Assembly (NCBI RefSeq): GCF_000146505.1
Contig: NC_017448.1
Coordinates: 90,001-122,000 of the forward strand
DNA length: 32,000 nt
Source of the DNA: Fibrobacter succinogenes subsp. succinogenes S85
Lineage (GTDB): Bacteria; Fibrobacterota; Fibrobacteria; Fibrobacterales; Fibrobacteraceae
Direction of reading: 5' to 3'
The notes under the pieces are model-generated. The model ran no database searches and was not told the origin of the DNA. It saw nothing but the letters and a program-made list of their open reading frames with translations. Position 1 is the first letter of the stretch, and the number at the start of each line of letters is the position of its first letter. The position numbers were made by a program, and so were the translations under genes. Of the stretch, positions 1-32,000 are shown in pieces.

Positions 1-214
1 TCGCATTGGAATCCGCGCTGCCCGAAGCGGGCGCTTCTTGTTTTGCAGATGAAGAAGATTCTTCAGACTCGACAGATGAAGACGATTCTTCCGTAGAAGA
101 CTCTTCTTCGCCGATTTCAGGCGCAATAGAATCAAATGCAGCCGAATTGTCGTCTGCACACCCATAAAAACATGTACCCGCAATAGCGAGTGACCAAACC
201 AACAGTTTTTTCAT
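1..214 (-). CDS. Secreted or lipoprotein-like protein, N-terminal fragment (gene runs off the window start)
   Basis: Absent from the ORF track because no stop lies in the window. Reverse-strand ATG at 214..212 reads MKKLLVWSLAIAGTCFYGCADDNSAAFDSIAPEIGEEESSTEESSSSVESEESSSS..., open to position 1. It has a basic N-terminus, hydrophobic core and Cys (signal peptide or lipobox-like), then a Ser/Glu-rich low-complexity linker. Confidence 0.5.
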   Translation of the reverse strand, partial: MKKLLVWSLAIAGTCFYGCADDNSAAFDSIAPEIGEEESSTEESSSSVESEESSSSAKQEAPASGSADSNA

Positions 215-411
215 TATTATCTCATCCCTTGAAAAAACTAAACCCACACGTTCTATAATGGAATATATAGCGGTTTTCTATATAATAGACCGCTTTTATT
301 TGTTTTTTTTATTTACTGTTGTAAACGTTGAGAAGTTTTTTAGGGGGATGGGGCGAAATGGCACAAAAAAAAGGAATTTGTGACTAATTTGTGCTGTTAT
401 TTTTCTGTCAT

Positions 412-1248
412 TTATTTATGCATGAAGAAGACCGTGGCGTGGTCGCCGTAGCCTTTTTTGTTTGCTTCGGCCATTTTTTTATCGATGTCGATGATTTCGC
501 TTTTGGTGAAATACTTGAAAATTTCCTTCGGGTCCTGCTTCCAGAACGTGATGCCCTTGGTGTACAGGTAGCTCCTCAAAATGGCAGAGTTGTTGGAGTC
601 GAAAATCATCTGCACAATCTTGAAGCCGTGCTGGTTGGCGAGTAGTTTTAGGCTGTTGATGGAGTGCAAAAAGATGTGGCGCGGGGCGTCGAGCTGGTAC
701 CAGTTCTCTTTGTATTTTTCAAACGCAATATTGGGGTAGATGGGGAGTGTCATCTTGATGGTTCCGCCATTTGCCAAAAGGCGCTTGAGGATGTCCATGG
801 TCTCGTGCGGGTCGGTCATGTGTTCGAACGAATCGTTGAGCATGATGACGTCGAATTCGCCCGTCATTTCGTGGACTGTCTTCTTGAAAATTTGAACGCC
901 GTTTTCGTACGAGATATCTTTCTCGATGAACGGGTCGCAACCGATGAGGCTCTCGATGCCTGATGTTGCCGCCATGCTACAGAGCAATGCGCCTGCGCCA
1001 CAACCTACGTCAAGTACGCGTTTGTTGTACTGCGTCTTTGCGCGGGTGACGGTGTCGGCGGGCTTGTTGTAACTGTAGTAATTGGGGCCGTAGTATTCAC
1101 TCAAGTTTTCGGGAACGCTATTGATTTGCAAACACTTGCAGTGCGGGCATTCAAAATATTCAAAATGCCCTGCGTTTAAGTACATCATTTCCTTAGCAAA
1201 GTAAGATTTCGCTTCGGATGTTTCGCCACAAATTCTGCAAGTTTTCAT
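412..1248 (-). CDS. Class I SAM-dependent methyltransferase with N-terminal Zn-ribbon
   Basis: ORF 412..1308. SAM motif I is VLDVGCGAGAL. The N-terminus has CRICG...CPHCKC (CxxC...CxxC). The start is taken at internal Met MKTCRICG (ATG 1248..1246), which overlaps the upstream stop as ATGA. Confidence 0.85.
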   Translation of the reverse strand: MKTCRICGETSEAKSYFAKEMMYLNAGHFEYFECPHCKCLQINSVPENLSEYYGPNYYSYNKPADTVTRAKTQYNKRVLDVGCGAGALLCSMAATSGIESLIGCDPFIEKDISYENGVQIFKKTVHEMTGEFDVIMLNDSFEHMTDPHETMDILKRLLANGGTIKMTLPIYPNIAFEKYKENWYQLDAPRHIFLHSINSLKLLANQHGFKIVQMIFDSNNSAILRSYLYTKGITFWKQDPKEIFKYFTKSEIIDIDKKMAEANKKGYGDHATVFFMHK

Positions 1249-1766
1249 AAAAGTCCCCAAATGATAAGTCCAACGCCAATAAGGCCAAGAATGCTTATGA
1301 TGAACCAAAAATCCCGAGGGTGGTCTTCTCTTGTTCTTACTGCAGTCAAATCTCTTACGTACAGTCTTATTTGACCATCAAACAGACAGCCTAGTACAAA
1401 TACTAAAAGGCCTAGTCCACATGTAATAAAATTAAAGGGTGTGTACTGATTTGATGTATTGTCAGAGAATCCAATGCCTACAAAAATTAAGACCAAACCT
1501 CCGATTTTGAATGTAAAAGAACCAAGAGTTGTTTTATTTAGATATTTCTCGTTGAGTTTTTGGCTGTATTGCGGCATTGGCAAAATAGAATCTTTGTCGC
1601 CGGTGAGTTCTATAATGCGTTTCTCGATAATTCTGATTCGTTCTGGAGAATCGTCTGCTTGAAAGCCATGATCACGAATTTGGCTTAAAATATCGTAGAG
1701 CTCCTCGACGGGGAGCTCACGAATTTTTTTTTCGTAATCTTTGAGATATTCTTCAGAAAACGCCAT
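1245..1766 (-). CDS. Hypothetical membrane protein (soluble N-terminal ~80 aa plus about 3 TM helices)
   Basis: 173-aa ORF. Hydrophobic segments include LVLIFVGIGF, ITCGLGLLVFVLGCLF and FWFIISILGLIGVGLIIWGLL. Its stop overlaps the methyltransferase start (ATGA). No recognised family. Confidence 0.65.
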   Translation of the reverse strand: MAFSEEYLKDYEKKIRELPVEELYDILSQIRDHGFQADDSPERIRIIEKRIIELTGDKDSILPMPQYSQKLNEKYLNKTTLGSFTFKIGGLVLIFVGIGFSDNTSNQYTPFNFITCGLGLLVFVLGCLFDGQIRLYVRDLTAVRTREDHPRDFWFIISILGLIGVGLIIWGLL

Positions 1767-1785
1767 GTGCAGAATATACTAAAGA

Positions 1786-1809
1786 AATGACGTGCCGAAA
1801 CCCGTCATT
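1786..1809 (-). terminator. Candidate hairpin between the alpha-E gene and the downstream membrane-protein gene (weak terminator or attenuator)
   Basis: aatgacg (1786-1792) pairs with cgtcatt (1803-1809) around a 10-nt loop. On the minus strand it is followed only by the weak T-rich tract tctttag. Confidence 0.3.
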
Positions 1810-1839
1810 GTGATTTTATTTGAGTGTAATGGAATTTTT

Positions 1840-2769
1840 TTAGCAGAAGAAATCTTTCCAGATTTGATTGCCGAGTTCATTTAGGCGAATCTGGACTTTT
1901 TCAATTTGTTCGTGAAGCCCCTGGTCGATGATTTCTTCGATGGTCGTGAACGCGATGTCGGAACGCAGCTTGCCCAGGAGGCGGATGGATTCTGCCTTGC
2001 TTTTGACAGGGTAGGCGATGTTCTTGAGACACTGTTCCGCTTTTTCCAAGCAGTAACGCAAGGAGCGCGGAAAATCTTCGGAGAGCAGGAGAAATTCCGC
2101 GACGTTATGCGGTGTCACGTTTGAATTGCGACGGTGGAACATTTCGTATGCACCGACGCTCTTGAGAACGGCGTTCCACTGCACGGTATCGAGCGCCATG
2201 CCCACCATGCTCACATCCGGAAGCAAGATGTAATACTTGACGTCCAGAATACGCGAAGTCTGGTCGGCGCGTTCGAGCAATGTGCCGAGATGCGTGAAGT
2301 TCCAGGCGACATCGTGGTTCATCGTGCCTTGAATGATGCCTGCCGTGAGCTGGCTGAATTCCTTGACGCTATTGTAAAAAGCGTGTGGACCAGCCAATGC
2401 TTCTTTAGGCATTTCGGGGTCGTTTAGTTTCAAGTAAAACTGGTTGATGGCAATCCACAGTTCCGAAGAAATTCTTTCGCGGACGCAGCGGGCGTTTTCA
2501 CGGGCGGCCCCGACGCACGAAATGATGCTGTTCGGATTTTCCTTGTCAAACGTCAGGAACATGAGCGCGTTTTCAATGGAAACATGCGCGTATTTTTTGA
2601 AGAAGTCATCGGCATTGCCGGCAATTTGAATCACCGGTTCCCAAGGGCGTTCTTCGCCGGGCAAGTCCAGTTGCAGCTGGAGGTTCACATCGATGCTTCG
2701 CGCGACGTTTTCGGCGCGTTCGATATAGCGGGCGAGCCAATAAATGGAATTTGCGACTCTGCTTAACAT
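1840..2769 (-). CDS. Alpha-E domain protein (COG2307/DUF403 family)
   Basis: 309 aa. The N-terminus MLSRVANSIYWLARYIERAENVARSIDVNL is the typical alpha-E family opening. It lies 24 nt downstream of its ATP-grasp partner, with an AGGAAG RBS. Confidence 0.88.
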   Translation of the reverse strand: MLSRVANSIYWLARYIERAENVARSIDVNLQLQLDLPGEERPWEPVIQIAGNADDFFKKYAHVSIENALMFLTFDKENPNSIISCVGAARENARCVRERISSELWIAINQFYLKLNDPEMPKEALAGPHAFYNSVKEFSQLTAGIIQGTMNHDVAWNFTHLGTLLERADQTSRILDVKYYILLPDVSMVGMALDTVQWNAVLKSVGAYEMFHRRNSNVTPHNVAEFLLLSEDFPRSLRYCLEKAEQCLKNIAYPVKSKAESIRLLGKLRSDIAFTTIEEIIDQGLHEQIEKVQIRLNELGNQIWKDFFC

Positions 2770-2793
2770 ATTACACTTCCTACTTCTAAATTC

Positions 2794-4287
2794 CTATTGT
2801 TGTTGCTGTTGTTGTTCCATCCAAAGTTTAGCTTGTCCGAGTTCTGGAGCCTTTTCGTTTTCGGCAATGACCCATGTGTCCTTGCATCCGCCGCCCTGCG
2901 AGCTGTTCACCACGATAGAACCTTTGCGGAGTGCTACGCGAGTGAGGCCACCGGGGAGAATGTAAGTCTCTCGCCCTTGCACAATGTAGGGGCGCAAATC
3001 CACATGGCGACCTTCGAAACCGCCATCGACAAAGCAAGGCACGCGGCTGAGCGAAATCATGGGCTGCGCAATGTAGTTACGCGGGTTCGCGATAATCTTG
3101 CTCTTGAACGCCTCACATTCCTCCTTTGTCGATTTTGGACCGACGAGCATGCCGTAGCCACCGGATTCGCTGGCGGCCTTAACGACCATATTTTCGATGT
3201 GGTCCAACACATGCTGCATGTGCTTTGGGTTCTCGCATACAAATGTCGGCACATTCGGGATGATCGCCTCTTCGCCGAGATAGTACTTGATAATCTGCGG
3301 CACATAGGTGTAAATCGCCTTGTCGTCGGCAACACCGCAACCGGGCGCATTCGCAAGCGCTACGTTACCAGCCTTGTAGGCTTCAATCAGTCCAGGCACG
3401 CCGAGGCAAGAATCCGGGCGGAATACCTTCGGATCCAAGAATTCGTCATCGACACGGCGGTAAATCACGTGAACCTGCTTGAGGCCGCGCGTCGTGCGGG
3501 CATAGACCTTCTTGTCTTGCACAACAAGGTCGTCTCCGGTCACGAGGTCCACGCCCATCTGCTGTGCCAAATAGGAATGTTCGTAGTACGCCGAATTGTA
3601 GATGCCGGGTGTCAGCACCACGACCTTCGGCGATGCTGTAGAATCGGCCAAGTATTCCAACGCATGGCGCAGACGGGTGCAGTATTCGTCTACGGGTCGA
3701 ATGGAACAGTTGGAAAATACCTGCGGGAACGTACGCTTTAGAATCTGACGGTTCTGCAACACGTACGAGACACCACTCGGGCATCGCATGTTGTCTTCAA
3801 GTACGTAGAATGTGCCGTCGGTATCGCGCACAAGGTCTGTGCCTGTAATGTGCGCCCAGATTCCCTTGGGCGGCACAAAGCCTTCCATCTGCGCTCTGTA
3901 AGCGGTGCAGGTGTTGATGAGGCTTTCGGGGACGACCTTGTCACGCAAAATCTTGCGGTCGTTGTAGATGTCCGTCAAAAAGCAGTTCAGCGCTTCTGTA
4001 CGCTGTTTGAGGCCCGCTTCGAGGTGCTTCCAGTCGGCGGCGCTTACAATACGCGGGATAACGTCAAAGGGGATTATTTTGTCCTTACCGTCCTTGTTGC
4101 CGTAAACCGCGAATGTAATTCCGTTATCGTAAAACGCAGATTCCGCAATGATCTGGCGGCGTTGCAGTTCTCCTTCGGGGAGCTCGTTGATTTTCGTAAA
4201 CAACGGCTCTGCAGCCGGGCGGGGAGTCCCATCCGGTAAGCAAAGCTCATCGTAAAAGCCTTCGGTGTCGTAATTTCCAAATCGCAT
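2794..4287 (-). CDS. Circularly permuted type-2 ATP-grasp protein (COG2308, DUF404/DUF407 family) with C-terminal hexa-glutamine
   Basis: ORF 2794..4323. Family-typical N-terminus MRFGNYDTEGFYDEL is preceded by an AAGGAA RBS (ATG 4287). An alternative ATG at 4323 overlaps the upstream stop as ATGA. The protein ends ...AKLWMEQQQQQQ*. Confidence 0.85.
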   Translation of the reverse strand: MRFGNYDTEGFYDELCLPDGTPRPAAEPLFTKINELPEGELQRRQIIAESAFYDNGITFAVYGNKDGKDKIIPFDVIPRIVSAADWKHLEAGLKQRTEALNCFLTDIYNDRKILRDKVVPESLINTCTAYRAQMEGFVPPKGIWAHITGTDLVRDTDGTFYVLEDNMRCPSGVSYVLQNRQILKRTFPQVFSNCSIRPVDEYCTRLRHALEYLADSTASPKVVVLTPGIYNSAYYEHSYLAQQMGVDLVTGDDLVVQDKKVYARTTRGLKQVHVIYRRVDDEFLDPKVFRPDSCLGVPGLIEAYKAGNVALANAPGCGVADDKAIYTYVPQIIKYYLGEEAIIPNVPTFVCENPKHMQHVLDHIENMVVKAASESGGYGMLVGPKSTKEECEAFKSKIIANPRNYIAQPMISLSRVPCFVDGGFEGRHVDLRPYIVQGRETYILPGGLTRVALRKGSIVVNSSQGGGCKDTWVIAENEKAPELGQAKLWMEQQQQQQ

Positions 4288-4319
4288 GTTTTGTTTCCTT
4301 ATGCTTTTAGGTTTTCTTC

Positions 4320-5201
4320 TCATTCATCCCTAAGGTCCACGTTTACGGACACTTTCAAGGTATGCTCGCCACCTCCGGTGATGACGCCCTTTAACGGGCT
4401 CACGTCCCCGAAGTCTCTACCCCAGGCGAGTATAATGTGCTCGTTACCTCCAAGCACATTGTTGGTGGGGTCCAGTTCTACCCAGCCGTGGCCGGGAATG
4501 TAGGTGCTGACCCAGGCGTGGGTCGCGTCGGCTCCGACGAGTTTGGGTTGCCCTTCGCATGGATGCGTGCGGAGGTAACCGCTCACGTAACGGCAAGGCA
4601 AATGCAGTGAACGCAAGCAGCCTATCATCAAGTGTGCAAAGTCCTGGCAGACGCCTTTTCGTCCGCGCAAGATTTCTTGCGGCTGCGCCCCGATTCTCGT
4701 CGCTCCCGGCGTGTACTTGCAATCCGTGTAGATTCGCGTCATGAGCTCGTAGGCGGCGTCAAAAATGGGGCGGCCCTGCTCAAAGCTTTCGAGCGCGTAA
4801 TTGCGGACCGATTCGTCAAACTTGGCGAAAGGGGAGGCGTAGGCGTACATCGCGGCGTCTAGTGTTTCGTCGCTTGTCGGGCGTTCCAAAAGCTTTGCGA
4901 CATCTTCCCATTTCATCGTTTCACCTTGTTTTGGCGGTTCTTCTCCTTGAACGTCTACAATGCCGGTCGTTTTGAATCTAAAGTGTGTGTGTTCCTGCTC
5001 GATGCTGAATGCCAACACCTTGTTCCCGAAAATGTCGATGCGTTCTTGCCGAATTGTTGGATTCGGTTCCACTTCAATGCTGTGGCTAATCCAATTCTGT
5101 CGGCTGACAGTTCGCGGGAGCATGTGGGCGAGGTGGTTGCTGTAAAGAACGGGGAGGCGGTAGTCGTAGACGGTCTCATGGTCAACTTGATAAATGGGCA
5201 T
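4320..5201 (-). CDS. Transglutaminase-fold family protein (N-terminal Bact_transglu_N-like region plus transglutaminase core)
   Basis: Cys-His-Asp triad context is intact: GVCQDFAHL, ATHAWVS, ELDPTN. The start is at MPIYQVDHETVYDY (ATG 5201), with a GGAGG RBS 6 nt upstream and 1 nt after the upstream TAA. Confidence 0.88.
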   Translation of the reverse strand: MPIYQVDHETVYDYRLPVLYSNHLAHMLPRTVSRQNWISHSIEVEPNPTIRQERIDIFGNKVLAFSIEQEHTHFRFKTTGIVDVQGEEPPKQGETMKWEDVAKLLERPTSDETLDAAMYAYASPFAKFDESVRNYALESFEQGRPIFDAAYELMTRIYTDCKYTPGATRIGAQPQEILRGRKGVCQDFAHLMIGCLRSLHLPCRYVSGYLRTHPCEGQPKLVGADATHAWVSTYIPGHGWVELDPTNNVLGGNEHIILAWGRDFGDVSPLKGVITGGGEHTLKVSVNVDLRDE

Positions 5202-5202
5202 C

Positions 5203-7605
5203 TTAAACCTCCGACACATCCGTGGTTGTCGCGTGGAAAACTCCAGCGCGTGGCGCATGGCTTAAGTAGAGCCTGTTTACGATTTCTGCAATCCGTTCAA
5301 TAGAATTTATCTGTGTTTTTACAAGTTTTATGAGGTTCTCCCTTTTGTTATCTACAGTTTCTGCAAGCTGTTCAATGTTTGCGAGGCGCAGTTCTGCAAG
5401 CACGCGCATCAGTTCACGGTCGAGCGGCGAGAATGTCGCTTCGCTTTGGTCGTTCCCGGGCAAGTGCTTTGCTGCTTTCCGCAATTTTGCCACCTGGTAG
5501 GCGACGCTTCGCGGGTTGGATTCGTCTGACAAAAGCAAGTCGATGACGGGGACTACTTGCAAACGGCCTCCATAGCGGCGGTGGTATGTCATGAGCCCGT
5601 CGCCGATTTCAAGAACCGCTTGCAACAAGCGCAAGTTCGTCATCTCGTCAGTGGGGGCGGTGTATAGCAGACTTTTGACCAGTTGCAGGGTGCGGATGGC
5701 GCACTCGATTTCACGACCGAGTTCCAAAAAGCGCCATTCGTGGCCTCGCGTCATGGAATCGGCTGCAAGCCCGGCCACTGCAGCGCTGTCCGATAGGACC
5801 TCCTTTAGGTAGGGCAACAGCGCTGCCGCACCTGTTCCTGCCGGCACTTCTGCAATGCCAAATCCGTTCAAGTAAAGCCATAAATCCTCCGAAATGCGGT
5901 CGCGCAACTGCATGCCGAGCTCTCGAATTTCCGTCAGCACGCATTGTATGCCGTTCTTGTTGTCCTTGCGCAAGATAAAGTAACGGAGTGCGTTTTCTGG
6001 ATCTTGCGCGAGTCTGGACTGCGTTTCATCAGTAAGCCCTGCCTTCAGAATCCATGGCAGTTCCGGCATGTCCATCCAGGATTCGTCCGAGAGCCTCACC
6101 GCGATACCTCTTGCAATACGGGCCATCATGTTCGATGATGACAATGCTCGCCCCAGCCGGAACAGGTTCTCGGCCGCACGGCTAGGCAAATCGCCTCCAG
6201 CTCTCGACGGCGTAATCGCCTGACTTGCTGGAGCGAGCAAAGAAAAGTTCGCCACAGGATTTTCCGAAAGCACCCAAATGTCTTTTTCTCCAAGTCCTTT
6301 GTCTAAAATCCCAAGGCCGCCCGGCATCACCGAAGTCCCGTTCGCAGTATTCACCGCAAAGAATCTCATCAGCGAAACTGCCGGAGTGAACTCTCCTCGG
6401 TACGCGTAAACCACTGAAACTTCCATCGATCTTTCGGCCACCCATTGCTCGGGCGCATTCTCAACCGCTTGCAACAACGCAAGCTGTGCCGTCGTCGTCA
6501 TGGTCGCATAAGTCTTGGGTTCTGCCTCCTTGAAGCTTCCTTCGTCGCGGAATGCCTTCTTGAAAATCCATTTTTCGGGCTCTGCCAAAACGCGTTCCGC
6601 ATCAGTTGCATTCCCGAGCCAAAGTGTTTCCACATCGCGCAACAGCAGTTCTTCACCCAAAAGCTCGCGGCAAATCTCCGGCAAAAACGGCTTGAACACG
6701 GGCGTCTCTAGAACGCCAGTCCCGAGAAAGTTCGCAATCGCCACGTTCCCGGCGCGGACAGAACTGATTAAGCCCACGGCCCCTTCGCCGCTGTCAATTC
6801 GCAGTTCCAGCGGGTCGCACATGCCGTCTTCCACTCGGCGGAATATGGTCCCAATCTTCTTGAGTCCCATAAGCGTCTTCATGTACACTTGCATGTTGCG
6901 AATCGCGAGGTCATCGTTTTCGACAAGTGGGATCCCGAGGTAACGGGCGATTACTGCGTCTTCTGCTCGACGCGGATTGTCCGGACTCGATGCCAAAAGT
7001 ACCACCTTGCTGGTTTCACCTTCACCTCCTATGTTCTTGTGCATGGCGTCTAGGCCATCCATCAGCTTCTTGAAAAATCCTGCCAATCGTTCCGTTTGCA
7101 TGCTGCGGAAAAGCTCCGGGAATGCACGGCTTACGCCAATGCGGTTCTCCAGTGCACGCCCTAATCCATCGGGTACTTGCAAATGGTCCGATACCGCCAC
7201 GAAAGTTCCGTCTTTGAGCCTTACGACATCGGTGGATGTCAAGTTCACAAAGACATCGCCAACCGGGTGCACTTTCCATACAACCTGCAAAAAATCCGGG
7301 TTTGCAAACAATAGCGCGGCGGGCAACTTGCCTTTTTTCCAAAGACTTTGTTCGCCATAAATGTCTTTCGCGAGCGCGTTAAAAAGCTTTGCCCTTTGCG
7401 CAACGCCCGCTTCCAGCGTTTTCCATTCTTCGGCCGTAATCACGAGAGGGATGGGGTCTGTACCCTTGTGGTTGCCTCCCATGCTCGACGAAAGATCGTT
7501 CTCATCGAGAACGTTATGCAAACGCCTGCAGCGGTGCTCGAATTCCACTTTCGACAATGCCGAAATGGACCGGATAAAAGTATCTTCTGTCTCTACACAT
7601 TCCAT
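5203..7605 (-). CDS. Fused circularly permuted ATP-grasp plus alpha-E domain protein (800 aa)
   Basis: The N-terminal half resembles the stand-alone ATP-grasp (PIPLVITAEEWKTLEAGVAQRAKLFNALAKDIYG versus IPRIVSAADWKHLEAGLKQRTEALNCFLTDIY). The C-terminal ~320 aa starts with the alpha-E-like PSRAAENLFRLGRALSSSNMMARIARG. Confidence 0.85.
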   Translation of the reverse strand: MECVETEDTFIRSISALSKVEFEHRCRRLHNVLDENDLSSSMGGNHKGTDPIPLVITAEEWKTLEAGVAQRAKLFNALAKDIYGEQSLWKKGKLPAALLFANPDFLQVVWKVHPVGDVFVNLTSTDVVRLKDGTFVAVSDHLQVPDGLGRALENRIGVSRAFPELFRSMQTERLAGFFKKLMDGLDAMHKNIGGEGETSKVVLLASSPDNPRRAEDAVIARYLGIPLVENDDLAIRNMQVYMKTLMGLKKIGTIFRRVEDGMCDPLELRIDSGEGAVGLISSVRAGNVAIANFLGTGVLETPVFKPFLPEICRELLGEELLLRDVETLWLGNATDAERVLAEPEKWIFKKAFRDEGSFKEAEPKTYATMTTTAQLALLQAVENAPEQWVAERSMEVSVVYAYRGEFTPAVSLMRFFAVNTANGTSVMPGGLGILDKGLGEKDIWVLSENPVANFSLLAPASQAITPSRAGGDLPSRAAENLFRLGRALSSSNMMARIARGIAVRLSDESWMDMPELPWILKAGLTDETQSRLAQDPENALRYFILRKDNKNGIQCVLTEIRELGMQLRDRISEDLWLYLNGFGIAEVPAGTGAAALLPYLKEVLSDSAAVAGLAADSMTRGHEWRFLELGREIECAIRTLQLVKSLLYTAPTDEMTNLRLLQAVLEIGDGLMTYHRRYGGRLQVVPVIDLLLSDESNPRSVAYQVAKLRKAAKHLPGNDQSEATFSPLDRELMRVLAELRLANIEQLAETVDNKRENLIKLVKTQINSIERIAEIVNRLYLSHAPRAGVFHATTTDVSEV

Positions 7606-7617
7606 GCTCGTTTAGTC

Positions 7618-7632
7618 GCAAAAAATGTGCCA
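7618..7632 (-). promoter_or_regulatory. Sigma-54 (RpoN) -24/-12 promoter facing the ATP-grasp operon
   Basis: Reverse complement of 7618-7632 is TGGCACATTTTTTGC, which is TGGCAC-N5-TTGC with all 10 fixed positions matched. The TTGC ends 12 nt before the ATG at 7605. Confidence 0.75.
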
Positions 7633-7720
7633 AGGCTTATGTGGCTTAAAATCGCGTATTTTTATAATCTGTATTTTACATTTATTGAATTTTTTACAGA
7701 TTTTGTTGTATAAAGGGGCG

Positions 7721-7810
7721 GCGCATTTCACCGCATTTCACCGAATTTCACCGAATTCCCCCTAAAACCGGCGCGTTTCCCCGTTTTTTACCGCAATTTC
7801 GCATTTTGGC
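7721..7810. repeat. 10-bp-phased direct repeat array (CCGNATTTCA-like) between the two sigma-54 promoters
   Basis: Consecutive 10-mers: gcgcatttca, ccgcatttca, ccgaatttca, ccgaattccc, cctaaaaccg, gcgcgtttcc, ccgtttttta, ccgcaatttc, gcattttggc. There are four near-identical units, then degenerate units that keep the CG and T-tract phase. Confidence 0.8.
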
Positions 7811-7822
7811 ACGATTTTTGCA
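7807..7822 (+). promoter_or_regulatory. Sigma-54 (RpoN) -24/-12 promoter facing the acetolactate synthase gene
   Basis: TGGCACGATTTTTGCA matches the extended consensus TGGCACG-N4-TTGCW perfectly. It lies 39 nt upstream of the ATG at 7861. Confidence 0.8.
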
Positions 7823-7860
7823 AAACACTCCGCGGAGACATTTAAAAGACCTTTAGAATT

Positions 7861-9501
7861 ATGAACACTGCTGAAGTTTTGATCAAGTCCTTAGAAAGTG
7901 AAGGCGTCAAGTACATTTTTGGAATCCCTGGAGAAGAAACTCTCGAACTGATGGAAGCGATTAAAAAGTCGTCCATCAAGTTCATTACGGTGCGTCACGA
8001 ACAGGGTGCCGCTTTTATGGCTGATGTCTATGGGCGTTTGACGGGGAAGGCGGGCGTCTGCCTTTCGACCCTTGGCCCTGGCGCTACAAACCTTGTTACG
8101 GGCGTTGCCGATGCAAACTCCGATGGCGCTCCGCTGATTGCCATTACGGGGCAGGTGGGTACAGAGCGTATGCACTTGACGAGCCATCAATATTTGGACT
8201 TGGTAAACATGTTTACGCCGATTACCAAGCGCAGTAAGCAGGTCGTTCGCCCGGATACGGTGAACGAGATTGTCCGTATTGCGTTCAAGTATGCCGAAAT
8301 GGAAAAGCCCGGTGCATGCCACATCGACTTGCCGTGCAACATTGCCGCTATGGAAGTCGAAGGCGAGGTCGCTCAAACTCCGCTGAAACACCATCGCGAA
8401 AACACCGTATACGCAAGCACCGATGCGATTCTCGCGGCGGGCGGGGTCTTTGCGAATGCAAAGCGCCCGGTGGTTCTTGTTGGCCATTCTGCTGTGCGTA
8501 ACCACGCCTCCGAGGCTTTGCGTGCATTTGTGTCCTCGTCCAAGATTCCCGTGGTCTGCACCATGATGGCAAAGGGTGTAATCCCGACTTGCGAAAAGTA
8601 TTTTATGGGCTGCATCGGACTACCGCAAAGGGATTATCCGAACATCGTCATGGAACAGGCGGACCTCGTGATTGCCGTGGGTTATGACGTCGTGGAATAC
8701 GCGCCTGCCAAGTGGAACCCGAATGGCGACAAGATGATTATTCACATCGATGAAACTCCGAACCATGTGAACAAATTCTATCAGCCCGACGAAGAAATTA
8801 TTGGCGACATCTCCGCATCTCTCGACGCGCTCTGCAGCGTTTGTCCAAACTCCTGGGAACCGGAATGGGCCATGCAAATCCGTGCGATGATGGTGGCTGA
8901 GCATTCGCGTTACGATCACGACACTAGCTTCCCGCCGACACCGCAGAAGGTGCTGCACGACATCCGCCTTGTTCTAGATGAAGAAGACATTCTGATTTCG
9001 GACGTGGGTGCGCACAAGATGTGGATTGCCCGCCAGTACAATTGCGACCATCCGAACACCTGCATTATTTCTAACGGTTTTGCGACCATGGGTATTGCGG
9101 TGCCCGGCGCGATTGCGGCAAAGCTTTTGAACCCCAAGAAAAAGGTCTTGGCGGTCACAGGTGATGGCGGCTTTATGATGAACAGCCAGGAACTCGAGAC
9201 AGCTTACCGCGAACACATCCCGTTCGTGACGCTGATTTTTACCGATGGCGGCTACGGCCTCATCAAGTGGAAACAGGAAGAACGCTACGGCGACAGCTAT
9301 GCGGTCGAATTCACGAACCCGGATTACGTCAAGTACGCCGAATCCTTGCATCTGAAGGGCTACCGCATCGAACGCACCGAAGACTTGCCGAGCACCTTGC
9401 GCGAAGCCTTCCGCCAGGACGTGCCAAGCATCATCGAGTGCCCGGTGGACTACTCCGCGAACATGGAACTCTCGCAATACCTGAAGAATTTGAAAATATA
9501 G
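7861..9501 (+). CDS. alsS: Acetolactate synthase, catabolic AlsS type (ThDP-dependent)
   Basis: 546 aa. ThDP-binding motif is GDGGFMMNSQELET. Recalled similarity to B. subtilis AlsS: RHEQGAAFMADVYGRLTGK, SHQYLDLVNMFTPITK, IGYDVVEYAPAKWNPNGDKMIIHIDE...YQPDEEIIGDI and C-terminal PVDYS. Confidence 0.85.
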   Translation: MNTAEVLIKSLESEGVKYIFGIPGEETLELMEAIKKSSIKFITVRHEQGAAFMADVYGRLTGKAGVCLSTLGPGATNLVTGVADANSDGAPLIAITGQVGTERMHLTSHQYLDLVNMFTPITKRSKQVVRPDTVNEIVRIAFKYAEMEKPGACHIDLPCNIAAMEVEGEVAQTPLKHHRENTVYASTDAILAAGGVFANAKRPVVLVGHSAVRNHASEALRAFVSSSKIPVVCTMMAKGVIPTCEKYFMGCIGLPQRDYPNIVMEQADLVIAVGYDVVEYAPAKWNPNGDKMIIHIDETPNHVNKFYQPDEEIIGDISASLDALCSVCPNSWEPEWAMQIRAMMVAEHSRYDHDTSFPPTPQKVLHDIRLVLDEEDILISDVGAHKMWIARQYNCDHPNTCIISNGFATMGIAVPGAIAAKLLNPKKKVLAVTGDGGFMMNSQELETAYREHIPFVTLIFTDGGYGLIKWKQEERYGDSYAVEFTNPDYVKYAESLHLKGYRIERTEDLPSTLREAFRQDVPSIIECPVDYSANMELSQYLKNLKI

Positions 9502-9510
9502 GAGAACGAC

Positions 9511-9684
9511 ATGGGATACATCAATAGCCTATTTACAGGGCAAACGGATTCATTCGGTGTAGCCGTATCCGAATCCTCACATTTTCTTTCCATTGACAGC
9601 ATCTCGGGGCATCCTGCCGTTTATCGCCATCTGAAACCCTGCGGCAATGTCGATGAACATAAACAGCAGAAAAAGAACTTATAA
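9511..9684 (+). CDS. Candidate small ORF (57 aa), below the ORF-track size cutoff
   Basis: The alsS stop is followed directly by a GGAG RBS (TAGGAGAACGACATG) 6 nt before the ATG at 9511. The ORF reads MGYINSLFTGQTDSFGVAVSESSHFLSIDSISGHPAVYRHLKPCGNVDEHKQQKKNL*. No recognised family. Confidence 0.35.
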   Translation: MGYINSLFTGQTDSFGVAVSESSHFLSIDSISGHPAVYRHLKPCGNVDEHKQQKKNL

Positions 9685-9718
9685 AAAAAGACTCCTCCTC
9701 CATCCAACAATCAAAGAA

Positions 9719-9740
9719 CCGCCGGTAGCAATACCGACGG
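9719..9740 (+). terminator. Candidate hairpin terminator after alsS and the small ORF
   Basis: ccgccggta-gcaa-taccgacgg forms a 9-bp stem with one C/A mismatch. It is followed by the weak U-tract ctctttctgctttc. Confidence 0.35.
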
Positions 9741-9780
9741 CTCTTTCTGCTTTCGCTGCGCTCAAGCAGCAAATGCTCGG

Positions 9781-9826
9781 CTCGGTCATGCCAAAATAAA
9801 TTTTGGCGCGACTCTCGCCTTATGCA
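9781..9826. repeat. Copy A of a duplicated ~45-nt element with a central 8-bp hairpin
   Basis: ctcggtcatG CCAAAAT aa ATTTTGG Cgcgactctcg. Both flanks are identical to copy B. The stem is gccaaaat/attttggc. Confidence 0.7.
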
Positions 9827-9850
9827 TTTGTCTGTTTTTTTTTTCATCGT

Positions 9851-9880
9851 TCAATAAAAAATGGCGGGTCGAAACCCGCC
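9851..9880 (-). terminator. Rho-independent terminator of aspS
   Basis: Minus strand reads ggcgggt-ttcg-acccgcc followed by ATTTTTTATT, about 75 nt past the aspS stop. Confidence 0.8.
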
Positions 9881-9907
9881 ACAAATTAAAGTCGCAATAA
9901 TCTGCGC

Positions 9908-9952
9908 CTCGGTCATGGCGAAATGAATTTCGCCGCGACTCTCGGCTTGCGA
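9908..9952. repeat. Copy B of the duplicated hairpin element, abutting the aspS stop codon
   Basis: ctcggtcatG GCGAAAT ga ATTTCGC Cgcgactctcg. The stem is ggcgaaat/atttcgcc. Two paired substitutions relative to copy A keep the stem perfect. Confidence 0.7.
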
Positions 9953-11746
9953 TTATTTCTTATCAGCACCCTTAGGCATCTGCACGGAGATGTGGATGTC
10001 CTGCAACTGCTGGAGGTCCACTTCACTCGGGCACTGGTCCATCGGGCTAGAAGCACTCGTGTTCTTCGGGAAAGCGATGTAGTCACGGATAGATTCTTCA
10101 CCTTCCATGGTAGCAACAACGCGGTCGAGACCGAAGGCGAGACCACCGTGCGGAGGAGCACCGTACTTGAATGCATCGACGAAGAAGCCGAACTTGGTCT
10201 TCACCTGTTCTTCGGAGAGACCGAGCAAGCGGAACACCTTTTCCTGAACTTCCGGGTTGTGAATACGGATAGAACCACCGCCGATTTCCACACCGTTAAG
10301 AACAAGGTCATAAGCTTCGGCGTTGCAATCCTTGAGGTTGCCACCGAGCATCATGTCCAAATGTTCCGGAAGCGGGTTCGTGAACGGGTGGTGCATAGCC
10401 ATGTAGCGGCCTTCCGTGTCGCTGTATTCGAACATCGGGAATTCGGTAATCCAAACAAATTCACGCTTCTTCGGATCGCGGAGGCCCTTGATACGGGCGA
10501 CTTCCAAGCGAAGCTGACCCATAGCCGTAGCTGCAATCTTTTCCGGACCGGCGATGAAGAACATCATGTCGCCGCACTTAGCGCCAACAGCGTCGCGGAG
10601 TTCGTTAAGTTGTTCGGTTGTGAAGAACTTGCCAACCTGAGTTTCAACTTCGTCATTTTCCTTGACGCGCATCCACACGAGGCCCTTGGAACCGTACTTG
10701 GCAACGTAAGCCGTGAGTTCGTCGATCTGCTTACGAGTAAAGTCAACGCAACCCTTAGCAGCGATACCGCGAATCTTGCCACCAGCGGCAACGCAGTTCT
10801 TGAACACGCCAAAGTTGGACTTTGCACCGATTTCAGACACATCGTGAATTTCGAGGTCGAAGCGGAGGTCCGGCTTGTCGGAACCGTACTTGAGCATAGC
10901 TTCTGCCCACTTCATACGGCGGATGTGACGCGGCGGTTCGAAGTTCCAAACCTTGCCCAAAACTTCAGTCACGAACTTGTCGAACATTTCCATCACTTCG
11001 TCTTGGTTGACGAAGGACATTTCAACGTCAATCTGCGTGAATTCCGGCTGACGGTCAGCGCGGAGGTCTTCGTCGCGGAAACACTTGGCGATCTGGAAGT
11101 AGCGGTCCATGCCAGCAATCATCAAAAGCTGCTTGTACTGCTGCGGAGACTGCGGGAGGGCATAGAACTTGCCCGGGTTCACGCGGGACGGCACGAGGTA
11201 GTCACGTGCGCCTTCCGGAGTGGACTTGCAAAGGCACGGAGTTTCAATGTTTTCAAAACCGTTAGAATAGAAGAAGTCGTACACGGCCTTGAGGAAGCGG
11301 CTCTTGAGGAGGAGCTTTTTCTGGATCCACGGACGGCGGAGGTCCAAATAGCGGTACTGCAAGCGGAGGTCGTCGTTTTCCTTGCATTCTTCGTTCGGGT
11401 CGTTAATGGCCAAGGGAGAAGTGAGGGCGGCGTTCAGGATTTCGAGCTTGTCTGCCTTGACTTCGATTTCACCCGTGGCGAGCTTTTCATTCGTGTTGCC
11501 TTCTTCGCGGGCGTAGACCTTACCAGTCACGTAAATAACGTATTCGTTACGGAGCTGTTCGGCAGTTTTCAAAACATCGGCATTGTAATCCGGATTGAAA
11601 ACGATCTGGGTCTTGCCATACTTGTCGCGGAGGTCAACGAAAATCACACCACCATGGTCACGGCGGCGATCCACCCAACCGGCGAGTGTTACGGTCTGGC
11701 CAACATCTTCCTTGCGAAGCTGGCCGCAGTTATGTGTACGTTTCAT
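9953..11746 (-). CDS. aspS: Aspartate--tRNA ligase
   Basis: Class II aaRS motifs are present: FRDEDLRADRQPEFTQIDVEMSF, GGGSIRIH, GLAFGLDRVV. The start is at MKRTHNCGQLR (ATG 11746); the longer track ORF adds a non-conserved 26-aa extension. Confidence 0.95.
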   Translation of the reverse strand: MKRTHNCGQLRKEDVGQTVTLAGWVDRRRDHGGVIFVDLRDKYGKTQIVFNPDYNADVLKTAEQLRNEYVIYVTGKVYAREEGNTNEKLATGEIEVKADKLEILNAALTSPLAINDPNEECKENDDLRLQYRYLDLRRPWIQKKLLLKSRFLKAVYDFFYSNGFENIETPCLCKSTPEGARDYLVPSRVNPGKFYALPQSPQQYKQLLMIAGMDRYFQIAKCFRDEDLRADRQPEFTQIDVEMSFVNQDEVMEMFDKFVTEVLGKVWNFEPPRHIRRMKWAEAMLKYGSDKPDLRFDLEIHDVSEIGAKSNFGVFKNCVAAGGKIRGIAAKGCVDFTRKQIDELTAYVAKYGSKGLVWMRVKENDEVETQVGKFFTTEQLNELRDAVGAKCGDMMFFIAGPEKIAATAMGQLRLEVARIKGLRDPKKREFVWITEFPMFEYSDTEGRYMAMHHPFTNPLPEHLDMMLGGNLKDCNAEAYDLVLNGVEIGGGSIRIHNPEVQEKVFRLLGLSEEQVKTKFGFFVDAFKYGAPPHGGLAFGLDRVVATMEGEESIRDYIAFPKNTSASSPMDQCPSEVDLQQLQDIHISVQMPKGADKK

Positions 11747-11897
11747 GGTTGTATCCTTGAAGATTATTTTTCGGCGGGAAATATAGCATTTTTTATAGGA
11801 ATGGGGGAGGAAAGCCCCCCGCAACGCCCCCGAAAGTCCTATTGAAAAAGAACTATCAAATAATATATTGGATATTGAATAACGTTTGAGTTTTGCT

Positions 11898-12482
11898 TTA
11901 CATGAACTTCGCTACGATCCTATATTCAACACCGTGTCTGCGATACGCACCTCGCATGTAGTATACGACAGTAGGTCTCGTTGTTCCGTCTGAGAGTTTG
12001 GCTGTTCCGTAATACGTGTTGCCGTTGTGTCTGTCGATGTCTACTCCTGTGCATTTTATTAGTGCATAGTTTAACAAGTTTCCGTTAAGACTAGCTATGG
12101 CTTCGTCTTCTATCCAGCCGTATTTATCTGTTGTGTACCCCGAAATGAGTGCTGCCAGAATTCCGGCGCAGAGTAAGATTACGCCTGTAATGCGCAGTTT
12201 TCCCTTATTGGGTTTATCTTCAGTTCCTTTGAAAAAATTGGAACATTGCATATATAATAGGGTCATGGCGGATAATACGATTATGCCGGAAATGTATGCG
12301 TCCACAACTTTAATCAAATTGAAATCGATGTATATGTGGTTCCATACGGGCCTAATAAAAATGGCAATTACGACGATGTAGATGACGGATAAAAAGAGAG
12401 GTCCTGCTGGGTTCTTATTGAACTTTTCACAGCATTCCTTGGCCTCTTGAATCTTTTCTGCTTCGCTTTTTTCTTTGCGCAT
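11898..12482 (-). CDS. Hypothetical membrane protein (about 3 TM helices plus C-terminal soluble domain)
   Basis: 194-aa ORF with an AAAGGAA RBS. Hydrophobic segments include LFLSVIYIVVIAIFI, ISGIIVLSAMTLLYM and ITGVILLCAGILAALI. It is AT-richer than its neighbours. No recognised family. Confidence 0.6.
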   Translation of the reverse strand: MRKEKSEAEKIQEAKECCEKFNKNPAGPLFLSVIYIVVIAIFIRPVWNHIYIDFNLIKVVDAYISGIIVLSAMTLLYMQCSNFFKGTEDKPNKGKLRITGVILLCAGILAALISGYTTDKYGWIEDEAIASLNGNLLNYALIKCTGVDIDRHNGNTYYGTAKLSDGTTRPTVVYYMRGAYRRHGVEYRIVAKFM

Positions 12483-12518
12483 GTAAATTCCTTTTGGAGT
12501 ATATAAAATACGATTTTA

Positions 12519-12564
12519 TTTCCAATTTTGTAAAGCGTTTTCCATTTCTTGGAACGGTTTTCCA
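12519..12564. promoter_or_regulatory. Three TTTCCA (TGGAAA) direct repeats at exact 20-bp spacing in a divergent intergenic region
   Basis: TTTCCA occurs at 12519-12524, 12539-12544 and 12559-12564, with contexts ttaTTTCCAatt, cgtTTTCCAttt and ggtTTTCCAcct. Confidence 0.35.
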
Positions 12565-12735
12565 CCTTTTGTCGCTCCTTTTGGTCTTTTTATCCTCCAA
12601 TTGTGCAAGTAAACAATATTTTCGCAATTTTTTGTCGATTTTCTTGTCTTTTTCCAAATTTTCCTAGTATATTCTTTTCTGTGTTTAATAAAAATGCCCT
12701 TGAAAGGGGTGTTTTGGTTCAATTTGGAGATTTAA

Positions 12736-13338
12736 ATGGCAGAAGATTTGCAAGCCCTTATGGAACGCATCCAGAAGGATGCTGTCGAAAAGGCAGAACT
12801 CGCAGCAGCAGATATTATTTCTAAGGCAAAGGACAAGGCGGCCGAAATTGTCAGGGCTGCCGAAGACGAAGCCAAAGCAAAACTCGAAAACGCCGATAAG
12901 GAAGCACAAGCATTTACAGAACGCAGCGAACGCACTTTGGAACAGTCCGCTCGCGATTTGCTCCTCTCGGTGGGCAAGAACCTCGAAAAGATGATTCTTG
13001 ATCTTCTCAGCCTCCAGATTGACAAGTCTCTCGATGAATCAACCGTGAAGAACATGCTCCTCACGGTTGCAAAGAGCTACACCTCCGACATCGAAATCAA
13101 CTTCTCCGAAGCCGATGCCAAGGCCCTCACGAGCTTTGTGATGGGCGAGTTTGCAAAGCAGCTCAAGGCTGGCGTCAAGGTCGAAAGCGACAAGGGCGTC
13201 AAGTTTGGTTTCCGCGTCAAGCTCGATGGCGGCAAGGTCAGCCACGAATTTACAGAACAGGCAATGGCGGAATCTCTTTCTGCCTTGCTCAGACCGCAAC
13301 TTGCAAAGATTGTAAACAAGGCCGCCCAGGGCAAATAA
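12736..13338 (+). CDS. atpE: V-type ATP synthase subunit E
   Basis: 200 aa. Charged coiled-coil N-terminus (MAEDLQALMERIQKDAVEKAELAAADIISKAKDKAAEIVRAAEDEAKAK). First gene of the V-ATPase operon. GGAG RBS. Confidence 0.85.
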   Translation: MAEDLQALMERIQKDAVEKAELAAADIISKAKDKAAEIVRAAEDEAKAKLENADKEAQAFTERSERTLEQSARDLLLSVGKNLEKMILDLLSLQIDKSLDESTVKNMLLTVAKSYTSDIEINFSEADAKALTSFVMGEFAKQLKAGVKVESDKGVKFGFRVKLDGGKVSHEFTEQAMAESLSALLRPQLAKIVNKAAQGK

Positions 13339-13347
13339 GGCGGTCCA

Positions 13348-13884
13348 ATGAGCAGTCCAGCATATTTGATGGCATCGCTTCCGATGCTAGAACTGGGCGA
13401 CGTTCCGCCCCTTAGCATGGCCGAGTTCCGTGGCCGTTGCGAAGGTGTGCTGGATGCCCCAGAACTCGAAGCGCTCGACGCCCTTTTAGCGGGCGAAGAG
13501 AGCGATGATGAATTTGTTAGGGAATACCAGTCCCGCGAAACCCAGATGAGAAATGTTTCAGGTAGGCTCCGCGCCCAGGCGTGGGGCCCTGAAGTGCGTT
13601 TTGCGGAACGTTCATTCTCTGGTTATGACGTCACCTTTGCGAAGATGATCCAGGACGCGTTCATGAAGTCAAATCCGCTTGAAAAGGAACAGGATATCGA
13701 CCGCGCCCGTTTTTGGCTTGTGGATAGCCTTGCCGGTGTAGGCGAGGGGACCATCAAGCACGTCTACGCCTATGCGATTAAGCTTAGAATCTGCGAGCGT
13801 TGGGCTCGCTTGAACGATATCGCAGGCGACAAGGCCGTCATCAATATTATTAATGAAAACGATCCTGCTTACAGGCAGGAATGA
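13348..13884 (+). CDS. DUF2764 family protein (V-ATPase-associated, Bacteroidetes-type operon component)
   Basis: 178 aa. The N-terminus SPAYLMASLPMLELGDVPPLSMAEF matches the DUF2764 opening pattern. Its position between E and A matches Bacteroidetes V-ATPase operons. Confidence 0.75.
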   Translation: MSSPAYLMASLPMLELGDVPPLSMAEFRGRCEGVLDAPELEALDALLAGEESDDEFVREYQSRETQMRNVSGRLRAQAWGPEVRFAERSFSGYDVTFAKMIQDAFMKSNPLEKEQDIDRARFWLVDSLAGVGEGTIKHVYAYAIKLRICERWARLNDIAGDKAVINIINENDPAYRQE

Positions 13885-13901
13885 GTGGAGGTCCATTTTC
13901 A

Positions 13902-15659
13902 ATGGCTAGTATCGGAAAAATAACCGGCGTGAACGGAAACCTGATTCGTGTCAAGTTTGAAAGCGCCGTTTCCCAGAACGAAGTGGCTTATGCAAAGCTC
14001 ATTTCGAAGAACGAAGCAGGTAAGACAGAAATCATCCCCCTTAAGAGCGAAGTGATTCGTATCCGTGGTGATTACGCTGAACTCCAGGTGTTCGAAGATA
14101 CGACTGGCCTCAAGGCTGGCGACGAAGTCGAATTTACGGGTGAACTTCTTTCTGTTGAACTTGGTCCGGGTCTCCTTACTCAAGTTTTTGATGGTCTTCA
14201 GAACCCGCTGCCGAAGCTCGCTGACGAATGCGGCTTCTTCCTCCAGCGCGGTAAATATTTGAAGGCTCTCCCGCGCGATAAGAAGTGGGCTTTTACTCCG
14301 GTCGCTAAGGCTGGCGATGTGGTTGTCGCTGGTGATACGCTCGGTACGGTTCCGGAAGGTGTTTTCTCGCACCGCATCATGGTGCCGTTCAAGCTCCTTG
14401 GCAAGTGGACTGTGGATTACATCACGACTGCCGGTGACCGCGTTGTCGAAGATGTTGTCGCAAAGCTCAAGAACGATAAGGGCGAAACTGTCGATGTGAC
14501 GATGGTGCAGACCTGGCCGGTCAAGATGCCGATTAAGGCATTCGAAGAACGCTTGCGCCCCTCCAAGCCGCTCACTATGCAGCAGCGTATTATCGATACG
14601 TTCTTCCCTGTGATGCAGGGCGGTACGTTCTGTACGCCGGGCCCGTTCGGTGCCGGTAAGACCGTGCTCCAGCAGCTTATGAGCCGTTATGCCGACGTGG
14701 ACATCGTGATTTTGGCCGCTTGCGGTGAACGTGCTGGTGAAGTGGTGGAAACCCTTCGCGAATTCCCGGAATTGATTGACCCGCGTACGGGCAAGTCCTT
14801 GATGGAACGTACGCTTATCATTTGTAACACGTCTTCGATGCCGGTGGCAGCTCGTGAAGCTTCCGTTTATACCGGCGTGACGCTCGCTGAATACTATCGC
14901 CAGATGGGCCTCAACGTGCTCCTCCTCGCTGACTCTACTTCCCGTTGGGCTCAGGCCTTGCGTGAAATGAGTGGCCGTTTGGAAGAAATTCCGGGCGAAG
15001 AAGCATTCCCGGCTTACCTCGAATCTGTGATCGCATCCTTCTACGAACGCGGTGGCGTTGTCCGCCTCAAGGACGGTTCGACCGGCTCCGTGACGATTTG
15101 CGGTTCCGTGTCTCCGGCAGGTGGTAACTTCGAAGAACCGGTGACCCAGGCTACCTTGAAGGTGGTGGGCGCATTCCTCGGCCTTTCCCGTGAACGTTCT
15201 GACCAGCGCCGCTTCCCGGCAATCCACCCGTTGGATTCCTGGTCCAAGTACGAAGGCATTATCGATTCCAAGAAGGTCGCTCAGGCCCGTTCTATCCTCG
15301 CTAATGGCGTGGACGTGAACAACATGATGAAGGTTGTGGGCGAAGAAGGTACTTCGATCGAAGACTTCATTGTTTATCTGAAATCTGAATATCTTGATGC
15401 CGTTTATCTGCAGCAGGACGCCTATAACGAAATCGACGCCGCTTGCTCTGCAGAACGTCAAAAGTACGTGTTCGACAAGATTTACACCATCCTCATGACG
15501 CCGATGACGTTTACCGAAAAGGATGTCGCCCGTACGTTCTTCCTCAAGCTCACGCAGGCTACCAAGGACTGGAACCGTGTGGCGTTTGACTCTCAGGAAT
15601 TCAAGGATCTCGAATCCAGTATTTTTGCTTCCGTAAAGGAGGTTTCTGCTAATGCATAA
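13902..15659 (+). CDS. atpA: V-type ATP synthase catalytic subunit A
   Basis: Walker A is GPFGAGKTV. The start is chosen at [17 protein letters not shown] with an upstream GGAGG. An alternative ATG at 13881 overlaps the upstream stop as ATGA. Confidence 0.93.
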
Positions 15660-16953
15660 TGTTGCTTACCATCGTATTGAACGCATTGCCGGTTCTGTGA
15701 TTACTTTGAGAGCCGAAGGCGTTGCAAACCAGGAACTGGCTCAGGTGACGAGCTCTTTCGGTACTTCTCTTGCCCGTGTGATCCGCATTGACGGTGACCT
15801 CGTGGACTTGCAGGTCTTTGCAGGTGCCCGTGGTATTTCCACGGACTCCGAAGTGCGATTCCTCGGTGAACCGATGAAGGTTCCGTACAGTGAAGCCTTG
15901 CTTGGCCGCGTGTTTAACGGTGCCGGCAAGCCGCGTGATAACGGCCCGGAAGTCGATGGCGAACGCATCACGATTGGCGGTCCCTCTGTGAACCCTGCTA
16001 AGCGTATCATTCCGAAGACGATGGTGCGTACGGGTATCCCGATGATTGACGTGTTTAACACGCTCGTCGTTTCGCAGAAGCTCCCGATTTTCTCGATTGC
16101 AGGTGAACCCTACAACGAACTTTTGGCACGTATCGCCTTGCAGGCTGAAGTCGACGTGATTATCCTCGGCGGCATGGGCCTCAAGCACGATGACTACCTC
16201 TATCTCAAGGATTACCTCGAAAAGAACGGTGCTCTTTCCCGTACGGTGATGTTCATGCATACCGCATCTGACCCGATTGTGGAATGCTTGCTCGTTCCGG
16301 ATGCATCTTTGGCTGTTGCTGAAAAGTTTGCAACCGAAGGCAAGAACGTGCTCGTGCTCCTCACGGACATGACGAACTTTGCCGACGCCATGAAGGAAAT
16401 CGCTATTACGATGGAACAGATTCCGTCAAACCGTGGTTATCCTGGCGACCTTTACTCTCAGCTCGCAAGCCGTTACGAAAAGGCTGTGGACTTTAGCGAT
16501 GCTGGTTCTATCACGATTTTGGCTGTGACCACTATGCCGGGCGACGACGTGACGCACCCGGTTCCGGACAACACGGGTTACATTACCGAAGGTCAGTTCT
16601 ACTTGCGCAAGGGCCGTATCGAACCGTTCGGTTCTTTGAGCCGCCTTAAGCAGCAGGTGAACGGCAAGACCCGTAGCGACCACCGTACCATCATGAACAC
16701 CATGATTCAGCTGTACGCGAGTTACAAGGAAACCTTGGAAAAGCAATCCATGGGCTTCAACATGAGCAACTGGGACCAGAAGCTGTTGAAGTACGGCGTA
16801 CGCTTCGAAAAGGAAATGATGGACCTTTCTGTGAACATCCCTCTTGAAAAGGCTTTGGATCTCGGATGGGAAATCCTCGCCGATTGCTTCACTCCTGAAG
16901 AAACCGGTATCCCCACCAAGATGATCAATCAGTACTGGCCGAAGAAGTGGTAA
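15652..16953 (+). CDS. atpB: V-type ATP synthase subunit B
   Basis: 433 aa. A/B-family fold without a canonical P-loop. Recognisable segments are [19 protein letters not shown] and [29 protein letters not shown]. It overlaps atpA by 8 nt. Confidence 0.93.
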
Positions 16954-16954
16954 T

Positions 16955-17587
16955 ATGGCTAAGGTCAAGTTAACTAAAAACGCCCTCAAGGCGGAACGTG
17001 ACGCACTGAAGCGCTTCCAACGCTATCTGCCGACGTTGCTTTTAAAGAAGCAGCAGCTGCAGATGGAAATGCGTACGCTCCAGGAGAAGGTGATGGCGAA
17101 ACGCGAAGAAGAGGATAAGCTCCGCAAGAGTATGGCTTCGTGGATTTCGCTTTTTGCCGACCCCATTGAGTGGAAAAACTATCTCTCGGTGAAGAGTGTC
17201 GAACAGGGCGAGGGTAACATTGCCGGCGTGAAAATTCCGACGTTTAGCGGCGTGGAATTCAACGTGAACATTCCGGACTTCTTTACGACTCCGGTGTGGC
17301 TCGACGATGGTATCCGCAGCTTGCAAGGTTTGATTTCCTTGCGCTTGGAACGCCGCGTGCTCGAAAAGCAGTACGAACTCCTTTCGAAGGAACTGCGTAC
17401 CACGAGCCAGCGTGTGAACCTGTTCGAAAAGGTGAAAATTCCCGAGTCTAAGGATAACATCCGCAAAATCAATATCTTCTTGGGTGACCAGCAGACAAGC
17501 GGTGTGGCCCGTAGTAAGCTTGCAAAGGGCAAGGCTACGGCTAAGGCGCTTGCACTTGACGCCCAGAGTAAGGAGGTTGCCGCATGA
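16955..17587 (+). CDS. atpD: V-type ATP synthase subunit D
   Basis: 210 aa. The N-terminus KLTKNALKAERDALKRFQRYLPTLLLKKQQL is typical of the central-stalk D subunit. Confidence 0.88.
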   Translation: MAKVKLTKNALKAERDALKRFQRYLPTLLLKKQQLQMEMRTLQEKVMAKREEEDKLRKSMASWISLFADPIEWKNYLSVKSVEQGEGNIAGVKIPTFSGVEFNVNIPDFFTTPVWLDDGIRSLQGLISLRLERRVLEKQYELLSKELRTTSQRVNLFEKVKIPESKDNIRKINIFLGDQQTSGVARSKLAKGKATAKALALDAQSKEVAA

Positions 17588-19515
17588 TTACTCCTATGAA
17601 GAAGGTGACCATTCTTACGCTTGCAAGCCATAAGGAAGAAACCCTTAAGGCTCTGCGCGAAATGGAAATTATCCATTTGACTCCGCTCCAGAATGCCGTT
17701 GGTGCTTCTGTGAACGGTGCAAAGGGTGCTGTGGCCCGCGTGCAGAAGGCTATGGAAGTCGTTCCGGATAAGCTCCGCAAGGGTGTGACGCCTGCAGCGA
17801 AAGGTGCAAGCGGTGTAACGCTCGTCGAAGAAATCCAGACGCTCATTTCGGACAAGAAAAATGCCGAAATCCAGCTGGAACAAGCCAAGGAAGAACTTGA
17901 AAAGCTCCACGCTTTTGGAAATCTCGATCCGCGTACGGTCAAGGAACTTGTCGCAAAGGGCATTTTTGTCCGCCTTTATCTCGTCGATCTTTCCAAGGAT
18001 CCTTTTGAAGTCGAAGGCGATAACGCTTACAAGCATGTCTTTGGCAAGGATGAAAATGGCACGTACATTGCCGTGTTCACGAAGGGCGATGCTCCTGCAT
18101 CTGTGAAGGGTGCGTTTACGGAACTCGCCATGCCTCTCAAGTCGCTCGAAGAATATCGAATGATTGAAGAGGAATCGAACACGACGATTTCTGCTGTGGA
18201 TGAACGCTTTGCCCAGCTTGCTTCTGTGAAGGACGATCTCGAAGACCGCCTTTTGGAAGTGACGGACCGTTACAATCTCGTGGAAGCTTCTGCAAGCATG
18301 CTCCAGAACAAGGGTTTGGCAGCTCTCCAGGGATTCTGCCCGGAACCGCGCGTTGCTGAAATCAGTGCGGCTGCGAAGGCAAACGGCTGGGGCATCCGCG
18401 TTGAAGATCCGACGGACGAAGATAACATCCCGACGCTTCTCGGCTACAACAAGCTTTCGCGCCCGATGCAGTGCCTCTATGACATCATTGGCATCTCGCC
18501 GGGCTACAACGAAGTTGACGTGAGCTCTGTGTTCCTCTGCTTCTTTAGCCTTTTCTTTGCGATGATTGTGGGCGATATGGCTTATGGCCTTTTGTTCCTC
18601 GGTCTTGCGGTGTTTGCTCGCTCGAAAATGCCGAAGGCAAGTAGTGCCGGATTCCACTTTGTGTATTTGATGAGCTGGGCGACTATCATCTGGGGCGCCA
18701 TCAATGCAAACTTTCTTGGCCTTACGCCGGAACTTGCAGGGTGGAGCTACTACCTCGATATCGCTAACTACAACTTTATCCCGGAAGGCGTGCGCAACGT
18801 GCTCTACTGGATTCGCAGCTCTGCTCCGACGGATCCGACGCGCTTTGAAGCATACAGGCAGTTCTGCGAGACGTTTACGTTCTTGCCTGCTAGCTTTGTG
18901 CCGAAGGCTGCTGGAGCATCCCAGATGCAGCATATCCAGCTGTTCTGCTTCTGCATTGCCGTTGTGCATCTGAGCATTGCTCATGCGTGGAATGTCGTTG
19001 TGCGCTTCAAGCGCAAGTCTTCGACGTTCATGGCGCAGGTGGGCTGGCTCATGGGCGCTTGGGTCATGTTCTTCCTCGCATGCAACATGGTGCTTGGAAT
19101 CGACATGCCGAAGTTCGTCATCCCGATGTTCATCGTGGAAGTTGTGCTTCTCGTGCTCTTTACGGTGCCGCCTAGCCGCCTCAAGCAGGACTTCATCAGC
19201 ATCCCGATGCTCGTGCTCGACATCGTGAACAGCTTCACCGATGTCATCAGCTATATCCGTCTCTTTGCAGTGGGTATGTCTGGTGCAGCAATCGCCGAAG
19301 CGTTCAATGGAATGCTCTCGCCGCTGTTTGGCTCTGCCGTGGGTGTTGCCGGTGCAGCTCTAGTTCTTTTGGGCGTTCATGGCCTGAACATTGCACTTGC
19401 CGTGATGGGCGTTGCTGTGCATGCCGTACGTCTTAACACACTCGAATTTTCAAATGGACTTGGTCTTGAATGGAGCGGATTTGCATTCAGCCCCTTCGCC
19501 AAGCAAAAAAATTAA
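17584..19515 (+). CDS. atpI: V-type ATP synthase subunit I (a-subunit homologue)
   Basis: 643 aa. Soluble N-terminal half and multi-TM C-terminal half, with the conserved stator Arg context ISYIRLFAVGMSG. ATGA overlap with atpD. Confidence 0.9.
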   Translation: MITPMKKVTILTLASHKEETLKALREMEIIHLTPLQNAVGASVNGAKGAVARVQKAMEVVPDKLRKGVTPAAKGASGVTLVEEIQTLISDKKNAEIQLEQAKEELEKLHAFGNLDPRTVKELVAKGIFVRLYLVDLSKDPFEVEGDNAYKHVFGKDENGTYIAVFTKGDAPASVKGAFTELAMPLKSLEEYRMIEEESNTTISAVDERFAQLASVKDDLEDRLLEVTDRYNLVEASASMLQNKGLAALQGFCPEPRVAEISAAAKANGWGIRVEDPTDEDNIPTLLGYNKLSRPMQCLYDIIGISPGYNEVDVSSVFLCFFSLFFAMIVGDMAYGLLFLGLAVFARSKMPKASSAGFHFVYLMSWATIIWGAINANFLGLTPELAGWSYYLDIANYNFIPEGVRNVLYWIRSSAPTDPTRFEAYRQFCETFTFLPASFVPKAAGASQMQHIQLFCFCIAVVHLSIAHAWNVVVRFKRKSSTFMAQVGWLMGAWVMFFLACNMVLGIDMPKFVIPMFIVEVVLLVLFTVPPSRLKQDFISIPMLVLDIVNSFTDVISYIRLFAVGMSGAAIAEAFNGMLSPLFGSAVGVAGAALVLLGVHGLNIALAVMGVAVHAVRLNTLEFSNGLGLEWSGFAFSPFAKQKN

Positions 19516-19554
19516 ACCAAGGGTTAAATCCCGCTACTTAATGAGGATAATATA

Positions 19555-20010
19555 ATGGAACCGAATACAATGGTGACTCTCGCTAAAATGGGTGCTGCAG
19601 CTGCGCTTGGCATTGCGGCTATGGGCTCTGCCCTTGGTTGCGGAACGGCCGGTATGTCTGCTATCACGATGTGGAAGAAGGCTTACGCTCAGGGTAAGTC
19701 CGCTCTCTTCACGCTTCTCGTGTTCGTCGGTGCTCCGATTTCCCAGACGATTTACGGCATGTTGCTCATGAACTTCATCTTGAGCAAGGCTGCTGAACAG
19801 GGCTTTACGAATTGGGGCGGCTGCCTCGGTGCTGGTATCTTCGGTGGCCTCGGCATGATGGCTTCTGCTTGGTACCAGGGCAAGTCTGCTGCAGTGGCTT
19901 GCGATGCTCTCGGTGAAACCGGCAAGGGCATGGTGAACTACTTGATGGTTCTCGGTATCGTCGAAACCGTCGCTTTGTTCGTGCTCGTGTTCTCCATGAT
20001 GGTGCTTTAA
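19555..20010 (+). CDS. atpK: V-type ATP synthase subunit K (proteolipid), copy 1
   Basis: 151 aa, 4-TM double-hairpin proteolipid. Key residues: GAPISQTIYG, WYQGKS, and the TM4 carboxylate in IVETVAL. GAGGA RBS. Confidence 0.9.
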   Translation: MEPNTMVTLAKMGAAAALGIAAMGSALGCGTAGMSAITMWKKAYAQGKSALFTLLVFVGAPISQTIYGMLLMNFILSKAAEQGFTNWGGCLGAGIFGGLGMMASAWYQGKSAAVACDALGETGKGMVNYLMVLGIVETVALFVLVFSMMVL

Positions 20011-20028
20011 TCGAAAGAGGTAGCACTT

Positions 20029-20484
20029 ATGGATCAATCACAACTTTTAACGCTCGCAAAGCTCGGTGCGGTGGCGGCTCTTGGCCTTGCCGCAGTGGGC
20101 TCTGCGCTGGGCTGCGGGACTGCCGGCATGGCGGCCATCGGTGCCTGGAAAAAGGCGTATCTCAAGGGTAAGAACGCGCTCTTTACGCTGCTCATCTTCG
20201 TGGGTGCGCCGATTGCGCAGACGATTTACGGCATGCTCCTGATGATGTACATCTTGAACAAGTCTCAAGCTGCTCCGGGCAACTGGGCTGCTTACCTTGG
20301 TGTAGGCATCTTCGGTGGCATTGGCATGATGGCTAGCGCTTGGTATGTGGGCAAGTCCGCTGCTGACGCTTGCAACGCTCTTGGCGAAACGGGCAAGGGC
20401 CTCGTGAACTACTTGATGGTGCTCGGTGTTGGCGAAACGGTCGCACTGTTCGTCATGGTGTTCTCGATGATGCTTGTTTCGTAG
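20029..20484 (+). CDS. atpK: V-type ATP synthase subunit K (proteolipid), copy 2
   Basis: 151 aa, paralogue of copy 1. Key residues: GAPIAQTIYG, WYVGKS, and the TM4 carboxylate in VGETVAL. AAGAGG RBS. Confidence 0.9.
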   Translation: MDQSQLLTLAKLGAVAALGLAAVGSALGCGTAGMAAIGAWKKAYLKGKNALFTLLIFVGAPIAQTIYGMLLMMYILNKSQAAPGNWAAYLGVGIFGGIGMMASAWYVGKSAADACNALGETGKGLVNYLMVLGVGETVALFVMVFSMMLVS

Positions 20485-20522
20485 CGGAGCTACGAGCCTC
20501 GTAGTCGAATCTGAGACGAAAG

Positions 20523-20550
20523 AAGACTGCTTAGCGGCAGTCTTTTTTTG
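20523..20550 (+). terminator. Rho-independent terminator of the V-ATPase operon
   Basis: aagactgc (20523-20530) pairs with gcagtctt (20537-20544) around a 6-nt loop. The stem runs into a T-run through 20549. Confidence 0.8.
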
Positions 20551-20619
20551 TTGTTAATTGGAGCGCAAAATCGCTAATTTTATTTGTCATTTTCATATTT
20601 CTTTAAGTATATTAAAAGC

Positions 20620-21642
20620 ATGCAAAACGATATTATTAAAATTTCTCCGAGTATTCATGAGTTCCTCTTGACTCATGGTTATACTGAAAACTTTACTGTG
20701 ACTCCCATTGCCGGTGCAGGCTCTGGAAGGCGTTATTTCCGTATCGCTAGCGATGAACGTAAAAGCGTCTTGCAGGTAAGTGCCGAAGTGAATGAAGATT
20801 TCAAGCACTTTGTCGAGTATTCCAAGACGTTCAGGGAATACGGCTTGCCGGTTCCGCGCGTTTATTGCGTTGACGAAAATGCCTGCCAGGTGTTGCAAGA
20901 AGACTTGGGCAAACGCAGCCTCTTGGACGAAGCATTCCCGAATGGCACGAAGGTTCTTTCGGGCAGTGCGCGTATTCTGTACCCGGAAGTGATTGATGCG
21001 CTTATCCAGTGGCAGAATGCAAGCCATCAGCTGTTCAGCCATCACACCGAAATTTGGCTCCGCCGCTTTGACTTTGCCGCCCTCAAGTGGGAATCCGATT
21101 ACTTTACCGAGAATTACCTCAAGCTCCACAAGGGCATTACGGAGATTCCGGAATCGGTTCGCAATTTCTATTCGCTCGTGGCGGTCTCTGTCGAAGCTCA
21201 GACGAATGTCTTGATGCATCGCGATTTCCAGAGCCAGAACATCATGATCCGTCCGAATTCCGAAGTCGCATTTGTCGATTTCCAGGGCGCTCGTCGCGGT
21301 TCGATGTTCTATGATATCGCATCGCTCTTGTGGGACCCGTACGTGAGCTTGCCGCTTCCGATGATCAAGGACTTCTTTGAATATTGGCGCAGCCAGTACC
21401 GCGGTACAAGAATTTATACGAAGGACGATGCCTGGGAAGGCTTTGTACACGCTAGCTTGCAGCGCTTGATGCAGGCTCTCGGCGCTTACTGCTTCCTCTC
21501 CAAGGTGAAAAAGATTGAAAAGTTCGAACAGTACATTGAACCGGGCAAGGCTCAGCTCCGTGTGCTGTTTGGCGAATTCAAGCAGATTGCCAAGGCTACA
21601 GACCCTGAAGTGTTCAAGTTTATGGATTGGGCGCTGCAGTAA
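20620..21642 (+). CDS. Aminoglycoside-phosphotransferase-fold kinase, COG3178/AmgK-like (anomeric MurNAc/GlcNAc kinase family)
   Basis: N-terminal PIAGAGSGRRYFRI matches the family G-D-A-S-x-R-x-Y-F-R signature. The catalytic loop is HRDFQSQNIMI, followed by FVDFQGA. The start is at ATG 20620 (MQNDIIK); the track ORF begins at an upstream TTG. Confidence 0.75.
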   Translation: MQNDIIKISPSIHEFLLTHGYTENFTVTPIAGAGSGRRYFRIASDERKSVLQVSAEVNEDFKHFVEYSKTFREYGLPVPRVYCVDENACQVLQEDLGKRSLLDEAFPNGTKVLSGSARILYPEVIDALIQWQNASHQLFSHHTEIWLRRFDFAALKWESDYFTENYLKLHKGITEIPESVRNFYSLVAVSVEAQTNVLMHRDFQSQNIMIRPNSEVAFVDFQGARRGSMFYDIASLLWDPYVSLPLPMIKDFFEYWRSQYRGTRIYTKDDAWEGFVHASLQRLMQALGAYCFLSKVKKIEKFEQYIEPGKAQLRVLFGEFKQIAKATDPEVFKFMDWALQ

Positions 21643-22064
21643 TGGCTCTCATCTATACGCGTATTTACGCGCAGCCTGTGGAGTTCAATCGTGCTTTGGG
21701 TTACGCTTATGACGCGCTTGTGAAAGGTCCTTATCCGTTCGACGCAATGTCAACATGGAAAGGGCTTTCGGAGCGTGTCGCTCAGGGCATTTATATGGGG
21801 CAGGGGCTATTGCTCCCGCATACGCGCGTTTCTGGCTTGCAGGAGCCGTTGATGGCTTTTGTCGTCGCTCGTGAAGGCATTACGGGGATTAAAACTCGTA
21901 ATGACGAGAAGGCGCAATTTATGTGCGTGCTTCTCTCTCCGGCGGAATCGGCAATGGCGCATACGGTTACGATTGCGAATGTGGCAAAGCGCTTGCTTGA
22001 CCCCGAATGGAAAGAAAAAGTTCTCGTCGCCACCGACGAGGAAGAACTCAAAAAAATGTTTTAA
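21642..22064 (+). CDS. PTS EIIA type-2 (PtsN/EIIA-Ntr-like) domain protein
   Basis: The active-site context GQGLLLPHTRV resembles G-I-A-I-P-H. The C-terminal FMCVLLSPAESAMAHTVTIANVAKRLLD fits the family pattern. The start ATG overlaps the upstream stop (TAATG). Confidence 0.65.
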   Translation: MALIYTRIYAQPVEFNRALGYAYDALVKGPYPFDAMSTWKGLSERVAQGIYMGQGLLLPHTRVSGLQEPLMAFVVAREGITGIKTRNDEKAQFMCVLLSPAESAMAHTVTIANVAKRLLDPEWKEKVLVATDEEELKKMF

Positions 22065-22073
22065 GATTGAAAT

Positions 22074-22090
22074 GCCCGCTCAAGGCGGGC
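22074..22090. terminator. Hairpin between convergent genes (possible bidirectional terminator)
   Basis: gcccgc-tcaag-gcgggc. T-rich sequence follows after a short spacer on the + strand (ttgacaaatcttttt). Confidence 0.45.
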
Positions 22091-22103
22091 TTGACAAATC
22101 TTT

Positions 22104-23534
22104 TTACCATTGTACGCTACCGACGGCATAAGCGCGGTAGCCTTTAAAGTCTCCGAAGAATCTTGTGTAGCTTGTTCTAAAGCTGAACCATTCCCACGGA
22201 GTCAAGCTCAATGTAAATCCAAGTTCCTTGTAGCGAAGCGTTGTCTCTTCGTTCAGGAACTTTTTGTCCATGGCACTTTCGGGCGTGTGCAAGTCCCTGA
22301 TGTTCCCGCCGAAGGCGGTGTCTTTGGCGACAGCGCCAAAGAAGAGCGTAGCCTTGATGAAGTTGTATGTTGCGGTCACTTCGGTATGGACTTCTTGGCT
22401 GTTCGGGCCGAGGTCACTACCGAGGCTTTGGGCGTAGCTAGCGTACGTGTAGGCATTTCCTTTGTGGTGCGTGTAAACCCATGGTTCGATGCGCGTGTAT
22501 TCAAATATCCAGTTGAGATTCACAGGGCCAATTTCAAAGTTGTCGCGAGCAACGCCGAGCGTTGTGGCCCACTTGTTGCCCCACCAACTATCGTCAAACA
22601 TGCTTGTCGGGGATTTCATATCATCCCACAAAAGTTCAGCGTAAAATTCCCAATTCGGGAGAGTTTTCACGCTCAAGTCAAAAGCCAGTGAGATGTTGTC
22701 CTGATCGCCTTGCAAGTGTTCCTGAAAAACGTAAGGGATGAAGGGGAGAACGTAAGCCCATTCAAATTCGCGGCCCGTGCTATCGCTATCGGGGTTCGGA
22801 TTTGTACCAGCCGCTTCGGTGGTGGTGCCGTAAAGCGACGTTTCTGAAATGCCAAGTGTGATTTCTTTCGGGAGGTTCAACTTCAGGCGGTGCGCATGGA
22901 AATACTTGCCAAAGTTCTTCTTTTCGTAGAGTTTGGCGGCATACTGCGTGTATTCAATAGGGCCTAATGTGAACTGGTAACCAAAATAAGGAGTCGGGGC
23001 TGCATCGGGAATGCGGCTGGAGCTATCTTGCCATGGTCGGTAAAAATTGCGTTCTCCACGTAAAATCACGTGGTTACGGCGGGCGGGGCCCCATTCCAGA
23101 AAGTCAAATCCGGCGAGCAAATTAACGGGTTCAAGATTGTAGCTCACGTTTGCGGCGAAGAGGTCCCAAGTGCGTTTATGTTCGCTCTGCTTGTTGTAGG
23201 GGAGGCCTTCGTCGGGATTGTAGTAATTGAAATTGATGTAGCGGTTTGTGTAGTCCGTGTTGACTTTGACACGGGTATCAAACAGGAACGCGTCGGTGAA
23301 TTTGCCGCTTGCGAAAAGACGTACGGACATGGAATTGTCGTAATGTGTTTTCGCCTTGCTGAGATTCGTGATGGCGAGAGAATCCAGAAGTTGGACGTTG
23401 ATGTTCAACTCTTTGGTATGCGCCGAATCGGCAAAGGTAATGTGGTGTGGCATGTCGACCGGATGCGCCGAGCAGGCGAGTGCGGTTCCAAAGATAATGC
23501 TAAGGATAGACGAGGTCTTGTGCCACGATTGCAT
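22104..23534 (-). CDS. Outer-membrane beta-barrel protein, possibly capsule-assembly Wzi-like
   Basis: The start is at MQSWHKTSSILSIIFGTALACSA (signal peptide). The C-terminal residue is aromatic (...YAVGSVQW), and the sequence is aromatic/Gly-rich with alternating character. FLEWGPARRNHVILRG loosely resembles the Wzi WGPG motif. The start overlaps the upstream stop by 1 nt. Confidence 0.6.
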   Translation of the reverse strand: MQSWHKTSSILSIIFGTALACSAHPVDMPHHITFADSAHTKELNINVQLLDSLAITNLSKAKTHYDNSMSVRLFASGKFTDAFLFDTRVKVNTDYTNRYINFNYYNPDEGLPYNKQSEHKRTWDLFAANVSYNLEPVNLLAGFDFLEWGPARRNHVILRGERNFYRPWQDSSSRIPDAAPTPYFGYQFTLGPIEYTQYAAKLYEKKNFGKYFHAHRLKLNLPKEITLGISETSLYGTTTEAAGTNPNPDSDSTGREFEWAYVLPFIPYVFQEHLQGDQDNISLAFDLSVKTLPNWEFYAELLWDDMKSPTSMFDDSWWGNKWATTLGVARDNFEIGPVNLNWIFEYTRIEPWVYTHHKGNAYTYASYAQSLGSDLGPNSQEVHTEVTATYNFIKATLFFGAVAKDTAFGGNIRDLHTPESAMDKKFLNEETTLRYKELGFTLSLTPWEWFSFRTSYTRFFGDFKGYRAYAVGSVQW

Positions 23535-24253
23535 TACTTCACTTCCTTGTCTTTTTTCCAGATGCCGATGATGCTCTTGTTCTTGCGGAAGGCGAGCCAG
23601 AGGGTCGGCCAAATGAGGATGAGGTCGCGGATGAGGCTAGTCCAGGCTTCGGCCTTATCCTGAGCGCCTTCGAGTTCAAAGCAACCGCAAGTGATGCCGA
23701 GGTCATTCCACAGCGCCCAGGCGAGTGCGATGATGAAGCTTACGAACATCCAGAAAATCGCAAATGCAGATTCGCGGACGAACGGCGAGACAATCATGGC
23801 AAGCCCGAACCAGAATTCAAATTGCGGGTACACGAGCGCAAAGAAATTGTTCACGAAGTCGAGGTGCAATGCCGAGAAAAACTGGTACTGCGCAACGAGC
23901 GTTGCAAACTGATGCGGGTCCTGGATCTTGAAAATCGAGGCGAAAATGAACATGCCTCCAATGCCGATGCGGCAAAGCGTTTCAAGAGCGCGGATGGCAA
24001 AATCCTTTTGGATCTTGATGGCCGGGAAGATGAGCGCACAAGCGAGAACGATTGCGCCAACGCCAACGTGGATGTTGTAGCGGTATGCCTTCGGCCAAAT
24101 GTCGAGGAGCCATTCCTGGTCAGTGAATGTGAAAATCGTTTCGGGAAAGCTGATTTCGGCAACGCCGACGGTCACGAAGAATGTTGCGACGAGAAGGAGA
24201 ACGCCTGCGATAATGGTCTTCTTGAGATTTTGTTTTTCAAAACATGCAATCAT
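23534..24253 (-). CDS. MauE/DoxX-family redox-associated membrane protein
   Basis: 239 aa, multi-TM. It carries the family-typical CGCF motif (DLGITCGCFELEG) and RIGIGGMFIFASIFK. Confidence 0.7.
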   Translation of the reverse strand: MIACFEKQNLKKTIIAGVLLLVATFFVTVGVAEISFPETIFTFTDQEWLLDIWPKAYRYNIHVGVGAIVLACALIFPAIKIQKDFAIRALETLCRIGIGGMFIFASIFKIQDPHQFATLVAQYQFFSALHLDFVNNFFALVYPQFEFWFGLAMIVSPFVRESAFAIFWMFVSFIIALAWALWNDLGITCGCFELEGAQDKAEAWTSLIRDLILIWPTLWLAFRKNKSIIGIWKKDKEVK

Positions 24254-24262
24254 GGGAACTCC

Positions 24263-24466
24263 TTAAAGAATGTCTGCCGGCTTTTCGAGGACATCTTGAG
24301 TGCCAATCCAATCGACGGATTTGGCGTCATCGACGCGGATGTTGTTGATGATGGCAAGTGCGATGCTGAATGCGGCAATGCCGAGCAGGACAATCCAATT
24401 TAAGGATTTGAGGTAGACGAGAGCGTCTTGATAAATCTTCTGAATTCTTTCTTTCATGTTGTTCAA
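24263..24466 (-). CDS. Small single-pass membrane protein (67 aa), hypothetical
   Basis: One TM helix (WIVLLGIAAFSIALAII). It ends 9 nt upstream of the MauE-like gene and appears to be the first gene of the unit. Confidence 0.5.
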   Translation of the reverse strand: MNNMKERIQKIYQDALVYLKSLNWIVLLGIAAFSIALAIINNIRVDDAKSVDWIGTQDVLEKPADIL

Positions 24467-24471
24467 TATAC

Positions 24472-24497
24472 AAAAAAAGAACCCACCGTTTGGCGGG
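24472..24497 (-). terminator. Rho-independent terminator of metG
   Basis: Minus strand reads cccgcc-aaac-ggtggg (one G-U pair) followed by TTCTTTTTTT, 24 nt past the metG stop. Confidence 0.7.
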
Positions 24498-24520
24498 CTC
24501 TCTTTCGTTCTTTCTATTAA

Positions 24521-26593
24521 CTAGTGAATTCCAGCGCCGTCAGCGACGTCGCAGGTCACCGGCTTGCCGTTCACTTCGAGAGCGAGCGCGTCACAGAACA
24601 CGGCGCCACCCTTTGCGGTAAGGGCAATCTTTTCGAAGTCCTTGACCTTGAGCTCGCGCGGTTCGCTCGGGGTCACACCCTTGAACAAAGCGCGGTCACC
24701 CGGCTTTGCATTTTCCGGGACGCTTACGAGTCTGCACTTGTGCGTTTCCGGTTCGAGGTCGCCTGCAAAGAGCATACCCTGGCTCATGATGCCACGGAGG
24801 GCGCTCGGTTTCAAGTTTGCGAACAAGAGAATCTTGCGGTCCTGGAGTTCGTTTGCCTGGTAGCTGCTCTTGAGGCCGCTGCAAATCGTACGAAGTTCGC
24901 CTTCGCCTGCATCAACCTTGAGTACGTACAAGCTACTTGCATCCGGGTGGTCAGCAACTTCCTTAATTTGTGCAACACGGAGGTCCATAGCGGCCGGAAC
25001 GTCAGCTGCCATAAGCGGCTTGTTCTGCTTCGGCTTGGCCTGCTGCGGTTCTGCTTTCTTGACTTCTTCTTCGATACGCGGGAAGAGCGGCTTGCCTTCG
25101 CCGAACTTTTCGCCACCCTTGAGGATGCCCCACACGAGGTCGTTCTGGTCGGTGAACTTGCTACCGATCATGGCGAGACCTTCTTCGCTCTTGCCCGGGA
25201 TGACCGGCCAGAGCATGCTGAGCGAGAGACGCACGGCTTCGGCAGAAATGTAAAGCACTGTTGCGAGTTCGTCCTTCTTGGATTCGTCCTTGGCGAGCTT
25301 CCACGGAGCCTTGATTTCGAGGTAGCGGTTGATGCTGCGGACGAGCGTCATGATTTCTTCGACGACTTGGGAGAGCTTGACCTGCGGAACCCATTCCATC
25401 ACGTTTGTGCGGACGCGGTTTGCAATCGTAATCACTTCGTTGGCGGCATCGTCGAGAGCGTTCGGAGCCGGGAGAACGCCGCCGAAGTTCGTGAGTACCA
25501 AGCGGTGGACGCGGTTCAAGACGTTACCGAGGTCGTTAGCGAGGTCGCTGTTGATGCGGCGGACAAAGCCTTCGTGCGTGAAGTTCGCGTCCTGACCGAC
25601 AACCATTTCACGAGCGAGGAAGTAGCGGAAAGCGTCGATGCCGTACTTTTCCATGTAGTCCATCGGGTTCACAACGTTACCTGCGGACTTACTCATCTTT
25701 TCGCCACCATTTACGAGCCACCAGCCGTGGGCGAGGATGTGCTGCGGGAGCGGAATGTCGAGAGCCATGAGCATGGTCGGCCAATAGACGCTATGGGTCG
25801 TCAAAATGTCCTTACCGATGAGGTGGTAAGAGGCAGGCCAAATCGGCGTGCCGTCAGCATAAGTCTTGTGGAAGGCGGTGGAGGCGCTCACGTAGTTGAG
25901 GAGGGCGTCAAACCAGACGTAAGTCACGTAGTCCGGGTCGAACGGCAGCGGAATGCCCCAGCTGAGGCGGATCTTCGGACGGCTGATGCAGAGGTCGTTC
26001 AGCGGCTGGCGGAGAAATCCGCGGATTTCGTTCCAGCGGTAGTCCGGCACAATCCAGTCCTTGTGCGATTCGAGGTAGTCAATCAGCTTCTGCTGGTAGG
26101 CGCTCATCTTGAAGAAGTAGTTCTTTTCCTTGAGCCATTCCACCGGGCGGTGGCTGATCGGGTCGCACTTGTTTTCGTCGAGTTCGTCTTCGCTGAAGAA
26201 GCGTTCTTCGCCAACGGAGTACCAACCTTCGTATTCCTTCGAGTAAATTTCACCCTTGTCCCAGAGCTTTTGCAAGCATTCCTGCACGTAAGCCTTGTGT
26301 TCCGGCATCGTCGTGCGGATGAAGAAGTCGTTCTGGATGTTCATCTTCTTCCAGAGGTCTTCGAAGCGGTGGTAGTATTCGTCCACGTGTTCCTGCGGAG
26401 TCACGTTACGCTTGGCGGCGGCGCGCTGCACCTTCTGGCCGTGTTCGTCGGTACCGGTCAAGAAGAATGTCTGGTAGCCGATGATCTTGTGGAAGCGGGT
26501 AAGGATATCTGCGAGAACGGTCGTGTAGGAATGCCCGATATGCGGGGCATCATTGACGTAATAAATCGGAGTAGTGACGTAAAAATTTTTCAT
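24521..26593 (-). CDS. metG: Methionine--tRNA ligase with C-terminal tRNA-binding (EMAP/Trbp111-like) domain
   Basis: HIGH motif (APHIGHSYT) and KMSKS motif (EKMSKSAGNV) are present. The C-terminal domain contains DLRVAQIKEVADHPDASSLYVLKVDAGE. The start is at ATG 26593 (MKNFYVTTPIYY); the track ORF begins at a TTG 9 nt upstream. Confidence 0.95.
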   Translation of the reverse strand: MKNFYVTTPIYYVNDAPHIGHSYTTVLADILTRFHKIIGYQTFFLTGTDEHGQKVQRAAAKRNVTPQEHVDEYYHRFEDLWKKMNIQNDFFIRTTMPEHKAYVQECLQKLWDKGEIYSKEYEGWYSVGEERFFSEDELDENKCDPISHRPVEWLKEKNYFFKMSAYQQKLIDYLESHKDWIVPDYRWNEIRGFLRQPLNDLCISRPKIRLSWGIPLPFDPDYVTYVWFDALLNYVSASTAFHKTYADGTPIWPASYHLIGKDILTTHSVYWPTMLMALDIPLPQHILAHGWWLVNGGEKMSKSAGNVVNPMDYMEKYGIDAFRYFLAREMVVGQDANFTHEGFVRRINSDLANDLGNVLNRVHRLVLTNFGGVLPAPNALDDAANEVITIANRVRTNVMEWVPQVKLSQVVEEIMTLVRSINRYLEIKAPWKLAKDESKKDELATVLYISAEAVRLSLSMLWPVIPGKSEEGLAMIGSKFTDQNDLVWGILKGGEKFGEGKPLFPRIEEEVKKAEPQQAKPKQNKPLMAADVPAAMDLRVAQIKEVADHPDASSLYVLKVDAGEGELRTICSGLKSSYQANELQDRKILLFANLKPSALRGIMSQGMLFAGDLEPETHKCRLVSVPENAKPGDRALFKGVTPSEPRELKVKDFEKIALTAKGGAVFCDALALEVNGKPVTCDVADGAGIH

Positions 26594-26618
26594 GTCGCAC
26601 AATTTAGAAATTTTATCG

Positions 26619-27722
26619 TCAAAAGTCGAGGGTCTCTTTATACCACTTGGGAATTTTGCCGTTTTTTTCTAGTGCGGAATCATAGAACATTTCGTACATG
26701 CATTCCACTTTTGAAACGTTCCAATTACAGATATTTCCAGTGAAATGAGATCCAGAAAACATTTCAGACATATCCTTGACATTGGATACATCCCATTTGC
26801 TAATATCTCCGTTAAATGGAGAATCTCTGAACAATTCGTGCATCATCGTGACATTGGACGTATTGATAAAGTTTAAGTCGCAATTTGGACCGTGTAACCA
26901 CATTGCTGCATCAATGAGATTTAGCAAGTGTTCGCGATTCAATGCGATAACGTTTCCATCGAAATCGGTTGCGTTTTCGAGCATGAGCGGATAAATTTTG
27001 TTGAGCCAATTTTTTGCTTTCCCCGTTTTTTCGAATTGGGAATCTTGGAACATTCCGTGAAGGTCTAGCAAACGTTCTGTTTCCCACTTGCTGATGTCTC
27101 CTTTGAATTCTGAACATTCGAACATGCCGTTCATATCTTTCTCATGGGAAACGTCCCAGTTACTGATGTCGCCATTGAACTTGGATCCAGCGAACATGCT
27201 GTTCATGTTTTTGACTTTGGATACGTTCCATTTGCTGATATCGCCATTGAAAGGGCTATTGCAGAACATGGAATACATGTATTCGACATTGGACACATTC
27301 CACTTGCTTATATCGCCATTGAATTGCGATTCAGCGAACATGGAATGCATGTCTTTGACATTGGAAACGTTCCAGTTACTAATGTCTCCGTTGAACAGGG
27401 ATTCGATAAACATGGAATGCATATCTTGGACATTTGATACATTCCACTTGCTTATATCGCCATTGAATACGGATTCAAAGAACATGCCGTCCATGCGTTT
27501 GACATTGGATACATCCCATTTGCTGATGTCGCCGTTGAATTTATGAAACTCATTGTTGAAAAAGCTAAATCTACTGAACAATCCTGACATATCCGTTATG
27601 TTGGATACGTCAATAAAGTTCAAATCGCAATTGGGACCATCTTTTTCGATGGCTTCTTTGATTAGTTGTTCTAGGTGATCGCGGTCGCGGGCGATGATTG
27701 AGGTGTGGGGGGATGAGAGCAT
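26619..27722 (-). CDS. DUF285/BspA-type leucine-rich-repeat protein (367 aa), no signal peptide, two repeat modules
   Basis: About 10 repeats of the 24-aa unit FNGDISKWNVSNVxxMxxMFxxSx. Two cap modules are present: RDHLEQLIKEAIEKDGPNCDLNFIDVSN and REHLLNLIDAAMWLHGPNCDLNFINTSN. The N-terminus MLSSPHTSIIARDRD has no hydrophobic signal. Confidence 0.85.
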   Translation of the reverse strand: MLSSPHTSIIARDRDHLEQLIKEAIEKDGPNCDLNFIDVSNITDMSGLFSRFSFFNNEFHKFNGDISKWDVSNVKRMDGMFFESVFNGDISKWNVSNVQDMHSMFIESLFNGDISNWNVSNVKDMHSMFAESQFNGDISKWNVSNVEYMYSMFCNSPFNGDISKWNVSKVKNMNSMFAGSKFNGDISNWDVSHEKDMNGMFECSEFKGDISKWETERLLDLHGMFQDSQFEKTGKAKNWLNKIYPLMLENATDFDGNVIALNREHLLNLIDAAMWLHGPNCDLNFINTSNVTMMHELFRDSPFNGDISKWDVSNVKDMSEMFSGSHFTGNICNWNVSKVECMYEMFYDSALEKNGKIPKWYKETLDF

Positions 27723-27725
27723 GGG

Positions 27726-28370
27726 TTATATTTCAAGCAGATAATACCAAAAATTTTCGTTTGCCTTATTCCATTTGATATTGTAAGATCCTTCAATTTT
27801 TACAAATGGTGGTTCAGTTGATTTTTTTGAATTTATTGGATTATTGATTTTTCCATGGATCGGCTGTTGTGCAAAAAATTGGTCGCTGTTATTATAAGAA
27901 TTCTCTGATGATCGGAAAAGAGAATAAATCGGTTTTAGTTCGTCATTGGTATTTTTTTTGCCAATCACCATAAATGATCCGCCTTTTCTGTCTGTATTTA
28001 TTAGAGCTAGACAAAAAGTCTTGGTGAAAGAAAGATTCTTTTTTACAGATTCCATAAACTGAATATCTGCTAAAAATTGAAACATTCGTTTTGGGTATGC
28101 TCCATTTGTAGGATATTTTAACTCAATAGCGTATTTTTCATTATCTTTGCCGATTACGTAAAGATCCATTTCTTTTTTTATGAAATCTTTAGAATATTCT
28201 TTGCCGAATTCGGCCATAACGTTCTTTTCAAAATAAACATTGAATCCGTTGTTCCTTAAGAATATTCCAAGCTCAAACTGCAACGAAAATTCGTTGTAGA
28301 TATACTCGGTGTTTAAATTTTTTTTGAGAAAGTCTTCAATACATTGTTTGATATTATTTTCTTCATTCAT
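27726..28370 (-). CDS. Hypothetical protein with a PD-(D/E)xK nuclease-like motif pattern (214 aa), very AT-rich
   Basis: The ORF sits 3 nt upstream of the next gene and 34 nt after the previous one. The pattern is E27/E33 (NEFSLQFELG), D69 (KKEMDLYVIG), then E83-x-K85 (YAIELKYP). Hand counts of two 60-nt samples give 27% and 32% G+C. Confidence 0.6.
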   Translation of the reverse strand: MNEENNIKQCIEDFLKKNLNTEYIYNEFSLQFELGIFLRNNGFNVYFEKNVMAEFGKEYSKDFIKKEMDLYVIGKDNEKYAIELKYPTNGAYPKRMFQFLADIQFMESVKKNLSFTKTFCLALINTDRKGGSFMVIGKKNTNDELKPIYSLFRSSENSYNNSDQFFAQQPIHGKINNPINSKKSTEPPFVKIEGSYNIKWNKANENFWYYLLEI

Positions 28371-28404
28371 TTTTATTTTCTTTGCTTGTTATTCAATGTG
28401 GTGT

Positions 28405-30348
28405 TTACTTCATGCCCAACAGTTTTTTCCACTTAGCAATTGCTTCTTGGGTGAGTGTTTTGTTCTTGGATTTCTTTTCAAAATCGCTTGCAGGAACAGG
28501 ATAATAGACATCACCGTTTTTATCTGGTTCGCTATGGTCAAAGTCGAGGATGCTTTTGATTTTCTGTCCTTTTTTATCCAAAAGGTAAAGTTCTTTTTTG
28601 CTGTCTTTGGATGTGCAACGAAGGTTGTCACTAAAATCTTTGCAACTGCGACCTGCGGAATCGTAGTTGCCTTCCAAATAATAAGGAATTTTGAAAATAA
28701 CGAGTCCTTTTTCTGTGCTTTTGTTTGGTTCAAGCAATTTTTTGACGGGCAACGCGAAAATTTTTTGCTGGCTATCGCCATGGACTACAACTTGGAATTT
28801 TTTGATTTCGCAGTTGTTGCCATATTCGTCCATGTGCTTTACAAATTCACTAGATTGAGGATTCCAATCTTGGTCGTAATCTTCTAAGAATTTTGCTCTA
28901 GTTTCGTTAAAGTCTATGCAATACCAGAAATTTCCGCCTTTTGCATTGCCGTTGCCGACACCCCAAGATTCGAGTTCTGTAAATTCTGTGCCTTCCCAGT
29001 GGATGTTGAATTCAAGACCCTTTTCTGCCATATCTTTATAGACTTCGATTGGCGGTGTTTTAGCTGTTTTGAATGTTGTTTTTCCACTTAAAATTTTGTT
29101 TAATGCAGCACCTTTTTTGCCAAAAATTTCAGGAATGTTTTTTTCATTATAGATGCTGTTGAATTTTTTGATTTGAGCATCGCTCATGGTGATTGTATTC
29201 AACATAAACAAGTTTTCGGGCTTTTTTGTGGATGGCTTTTTTTGTGATGCATTCTTGCTTTTAGAGACCCCTTTGGGAAGGTTATCGCTTTTTTCAAGCA
29301 AAGAATCACTGAAAATGACCTTCTTGTTTTTTACTTTTGAAACATCCCACTTGCTGATGTCACCGTTGAATTGAGAACGTGCGAACATGTAGTCCATGTC
29401 GGTCACGTTAGACACGTTCCAGTTGCTGATGTCGCCGTTGAATATAGATTCAGCAAACATTCCTTGCATGTTTGTGACTTTTGATACGTCCCAGTTGCTG
29501 ATGTCGCCGTTGAATTGAGATCGTCCGAACATGAAACTCATGTTGGTCACGTTAGACACGTCCCAGTTGCTGATGTTGCCGTTGAATTGAGATCGTCCGA
29601 ACATGAAATTCTTGCCGGCTTCGAACATGAAACTCATGTCGGTCACGTTAGACACGTTCCAGTTGCTGATGTCGCCGTTGAATTGAGAACATTCGAACAT
29701 GTAGCTCATGTTGGTCACGTTAGACACGTTCCAGTTGCTGATGTCGCCGTTGAATTGAGAACCTGCGAACATTTGGCTCATGTTGGTCACGTTAGACACG
29801 TTCCAGTTGCTGATGTCGCCGTTGAATTGAGAACATTCGAACATGTAGCTCATGTTGGTCACGTTAGACACGTTCCAGTTGCTGATGTCGCCGTTGAATT
29901 GAGAACATTCGAACATGTAGCTCATGTTGGTCACGTTAGACACGTCCCATTTGCTGATATCGCCATTGAAAGGGCTATTGCAGAACATGGAATACATGTA
30001 TTCGACATTGGACACATTCCATTTGCTGATATCGCCGTTGAATTGAGAATATCCGAACATGTTGCTCATGTTGGTCACGTTAGACACGTCCCACTTGCTG
30101 ATATCACCATTGAATGAGGATCCGTCGAACATGTAGCTCATGTCGGTCACGTTAGACACGTCCCATTGGCTGATGTCTCCGTTGAATTTGCTTAATGCAA
30201 ACATTCGGCTCATGTTTTGGACTTTAGAAACATCGATGAAATTAAGGTCGCATTTTACACCATTCTTTTTTATGGCGGCTTTAATCAACTTTTCAAGATG
30301 CTCTTTGTCCTTCGCGACGACTTTTTCTTCGGTCTTTTTTGTAGCCAT
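28405..30348 (-). CDS. DUF285/BspA-type leucine-rich-repeat protein (647 aa) with an unrecognised ~300-aa C-terminal domain, no signal peptide
   Basis: The N-terminal cap KDKEHLEKLIKAAIKKNGVKCDLNFIDVS is followed by 12 repeats of FNGDISNWNVSNVTNMSYMFECSQ type. A Lys/Ser-rich linker then leads to a non-repetitive C-terminal domain. Confidence 0.85.
   Translation of the reverse strand: MATKKTEEKVVAKDKEHLEKLIKAAIKKNGVKCDLNFIDVSKVQNMSRMFALSKFNGDISQWDVSNVTDMSYMFDGSSFNGDISKWDVSNVTNMSNMFGYSQFNGDISKWNVSNVEYMYSMFCNSPFNGDISKWDVSNVTNMSYMFECSQFNGDISNWNVSNVTNMSYMFECSQFNGDISNWNVSNVTNMSQMFAGSQFNGDISNWNVSNVTNMSYMFECSQFNGDISNWNVSNVTDMSFMFEAGKNFMFGRSQFNGNISNWDVSNVTNMSFMFGRSQFNGDISNWDVSKVTNMQGMFAESIFNGDISNWNVSNVTDMDYMFARSQFNGDISKWDVSKVKNKKVIFSDSLLEKSDNLPKGVSKSKNASQKKPSTKKPENLFMLNTITMSDAQIKKFNSIYNEKNIPEIFGKKGAALNKILSGKTTFKTAKTPPIEVYKDMAEKGLEFNIHWEGTEFTELESWGVGNGNAKGGNFWYCIDFNETRAKFLEDYDQDWNPQSSEFVKHMDEYGNNCEIKKFQVVVHGDSQQKIFALPVKKLLEPNKSTEKGLVIFKIPYYLEGNYDSAGRSCKDFSDNLRCTSKDSKKELYLLDKKGQKIKSILDFDHSEPDKNGDVYYPVPASDFEKKSKNKTLTQEAIAKWKKLLGMK
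29311..30252. repeat. In-frame 72-bp tandem repeat array (13 units including the cap) with several near-identical units
   Basis: Units beginning gaacat fall at 29695, 29767, 29839 and 29911, exactly 72 bp apart. The units at 29839 and 29911 are identical across 72 bp. The unit at 29695 differs only at its 3' end. Confidence 0.9.
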
Positions 30349-30515
30349 TGTTTAATTCTTTATTTTACCTAATGGAATATATCCTTTTTTCGTAAGAATA
30401 TTATAGAATTTTGACGCACCTCGTTTTATTATCGTTCGTGAAGTGGTCTTTTGTCGAGATATTTTTGGAAATATTTTAATATAATTGCTAAGAGGAATGC
30501 TTTCTATAAACATTG

Positions 30516-30542
30516 TTGACAGAGGTATATTGTTTTTATAGA
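30516..30542 (+). promoter_or_regulatory. Candidate sigma-70-type promoter for the nitroreductase gene
   Basis: Consensus -35 TTGACA (30516-30521) is followed after 15-17 nt by TATAGA/TAGATA. An AAAGGAAAGGAG RBS precedes the ATG at 30569. Confidence 0.35.
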
Positions 30543-30568
30543 TATACAGAAAAAGGAAAGGAGTACAT

Positions 30569-31090
30569 ATGTCATTTATTGATTTGGCTAGAAATCGTTT
30601 CAGTTGCCGTGCTTTTAGCGAACAGGAAGTTGAACCCGAAAAACTGATGCAGGTGCTCGAAGCGGGCCGTATCGCTCCGACGGCGGTAAACGGTCAACCG
30701 GTGTTTATCAAGGTTCTCCATTCTCCCGAAGCGCTCAAGAAGATTCGTGGCATCACGCGCATGGCGTATAACGCTCCTGTGGTGCTGATGGTCTGCTACG
30801 ACGACAACAAGGTCTACACTCCGACGACCTACATGGACAATTTCAAAAGTGGCATTATGGATTCGAGCATTATTGCAACTTCAATGATGATGCAGGCGAC
30901 CGACCTCGGACTTGCAACGCTCTGGGCACGCGGTTTCAATGCTGCTCACATTGAACATGAATTCGGTTTCGAGCCGAACATCAAGCTTGCTTGCCTTTTG
31001 GACATTGGCTATGCCGACCCGCAGAACGGAGTGCCGTCTCCTCGTCACGACGTGCGTAAGCCGATGAATGAATTTGCCGAAAAGCTTTAA
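30569..31090 (+). CDS. Nitroreductase family protein
   Basis: 173 aa. Family-typical N-terminus: DLARNRFSCRAFSEQEVEPEKLMQVLEAGRIAPTAVNGQP. Strong RBS. Confidence 0.88.
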   Translation: MSFIDLARNRFSCRAFSEQEVEPEKLMQVLEAGRIAPTAVNGQPVFIKVLHSPEALKKIRGITRMAYNAPVVLMVCYDDNKVYTPTTYMDNFKSGIMDSSIIATSMMMQATDLGLATLWARGFNAAHIEHEFGFEPNIKLACLLDIGYADPQNGVPSPRHDVRKPMNEFAEKL

Positions 31091-31122
31091 TACAGGCAAA
31101 AATTTGCAATTATAGAGGGGGT

Positions 31123-32000
31123 ATGAATAAGCTAAAGTACTTGTTGCCTTTGGTTGTTTTTGGCGTGTTTTCTTGTTCGGGGAAACAGCCTCAAGTTGAA
31201 GGGCGTTCGAATGCTTTGGCTTCGCCCCGGAGCATCGTAGTTGTTTACGAAAACGACGTCCATTGCCAAATGGATGGCTATGCAAAATTTGCGGGTCTTC
31301 GCGATGCGATTGCTGATACGGCTGATGTCTTGACTGTTTCGTCTGGTGATTTTTTGCAGGGCGGTGCGATGGGGAGCATTTCTCGTGGCGGCTATGTTGT
31401 AGCGCTCATGAATGCTGTCGGTTACGATGTCGTGACGCTTGGTAACCATGAATTTGATTATAAGATTCCGCGCTTGATGGAACTTTCTGATTCCATGAAC
31501 GCAGCAATCGTTTGTGTGAACCTTGTGCAGAAAGGAACTTCGACGCCGCTGTTCAAGCCCTACGTTTTAAGGCAGGTTGGCTCCAAGAAAATTGCTTTTG
31601 TCGGAGTGCTGACTCCGCAAACTTTAGTGGGGGAGTCTTACGCATTTACGGATGATTCGTTAAAGACTTTGTACGATATTCCTGCGGAGAAAATTTTCAA
31701 TCTCGTGCAGTCGGCGGTTGATGATGCGCGTAAAGCAGGTGCTGATTATGTGATTTTGCTTTCGCATTTGGGGCTCGTGCCGCCGGTGAGTTCCGTTGAG
31801 GTTGTTCAGAAAACGACGGGGATTGACGCTGTGCTGGACGGACATTCGCATAGCGTTGTTAATGAAGAATTTGTTTTAAATTCTAATGGCGATAGCGTTC
31901 TTTTGTCGCAGACGGGAACGAAATTCCAGAATGTCGGCGTGCTGGATATTACTCGCAACGGAAAATTCCACTCACGCTTGATTCCGATGGATAGCGTCGT
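31123..32000 (+). CDS. 5'-nucleotidase / metallophosphoesterase-family lipoprotein, N-terminal part (runs off the window end)
   Basis: ATG 31123 follows an AGAGGGGG RBS. Signal and lipobox-like sequence MNKLKYLLPLVVFGVFSCSG. Metallophosphoesterase motifs are NDVHC, SGDFLQGG and GNHEFD. The frame is open to position 32000. Confidence 0.85.
   Translation, partial: MNKLKYLLPLVVFGVFSCSGKQPQVEGRSNALASPRSIVVVYENDVHCQMDGYAKFAGLRDAIADTADVLTVSSGDFLQGGAMGSISRGGYVVALMNAVGYDVVTLGNHEFDYKIPRLMELSDSMNAAIVCVNLVQKGTSTPLFKPYVLRQVGSKKIAFVGVLTPQTLVGESYAFTDDSLKTLYDIPAEKIFNLVQSAVDDARKAGADYVILLSHLGLVPPVSSVEVVQKTTGIDAVLDGHSHSVVNEEFVLNSNGDSVLLSQTGTKFQNVGVLDITRNGKFHSRLIPMDSV

Follow-up and report, generated by a model that had tools for sequence, protein, structure and literature searches.

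The window examined here, a 32,000-nucleotide stretch of Fibrobacter succinogenes subsp. succinogenes S85 DNA analysed as a whole, carries four minus-strand genes which, from the open reading frames and their Pfam matches, follow one another in the order fused ATP-grasp/alpha-E, transglutaminase, ATP-grasp and alpha-E. A prior sequence-only reading had assigned these domains in this transcription order, and Pfam confirms every one of them. The features of the locus are:

7666..7702, no strand assigned, perfect 8-nt inverted repeat AATCTGTA / TACAGATT (arms 7666-7673 and 7695-7702), from an inverted-repeat scan
7618..7632, minus strand, sigma-54 promoter element TGGCACATTTTTTGC (-24 GG / -12 GC), an exact match to the consensus TGGCAC-N5-TTGC
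5203..7605, minus strand, gene 1, fused circularly permuted (CP) ATP-grasp-like (residues ~53-432) and alpha-E (473-780) protein, 800 aa, from Pfam
4320..5201, minus strand, gene 2, transglutaminase-fold protein (Bact_transglu_N and Transglut_core), 293 aa, from Pfam
2794..4287, minus strand, gene 3, stand-alone CP ATP-grasp ligase, 497 aa, from Pfam
2797..2814, minus strand, codons of the C-terminal hexaglutamine tail of the ATP-grasp protein (…LWMEQQQQQQ-COOH), from the translation
1840..2769, minus strand, gene 4, stand-alone alpha-E protein, 309 aa, from Pfam
1781..1807, minus strand, weak terminator-like hairpin past the last gene (TGACG…CGTCA, then TTTCTTT), read directly from the sequence

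The fused protein matches both CP_ATPgrasp_2 (2e-109) and Alpha-E (5e-55), while the stand-alone proteins match CP_ATPgrasp_2 (PF14403, 6e-167) and Alpha-E (PF04168, 1.5e-101). The operon thereby unites a CP ATP-grasp, an adjoining or fused alpha-E domain and a Cys-His-Asp transglutaminase (PF14403/PF04174, PF04168 and PF08379/PF01841), and it was rightly identified earlier as the ATP-grasp/alpha-E/transglutaminase system of comparative-genomic prediction. The transglutaminase gene begins at ATG 5201, one nucleotide past the stop of the fused gene and preceded by GGAGG at 5212-5208, a start preferred over the rejected ATG 5258. The ATP-grasp gene begins at a conserved ATG at 4287 with the ribosome-binding site AAGGAAAC just 5' of it, a start further supported by the N-terminus M(R/Q/K)FGNY..EGFYDE, which is conserved across relatives; the apparent 'ATGA overlap' at 4323 is therefore rejected as the product of an over-extended reading frame. 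With these corrected starts the intergenic gaps are 1, 32 and 24 nt, so that of the earlier description of four translationally coupled genes the tight operon stands, with strict coupling at the first junction only.

The sigma-54 element is invariant in 7/7 Fibrobacter loci despite their diverged flanks. The window contains three exact sigma-54 motifs against 0.09 expected by chance, and 1.4 Mb of locus DNA contains only 20, of which seven occupy the operon promoter position. A spacing of just 12 nt between the element and the ATG puts the predicted transcription start on the start codon or directly beside it. The inverted repeat, flanked by two divergent sigma-54 promoters, is a candidate binding site for an enhancer-binding protein, and alignment places TACA...TGTA-like elements at the equivalent position in other Fibrobacter loci. 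The assignment as a sigma-54-dependent operon is thus well founded in the promoter motif, but it had left out the nitrogen-limitation NtrC/sigma-54 context known from Proteobacteria: the homologous operons BCAM1233-36 of Burkholderia cenocepacia and PP_2685-88 of Pseudomonas putida both require NtrC/sigma-54 and are switched on when nitrogen is limiting. The domains of the system co-vary with urea metabolism in marine metagenomes. By extension from Pseudomonas and Burkholderia the Fibrobacter operon is probably also induced by nitrogen limitation; for Fibrobacter this is an analogy only, because sigma-54 controls many functions.

Comparison with 79 genomes from about 10 phyla revealed that the small transglutaminase directly follows the fused gene in 69/73 loci and that a split ATP-grasp/alpha-E pair lies within 10 kb in 32/79 genomes; independent gene calls and annotations agree with these counts, and the conserved association anticipated by the sequence-only reading is thereby upheld. 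The presence of split and fused versions in one operon, to which that reading had drawn attention, is real, but it is no peculiarity of this locus, being the common state of the family. A further protein of ~1100 aa, combining Bact_transglu_N, Transglut_core and DUF2126, is present in 48/62 other loci and in most phyla, and is absent from the operon and from the Fibrobacter/Melainabacteria loci L001-L010. Judged by its sequence, the operon is the Fibrobacter version of a widespread bacterial system and ordinary in kind.

The five-gene clusters of D. autotrophicum HRM2, an Enterobacter roggenkampii plasmid, Planctomycetota, Verrucomicrobiota and Acidobacteriota contain the same four families, and there too the small transglutaminase comes immediately after the fused gene, with the split pair in the same cluster. 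They differ from the Fibrobacter operon in possessing the ~1100-aa transglutaminase-DUF2126 'amidoligase', whereas the latter is distinguished by the gene order fused, transglutaminase, ATP-grasp, alpha-E, by a more degenerate fused protein and by the polyQ tail on its ATP-grasp. The genes Rv2566-Rv2569c of M. tuberculosis, together with Rv2409c-Rv2411c, are a further example of this type. The Anbu operons of Proteobacteria and cyanobacteria (ATP-grasp, alpha-E, transglutaminase and Anbu, e.g. P. putida PP_2685-2688 and Yersinia bercovieri) encode orthologous split ATP-grasp, alpha-E and transglutaminase proteins, the Fibrobacter split ATP-grasp being about 50-55% identical to the proteobacterial copies. 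These operons share with that of Fibrobacter a link to sigma-54, documented there along with nitrogen-limitation control and represented here by the promoter; the Fibrobacter operon differs in lacking the Anbu gene and in possessing the extra fused paralogue. Consistent with the earlier statement that product and target are not established, the literature searched, to 2026, contains neither, nor a complex or a modified tail, and offers only the release of phosphate from ATP by the Yersinia ATP-grasp orthologue; M. tuberculosis Rv2411c and Rv2567 appear in it only as negative controls.

The split ATP-grasp matches 3n6x at 3e-158 and has the invariant residues E164-D-N166, K370, E374-S-G-G-Y-G, R427-H-V-D430-L-R432 and N461, which indicates that it is the catalytically intact copy. 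After 3n6x, Foldseek ranks eukaryotic-type glutathione synthetases and E. coli GspSA as the nearest solved structures; these are also the protein's nearest biochemically characterised structural relatives, and motifs of the E-x-N and K…E-GGG type recur in both. In GspSA a ligase and a papain-like Cys amidase act on the same amide bond, paralleling the pairing of ATP-grasp and transglutaminase-fold Cys enzyme seen here. However, identity to these enzymes is only 11-14%, there is no CHAP domain in the Fibrobacter system, and they lack an alpha-E partner. The alpha-E protein is predicted to be all-helical (AlphaFold2, pLDDT 87), with no solved relative found by sequence search or by Foldseek (best E 0.4, TM below 0.3), and has the invariant residues S3-R4, R14, E17-R18-A-E20, R24, R90-E-N-A-R94, R97, E166-R167 and P234-R235.

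The fused protein is recognizably a paralogue of both, with 29% identity to the split ATP-grasp (2e-55) and 29% to the split alpha-E (2e-20). Its family has lost the E-x-N, K…E-SGGYG, RHVDLR and VVNSS motifs that are all invariant in the split enzyme: the Fibrobacter copy has S139-D-H141 in place of E-x-N, lacks the Glu and glycine loop after K349 as well as the R-H-V-D-L-R motif, and has suffered a further 11-aa deletion. In its alpha-E part ERAE is now SSSN and ER is now EC635. The 'double ATP-grasp' of the earlier reading is therefore accurate as to two CP ATP-grasp domains but overstated, as the fused copy is without metal/ATP-binding residues invariant in the split one. We take the lost residues to be equivalent to the Mg/ATP ligands of glutathione synthetase, from motif resemblance, the human enzyme and a Foldseek TM of ~0.5 rather than from a residue-level structural alignment. 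Between Fibrobacter and Melainabacteria the fused proteins are 46% identical and the split ATP-grasps 75%, which indicates that the latter is under strong constraint. The fused copy is quite likely to be inactive as a ligase, and is probably a pseudo-ligase that may partner the transglutaminase. Some fused proteins in other phyla keep the K, the R and part of the motifs, and these might retain activity. Within the window-type clade the fused protein has a conserved C-terminal motif, HAPRxGVxHA(M/T)(A/S)(T/S)EV-COOH.

The transglutaminase triad, C185, H228 and D244 of the 293-aa protein, is invariant in 69/69 orthologues that follow fused genes, in line with the intact Cys-His-Asp context noted before. 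Its nearest solved relatives are 3isr, a putative cysteine protease (2.7e-11), and 6g49.

The hexaglutamine tail of the ATP-grasp protein is the window's only run of at least four Q within a long reading frame. It is kept in Fibrobacter, SZUA-567, Melainabacteria and Kiritimatiellia at a length of 4-9 Q, encoded by a mixture of CAA and CAG codons. Among 2320 ORFs in 80 loci (1.4 Mb) only 11 terminate in polyQ, and all 11 are members of the system. Across 120 ATP-grasp cluster representatives, 27 possess polyQ tails and 29 possess QxQ repeats; the glutamine content is 17.7% in the ATP-grasp tails, compared with 3.3% in protein bodies and 2.7% in the tails of fused proteins. In a stringent test such tails were present in 15/67 ATP-grasp or alpha-E proteins against 0/679 neighbouring ORFs (p = 4e-17; p = 8e-8 with the window's clade removed). 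Where the ATP-grasp lacks a tail, the alpha-E or transglutaminase often has a Q-rich one instead, and many alpha-E and ATP-grasp tails of the system end in Gln. In phylum after phylum, Q-rich tails specifically mark the proteins of the ligase module. A search of the operon, its flanking DNA and the spacers between genes in related loci turned up no separate small conserved ORF, so that the reported lack of a precursor-peptide-sized ORF holds for a stand-alone precursor gene. The companion claim that no substrate is visible may be wrong, the conserved C-terminal polyQ tail being itself a candidate; that it serves as a built-in substrate is a possibility we consider less likely than not. It cannot be a universal substrate, because about a quarter of the loci and many ATP-grasp homologues (e.g. 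3n6x and the Enterobacter plasmid copy) are without it. The ATP-grasp C-terminus has a pLDDT below 50 in the AlphaFold2 model, and the Q-rich tails could be mere disordered linkers.

Comparison may be made with pupylation and with ATP-grasp ligases that act on protein tails. In pupylation the ligase PafA is accompanied by its homologue Dop, a deamidase/depupylase, and the C-terminal Gln of Pup is deamidated before ATP-dependent ligation. The likeness is one of logic, namely a ligase with a non-ligating paralogue and tails ending in Gln, and is a general-knowledge analogy and not homology: the pupylation enzymes have an unrelated glutamine-synthetase-like fold, there is no Pup gene or proteasome at the Fibrobacter locus, and Pfam scans of the window ORFs found no PafA/Dop-type or Pup domains. 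RimK (acting on S6), LysX (on LysW), and tubulin tyrosine ligase and its polyglutamylase relatives direct ATP-grasp chemistry at acidic or Gln/Glu-type C-terminal tails, and RimK is a weak structural neighbour of the split ATP-grasp (Foldseek, E about 0.1); these enzymes belong to other ATP-grasp subfamilies, however, and the Fibrobacter tail sits on the enzyme module itself.

Gene content, motifs, synteny, promoter conservation, and tail conservation and specificity are direct observations; the model outlined here goes beyond them by inference. We give roughly even weight to the operon being a reduced four-gene, sigma-54-driven, two-module version of a cytoplasmic amide-bond system with the tail as substrate. 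The first module, comprising the 497-aa ATP-grasp and the 309-aa alpha-E protein, would be an active ATP-dependent carboxylate-amine ligase, likened to eukaryotic glutathione synthetase and glutathionylspermidine synthetase, both of which act on a peptide C-terminal carboxylate. The second, comprising the fused 800-aa paralogue and the Cys-His-Asp transglutaminase-fold enzyme, would be its hydrolytic or transamidating counterpart, in which the fused protein, having kept the fold, would supply substrate recognition as a pseudo-ligase; whether these two proteins do act as partners we regard as evenly poised. The logic would be that of a ligase set against a reverse enzyme, as in PafA/Dop or GspS/Gsp-amidase. 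The substrate would be protein-borne, with no separate precursor, namely the Q-rich C-terminal tail of the ligase module (EQQQQQQ-COOH here). The transglutaminase would deamidate the tail's Gln side chains or use them for acyl transfer, freeing NH3, and the carboxylate so formed, or the terminal one, would be ligated to an amine by the ATP-grasp. A full write/erase cycle on built-in tails, switched on by nitrogen limitation, in which a pseudo-ligase-guided transglutaminase deamidates or transamidates and the ATP-grasp/alpha-E pair adds an amine or amino acid, is a speculative proposal that we consider somewhat unlikely as a whole. If true, it would represent a new self-contained bacterial protein-tail modification, in which the system itself carries the substrate that has been missing since 2008-2009, and the four-gene Fibrobacter operon would be a minimal version for reconstitution.

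Given that glutathione synthetases and GspSA, structurally the nearest of the characterised enzymes, work on small peptides, with the GspSA ligase coupled to a papain-like amidase, and that 3n6x was deposited as a 'putative glutathionylspermidine synthase', the system might alternatively be a small-molecule pathway. Both ATP-grasp modules would then be active, performing two successive ligations as in glutathione/glutathionylspermidine synthesis to yield a small peptide or a gamma-glutamyl/polyamine conjugate for nitrogen stress, with the transglutaminase as the matching amidase and the tails no more than disordered ends without relevance. A polyamine-type ABC transporter adjoining the cluster in D. 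autotrophicum, the polyamine transport genes in the Burkholderia NtrC regulon and the absence of a precursor gene agree with such a pathway. Yet across the 80 loci the cluster has no conserved neighbour that encodes a transporter or another metabolic function, several residues that never vary in the split copy, among them E-x-N and the Glu and glycine loop, are missing from the fused one, and the confinement of polyQ/QxQ tails to the ATP-grasp and alpha-E proteins (15/67 vs 0/679) would be left unexplained, so we view this alternative as somewhat unlikely.

The induction of homologous operons by nitrogen limitation and, in Proteobacteria and cyanobacteria, their association with Anbu, a homologue of the proteasome, could also point to tagging and proteolysis for nitrogen scavenging, which is also the original comparative-genomic tagging prediction as cited in the Anbu literature. 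The ligase would tag cellular proteins, the transglutaminase would be a protease or deamidase, working with Anbu in other bacteria, and amino acids and ammonia would be recycled. The protease activity reported for the transglutaminase homologue Rv2569c of M. tuberculosis would favour this, but a secreted protease blocked by serine-protease inhibitors, as reported, fits neither model well. We consider such scavenging unlikely: neither the operon nor the 32-kb window has an Anbu or other protease gene (no Pfam match to the proteasome family among the window ORFs), a tag gene is absent, the degenerate fused paralogue is given no role, Anbu showed no peptidase activity, and with YbAnbu as the bait no other operon protein was pulled down from E. 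coli co-expressing the four, a result that also counts against the two-module model. That the operon makes a ribosomal peptide natural product of graspetide/microviridin-like type, or else defends against phage, is suggested by a general resemblance, since clusters for such peptides also include ATP-grasp enzymes and peptidases. This is already largely refuted and highly improbable, as precursor ORF, transporter and immunity gene are all lacking, the ATP-grasp is of the CP/glutathione-synthetase-like and not the graspetide class, the cluster is core-like and kept across about 10 phyla, and PADLOC anti-phage models match 0 families for all four proteins. The reading we favour remains the two-module amide-bond system acting on its own tails.

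Downstream of the operon are genes for a 173-aa membrane protein and a methyltransferase, which adjoin it in no related locus. The hairpin past the last gene was left uncalled by the terminator scan on account of its loop of more than 8 nt.

The operon consists of four head-to-tail ORFs on the minus strand, for which the Pfam assignments are unambiguous:

Genes of the operon (window coordinates; CP, circularly permuted; split, stand-alone)
7605..5203, minus strand: fused protein, 800 aa; CP_ATPgrasp_2 (2e-109) at residues 53-432 and Alpha-E (5e-55) at 473-780
5258..4320, corrected start 5201, minus strand: transglutaminase-fold protein; Bact_transglu_N and Transglut_core
4323..2794, corrected start 4287, minus strand: split ATP-grasp; CP_ATPgrasp_2 (6e-167)
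2769..1840, minus strand: split alpha-E; Alpha-E (1.5e-101)

Thus, Pfam confirms the ORFs and domains that the sequence-only reading had made out. Its proposal that these genes are translationally coupled fits the first junction, where the transglutaminase gene begins at the ATG at 5201, with a GGAGG at 5212-5208, one base past the TAA of the fused gene. An ATGA overlap at 4323 is not real: this ORF is over-extended, and the split ATP-grasp starts at the ATG at 4287, which is preceded by AAGGAAAC and opens an M(R/Q/K)FGNY..EGFYDE start common to all related loci. The corrected starts at 5201 and 4287 therefore leave intergenic gaps of 1, 32 and 24 nt. A search for internal promoters or terminators in the operon gave nothing convincing above shuffled controls, only a weak hairpin and a T-run lie 3' of it, and in none of the related loci are the downstream genes conserved with it. 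NCBIfam has a curated family for none of the four proteins, and an Rfam scan of window positions 1-10000 recovered no riboswitch or leader RNA. A 314-aa ORF antisense to the ATP-grasp gene (2797-3741, plus strand) is probably a spurious shadow ORF.

The gene set is present in thousands of bacteria from many phyla, with relatives studied in M. tuberculosis and Pseudomonas. When one genome was scanned per species, with ORFs classified by comparison with the window's own proteins, 80 loci with relatives of the fused protein were recovered, spanning Fibrobacterota, Melainabacteria, Planctomycetota, Verrucomicrobiota, Acidobacteriota, Myxococcota and others. Co-occurrence and synteny support the association: in 69 of the 73 loci with enough sequence, the gene next after the fused one encodes a transglutaminase of about 290 aa, and the split ATP-grasp and alpha-E pair lies at most 10 kb away in 32/79. 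Ahead of the fused gene, 48 of 62 loci encode a protein of about 1100 aa, which by Pfam combines Bact_transglu_N, Transglut_core and DUF2126 ('putative amidoligase'). The usual gene order is ATP-grasp, alpha-E, transglutaminase-DUF2126, fused, transglutaminase; in Phycisphaerae it is transglutaminase, transglutaminase-DUF2126, fused, transglutaminase, ATP-grasp, alpha-E, and Fibrobacter, SZUA-567 and Melainabacteria show the window's order, without the DUF2126 protein. The same picture emerges from independent gene calls and from public annotations, examples being D. autotrophicum HRM2, a metagenome contig, an Enterobacter plasmid and a simple triad on S. meliloti pSymB; plasmid-borne copies occur in genera such as Sinorhizobium, Burkholderia, Klebsiella and Acinetobacter. 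The window is a reduced variant, and the coexistence of fused and split copies, noted in the sequence-only reading, is the norm of the family.

Clustering of all other ORFs from the 80 loci revealed no additional conserved partner family; the top one, found in 8 loci immediately upstream of the fused gene, is probably a contig-truncated DUF2126 protein. A flanking acetolactate-synthase-like gene, a 173-aa membrane protein and a methyltransferase show no conservation with the operon outside the closest relatives. Some neighbours in other genomes are nitrogen-related: in D. autotrophicum a PotABCD-like ABC transporter is encoded upstream of the cluster (locus L081, 2101-5828), and on a Skermanella plasmid the cluster has glutamate synthase gltB and an acetamidase/formamidase as its flanking genes (locus L086, 341-4885 and 11817-13040).

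Each half of the fused protein is paralogous to the corresponding stand-alone protein, with 29% identity in both cases (E 2e-55 for the ATP-grasp, 2e-20 for alpha-E). An alignment of 34 split ATP-grasps and 80 fused N-terminal domains showed that motifs invariant in the former are largely eroded in the latter:

Motifs invariant in the split ATP-grasps (497-aa numbering) and their state in the fused proteins
E164-D-N166: E replaced (no consensus; Ala commonest, 44%), N mostly Arg; S139-D-H141 in the window
D321-D-K323: K323 lost
K370: usually kept
E374-S-G-G-Y-G: Glu and glycine loop lost
R427-H-V-D430-L-R432: D430 lost
V-V-N461-S-S: N461 lost

Fibrobacter fused proteins additionally have an 11-residue deletion around N461 and are without R427 and H428, and in their alpha-E half ERAE has become SSSN and the 'ER' motif EC635. 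Identity between Fibrobacter and Melainabacteria is 75% for the split ATP-grasp versus 46% for the fused protein, and to Planctomycetota/Acidobacteriota 53-65% versus 36-39%. Foldseek neighbours of the split ATP-grasp are 3n6x, followed by eukaryotic-type glutathione synthetases and the E. coli glutathionylspermidine synthetase/amidase, and a profile of the split proteins matched only 3n6x among PDB sequences. In their sequence pattern the split-enzyme motifs appear to correspond to E144-x-N146 and K364…E368-GGG of human glutathione synthetase, the Mg/ATP ligands and glycine-rich loop of that enzyme. The AlphaFold2 model of the split ATP-grasp is of moderate quality (pLDDT 67, below 50 at the C-terminus), such that a docking site for the tail is not readable from it. 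Of the 'double module' described earlier, both ATP-grasp modules are present and one is probably dead, its catalytic motifs having been lost; judged from these substitutions, it is quite probable that the fused protein does not work as an ATP-dependent ligase. That its gene is almost always paired with the transglutaminase gene suggests that these two proteins would act jointly. The distinction between an intact ligase module and a degenerate, transglutaminase-tied paralogue would show which protein is the target for ligation assays and which is to be regarded as an adaptor.

Both the small transglutaminases and the DUF2126 proteins, in their transglutaminase domain, carry an invariant Cys-His-Asp triad. 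The AlphaFold2 model of alpha-E is confident and all-helical (pLDDT 87), with no solved relative recovered by sequence or by Foldseek; the natural fusion of the two domains argues that alpha-E binds the ATP-grasp. Compared with its Fibrobacter succinogenes counterpart the window's alpha-E is 94% identical, pointing to a close relationship. The fused proteins of the clade formed by Fibrobacter, SZUA-567 and Melainabacteria share an extreme C-terminus, …HAPRxGVxHAMATEV-COOH (…TTDVSEV in the window; 5203-5250, minus strand), which is absent from those of other phyla and could be a docking or substrate end.

The split ATP-grasp of the window terminates in …APELGQAKLWMEQQQQQQ, the sole run of at least 4 glutamines among the 83 long reading-frame segments of the window. 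All loci that share the window's gene order, as well as those of Kiritimatiellia, keep such a polyQ tail on the ATP-grasp (4-9 Q, with a species-specific mix of CAA and CAG). In a set of 120 ATP-grasp cluster representatives (identity at least 62%), the tail is polyQ in 27 and a QxQ repeat such as QSQSQ or QTQ in 29; a further 14 have a GGxHA end, several of these being annotated as Desulfobacterota. The glutamine content of the ATP-grasp tails is 17.7%, versus 3.3% in the protein bodies and 2.7% in fused-protein tails. Where the ATP-grasp is untailed it is often alpha-E that is tailed, e.g. …TQNQTQTQHQS or …TQSQFQSQSSSS, with 13 of 19 long-tailed alpha-E proteins being Gln-terminal, and the tail is sometimes on the transglutaminase (loci L016 and L059, and S. 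meliloti). By a stringent criterion (at least two QxQ motifs or a run of at least 3 Q in the last 25 residues), tails are found in 9/33 loci for the ATP-grasp, 6/34 for alpha-E, 1/69 for the small transglutaminase, 0/79 for the fused protein and 0/48 for transglutaminase-DUF2126, and on 0/679 other neighbouring ORFs (Fisher's test, p = 4e-17, or 8e-8 without the window's clade, phylogenetic relatedness being ignored). All 11 polyQ-terminal ORFs among 2320 are members of the system. The tails are absent from about a quarter of the loci and from many homologues, and since both their sequence and the protein that bears them differ between clades, it can be argued that they were gained repeatedly.

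Transglutaminase-fold enzymes use peptide-bound Gln as their substrate, and ligases of the glutathione-synthetase type use peptide C-terminal carboxylates; these preferences would make the tails a chemically sensible built-in substrate. As a specific and statistically robust hallmark of the system they point to a protein-borne substrate. Thus, where the sequence-only reading saw no substrate, a hypothetical candidate is visible in the Q-rich tails of the ligase-module proteins, although we regard a role as built-in substrate as tentative and rather doubtful. A search of the literature outside the 2009 comparative-genomics analysis, which may already have noted the inactive copy or the tails, found no mention of these tails.

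A ribosomal-peptide cluster was also considered and rejected, because no small ORF is conserved in the upstream and downstream spacers or in the longer transglutaminase/ATP-grasp spacers of the related loci L001 and L003; the precursor-peptide ORF reported missing earlier is likewise not seen in these spacers. A defence system was rejected as PADLOC returned no matches for the operon proteins. The preferred reading, of a known but functionally undefined amide-ligase and peptidase system, stands. In some Fibrobacter relatives the transglutaminase/ATP-grasp spacer is expanded (also in L003, 13347-13494) with GC-rich palindromic units, GGTGAYCCCGGCAC…GCCGGGRTGAC, present in 4 copies in L001 (7497-7738), in one in L010 (5683-5750) and in none in the window.

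The gene association was noticed in 2008, and later papers relay a 2009 interpretation in which a peptidase accompanies a system for peptide synthesis or tagging. The experimental record is short: phosphate release from ATP is documented for a Yersinia ATP-grasp, and the M. tuberculosis transglutaminase homologue Rv2569c was reported to have protease activity, with the inhibitor profile of a serine protease. Anbu, from the proteobacterial operon, gave no peptidase activity and did not pull down any other protein of that operon, and M. tuberculosis Rv2411c and Rv2567 were negative candidates in a GABA-trehalose preprint, making no GABA-trehalose. In more than 15 years no product of the system has been described; the present locus does not settle this old question and makes it more directly testable.

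Regulation is documented far more fully, and the gene set is among the most strongly nitrogen-starvation-induced in Pseudomonas and Burkholderia: B. cenocepacia BCAM1233-1236 are among the strongest NtrC/sigma-54-dependent genes under nitrogen limitation, and P. putida PP_2685-2688 are induced 11- to 37-fold, and also on nitrate versus ammonium. In marine metagenomes the domains of the system co-vary with urea-metabolism domains. Reports on Caulobacter NtrC and on a Shewanella vesicle screen proved to deal with other proteins. In the window, a perfect sigma-54 element, TGGCACATTTTTTGC, lies ahead of the fused gene at 7632..7618 (minus strand), and TGGCAC-N5-TTGC precedes this gene in all 7 Fibrobacter/Fibrobacteraceae loci recovered, between whose deeper branches the surrounding upstream DNA is unalignable. 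On the gene strand of 1.4 Mb of related loci the motif occurs 20 times, 7 of them at the operon position and one further ahead of the cluster in a verrucomicrobial genome; the window has 3 versus 0.09 expected. This conserved motif supports the sigma-54 dependence proposed earlier, and a promoter of this kind would fit the nitrogen-limitation regulation of the homologues, by analogy with which the inducing signal is suggested. The locus is a reduced, polyQ-tailed, sigma-54-driven version of the known system, and extends the sigma-54 link past Proteobacteria to Fibrobacterota, in a minimal four-gene form.

In 5 of the 7 Fibrobacter loci, 12 nt separate the end of the element from the fused gene's ATG, so the predicted transcript start falls at or beside the start codon; L002 and L005 have insertions of 68 and 37 nt, respectively, in this interval. 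Even so, the gene is conserved over its first 41 codons, where synonymous changes are numerous. Given this spacing and the lack of a Shine-Dalgarno sequence before the gene (7605-7632, minus strand), the mRNA from which the first gene is translated may be leaderless or nearly so.

A second perfect sigma-54 element, TGGCACGATTTTTGC, lies in the opposite orientation (7807-7821, plus strand), 40 nt before a divergent gene for an acetolactate-synthase-like thiamine-pyrophosphate enzyme (7861-9501, plus strand; NF006187, 817 bits), and near-consensus versions of it are visible in L001 and L010. Set 172 nt apart, the two divergent promoters make up an inverted repeat of 16 nt, and probably have activator sites in common. 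Between them are about 4 copies of a 10-bp tandem repeat, GGTGAAAT(T/G)C in minus-strand reading (7719-7768), which the closest relatives, L001 and L010, do not share. The third exact motif, TGGCACGTACATTGC (18057-18071, plus strand), lies within the gene for V-type ATPase subunit I and may be a chance occurrence or an internal promoter.

The latter gene belongs to a complete V/A-type ATPase operon (12736-20484, plus strand) encoding subunits A, B, D and I, two tandem proteolipids in which the c domain is duplicated, and small subunits that Pfam matches weakly or not at all. A region in which GC falls to 35-42% from about 52% encodes two large DUF285 (BspA-like repeat) proteins (367 and 647 aa; 26619-30348, minus strand) and may be a horizontally acquired surface-protein island. 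At 9923-11845, ORFs of 640 aa (plus strand) and 623 aa (minus strand) overlap almost fully; the former has no Pfam or NCBIfam match, yet is conserved in L001 (1213 bits).

Follow-up and report, generated by a model that had tools for sequence, protein, structure and literature searches.

At the locus considered here, an operon for ATP-grasp, transglutaminase-like and Alpha-E proteins and a gene for an acetolactate synthase (alsS) are divergently oriented in Fibrobacter succinogenes subsp. succinogenes S85. The window, meaning the whole stretch of DNA that was analysed, has a length of 32,000 nt and belongs to the S85 genome CP001792.1. Other Fibrobacter loci, which are designated by L-numbers, were obtained for comparison, in part by exact-protein look-up. 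The genes and features are the following:

1840–7605, minus strand: four-gene operon (Pfam), with the same gene order in L081–L084, L096 and L097
1840–2769, minus strand: Alpha-E protein (Pfam)
2794–4323, minus strand: second circularly permuted ATP-grasp protein (Pfam)
4320–5258, minus strand: transglutaminase-like protein (Pfam)
5203–7605, minus strand: Fisuc_2830, 800-residue fusion of a circularly permuted ATP-grasp protein with Alpha-E (Pfam)
7603–7605, minus strand: ATG start codon of this ATP-grasp gene, 12 nt downstream of the −12 TTGC
7618–7632, minus strand: predicted sigma-54 promoter of the ATP-grasp operon, TGGCACATTTTTTGC, with −24 GG and −12 GC
7635–7645: break in homology (blastn), read as a deletion junction
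7646–7717: candidate enhancer (UAS) with TTACA/TGTAA half-sites, conserved as a block in L083, L084 and L087
7725–7757: 10-bp tandem repeat ATTTCACCGA, 3.3 copies (TRF), phased A/T tracts between the candidate enhancer and the alsS promoter
7807–7821, plus strand: predicted sigma-54 promoter of alsS, TGGCACGATTTTTGC (extended, 7806–7822, TTGGCACGATTTTTGCA)
7807–7822, plus strand: TGGCACGATTTTTGCA, read directly from the window
7861–9501, plus strand: Fisuc_2831, AlsS-like acetolactate synthase large subunit (Pfam TPP_enzyme N, M and C domains)
9511–9684, plus strand: Fisuc_2832, open reading frame of 57 codons 9 nt after alsS, conserved in L091, L092 and L218

The locus tag Fisuc_2830 was assigned via coordinates in PMC5442110. 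Fisuc_2831 had been called a catabolic acetolactate synthase in the original prediction. The relationship to AlsS stands, the protein passing the AlsS model NF006378 with 536.4 bits (cut-off 510), but the word catabolic is not established, as the catabolic equivalog TIGR02418 is failed with 494.9 bits (cut-off 551.1). The biosynthetic model TIGR00118 is failed, too (417 bits, cut-off 538). Fisuc_2831 resembles AlsS/BudB in that it is a TPP enzyme of about 550 residues without an adjacent small regulatory subunit, and it differs from them in that it fits best into a separate family, NF006187/PRK08322 (acetolactate synthase large subunit; 817.4 bits versus a cut-off of 509, the best NCBIfam match). 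An acetolactate decarboxylase gene was not found near Fisuc_2831.

Re-reading of the sequence confirmed that TGGCAC-N5-TTGC occurs exactly at 7618–7632 (minus strand) and at 7807–7821 (plus strand), both in one divergent intergenic region of 255 bp (7606–7860), and that on the alsS side the end of TTGC is separated from the ATG by 39 nt. The assertion that such a pair is very unlikely to be due to chance is borne out by three exact matches in the window versus 0.09 expected, by conservation in the genus and by the correct orientation. The expectation was obtained from 100 dinucleotide-preserving shuffles, both strands being counted, of which none (0/100) reached three matches. With a PWM built from 17 Fibrobacter sigma-54 motif instances, the two intergenic sites score 28.2 and 23.3 bits and the next best site in the window 12.3 bits. 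The third exact match (18057–18071, plus strand) lies inside the gene for V-ATPase subunit I. It was considered as a member of the regulon and rejected, being intragenic, absent from the 15 best PWM matches (below 7.6 bits) and devoid of an upstream half-site cluster; it is probably a chance or non-productive site.

A scan of the intergenic region yielded no sigma-70-type promoter facing the ATP-grasp or the alsS gene, and no Rfam elements were found between the two. Nor is the conserved sequence accounted for by a promoter of the sigma-70 type, by a terminator or by a known RNA element, since nothing stood above chance. At 7886–7858 the minus strand has a weak resemblance to a sigma-70 promoter, which could in principle provide a long-leader transcript; it agrees in 9 of 12 positions and is no better than chance.

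Both motifs are found genus-wide. Whichever gene adjoins, the fixed positions are kept and the 5-nt spacer and the flanks vary; in a column table of 17 motif instances upstream of alsS, the ATP-grasp gene and urtA, the GG and the TTGC are essentially invariant. The alsS motif is present in 10 of the 10 loci with an identical AlsS protein, where five spacers are used (GATTT, GCTTT, GGTTT, GATTG and GATTA), and also in other species (L091/L219, L092, L218 and L094, and with one mismatch in L095). The ATP-grasp motif is identical in every strain with the S85-type arrangement; it reads TTGGCACGGCTTTTGCA in L096 and L097, which are divergent lineages with other genomic contexts, and TTGGCACATTTTTTGC in L124, where the context is again different. 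urtA has a perfect sigma-54 motif of its own and a leader with a Shine-Dalgarno sequence. It should be noted that a scan of genome contigs with AlsS was useless for footprinting because no Fibrobacter locus was among its matches, the best of which were from Clostridia (64–67% identity). A metagenome scan with the combined enhancer and promoter pattern returned, among the matches listed, mostly unrelated sigma-54 promoters from soil and gut, L124 being the only Fibrobacter-like locus among them, and thus said nothing on the extent of the regulon. Both motifs very likely work as sigma-54 promoters, serving a set of genes for nitrogen scavenging.

In the case of the ATP-grasp gene, an in-frame TAA is located 9 nt upstream of the ATG, and L096, L097 and L124 have the N-terminus M-x-CVET... 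in common with S85. The 12-nt spacing from TTGC to ATG is the same in L083, L096 and L124. At least three gene/lineage combinations have 12–13 nt between the −12 TTGC and the ATG, and the two are never closer; this geometry is found with the ATP-grasp gene in four lineages and, independently, with alsS in two other species. With an ATG only 12–13 nt past the −12 element, leaderless mRNAs are predicted. Thus the transcription start of the ATP-grasp operon is predicted at 7605–7606, where it coincides with the ATG; the mRNA would begin at the AUG or 1 nt before it and would be translated without a leader. The alsS mRNA is predicted to begin near 7833 with a leader of about 28 nt. A start at about 7606 had already been given in the original prediction and implied the leaderless geometry, which was not remarked there.

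In other Fibrobacter genomes the genes are arranged in the order alsS <-> urtABCDE-ureABCEFGD -> (sigma-54 promoter) ATP-grasp operon. The block for urea uptake (urt) and urease (ure) between alsS and the ATP-grasp operon is absent from S85. From its Pfam label the transporter appeared to be one for branched-chain amino acids; this assignment was replaced by UrtABCDE, as all five subunits score above the NCBIfam cut-offs, and the urease genes are next to it. In most Fibrobacter species alsS and urtA have a common intergenic region, and in L096 and L124 ureD directly precedes the ATP-grasp operon. The S85 sequence is composed of pieces of both regions (blastn). Left of the break at 7635–7645 it matches the intergenic region of the ureD-to-ATP-grasp type (7500–7634 of the window versus L124, 90%), and right of it 7646–7717 matches the alsS-linked enhancer of L087/L083; further on, 7777–7960 matches L085. 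L087 has a nested deletion, the right end of which coincides with the S85 junction.

From these comparisons we infer that the direction of change was a loss of the block in the S85 lineage. The ancestral layout of the genus would have been alsS <-> urtABCDE-ureABC-ureEFG..D -> ATP-grasp/transglutaminase operon, with one sigma-54 promoter each before alsS, urtA and the ATP-grasp operon, and each promoter would have had upstream of it a cluster of TTACA/TGTAA half-sites to which an enhancer-binding ATPase (bEBP) binds. In the S85 lineage the entire urea-transport and urease block would then have been lost, with a break that left only a few bases in front of the ATP-grasp −24 element. The promoters of S85 would thus be back to back because the urea-uptake and urease genes between them were lost, a cause of the layout that was not given in the original prediction. 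Since the break is just upstream of its −24 element, the ATP-grasp promoter would have lost its own enhancer and would now abut that of alsS; it would have come to lie 175 bp from the alsS promoter with the alsS enhancer (7646–7717) between the two.

The candidate enhancer contains TTACA at 7676–7680 and at 7694–7698 and an imperfect palindrome, TTACAGATTTTGTTGTATAA, at 7694–7713. Its distance is 93 nt to the alsS −24 and about 61 nt to the ATP-grasp −24, versus 72–127 nt for the latter promoter in lineages with an enhancer of their own. The half-site cluster has at least two site types, TTAC(A/G)-N5-TGTAA and TTACA-N9/10-TGTAA, and palindromes of the same type are found upstream of ATP-grasp promoters that do not adjoin alsS; in L085, L094 and L095 the half-site palindrome is weak or absent. 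The half-sites would be bound by a bEBP. They may, however, be something else: a repressor, a regulator of the Crp/Fnr type or a nucleoid protein could bind there, or they could be TTTACA boxes resembling a −35 element. Activation of the sigma-54 promoters would in that case come from another place or from an activator without a DNA-binding domain. Such activators exist (FlgR is mentioned in PMC3372290). Moreover, the half-sites fit neither the NtrC nor the NifA consensus: in ten intergenic regions the best match to the canonical NtrC site TGCACC-N5-GGTGCA has 4–5 mismatches of 12, and a NifA-type TGT-N10-ACA was not found in them. It has also to be considered that AT-rich intergenic DNA inflates such words against a coding background. 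Yet the enrichment survives when the same regions are shuffled with dinucleotides preserved (TGTAAA/TTTACA 18 times versus a mean of 3.1 and a maximum of 9 in 1000 shuffles), and the exact 10-base palindromes TTACA-N9/10-TGTAA are limited to the sigma-54 intergenic regions of the Fibrobacter loci in the 144 kb of Fibrobacter sequence searched, where they are 62–138 nt away from the −24 element. In ten intergenic regions, half-site clusters or palindromes are located at enhancer-like distances from the −24 elements (about 61–138 nt), with half-sites that persist despite changes in the spacers; a −10 partner at the proper spacing was not found. A role of the half-sites other than that of a bEBP enhancer is therefore considered unlikely.

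The 10-bp repeat between the candidate enhancer and the alsS promoter varies in copy number, from 3 in S85 to 5 in L081. In the test of A/T periodicity, none of 500 shuffles came up to the power observed in S85, in L081 and also in L083, which is without the repeat; in other lineages the signal is weaker. The IHF consensus WATCAANNNNTTR was not found in seven intergenic regions, and the phased A/T tracts may provide an intrinsic bend in place of an IHF site.

Sigma-54 promoters presuppose RpoN and a bEBP, both of which are known for the host from literature annotation only. Fibrobacteres are scored RpoN-positive, with the entry "RpoN only 1 (2)" (PMC3372290, Table 1), and Fisuc_0397 and Fisuc_2194 of S85 are annotated as sigma-54-interacting regulators (PMC3079729). 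The original prediction is therefore not overturned by a lack of rpoN, which it had given as a ground for refutation. Studies devoted to rpoN or sigma-54 in Fibrobacter did not turn up in a literature search. Within the 32,000-nt window no bEBP is encoded, as had been stated. A PTS EIIA-2 protein (21627–22064) was tried as PtsN and rejected (24 bits versus a cut-off of 138.7).

It was also proposed originally that both units are co-controlled from one enhancer region, and this finds support in the common half-site cluster, the homology junction and the matching fold changes of Fisuc_2830 (log2 +1.543) and Fisuc_2831 (log2 +1.535) in the pH 5.65 list of a published transcriptome (PMC5442110). 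The counts of amtB, GS and Fisuc_1821 go up in the same samples (PMC5442110). These data are from an acid-adaptation experiment rather than from a nitrogen shift, and the fold changes are modest. We consider it likely that both motifs are functional RpoN promoters of one nitrogen-scavenging regulon that are opened via one common candidate enhancer. Motifs, conservation, gene orders, junction, half-site enrichment and the 12–13-nt geometry were observed here; the presence of RpoN and bEBPs, the matching expression changes and the control by sigma-54 and NtrC in Burkholderia (see below) are taken from the literature. The activator would be a bEBP whose gene is located elsewhere in the genome. 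Triggered, most likely, by a limited nitrogen supply, it would oligomerise on the single enhancer, loop to the sigma-54 holoenzyme on either side and open both promoters, the looping on the alsS side being helped by the phased A/T tracts. The acting bEBP and the nitrogen signal are what we infer. Tentatively, one may go further and propose that sigma-54 of Fibrobacter fires onto the start codon, that a novel nitrogen activator of the FCB group (the Fibrobacteres-Chlorobi-Bacteroidetes superphylum) reads TTACA-N9-TGTAA and that the S85 promoter has captured its neighbour's enhancer; this combination is possible, but we would rather doubt than assert it.

Quite unlikely is separate control of two real sigma-54 promoters by two bEBPs on different sites of the half-site cluster, one of them perhaps sensing nitrogen and acting on the ATP-grasp operon, the other responding to pyruvate, acetoin or acid and acting on alsS, with the back-to-back position merely a by-product of the deletion. 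Acetoin metabolism in Bacillus is indeed sigma-54-dependent via AcoR, and the cluster does contain more than one site type. In the pH 6.1 list Fisuc_2831 is down (log2 −1.709), as are GDH and a GS-like gene, and Fisuc_2830 is not listed (PMC5442110). Against separate control speak the intergenic region that alsS has in common with urtA, a clear nitrogen gene, in most Fibrobacter species, the recurrence of the palindrome type at ATP-grasp promoters away from alsS and the equal change of both genes at pH 5.65.

Very improbable is that the minus-strand motif is a relic, silent in S85, and that the ATP-grasp operon is transcribed with a long leader from a promoter further upstream. The homology break removes the ancestral palindrome, the remaining enhancer is nearer than usual and the sigma-70-like match at 7886–7858 could be such a promoter, if it were better than chance. 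But in all strains with the deletion the 15-mer is unchanged while identity in the intergenic DNA around it has dropped to about 89%, and Fisuc_2830 is expressed and moves in parallel with Fisuc_2831. That both motif matches are functionless chance occurrences, as the intragenic one at 18057 may itself be, can practically be dismissed with so few expected per window, both sites intergenic and facing a gene, and a genus-wide conservation with spacer turnover that already contradicts it.

Preferring, as we do, one regulon with a common enhancer, we see in the promoters, in the word proposed for the enhancer and in the alsS, urt-ure and ATP-grasp-transglutaminase genes together a testable core of a nitrogen-limitation regulon of the phylum. 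Fibrobacter is a major rumen fibre degrader that depends on ammonia and dies quickly without it. The natural deletion series (full cluster, S85 type and L087 type) lends itself directly to a test of enhancer sharing, and the 12-nt geometry from promoter to ATG makes a specific prediction on the leaderless translation of sigma-54 transcripts.

The ATP-grasp operon resembles the Anbu-type operons (Iyer et al., 2009; PMC6376114) in that ATP-grasp, Alpha-E and transglutaminase-like genes are combined in one operon. It differs in beginning with an ATP-grasp/Alpha-E fusion, after which ATP-grasp and Alpha-E each have one more gene of their own, and in being without Anbu, the proteasome-like component, a gene for which was found neither in the operon nor in its flanks. 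The Anbu operon is reported to be highly expressed under nitrogen starvation (PMC6376114). In Burkholderia cenocepacia H111, a cluster of DUF404/DUF407, DUF403 and transglutaminase genes (log2 −6 to −9.4), in which DUF404/DUF407 corresponds to the circularly permuted ATP-grasp and DUF403 to Alpha-E, requires NtrC and sigma-54, and the urt/ure genes are likewise NtrC- and sigma-54-dependent (PMC5491218). The same three modules (urt, urease and ATP-grasp/Alpha-E/transglutaminase) have sigma-54 promoters in Fibrobacter, where the controlled genes are, as in an NtrC-type regulon, those of nitrogen scavenging, UrtABCDE and urease having the same promoter type and the enhancer region in common with alsS. 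The link of this uncharacterised ATP-grasp/Alpha-E/transglutaminase system to nitrogen starvation would thereby reach a distant phylum, Fibrobacterota rather than Proteobacteria. In Fibrobacter, however, the modules are physically linked and include an AlsS-like enzyme, the candidate enhancer is off the NtrC consensus, and the system is known from sequence.

Divergent sigma-54 promoters with a common intergenic enhancer are known from hyc/hyp (FhlA) and zraP/zraSR (ZraR) of E. coli and from nifJ/nifH (NifA) of Klebsiella. As in these, the −24/−12 promoters of S85 face outward at a distance of up to a few hundred base pairs, with activator sites, in S85 candidate ones, between them. The difference is that in S85 the pairing is probably secondary, having arisen in one lineage via gene loss, and that one promoter seems to use its neighbour's enhancer. 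The S85 pair adds a well-documented case to a known type of regulation; it does not represent a new mechanism.

Two motifs of the form TGGCAC-N5-TTGC, that is the -24 (TGGCAC) and -12 (TTGC) parts of a sigma-54 promoter, lie back to back in one intergenic gap, just as the original prediction had described them. Exact matches number three on both strands of the 32-kb window, where dinucleotide-preserving shuffles give an expectation of 0.09 and in no case reached three. By an exact-protein look-up the 32 kb belong to Fibrobacter succinogenes S85 (CP001792.1). The features concerned are listed here, the locus tags Fisuc_2830–Fisuc_2833 (Fisuc_2833 is AspRS) having been assigned from coordinates in a resequencing paper.

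5203-7605, minus strand: Fisuc_2830, circularly permuted ATP-grasp plus Alpha-E protein, 800 aa, first gene of a four-gene operon
7606-7860: intergenic gap of 255 bp, holding both reported sites
7618-7632, minus strand: sigma-54 motif before the ATP-grasp operon, reverse complement TGGCACATTTTTTGC
7646-7717: cluster of TTACA/TGTAA half-sites (candidate enhancer), 93 nt to the alsS -24 and 61 nt to the ATP-grasp -24
7725-7757: 10-bp tandem repeat ATTTCACCG(A/C), between candidate enhancer and alsS promoter
7807-7822, plus strand: sigma-54 motif before alsS, TGGCACGATTTTTGCA
7861-9501, plus strand: Fisuc_2831 (alsS), thiamine-pyrophosphate enzyme, acetolactate synthase (ALS)-like, 546 aa
9511-9684, plus strand: Fisuc_2832, 57-aa ORF
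18057-18071, plus strand: third exact match, TGGCACGTACATTGC, within the V-ATPase subunit I gene (17584-19515)

The other three genes of the operon encode a transglutaminase-like protein, a second ATP-grasp protein and a second Alpha-E protein. The third match is absent from the 15 best hits of a genus position weight matrix (<7.6 bits), lacks an upstream half-site cluster and is probably a chance or non-productive intragenic site. Genes for sigma-54 activators (bEBPs) are encoded nowhere in the 32 kb, again as predicted. Elsewhere in the window, a 739-aa ORF without a family hit (24524-26743, plus strand) is antisense to the methionyl-tRNA synthetase gene (24521-26602, minus strand) and is almost certainly a shadow ORF.

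The strongest support for promoter function, as judged from sequence, is comparative. The plus-strand motif is present in 10/10 loci encoding an AlsS identical to that of the window, with five different spacers (GATTT, GCTTT, GGTTT, GATTG, GATTA) and constant fixed positions. In other Fibrobacter species (81–86% protein identity) it reads TGGCACGCATTTTGC (loci L091/L219, L092 and L218) or TGGCATGTTTTTTGC (L094), and before a 78%-identical homologue (L095) AGGCACAGAATTTGC. The minus-strand motif is constant in all strains with the S85 arrangement, the intergenic DNA around it being only ~89% identical, and TTGGCACGGCTTTTGCA is found upstream of two distant ATP-grasp operons (L096 and L097; 79% and 73% protein identity) despite unrelated contexts. 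Over 17 Fibrobacter instances GG and TTGC are practically constant and the flanks vary; with the matrix built from these instances the two window sites score 28.2 and 23.3 bits, against 12.3 for the best hit after them. No sigma-70-type promoter was found facing alsS or the ATP-grasp gene, and the intergenic region matches no Rfam family. As for rpoN, whose absence was to refute the prediction, a COG1508 survey scores Fibrobacteres genomes as RpoN-positive (PMC3372290, Table 1), and the prediction stands on this point. Conserved through spacer turnover and without a facing sigma-70-type alternative, both sites can be regarded with high confidence as functional sigma-54 promoters. PtsN is usually found alongside rpoN. 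A PTS EIIA-2 domain protein (21627-22064, plus strand), whose gene adjoins that of an AmgK-like kinase, bears a faint resemblance to PtsN (24 bits versus a cut-off of 138.7); rpoN is not beside this gene in the window.

Opposite alsS, several strains sharing the identical AlsS, as well as other species, have not the ATP-grasp operon but a divergent ABC transporter. The transporter has a perfect motif of its own before urtA, TTGGCACGGCTTTTGCA, and after it a 32–35-nt leader with a Shine-Dalgarno sequence. Pfam hits pointed to a branched-chain amino-acid transporter, a reading rejected on the NCBIfam assignment to the urea transporter UrtABCDE, of which five of five subunits score above the cut-offs. 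Downstream follow ureAB, ureC, ureE, ureF, ureG, two small ORFs and ureD. On one metagenomic contig, which the overlapping loci L218 and L096 cover, the ATP-grasp operon comes after ureD, with first a terminator-like hairpin and then a sigma-54 promoter between the two. The same junction of ureD and ATP-grasp operon occurs in L124, which has the S85-type promoter spacer. Taken together, these arrangements give a genus layout in which alsS diverges from urt-ure and the ATP-grasp operon follows urt-ure. S85 is without the urt-ure block. By blastn, window 7500-7634 corresponds to the ureD/ATP-grasp type of region of L124 (90%), the match ending 2 nt past the -24 hexamer, window 7646-7717 to the block linked to alsS in L083 and L087, and window 7777-7960 to alsS of L085 together with its promoter. 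A larger, nested deletion with an identical right end is present in L087: it leaves in place the two genes that S85 has after the ATP-grasp operon (window 106-1795), and the sequence resumes at window 7646. Given this break in homology and the genus layout, the simplest reading of the promoter pair within 255 bp is a scar left by a deletion, which joined two older promoters of one gene neighbourhood. From the wide spread of the urt-ure layout we infer loss in S85 rather than insertion elsewhere, and it is very likely that the back-to-back layout reflects the block absent from S85.

Three further observations concern this neighbourhood. In L096 a terminator-like hairpin (CCACGTAATAAAACGTGG, 2945-2972) with T-run abuts the ATP-grasp promoter at its -24 element, so that a few bases belong both to the urease operon's end and to the beginning of the operon after it. 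Within ureF, ~110 nt upstream of ureG, a sigma-54-like motif CTGGCAT(G/A)GATATTGCA is conserved in two Fibrobacter species (L096 ~722-736, plus strand; L218 ~1075 and L219 ~1167, minus strand) and possibly acts as an internal promoter for the urease accessory genes. Strains (L081–L090) with completely different upstream regions (ATP-grasp, urtA or neither) share a 100% identical AlsS, and its nearest relatives outside Fibrobacter are in Clostridia and Treponema (64–71% identity), which hints at a horizontal origin and recombination around the locus.

Every one of these sigma-54 intergenic regions contains a half-site cluster of 40–60 bp. In ~144 kb of Fibrobacter sequence searched, exact TTACA-N9/10-TGTAA palindromes are confined to these regions; the palindrome is exact in six independent regions and has one mismatch in four more, with constant half-sites, differing spacers and copies 61–138 nt from a -24 element. 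The hexamer most specifically enriched is TGTAAA/TTTACA: these regions contain it 18 times, whereas 1000 shuffles of them that preserve dinucleotides average 3.1 and never exceed 9. The cluster is unlike the NtrC and NifA consensus sequences. The half-sites are reasonably probable candidates for bEBP sites, and we give similar credence to one enhancer shared by both promoters in S85, where the cluster is only 61 nt from the ATP-grasp -24 because of the deletion and the ATP-grasp promoter has lost its ancestral palindrome (~125 nt upstream in L124). The 10-bp repeat varies in copy number between near-identical strains (~3 in S85; ~5 in L081, at 3848-3900; none in L083 and L084). It results in strong 10-bp phasing of A/T tracts in S85, phasing being likewise present in the repeat-less L083 and weak elsewhere; no IHF consensus is present in the seven intergenic regions searched, and intrinsic bending is a reasonable predicted role of the repeat. 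A similar arrangement was seen in high-GC soil metagenome contigs (GC ~0.7; among the matches listed, L105, L107, L122, L127, L135, L151, L152, L157, L159, L160 and L174, also L158 and L168): a palindrome TTACAC-N8-(A/G)TGTAA lies ~105 nt upstream of CTGGCACAxCCGTTGC, and 28–29 nt past the latter is a 341-aa MreB-like ORF (MRLxSL..FLADDLAVDLGTANTLV). The constant half-sites and varying spacer suggest, at the level of sequence, an enhancer-dependent sigma-54 promoter before mreB in this lineage.

On the minus strand exactly 12 nt separate TTGC from the ATG of the ATP-grasp gene. An in-frame TAA 9 nt upstream makes an earlier start impossible, and the N-terminus M-x-CVET... is kept in three other lineages. 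The distance recurs in L083, L096 and L124, the 12 nt themselves varying, and independently before alsS (12 nt in L091/L219, 13 nt in L094, 27–99 nt elsewhere); among the loci compared it is never below 12 nt. It should be noted that the deposited alsS model of L094 (571 aa) is 25 codons too long (4001-4075) and overlaps the promoter, the conserved start being the ATG at 4076, 13 nt past TTGC. At sigma-54 promoters transcription starts ~12 nt after the C of the -12 element. With this geometry the mRNAs of the ATP-grasp gene and of alsS in L091/L219 and L094 would begin at the AUG or 1–2 nt upstream, and for the ATP-grasp mRNA we put the prediction of leaderlessness at even chances. Since the urtA leader has a classical AAGGAGA Shine-Dalgarno sequence, translation would be initiated in two different ways. 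In one paper on transcription-start mapping, covering sigma-54 promoters as well as leaderless mRNAs, no mention of leaderless sigma-54 transcripts was found, which is no proof of novelty.

The enzyme had been called a catabolic acetolactate synthase. Among NCBIfam models the protein scores highest with NF006187 'acetolactate synthase large subunit' (817 bits), and it exceeds the AlsS model NF006378 (536 versus a cut-off of 510). It stays below the cut-offs of TIGR02418, the catabolic model (495 versus 551), and of TIGR00118, the biosynthetic one (417 versus 538); with TIGR02418 failed and NF006187 best, 'catabolic' is not established. Adjacent to alsS there is no gene for a small regulatory subunit or an acetolactate decarboxylase. 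Its role in a nitrogen regulon might lie in carbon overflow when nitrogen is limiting or in the synthesis of branched-chain amino acids. In 4/4 Fibrobacter loci compared, alsS is followed by a 56–58-aa ORF (window 9511-9684; L091 5714-5884; L092 5659-5835; L218 11738-11908) with the motif GV.V..SS...GH..VYRH..LK; Fisuc_2832 matches no Pfam or NCBIfam family, and its product may be a partner of the enzyme.

The company of these promoters, urea uptake and urease, points to nitrogen limitation, which we consider the likely signal. The alsS of L094 is also flanked by glutamine-amidotransferase-domain genes, and the S85 genome paper describes strict ammonia dependence and glnK-amtB and glutamine synthetase (GS) operons. 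The expression data found are for acid adaptation only (supplement of PMC5442110). There, Fisuc_2830 (log2 +1.543) and Fisuc_2831 (+1.535) are adjacent entries of the pH 5.65 list, counts in the pH 5.65 samples are up for amtB (Fisuc_1820), Fisuc_1821 and GS (Fisuc_1816), and the pH 6.1 list has Fisuc_2831 down (-1.709) alongside GDH and a GS-like gene. Though indirect as evidence, these changes fit a common control of Fisuc_2830 and Fisuc_2831; the near-equal values and the common half-site cluster support the proposed co-control from one enhancer region.

In sum, the motifs of the original prediction are confirmed and its reading of them is supported. A published study of sigma-54 promoters of a nitrogen-scavenging regulon in this phylum was not found, and the sites are a well-supported new case of such enhancer-dependent promoters, the mechanism being textbook. 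Specific, testable additions are the proposed enhancer sharing made by deletion, the sequence word put forward for the enhancer and the placing of promoters directly at the start codon. For sigma-54 control of an ATP-grasp/transglutaminase cluster together with urt/ure there is a precedent in Proteobacteria: in an ntrC mutant of B. cenocepacia the cluster of DUF404/DUF407, DUF403 and transglutaminase-like genes changes by log2 -6 to -9.4, and this cluster and urt/ure are among the most strongly NtrC- and sigma-54-dependent genes (PMC5491218). The Fibrobacter ATP-grasp operon is also related to a known system, the Anbu operon, for which high expression under nitrogen starvation has been reported (PMC6376114).

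Follow-up and report, generated by a model that had tools for sequence, protein, structure and literature searches.

Organization and composition of the locus

The window analyzed here is a 32,000-nt stretch of the Fibrobacter succinogenes subsp. succinogenes S85 genome (GCF_000146505.1 NC_017448.1:90001-122000), and all coordinates refer to this whole stretch. Three genes, A, B and C, lie on its minus strand between metG, annotated in the genome record as encoding 690 amino acids, and a nitroreductase gene. In the 647-residue product of gene A (28405..30348), 12 DUF285/PARCEL repeats of 24 residues follow an N-terminal cap, and a Lys/Ser-rich linker connects them to a C-terminal domain (CTD). 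Gene B (27726..28370), 100% identical to FSU_0106, encodes a 214-residue PD-(D/E)XK nuclease-like protein with a C-terminal β-sheet domain. Gene C (26619..27722) encodes 367 residues, arranged as two DUF285 modules and no other domain. The ORF scan placed 34 nt between A and B and 3 nt between B and C, in agreement with the preliminary description of three tightly spaced genes with these flanks. The A and C reading frames already extend to the first start codon past the upstream stop. The spacer upstream of A has a G+C content of 27% and holds a promoter-like site (30428..30457, minus strand; TCGACA, an 18 nt spacer and GATAAT), a pattern match at 10 of 12 consensus positions. At the other end of the cluster, the 25-nt spacer between the C stop codon and the metG ATG (26594..26618, minus strand) carries no terminator-like hairpin, and the terminator scan was equally negative for the two gaps within A-B-C; its sole minus-strand match lies inside gene C.

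The G+C content is 41.0% for A, 29.9% for B (GC3 30%), 40.7% for C and 38.9% for the whole cluster, compared with 56.1% for metG (GC3 74%) and 50.9% for the window minus the cluster, which bears out the low G+C reported for the middle gene. The tRNA scan of the window identified none, and the genome record holds no integrase or transposase Pfam domain within 8 kb, as had also been reported. Neither the ORFs of the cluster nor the genome record for the surrounding 8 kb include a DNA methyltransferase. Together, the composition and the variability of the locus among relatives (see below) point to a foreign origin. The horizontal acquisition suggested earlier agrees with the data, but the description of the cluster as inserted is unproven, no empty insertion site having been found.

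The repeat proteins A and C

Both outer proteins match DUF285 (PF03382) with E values of 5.7e-112 for A and 2.2e-107 for C, and the PARCEL repeat model TIGR02167 matches 11 stretches in A and six in C, consistent with their original identification as DUF285 repeat proteins. In A, the DUF285/PARCEL repeat region spans residues 1-345 (29314..30348, minus strand), with repeat starts at residues 55-327. The first module of C is a cap followed by seven repeats (starts 62-206) and the second is another cap followed by two to three repeats (starts 303-327). At the DNA level, Tandem Repeats Finder reports a 72-nt array at 29345-30188 in A (period 72, 70-85% matches), and C contains a 72-nt array at 27084-27540. 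A short palindrome is present in each repeat unit of the A array: AACATG-N5-CATGTT, allowing up to one mismatch, occurs 15 times against 0.06 expected, always within the repeat regions of A and C. LRR_5 (PF13306) is absent among the Pfam matches of either protein at E ≤ 1, and "BspA family" is an annotation label carried by relatives only. Judged from their sequences, A and C are members of the known PARCEL/DUF285 class, which spreads horizontally and is prone to recombination.

Kyte-Doolittle hydropathy reveals no visible signal peptide, lipobox or membrane segment in A or C, in keeping with the earlier observation. The most hydrophobic N-terminal 10-residue stretches of the two proteins average 0.76 and 0.78, and the most hydrophobic 19-residue stretches anywhere average 0.36 and 0.89. 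However, the view that non-secreted DUF285 proteins are unusual has a precedent against it, because Roske et al. 2010 list PARCEL ORFs without membrane signals as category H, "untargeted", and offer pseudogenes, cytoplasmic products and annotation artefacts as options for these ORFs (PMC2996958).

An alternative reading takes A and C for ordinary PARCEL/BspA-like proteins of the surface or secreted type that leave the cell by a non-classical route, or for silent reservoirs of repeat variants, and B for an unrelated passenger that is possibly not a nuclease. Most characterized DUF285/PARCEL proteins are surface lipoproteins, and phage PHROG families strongly match both A and C. The paper of Roske et al. 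also raises a reservoir role for PARCEL ORFs that lack membrane-targeting sequences (PMC2996958). Nonetheless, the absence of export signals described above, the intact and long DUF285 ORFs of several relatives, and the strict conservation of the catalytic-type residues of B across phyla, which argues for an enzyme, make this reading improbable.

The C-terminal domain of A

The CTD occupies residues from about 382 to 647 of A (28408..29205, minus strand). The AlphaFold2 (AF2) model of the A fragment has a mean pLDDT of 84.6, with the first 29 residues (A 347-375) disordered and the CTD predicted to be folded. A PDB search with the CTD model returned no match; in the BFVD the domain weakly matches a phage "YubB ferredoxin-like" protein (probability 0.66, E = 0.06). 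A single-sequence query identified 14 homologues and a profile 36. PF18406 is matched by six of the 14 family members (best E = 7.8e-07, above the Pfam cut-off) but not by the CTD of A itself, in which the family's N-terminal "NWGT" segment is also missing. The CTD of A appears to belong to a rare family of domains related to DUF1281_C / YubB / Api92-like proteins. The combination of DUF285 repeats with a YubB/Api92-like domain documents a new architecture.

CTD homologues are fused to DUF285 repeats in either order, or encoded by a separate gene just downstream of DUF285 genes (locus L116); other fusion partners are LRR_5, zinc ribbons and AAA_14. CTD homologues directly follow a PDDEXK_4 gene (PADLOC candidate PDC-S26) in L106-108 and adjoin DUF2779 in L100 and L112, as the CTD adjoins B in the window. 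These arrangements could be explained if the true pair were the CTD and a nuclease (B here, PDDEXK_4 or DUF2779 elsewhere), with the CTD serving as a regulator, an inhibitor or immunity factor, or a substrate adaptor, and the DUF285/LRR repeats as an exchangeable binding module. However, CTD homologues also reside beside housekeeping genes (L109-111) or radical-SAM genes (L103), close relatives retain B without any CTD, the "NWGT" segment is missing from A, and the fold matches suggest no function. Such a pairing is considered very unlikely.

The nuclease-like protein B

Residues E27, Q31, E33, E48, K65, E67, D69, E83 and K85 of B are invariant in 36 homologues, down to 38% identity, and E27, D69, E83 and K85 are also invariant in seven Fibrobacter homologues. 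The AF2 model of B (pLDDT 87.9) contains an α-β-β-β-α-β core formed by helix 27-40, strands 44-50, 67-73 and 79-85, helix 93-113 and strand 117-125, followed by the β-sheet domain (residues about 160-214). The acidic residue of the motif is located on helix 1, the D in strand 2 and the ExK in strand 3. Because the invariant E27, D69, E83 and K85 sit on this confidently modelled core, the combination of motif and predicted topology marks B as PD-(D/E)XK nuclease-like, in accord with the E...D...ExK pattern and the nuclease-like character noted previously; D69, E83 and K85 are the residues singled out there.

PD-(D/E)XK nucleases (BstEII, RecU, NucS, Cas4 SSO0001, EcoRV and a bunyavirus endonuclease) figure prominently among the weak Foldseek matches to the PDB, none with E < 1e-3, the best being BstEII (E = 0.029). 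The best PDB profile match is 1y88 (E = 0.35), which we take to be a probable PD-(D/E)XK-fold protein. Members of the B family show sub-threshold Pfam matches to DUF234 (six members), MTES_1575, PDDEXK_9 and DUF4143, presumably all PD-(D/E)XK-clan families, and hhalign aligned the motif with that of DUF4268 at a probability of 0.06%. B itself has no Pfam, NCBIfam or PADLOC match, and its PHROG matches are at noise level (E about 0.4). No statistically significant match of B to any characterized nuclease, in sequence or structure, emerged from the profile, Foldseek and hhalign searches.

Genomic neighbourhood of B homologues

The B family comprises 1186 clusters at 50% identity (E ≤ 1e-3), occurs in Bacteria and methanogens, and carries no family name. 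Its neighbours were analyzed with a crude longest-ORF gene caller, and none proved conserved across 75 loci. The immediately adjacent genes (±1) include DUF2779, DUF4268 (PADLOC candidate PDC-S11), GmrSD_N, WYL, NUDIX and SNF2/DrmD-like helicases; serine recombinases lie within four genes of a B homologue in 10 loci, and an integrase is nearby in L002-4. The family often resides with defence and mobile-element genes. The 25 most frequent Pfam families at the ±1 positions of the 75 homologues include no DNA-methyltransferase family. The methyltransferase matches seen there are to a tRNA U5-methyltransferase model and to general methyltransferase domains, and most likely represent an RlmD-like gene cluster. 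The cluster itself does not fit a Type II restriction-modification system, as it has no adjacent DNA methyltransferase.

Two close relatives (L013 and L015) carry a B protein of 91% identity at this locus, preceded by a DUF285 gene with three modules but without the CTD and followed by one with a single module of 10 repeats. Across the window and its relatives, the upstream protein at this position is 647, 542 or 501 residues long and the downstream one 367 or 327, with differing module structure, in line with the rapidly varying repeat scaffold proposed earlier. In L023 the A-like gene directly adjoins the C-like gene, with the B homologue at a distance of 3.3 kb; in both L023 and L025 DUF2779 stands between the DUF285 genes and the B homologue. 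DUF285 pairs occur without a B-family nuclease in L100, L112 and L116. In other Fibrobacter species, a B homologue belongs to a block of an AAA ATPase, a WYL/WCX regulator, B and DUF2779.

The preliminary description had likened the cluster to repeat-sensor plus effector immune modules. On this model, A and C would sense an invader component in the cytoplasm through their repeats and switch on the nuclease B, the three genes forming one defence system. The packing of the genes is operon-like, fast-changing repeat proteins flank a conserved nuclease, and A and C lack export signals. In several Fibrobacter lineages, moreover, DUF285 genes, with or without the CTD, turn up close to B homologues, DUF2779, WYL regulators, an IetA-like ATPase and McrBC. 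However, a DUF285 ORF lies within 8 kb in only two of 80 B-family loci, both from Fibrobacter and adjacent in neither; an adjacent DUF285 gene is found in none of the 75 loci with a called B-family gene, and no DUF285 ORF in any of 10 viral contigs. Close relatives keep B at 91% identity but have rebuilt DUF285 genes on either side of it, and at this locus they dispense with the CTD. The sensor-effector triad is therefore not supported; since the B family occurs elsewhere without such repeat proteins, neither is a dedicated three-gene immune system. PADLOC recognized no known system and matched neither A nor B; its only hits (PADLOC-DB 2.0) are two Cas2b models over a single 24-residue repeat stretch of C, with no stretch passing by itself. 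DUF285 pairs without B, the intervening DUF2779, and the lack of an ATPase or other signalling domain linking repeats to nuclease also count against the proposal, which we regard as unlikely.

A weaker, genus-level link of DUF285 genes with nucleases remains. In Fibrobacter, DUF285 pairs, often with the rare YubB/Api92-like domain, recur beside the B family, DUF2779 and McrBC, and B homologues, DUF2779 and DUF285(+CTD) genes are grouped in at least four arrangements (the window, L023, L025 and L100/L112). Chance seems an unlikely explanation for these groupings, so a functional link is still conceivable. In its strongest form, cytoplasmic PARCEL/DUF285 proteins of Fibrobacter, often with a YubB/Api92-like domain, would cooperate with nucleases encoded nearby, either the B family, the solo-Cas4-like DUF2779 or both, as a new repeat-sensor-nuclease defence module. 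We consider this a long shot; if true, it would be the first intracellular function for DUF285 repeats.

Proposed interpretation

The explanation that we favour, by a modest degree, sees the ~3.9-kb cluster as an accessory islet of composite make-up and horizontal origin, with a stand-alone B as its core and A and C as non-obligate neighbours. The islet would probably be read as one transcript from a promoter upstream of A, and this transcript may continue into metG. Its functional core would be B, a putative PD-(D/E)XK-type, presumably Mg2+-dependent DNA endonuclease with a restriction-like or element-associated role. B would act alone, probably as a homo-oligomer; homo-oligomers are usual for the PD-(D/E)XK fold. 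A and C would be co-resident with B rather than obligate partners, rebuilt between relatives while B stays conserved. The much lower G+C content of B than of A and C (29.9% versus 41%) suggests that B entered a pre-existing DUF285 gene pair. The operon-like packing of the three genes (34-nt and 3-nt gaps) counts against this explanation, as do the lack of a significant match of B to a characterized nuclease and the recurrent Fibrobacter groupings.

The best reading of the three-gene "system" is cargo that shares an island, and the original claim is mostly deflated. What emerges is the placement of FSU_0106 in a sizeable, unnamed PD-(D/E)XK-like family (about 1,200 clusters at 50% identity) that merits inclusion in family databases and that may reasonably be considered a candidate stand-alone nuclease of restriction-like type, and a habit of the genus Fibrobacter of keeping DUF285 and YubB/Api92-like genes beside nucleases.

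Comparison with known systems

In repeat-sensor plus effector immune proteins such as Avs/STAND-type NTPases, a STAND/NTPase switch links the TPR or LRR sensor to the effector, most often within a single polypeptide, and sensor and effector are inherited together. The cluster resembles them in placing a variable solenoid repeat beside a nuclease-fold protein on an island with other defence genes, but it has no NTPase, and its repeat genes and nuclease are not co-inherited outside one genus. With the PD-(D/E)XK superfamily (RecU, NucS, Cas4, EcoRV, Mrr-type), B shares the predicted α-β-β-β-α-β core and the invariant motif residues, as well as a small size and residence in islands adjoining other defence genes. 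It differs from these enzymes in having no significant match to a named family or PDB entry, in its own C-terminal β-sheet domain, and in the absence of an adjacent methyltransferase, ATPase or helicase partner.

The DUF2779 "solo-Cas4-like plus exonuclease" and WYL regulator share a block with the B homologue in other Fibrobacter, and DUF285(+CTD) genes abut DUF2779 elsewhere, but none of these genes is in the window; DUF2779 itself is functionally uncharacterized (PMC13621843). The closest parallel for A and C is the PARCEL/DUF285 class, with its tandem repeat of 24-25 residues, coding-unit palindrome, and repeat number and architecture that vary between relatives. The patchy horizontal spread, residence in variable regions and "untargeted" class described in the PARCEL paper (PMC2996958) are also shared, whereas the YubB/Api92-like CTD that A adds is not known to figure there. 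A and C lack a surface anchoring signal, membrane targeting being typical of the class but not required, and the Fibrobacter genes differ from other PARCEL/DUF285 genes in that they recur beside nuclease genes.

Organization and composition of the gene cluster

The window derives from Fibrobacter succinogenes S85. The three open reading frames of the cluster lie on the minus strand between metG and a nitroreductase gene (30569–31090, plus strand). The outer genes A (28405–30348) and C (26619–27722) encode 647 and 367 amino acids, respectively, and the central gene B (27726–28370) encodes 214; 34 nt separate A from B, and 3 nt separate B from C. Sequence comparison identified B as 100% identical to FSU_0106, and the locus was placed on CP001792.1. 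The G+C content of the cluster is 38.9% versus 50.9% for the remaining window. It is lowest in B, 29.9% (GC3 30%), and reaches 41% in A and C and 56% in metG (GC3 74%). These values uphold the foreign origin proposed in the preliminary description, which had placed three tightly spaced, low-G+C minus-strand genes exactly here. It had also noted the absence of flanking mobility genes and tRNA: the genome record contains no integrase or transposase domain within 8 kb of the cluster, and no tRNA was found across the window. A search for marks of an insertion found neither long inverted repeats nor direct repeats on the flanks.

A pattern scan located a promoter-like site upstream of A and showed no terminator-like hairpin in either intergenic gap or in the spacer that separates C from metG. 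This spacer (26594–26618) places the metG ATG 25 nt past the stop codon of C; in a related locus, L013, the gap is 142 nt. The essential metG follows a foreign gene with no obvious space for a promoter, and its transcription may run through the islet or start from within it.

Elsewhere in the window, a second low-G+C patch (11500–13000, ~41%) may be a small acquired islet; neither of its two ORFs (11898–12482, minus strand; 12736–13338, plus strand) matches Pfam. Two tandem 151-aa ORFs (19555–20484) appear, from their position relative to metG, to be two annotated ATP-synt_C (ATP synthase c-subunit family) genes. A cluster at 1840–7605 encodes two Alpha-E proteins with two ORFs between them: one of 800 aa, in which Alpha-E is joined to a circularly permuted ATP-grasp, and a stand-alone one of 309 aa.

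Predicted fold of B

B has no match in Pfam, NCBIfam or PADLOC and only noise-level PHROG matches (E about 0.4), and sequence searches return hundreds of homologues. An alignment of 36 homologues with identities down to 38% shows no variation at E27, Q31, E33, E48, K65, E67, D69, E83 and K85. The AlphaFold model derived from this alignment (pLDDT 87.9, pTM 0.87) comprises a helix (27–40), strands 44–50, 67–73 and 79–85, a second helix (93–113) and a further strand (117–125), and has a separate β-sheet domain at about residues 160–214. The order of these elements is that of the PD-(D/E)XK core, D69 lying on strand 2 and E83-x-K85 on strand 3.

Foldseek comparison of the model with the PDB gave no match below E = 1e-3; prominent in the list, all with E > 1e-3, are the restriction-fold nucleases BstEII, RecU, NucS, Cas4 SSO0001, EcoRV, HincII and bunyavirus cap-snatching endonucleases. 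The B profile found nothing significant among PDB sequences. Sub-threshold Pfam matches of family members are to DUF234, MTES_1575, PDDEXK_9 and DUF4143, which we take to be PD-(D/E)XK-clan families. Alignment of the B family with NucS-like DUF4268 neighbors using hhalign superimposes the D...ExK motifs without statistical support. Because of its motif and modeled topology, B is accepted as a PD-(D/E)XK nuclease-like protein, with no significant match to a named family, and the nuclease-like fold first ascribed to it is borne out on the same grounds. Some family members (P0142, P0247, P0137 and P0172) carry extra segments: a DUF7662 domain, a ~120-aa C-terminal extension or a ~100-aa Cys-rich N-terminal segment that may be a zinc-ribbon/winged-helix domain.

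Distribution and genomic neighbors of the B family

An exhaustive profile search yielded 1186 B-family clusters, counted at 50% identity, at E ≤ 1e-3 and 361 at E ≤ 1e-30; scanning a single genome of each species gave 234 loci. The hosts include Fibrobacter, Treponema, many Bacillota, Bacteroidales, Acidobacteriota, Chloroflexota, Proteobacteria and methanogens. Ten IMG/VR contigs contain a homologue, and none was found in GenBank phages or PLSDB plasmids.

Clustering of the ±4 neighbors at the 75 loci where the B gene could be placed revealed no common family and none present in more than a handful, counts that are approximate owing to a simple longest-ORF caller. Recurring neighbors are DUF262/GmrSD-like proteins, DUF4268 (PADLOC candidate PDC-S11), DUF2779, WYL/WCX regulators, NUDIX proteins, SNF2/DrmD-like helicases and an RlmD-like housekeeping methyltransferase. 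Large serine recombinases occur near a homologue at 10 of the 75 loci, and a tyrosine integrase in L002–L004. The reading of B as the restriction half of a restriction–modification pair was rejected because no DNA methyltransferase is recorded near B in the genome record or recurs among the neighbors at these 75 loci. The 412-aa upstream gene of L001 and the 337-aa one of L017 were discarded as candidates for a conserved partner, neither having similarity to the C-terminal domain (CTD) of A. The neighbor spectrum gives a picture of a solitary gene resident in variable, defense-rich or mobile regions, and the defense-island flavor of the earlier interpretation holds.

Four Fibrobacter loci (L017, L022, L023 and L025) share a conserved block of an IetA-like double-AAA ATPase (about 777 aa), a WYL/WCX regulator (337 aa), a B homologue and a solo-Cas4-like DUF2779 protein, which looks like an uncharacterized defense-type operon. 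L023 and L091 share the Fibrobacter contig CAMNHR010000062.1, where two divergent B-family paralogues lie, by coordinate arithmetic, ~15 kb apart.

The repeat proteins A and C

Proteins A and C are unambiguously DUF285/PARCEL proteins. A has one cap and 12 repeats of 24 aa, after which a disordered Lys/Ser linker leads to the folded CTD; C comprises two modules, each of a cap and repeats. Their DNA forms 72-nt tandem arrays, every unit of which contains the palindrome AACATG-N5-CATGTT (15 matches versus 0.06 expected, all within repeat regions); 'palindromic' in the PARCEL name refers to this property. Two plus-strand ORFs opposite the repeats, 27088–27546 (152 aa) and 29515–30117 (200 aa), have repeat patterns of their own and look like by-products of the dyad-symmetric DNA, not genes. 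A hydrophobicity scan showed neither an N-terminal hydrophobic stretch nor a membrane segment in A or C, in agreement with the reported lack of signal peptides.

The CTD is rare, with 14 relatives retrieved by a single-sequence query and 36 by a profile. Its model is confident (pLDDT 84.6), Foldseek against the PDB and BFVD gave no usable match, and the profile found nothing significant among PDB sequences. The Pfam cut-off for DUF1281_C ('ferredoxin-like domain in Api92-like protein') is passed by six of the 14 relatives and not by the CTD of A itself, which also lacks the family 'NWGT' segment. No function for DUF1281/Api92/YubB was found in the literature. The CTD is joined to DUF285 in either order, stands free directly after two DUF285 genes (L116) or directly after a PDDEXK_4/PDC-S26 gene (L106), is fused to LRR_5, zinc ribbons or AAA_14, and also occurs next to housekeeping genes. 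Its fusion and fission with DUF285 are good evidence that repeats and CTD work together; a link to nucleases is only suggestive. Proteins P0270–P0279, P0293 and P0131 join it to triple zinc-ribbon N-termini (725-aa proteins), BspA-type LRR_5 repeats or AAA_14. As a mobile domain, the CTD is found preferentially with repeat or binding modules.

Co-occurrence of DUF285 genes with B

The preliminary description tentatively viewed A and C as repeat sensors and B as the nuclease effector of a single system. A DUF285 ORF lies within 8 kb of a B homologue at 2 of 80 genome loci, both in Fibrobacter; none was found near a homologue outside this genus, on the 10 viral contigs or in L001–L004 and L017–L018. 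The sensor–effector coupling is not borne out, since DUF285 accompanies B homologues only in Fibrobacter, and by the refuting condition that the preliminary description itself set, absence of co-conservation outside close relatives, the triad as such fails.

Within the F. succinogenes group (L013–L016) the DUF285-B-DUF285 order is retained; the nitroreductase gene adjoins it, and metG bounds the opposite end wherever the contig reaches, except in L015. This shared order is simple descent. The relatives' upstream gene encodes three DUF285 modules and no CTD, despite a 91% identical B, and their downstream gene a single module of 10 repeats, in keeping with the variability claimed for the repeats. 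In Fibrobacter species further removed, the B homologues are ~40–43% identical. In L023 the order is IetA-like AAA ATPase, WYL/WCX regulator, B, DUF2779 and, after about 1 kb, an A-like gene (CTD 57% identical) and a C-like gene; in L025 it is ATPase, WYL, B, DUF2779, DUF285. In L100 and L112, DUF2779 has beside it a DUF285 gene and a second gene that joins CTD and DUF285 in reversed domain order, and in L100 McrB and McrC come next. Neither locus has a B homologue; a 206-aa gene that in L112 separates the CTD-DUF285 gene from DUF2779 was considered and is not one. Both loci conserve a 181-aa Cys-rich protein (CxxC...CxxC; L100 14545–15090, after McrBC; L112 11042–11587, downstream of DUF2779), which may be a further part of the island.

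The A-like and C-like pair thus exists as a unit without B in between. This, together with the markedly higher A+T content of B relative to A and C, suggests that B entered a pre-existing DUF285 gene pair. The surviving link is that, at genus level, DUF285(+CTD) and nuclease genes co-localize in islands, all of lower G+C than their surroundings. A Fibrobacter-specific DUF285(+CTD)–nuclease module would be compatible with this co-localization, and we consider it improbable.

Overall interpretation and relation to known PARCEL proteins

The earlier interpretation stands in part, for the nuclease-like fold, foreign origin, variable repeats and defense-island setting, and falls for the sensor–effector coupling. 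We lean modestly towards a composite islet, in which two PARCEL/DUF285 genes flank that of a predicted stand-alone PD-(D/E)XK-type endonuclease. B belongs to an unnamed, widespread, island-dwelling family, and A and C would be its hypervariable co-residents, not partners.

No link between DUF285 and defense was found in the literature. A and C match PHROG families of unknown function strongly, so the DUF285 repeat is also common in phages. Untargeted repeat proteins such as A and C are already known and are not new: Roske et al. 2010 (PMC2996958) describe a category of PARCEL ORFs without membrane-targeting sequences, as well as the dyad symmetry, horizontal spread and mobile-element association of PARCELs.
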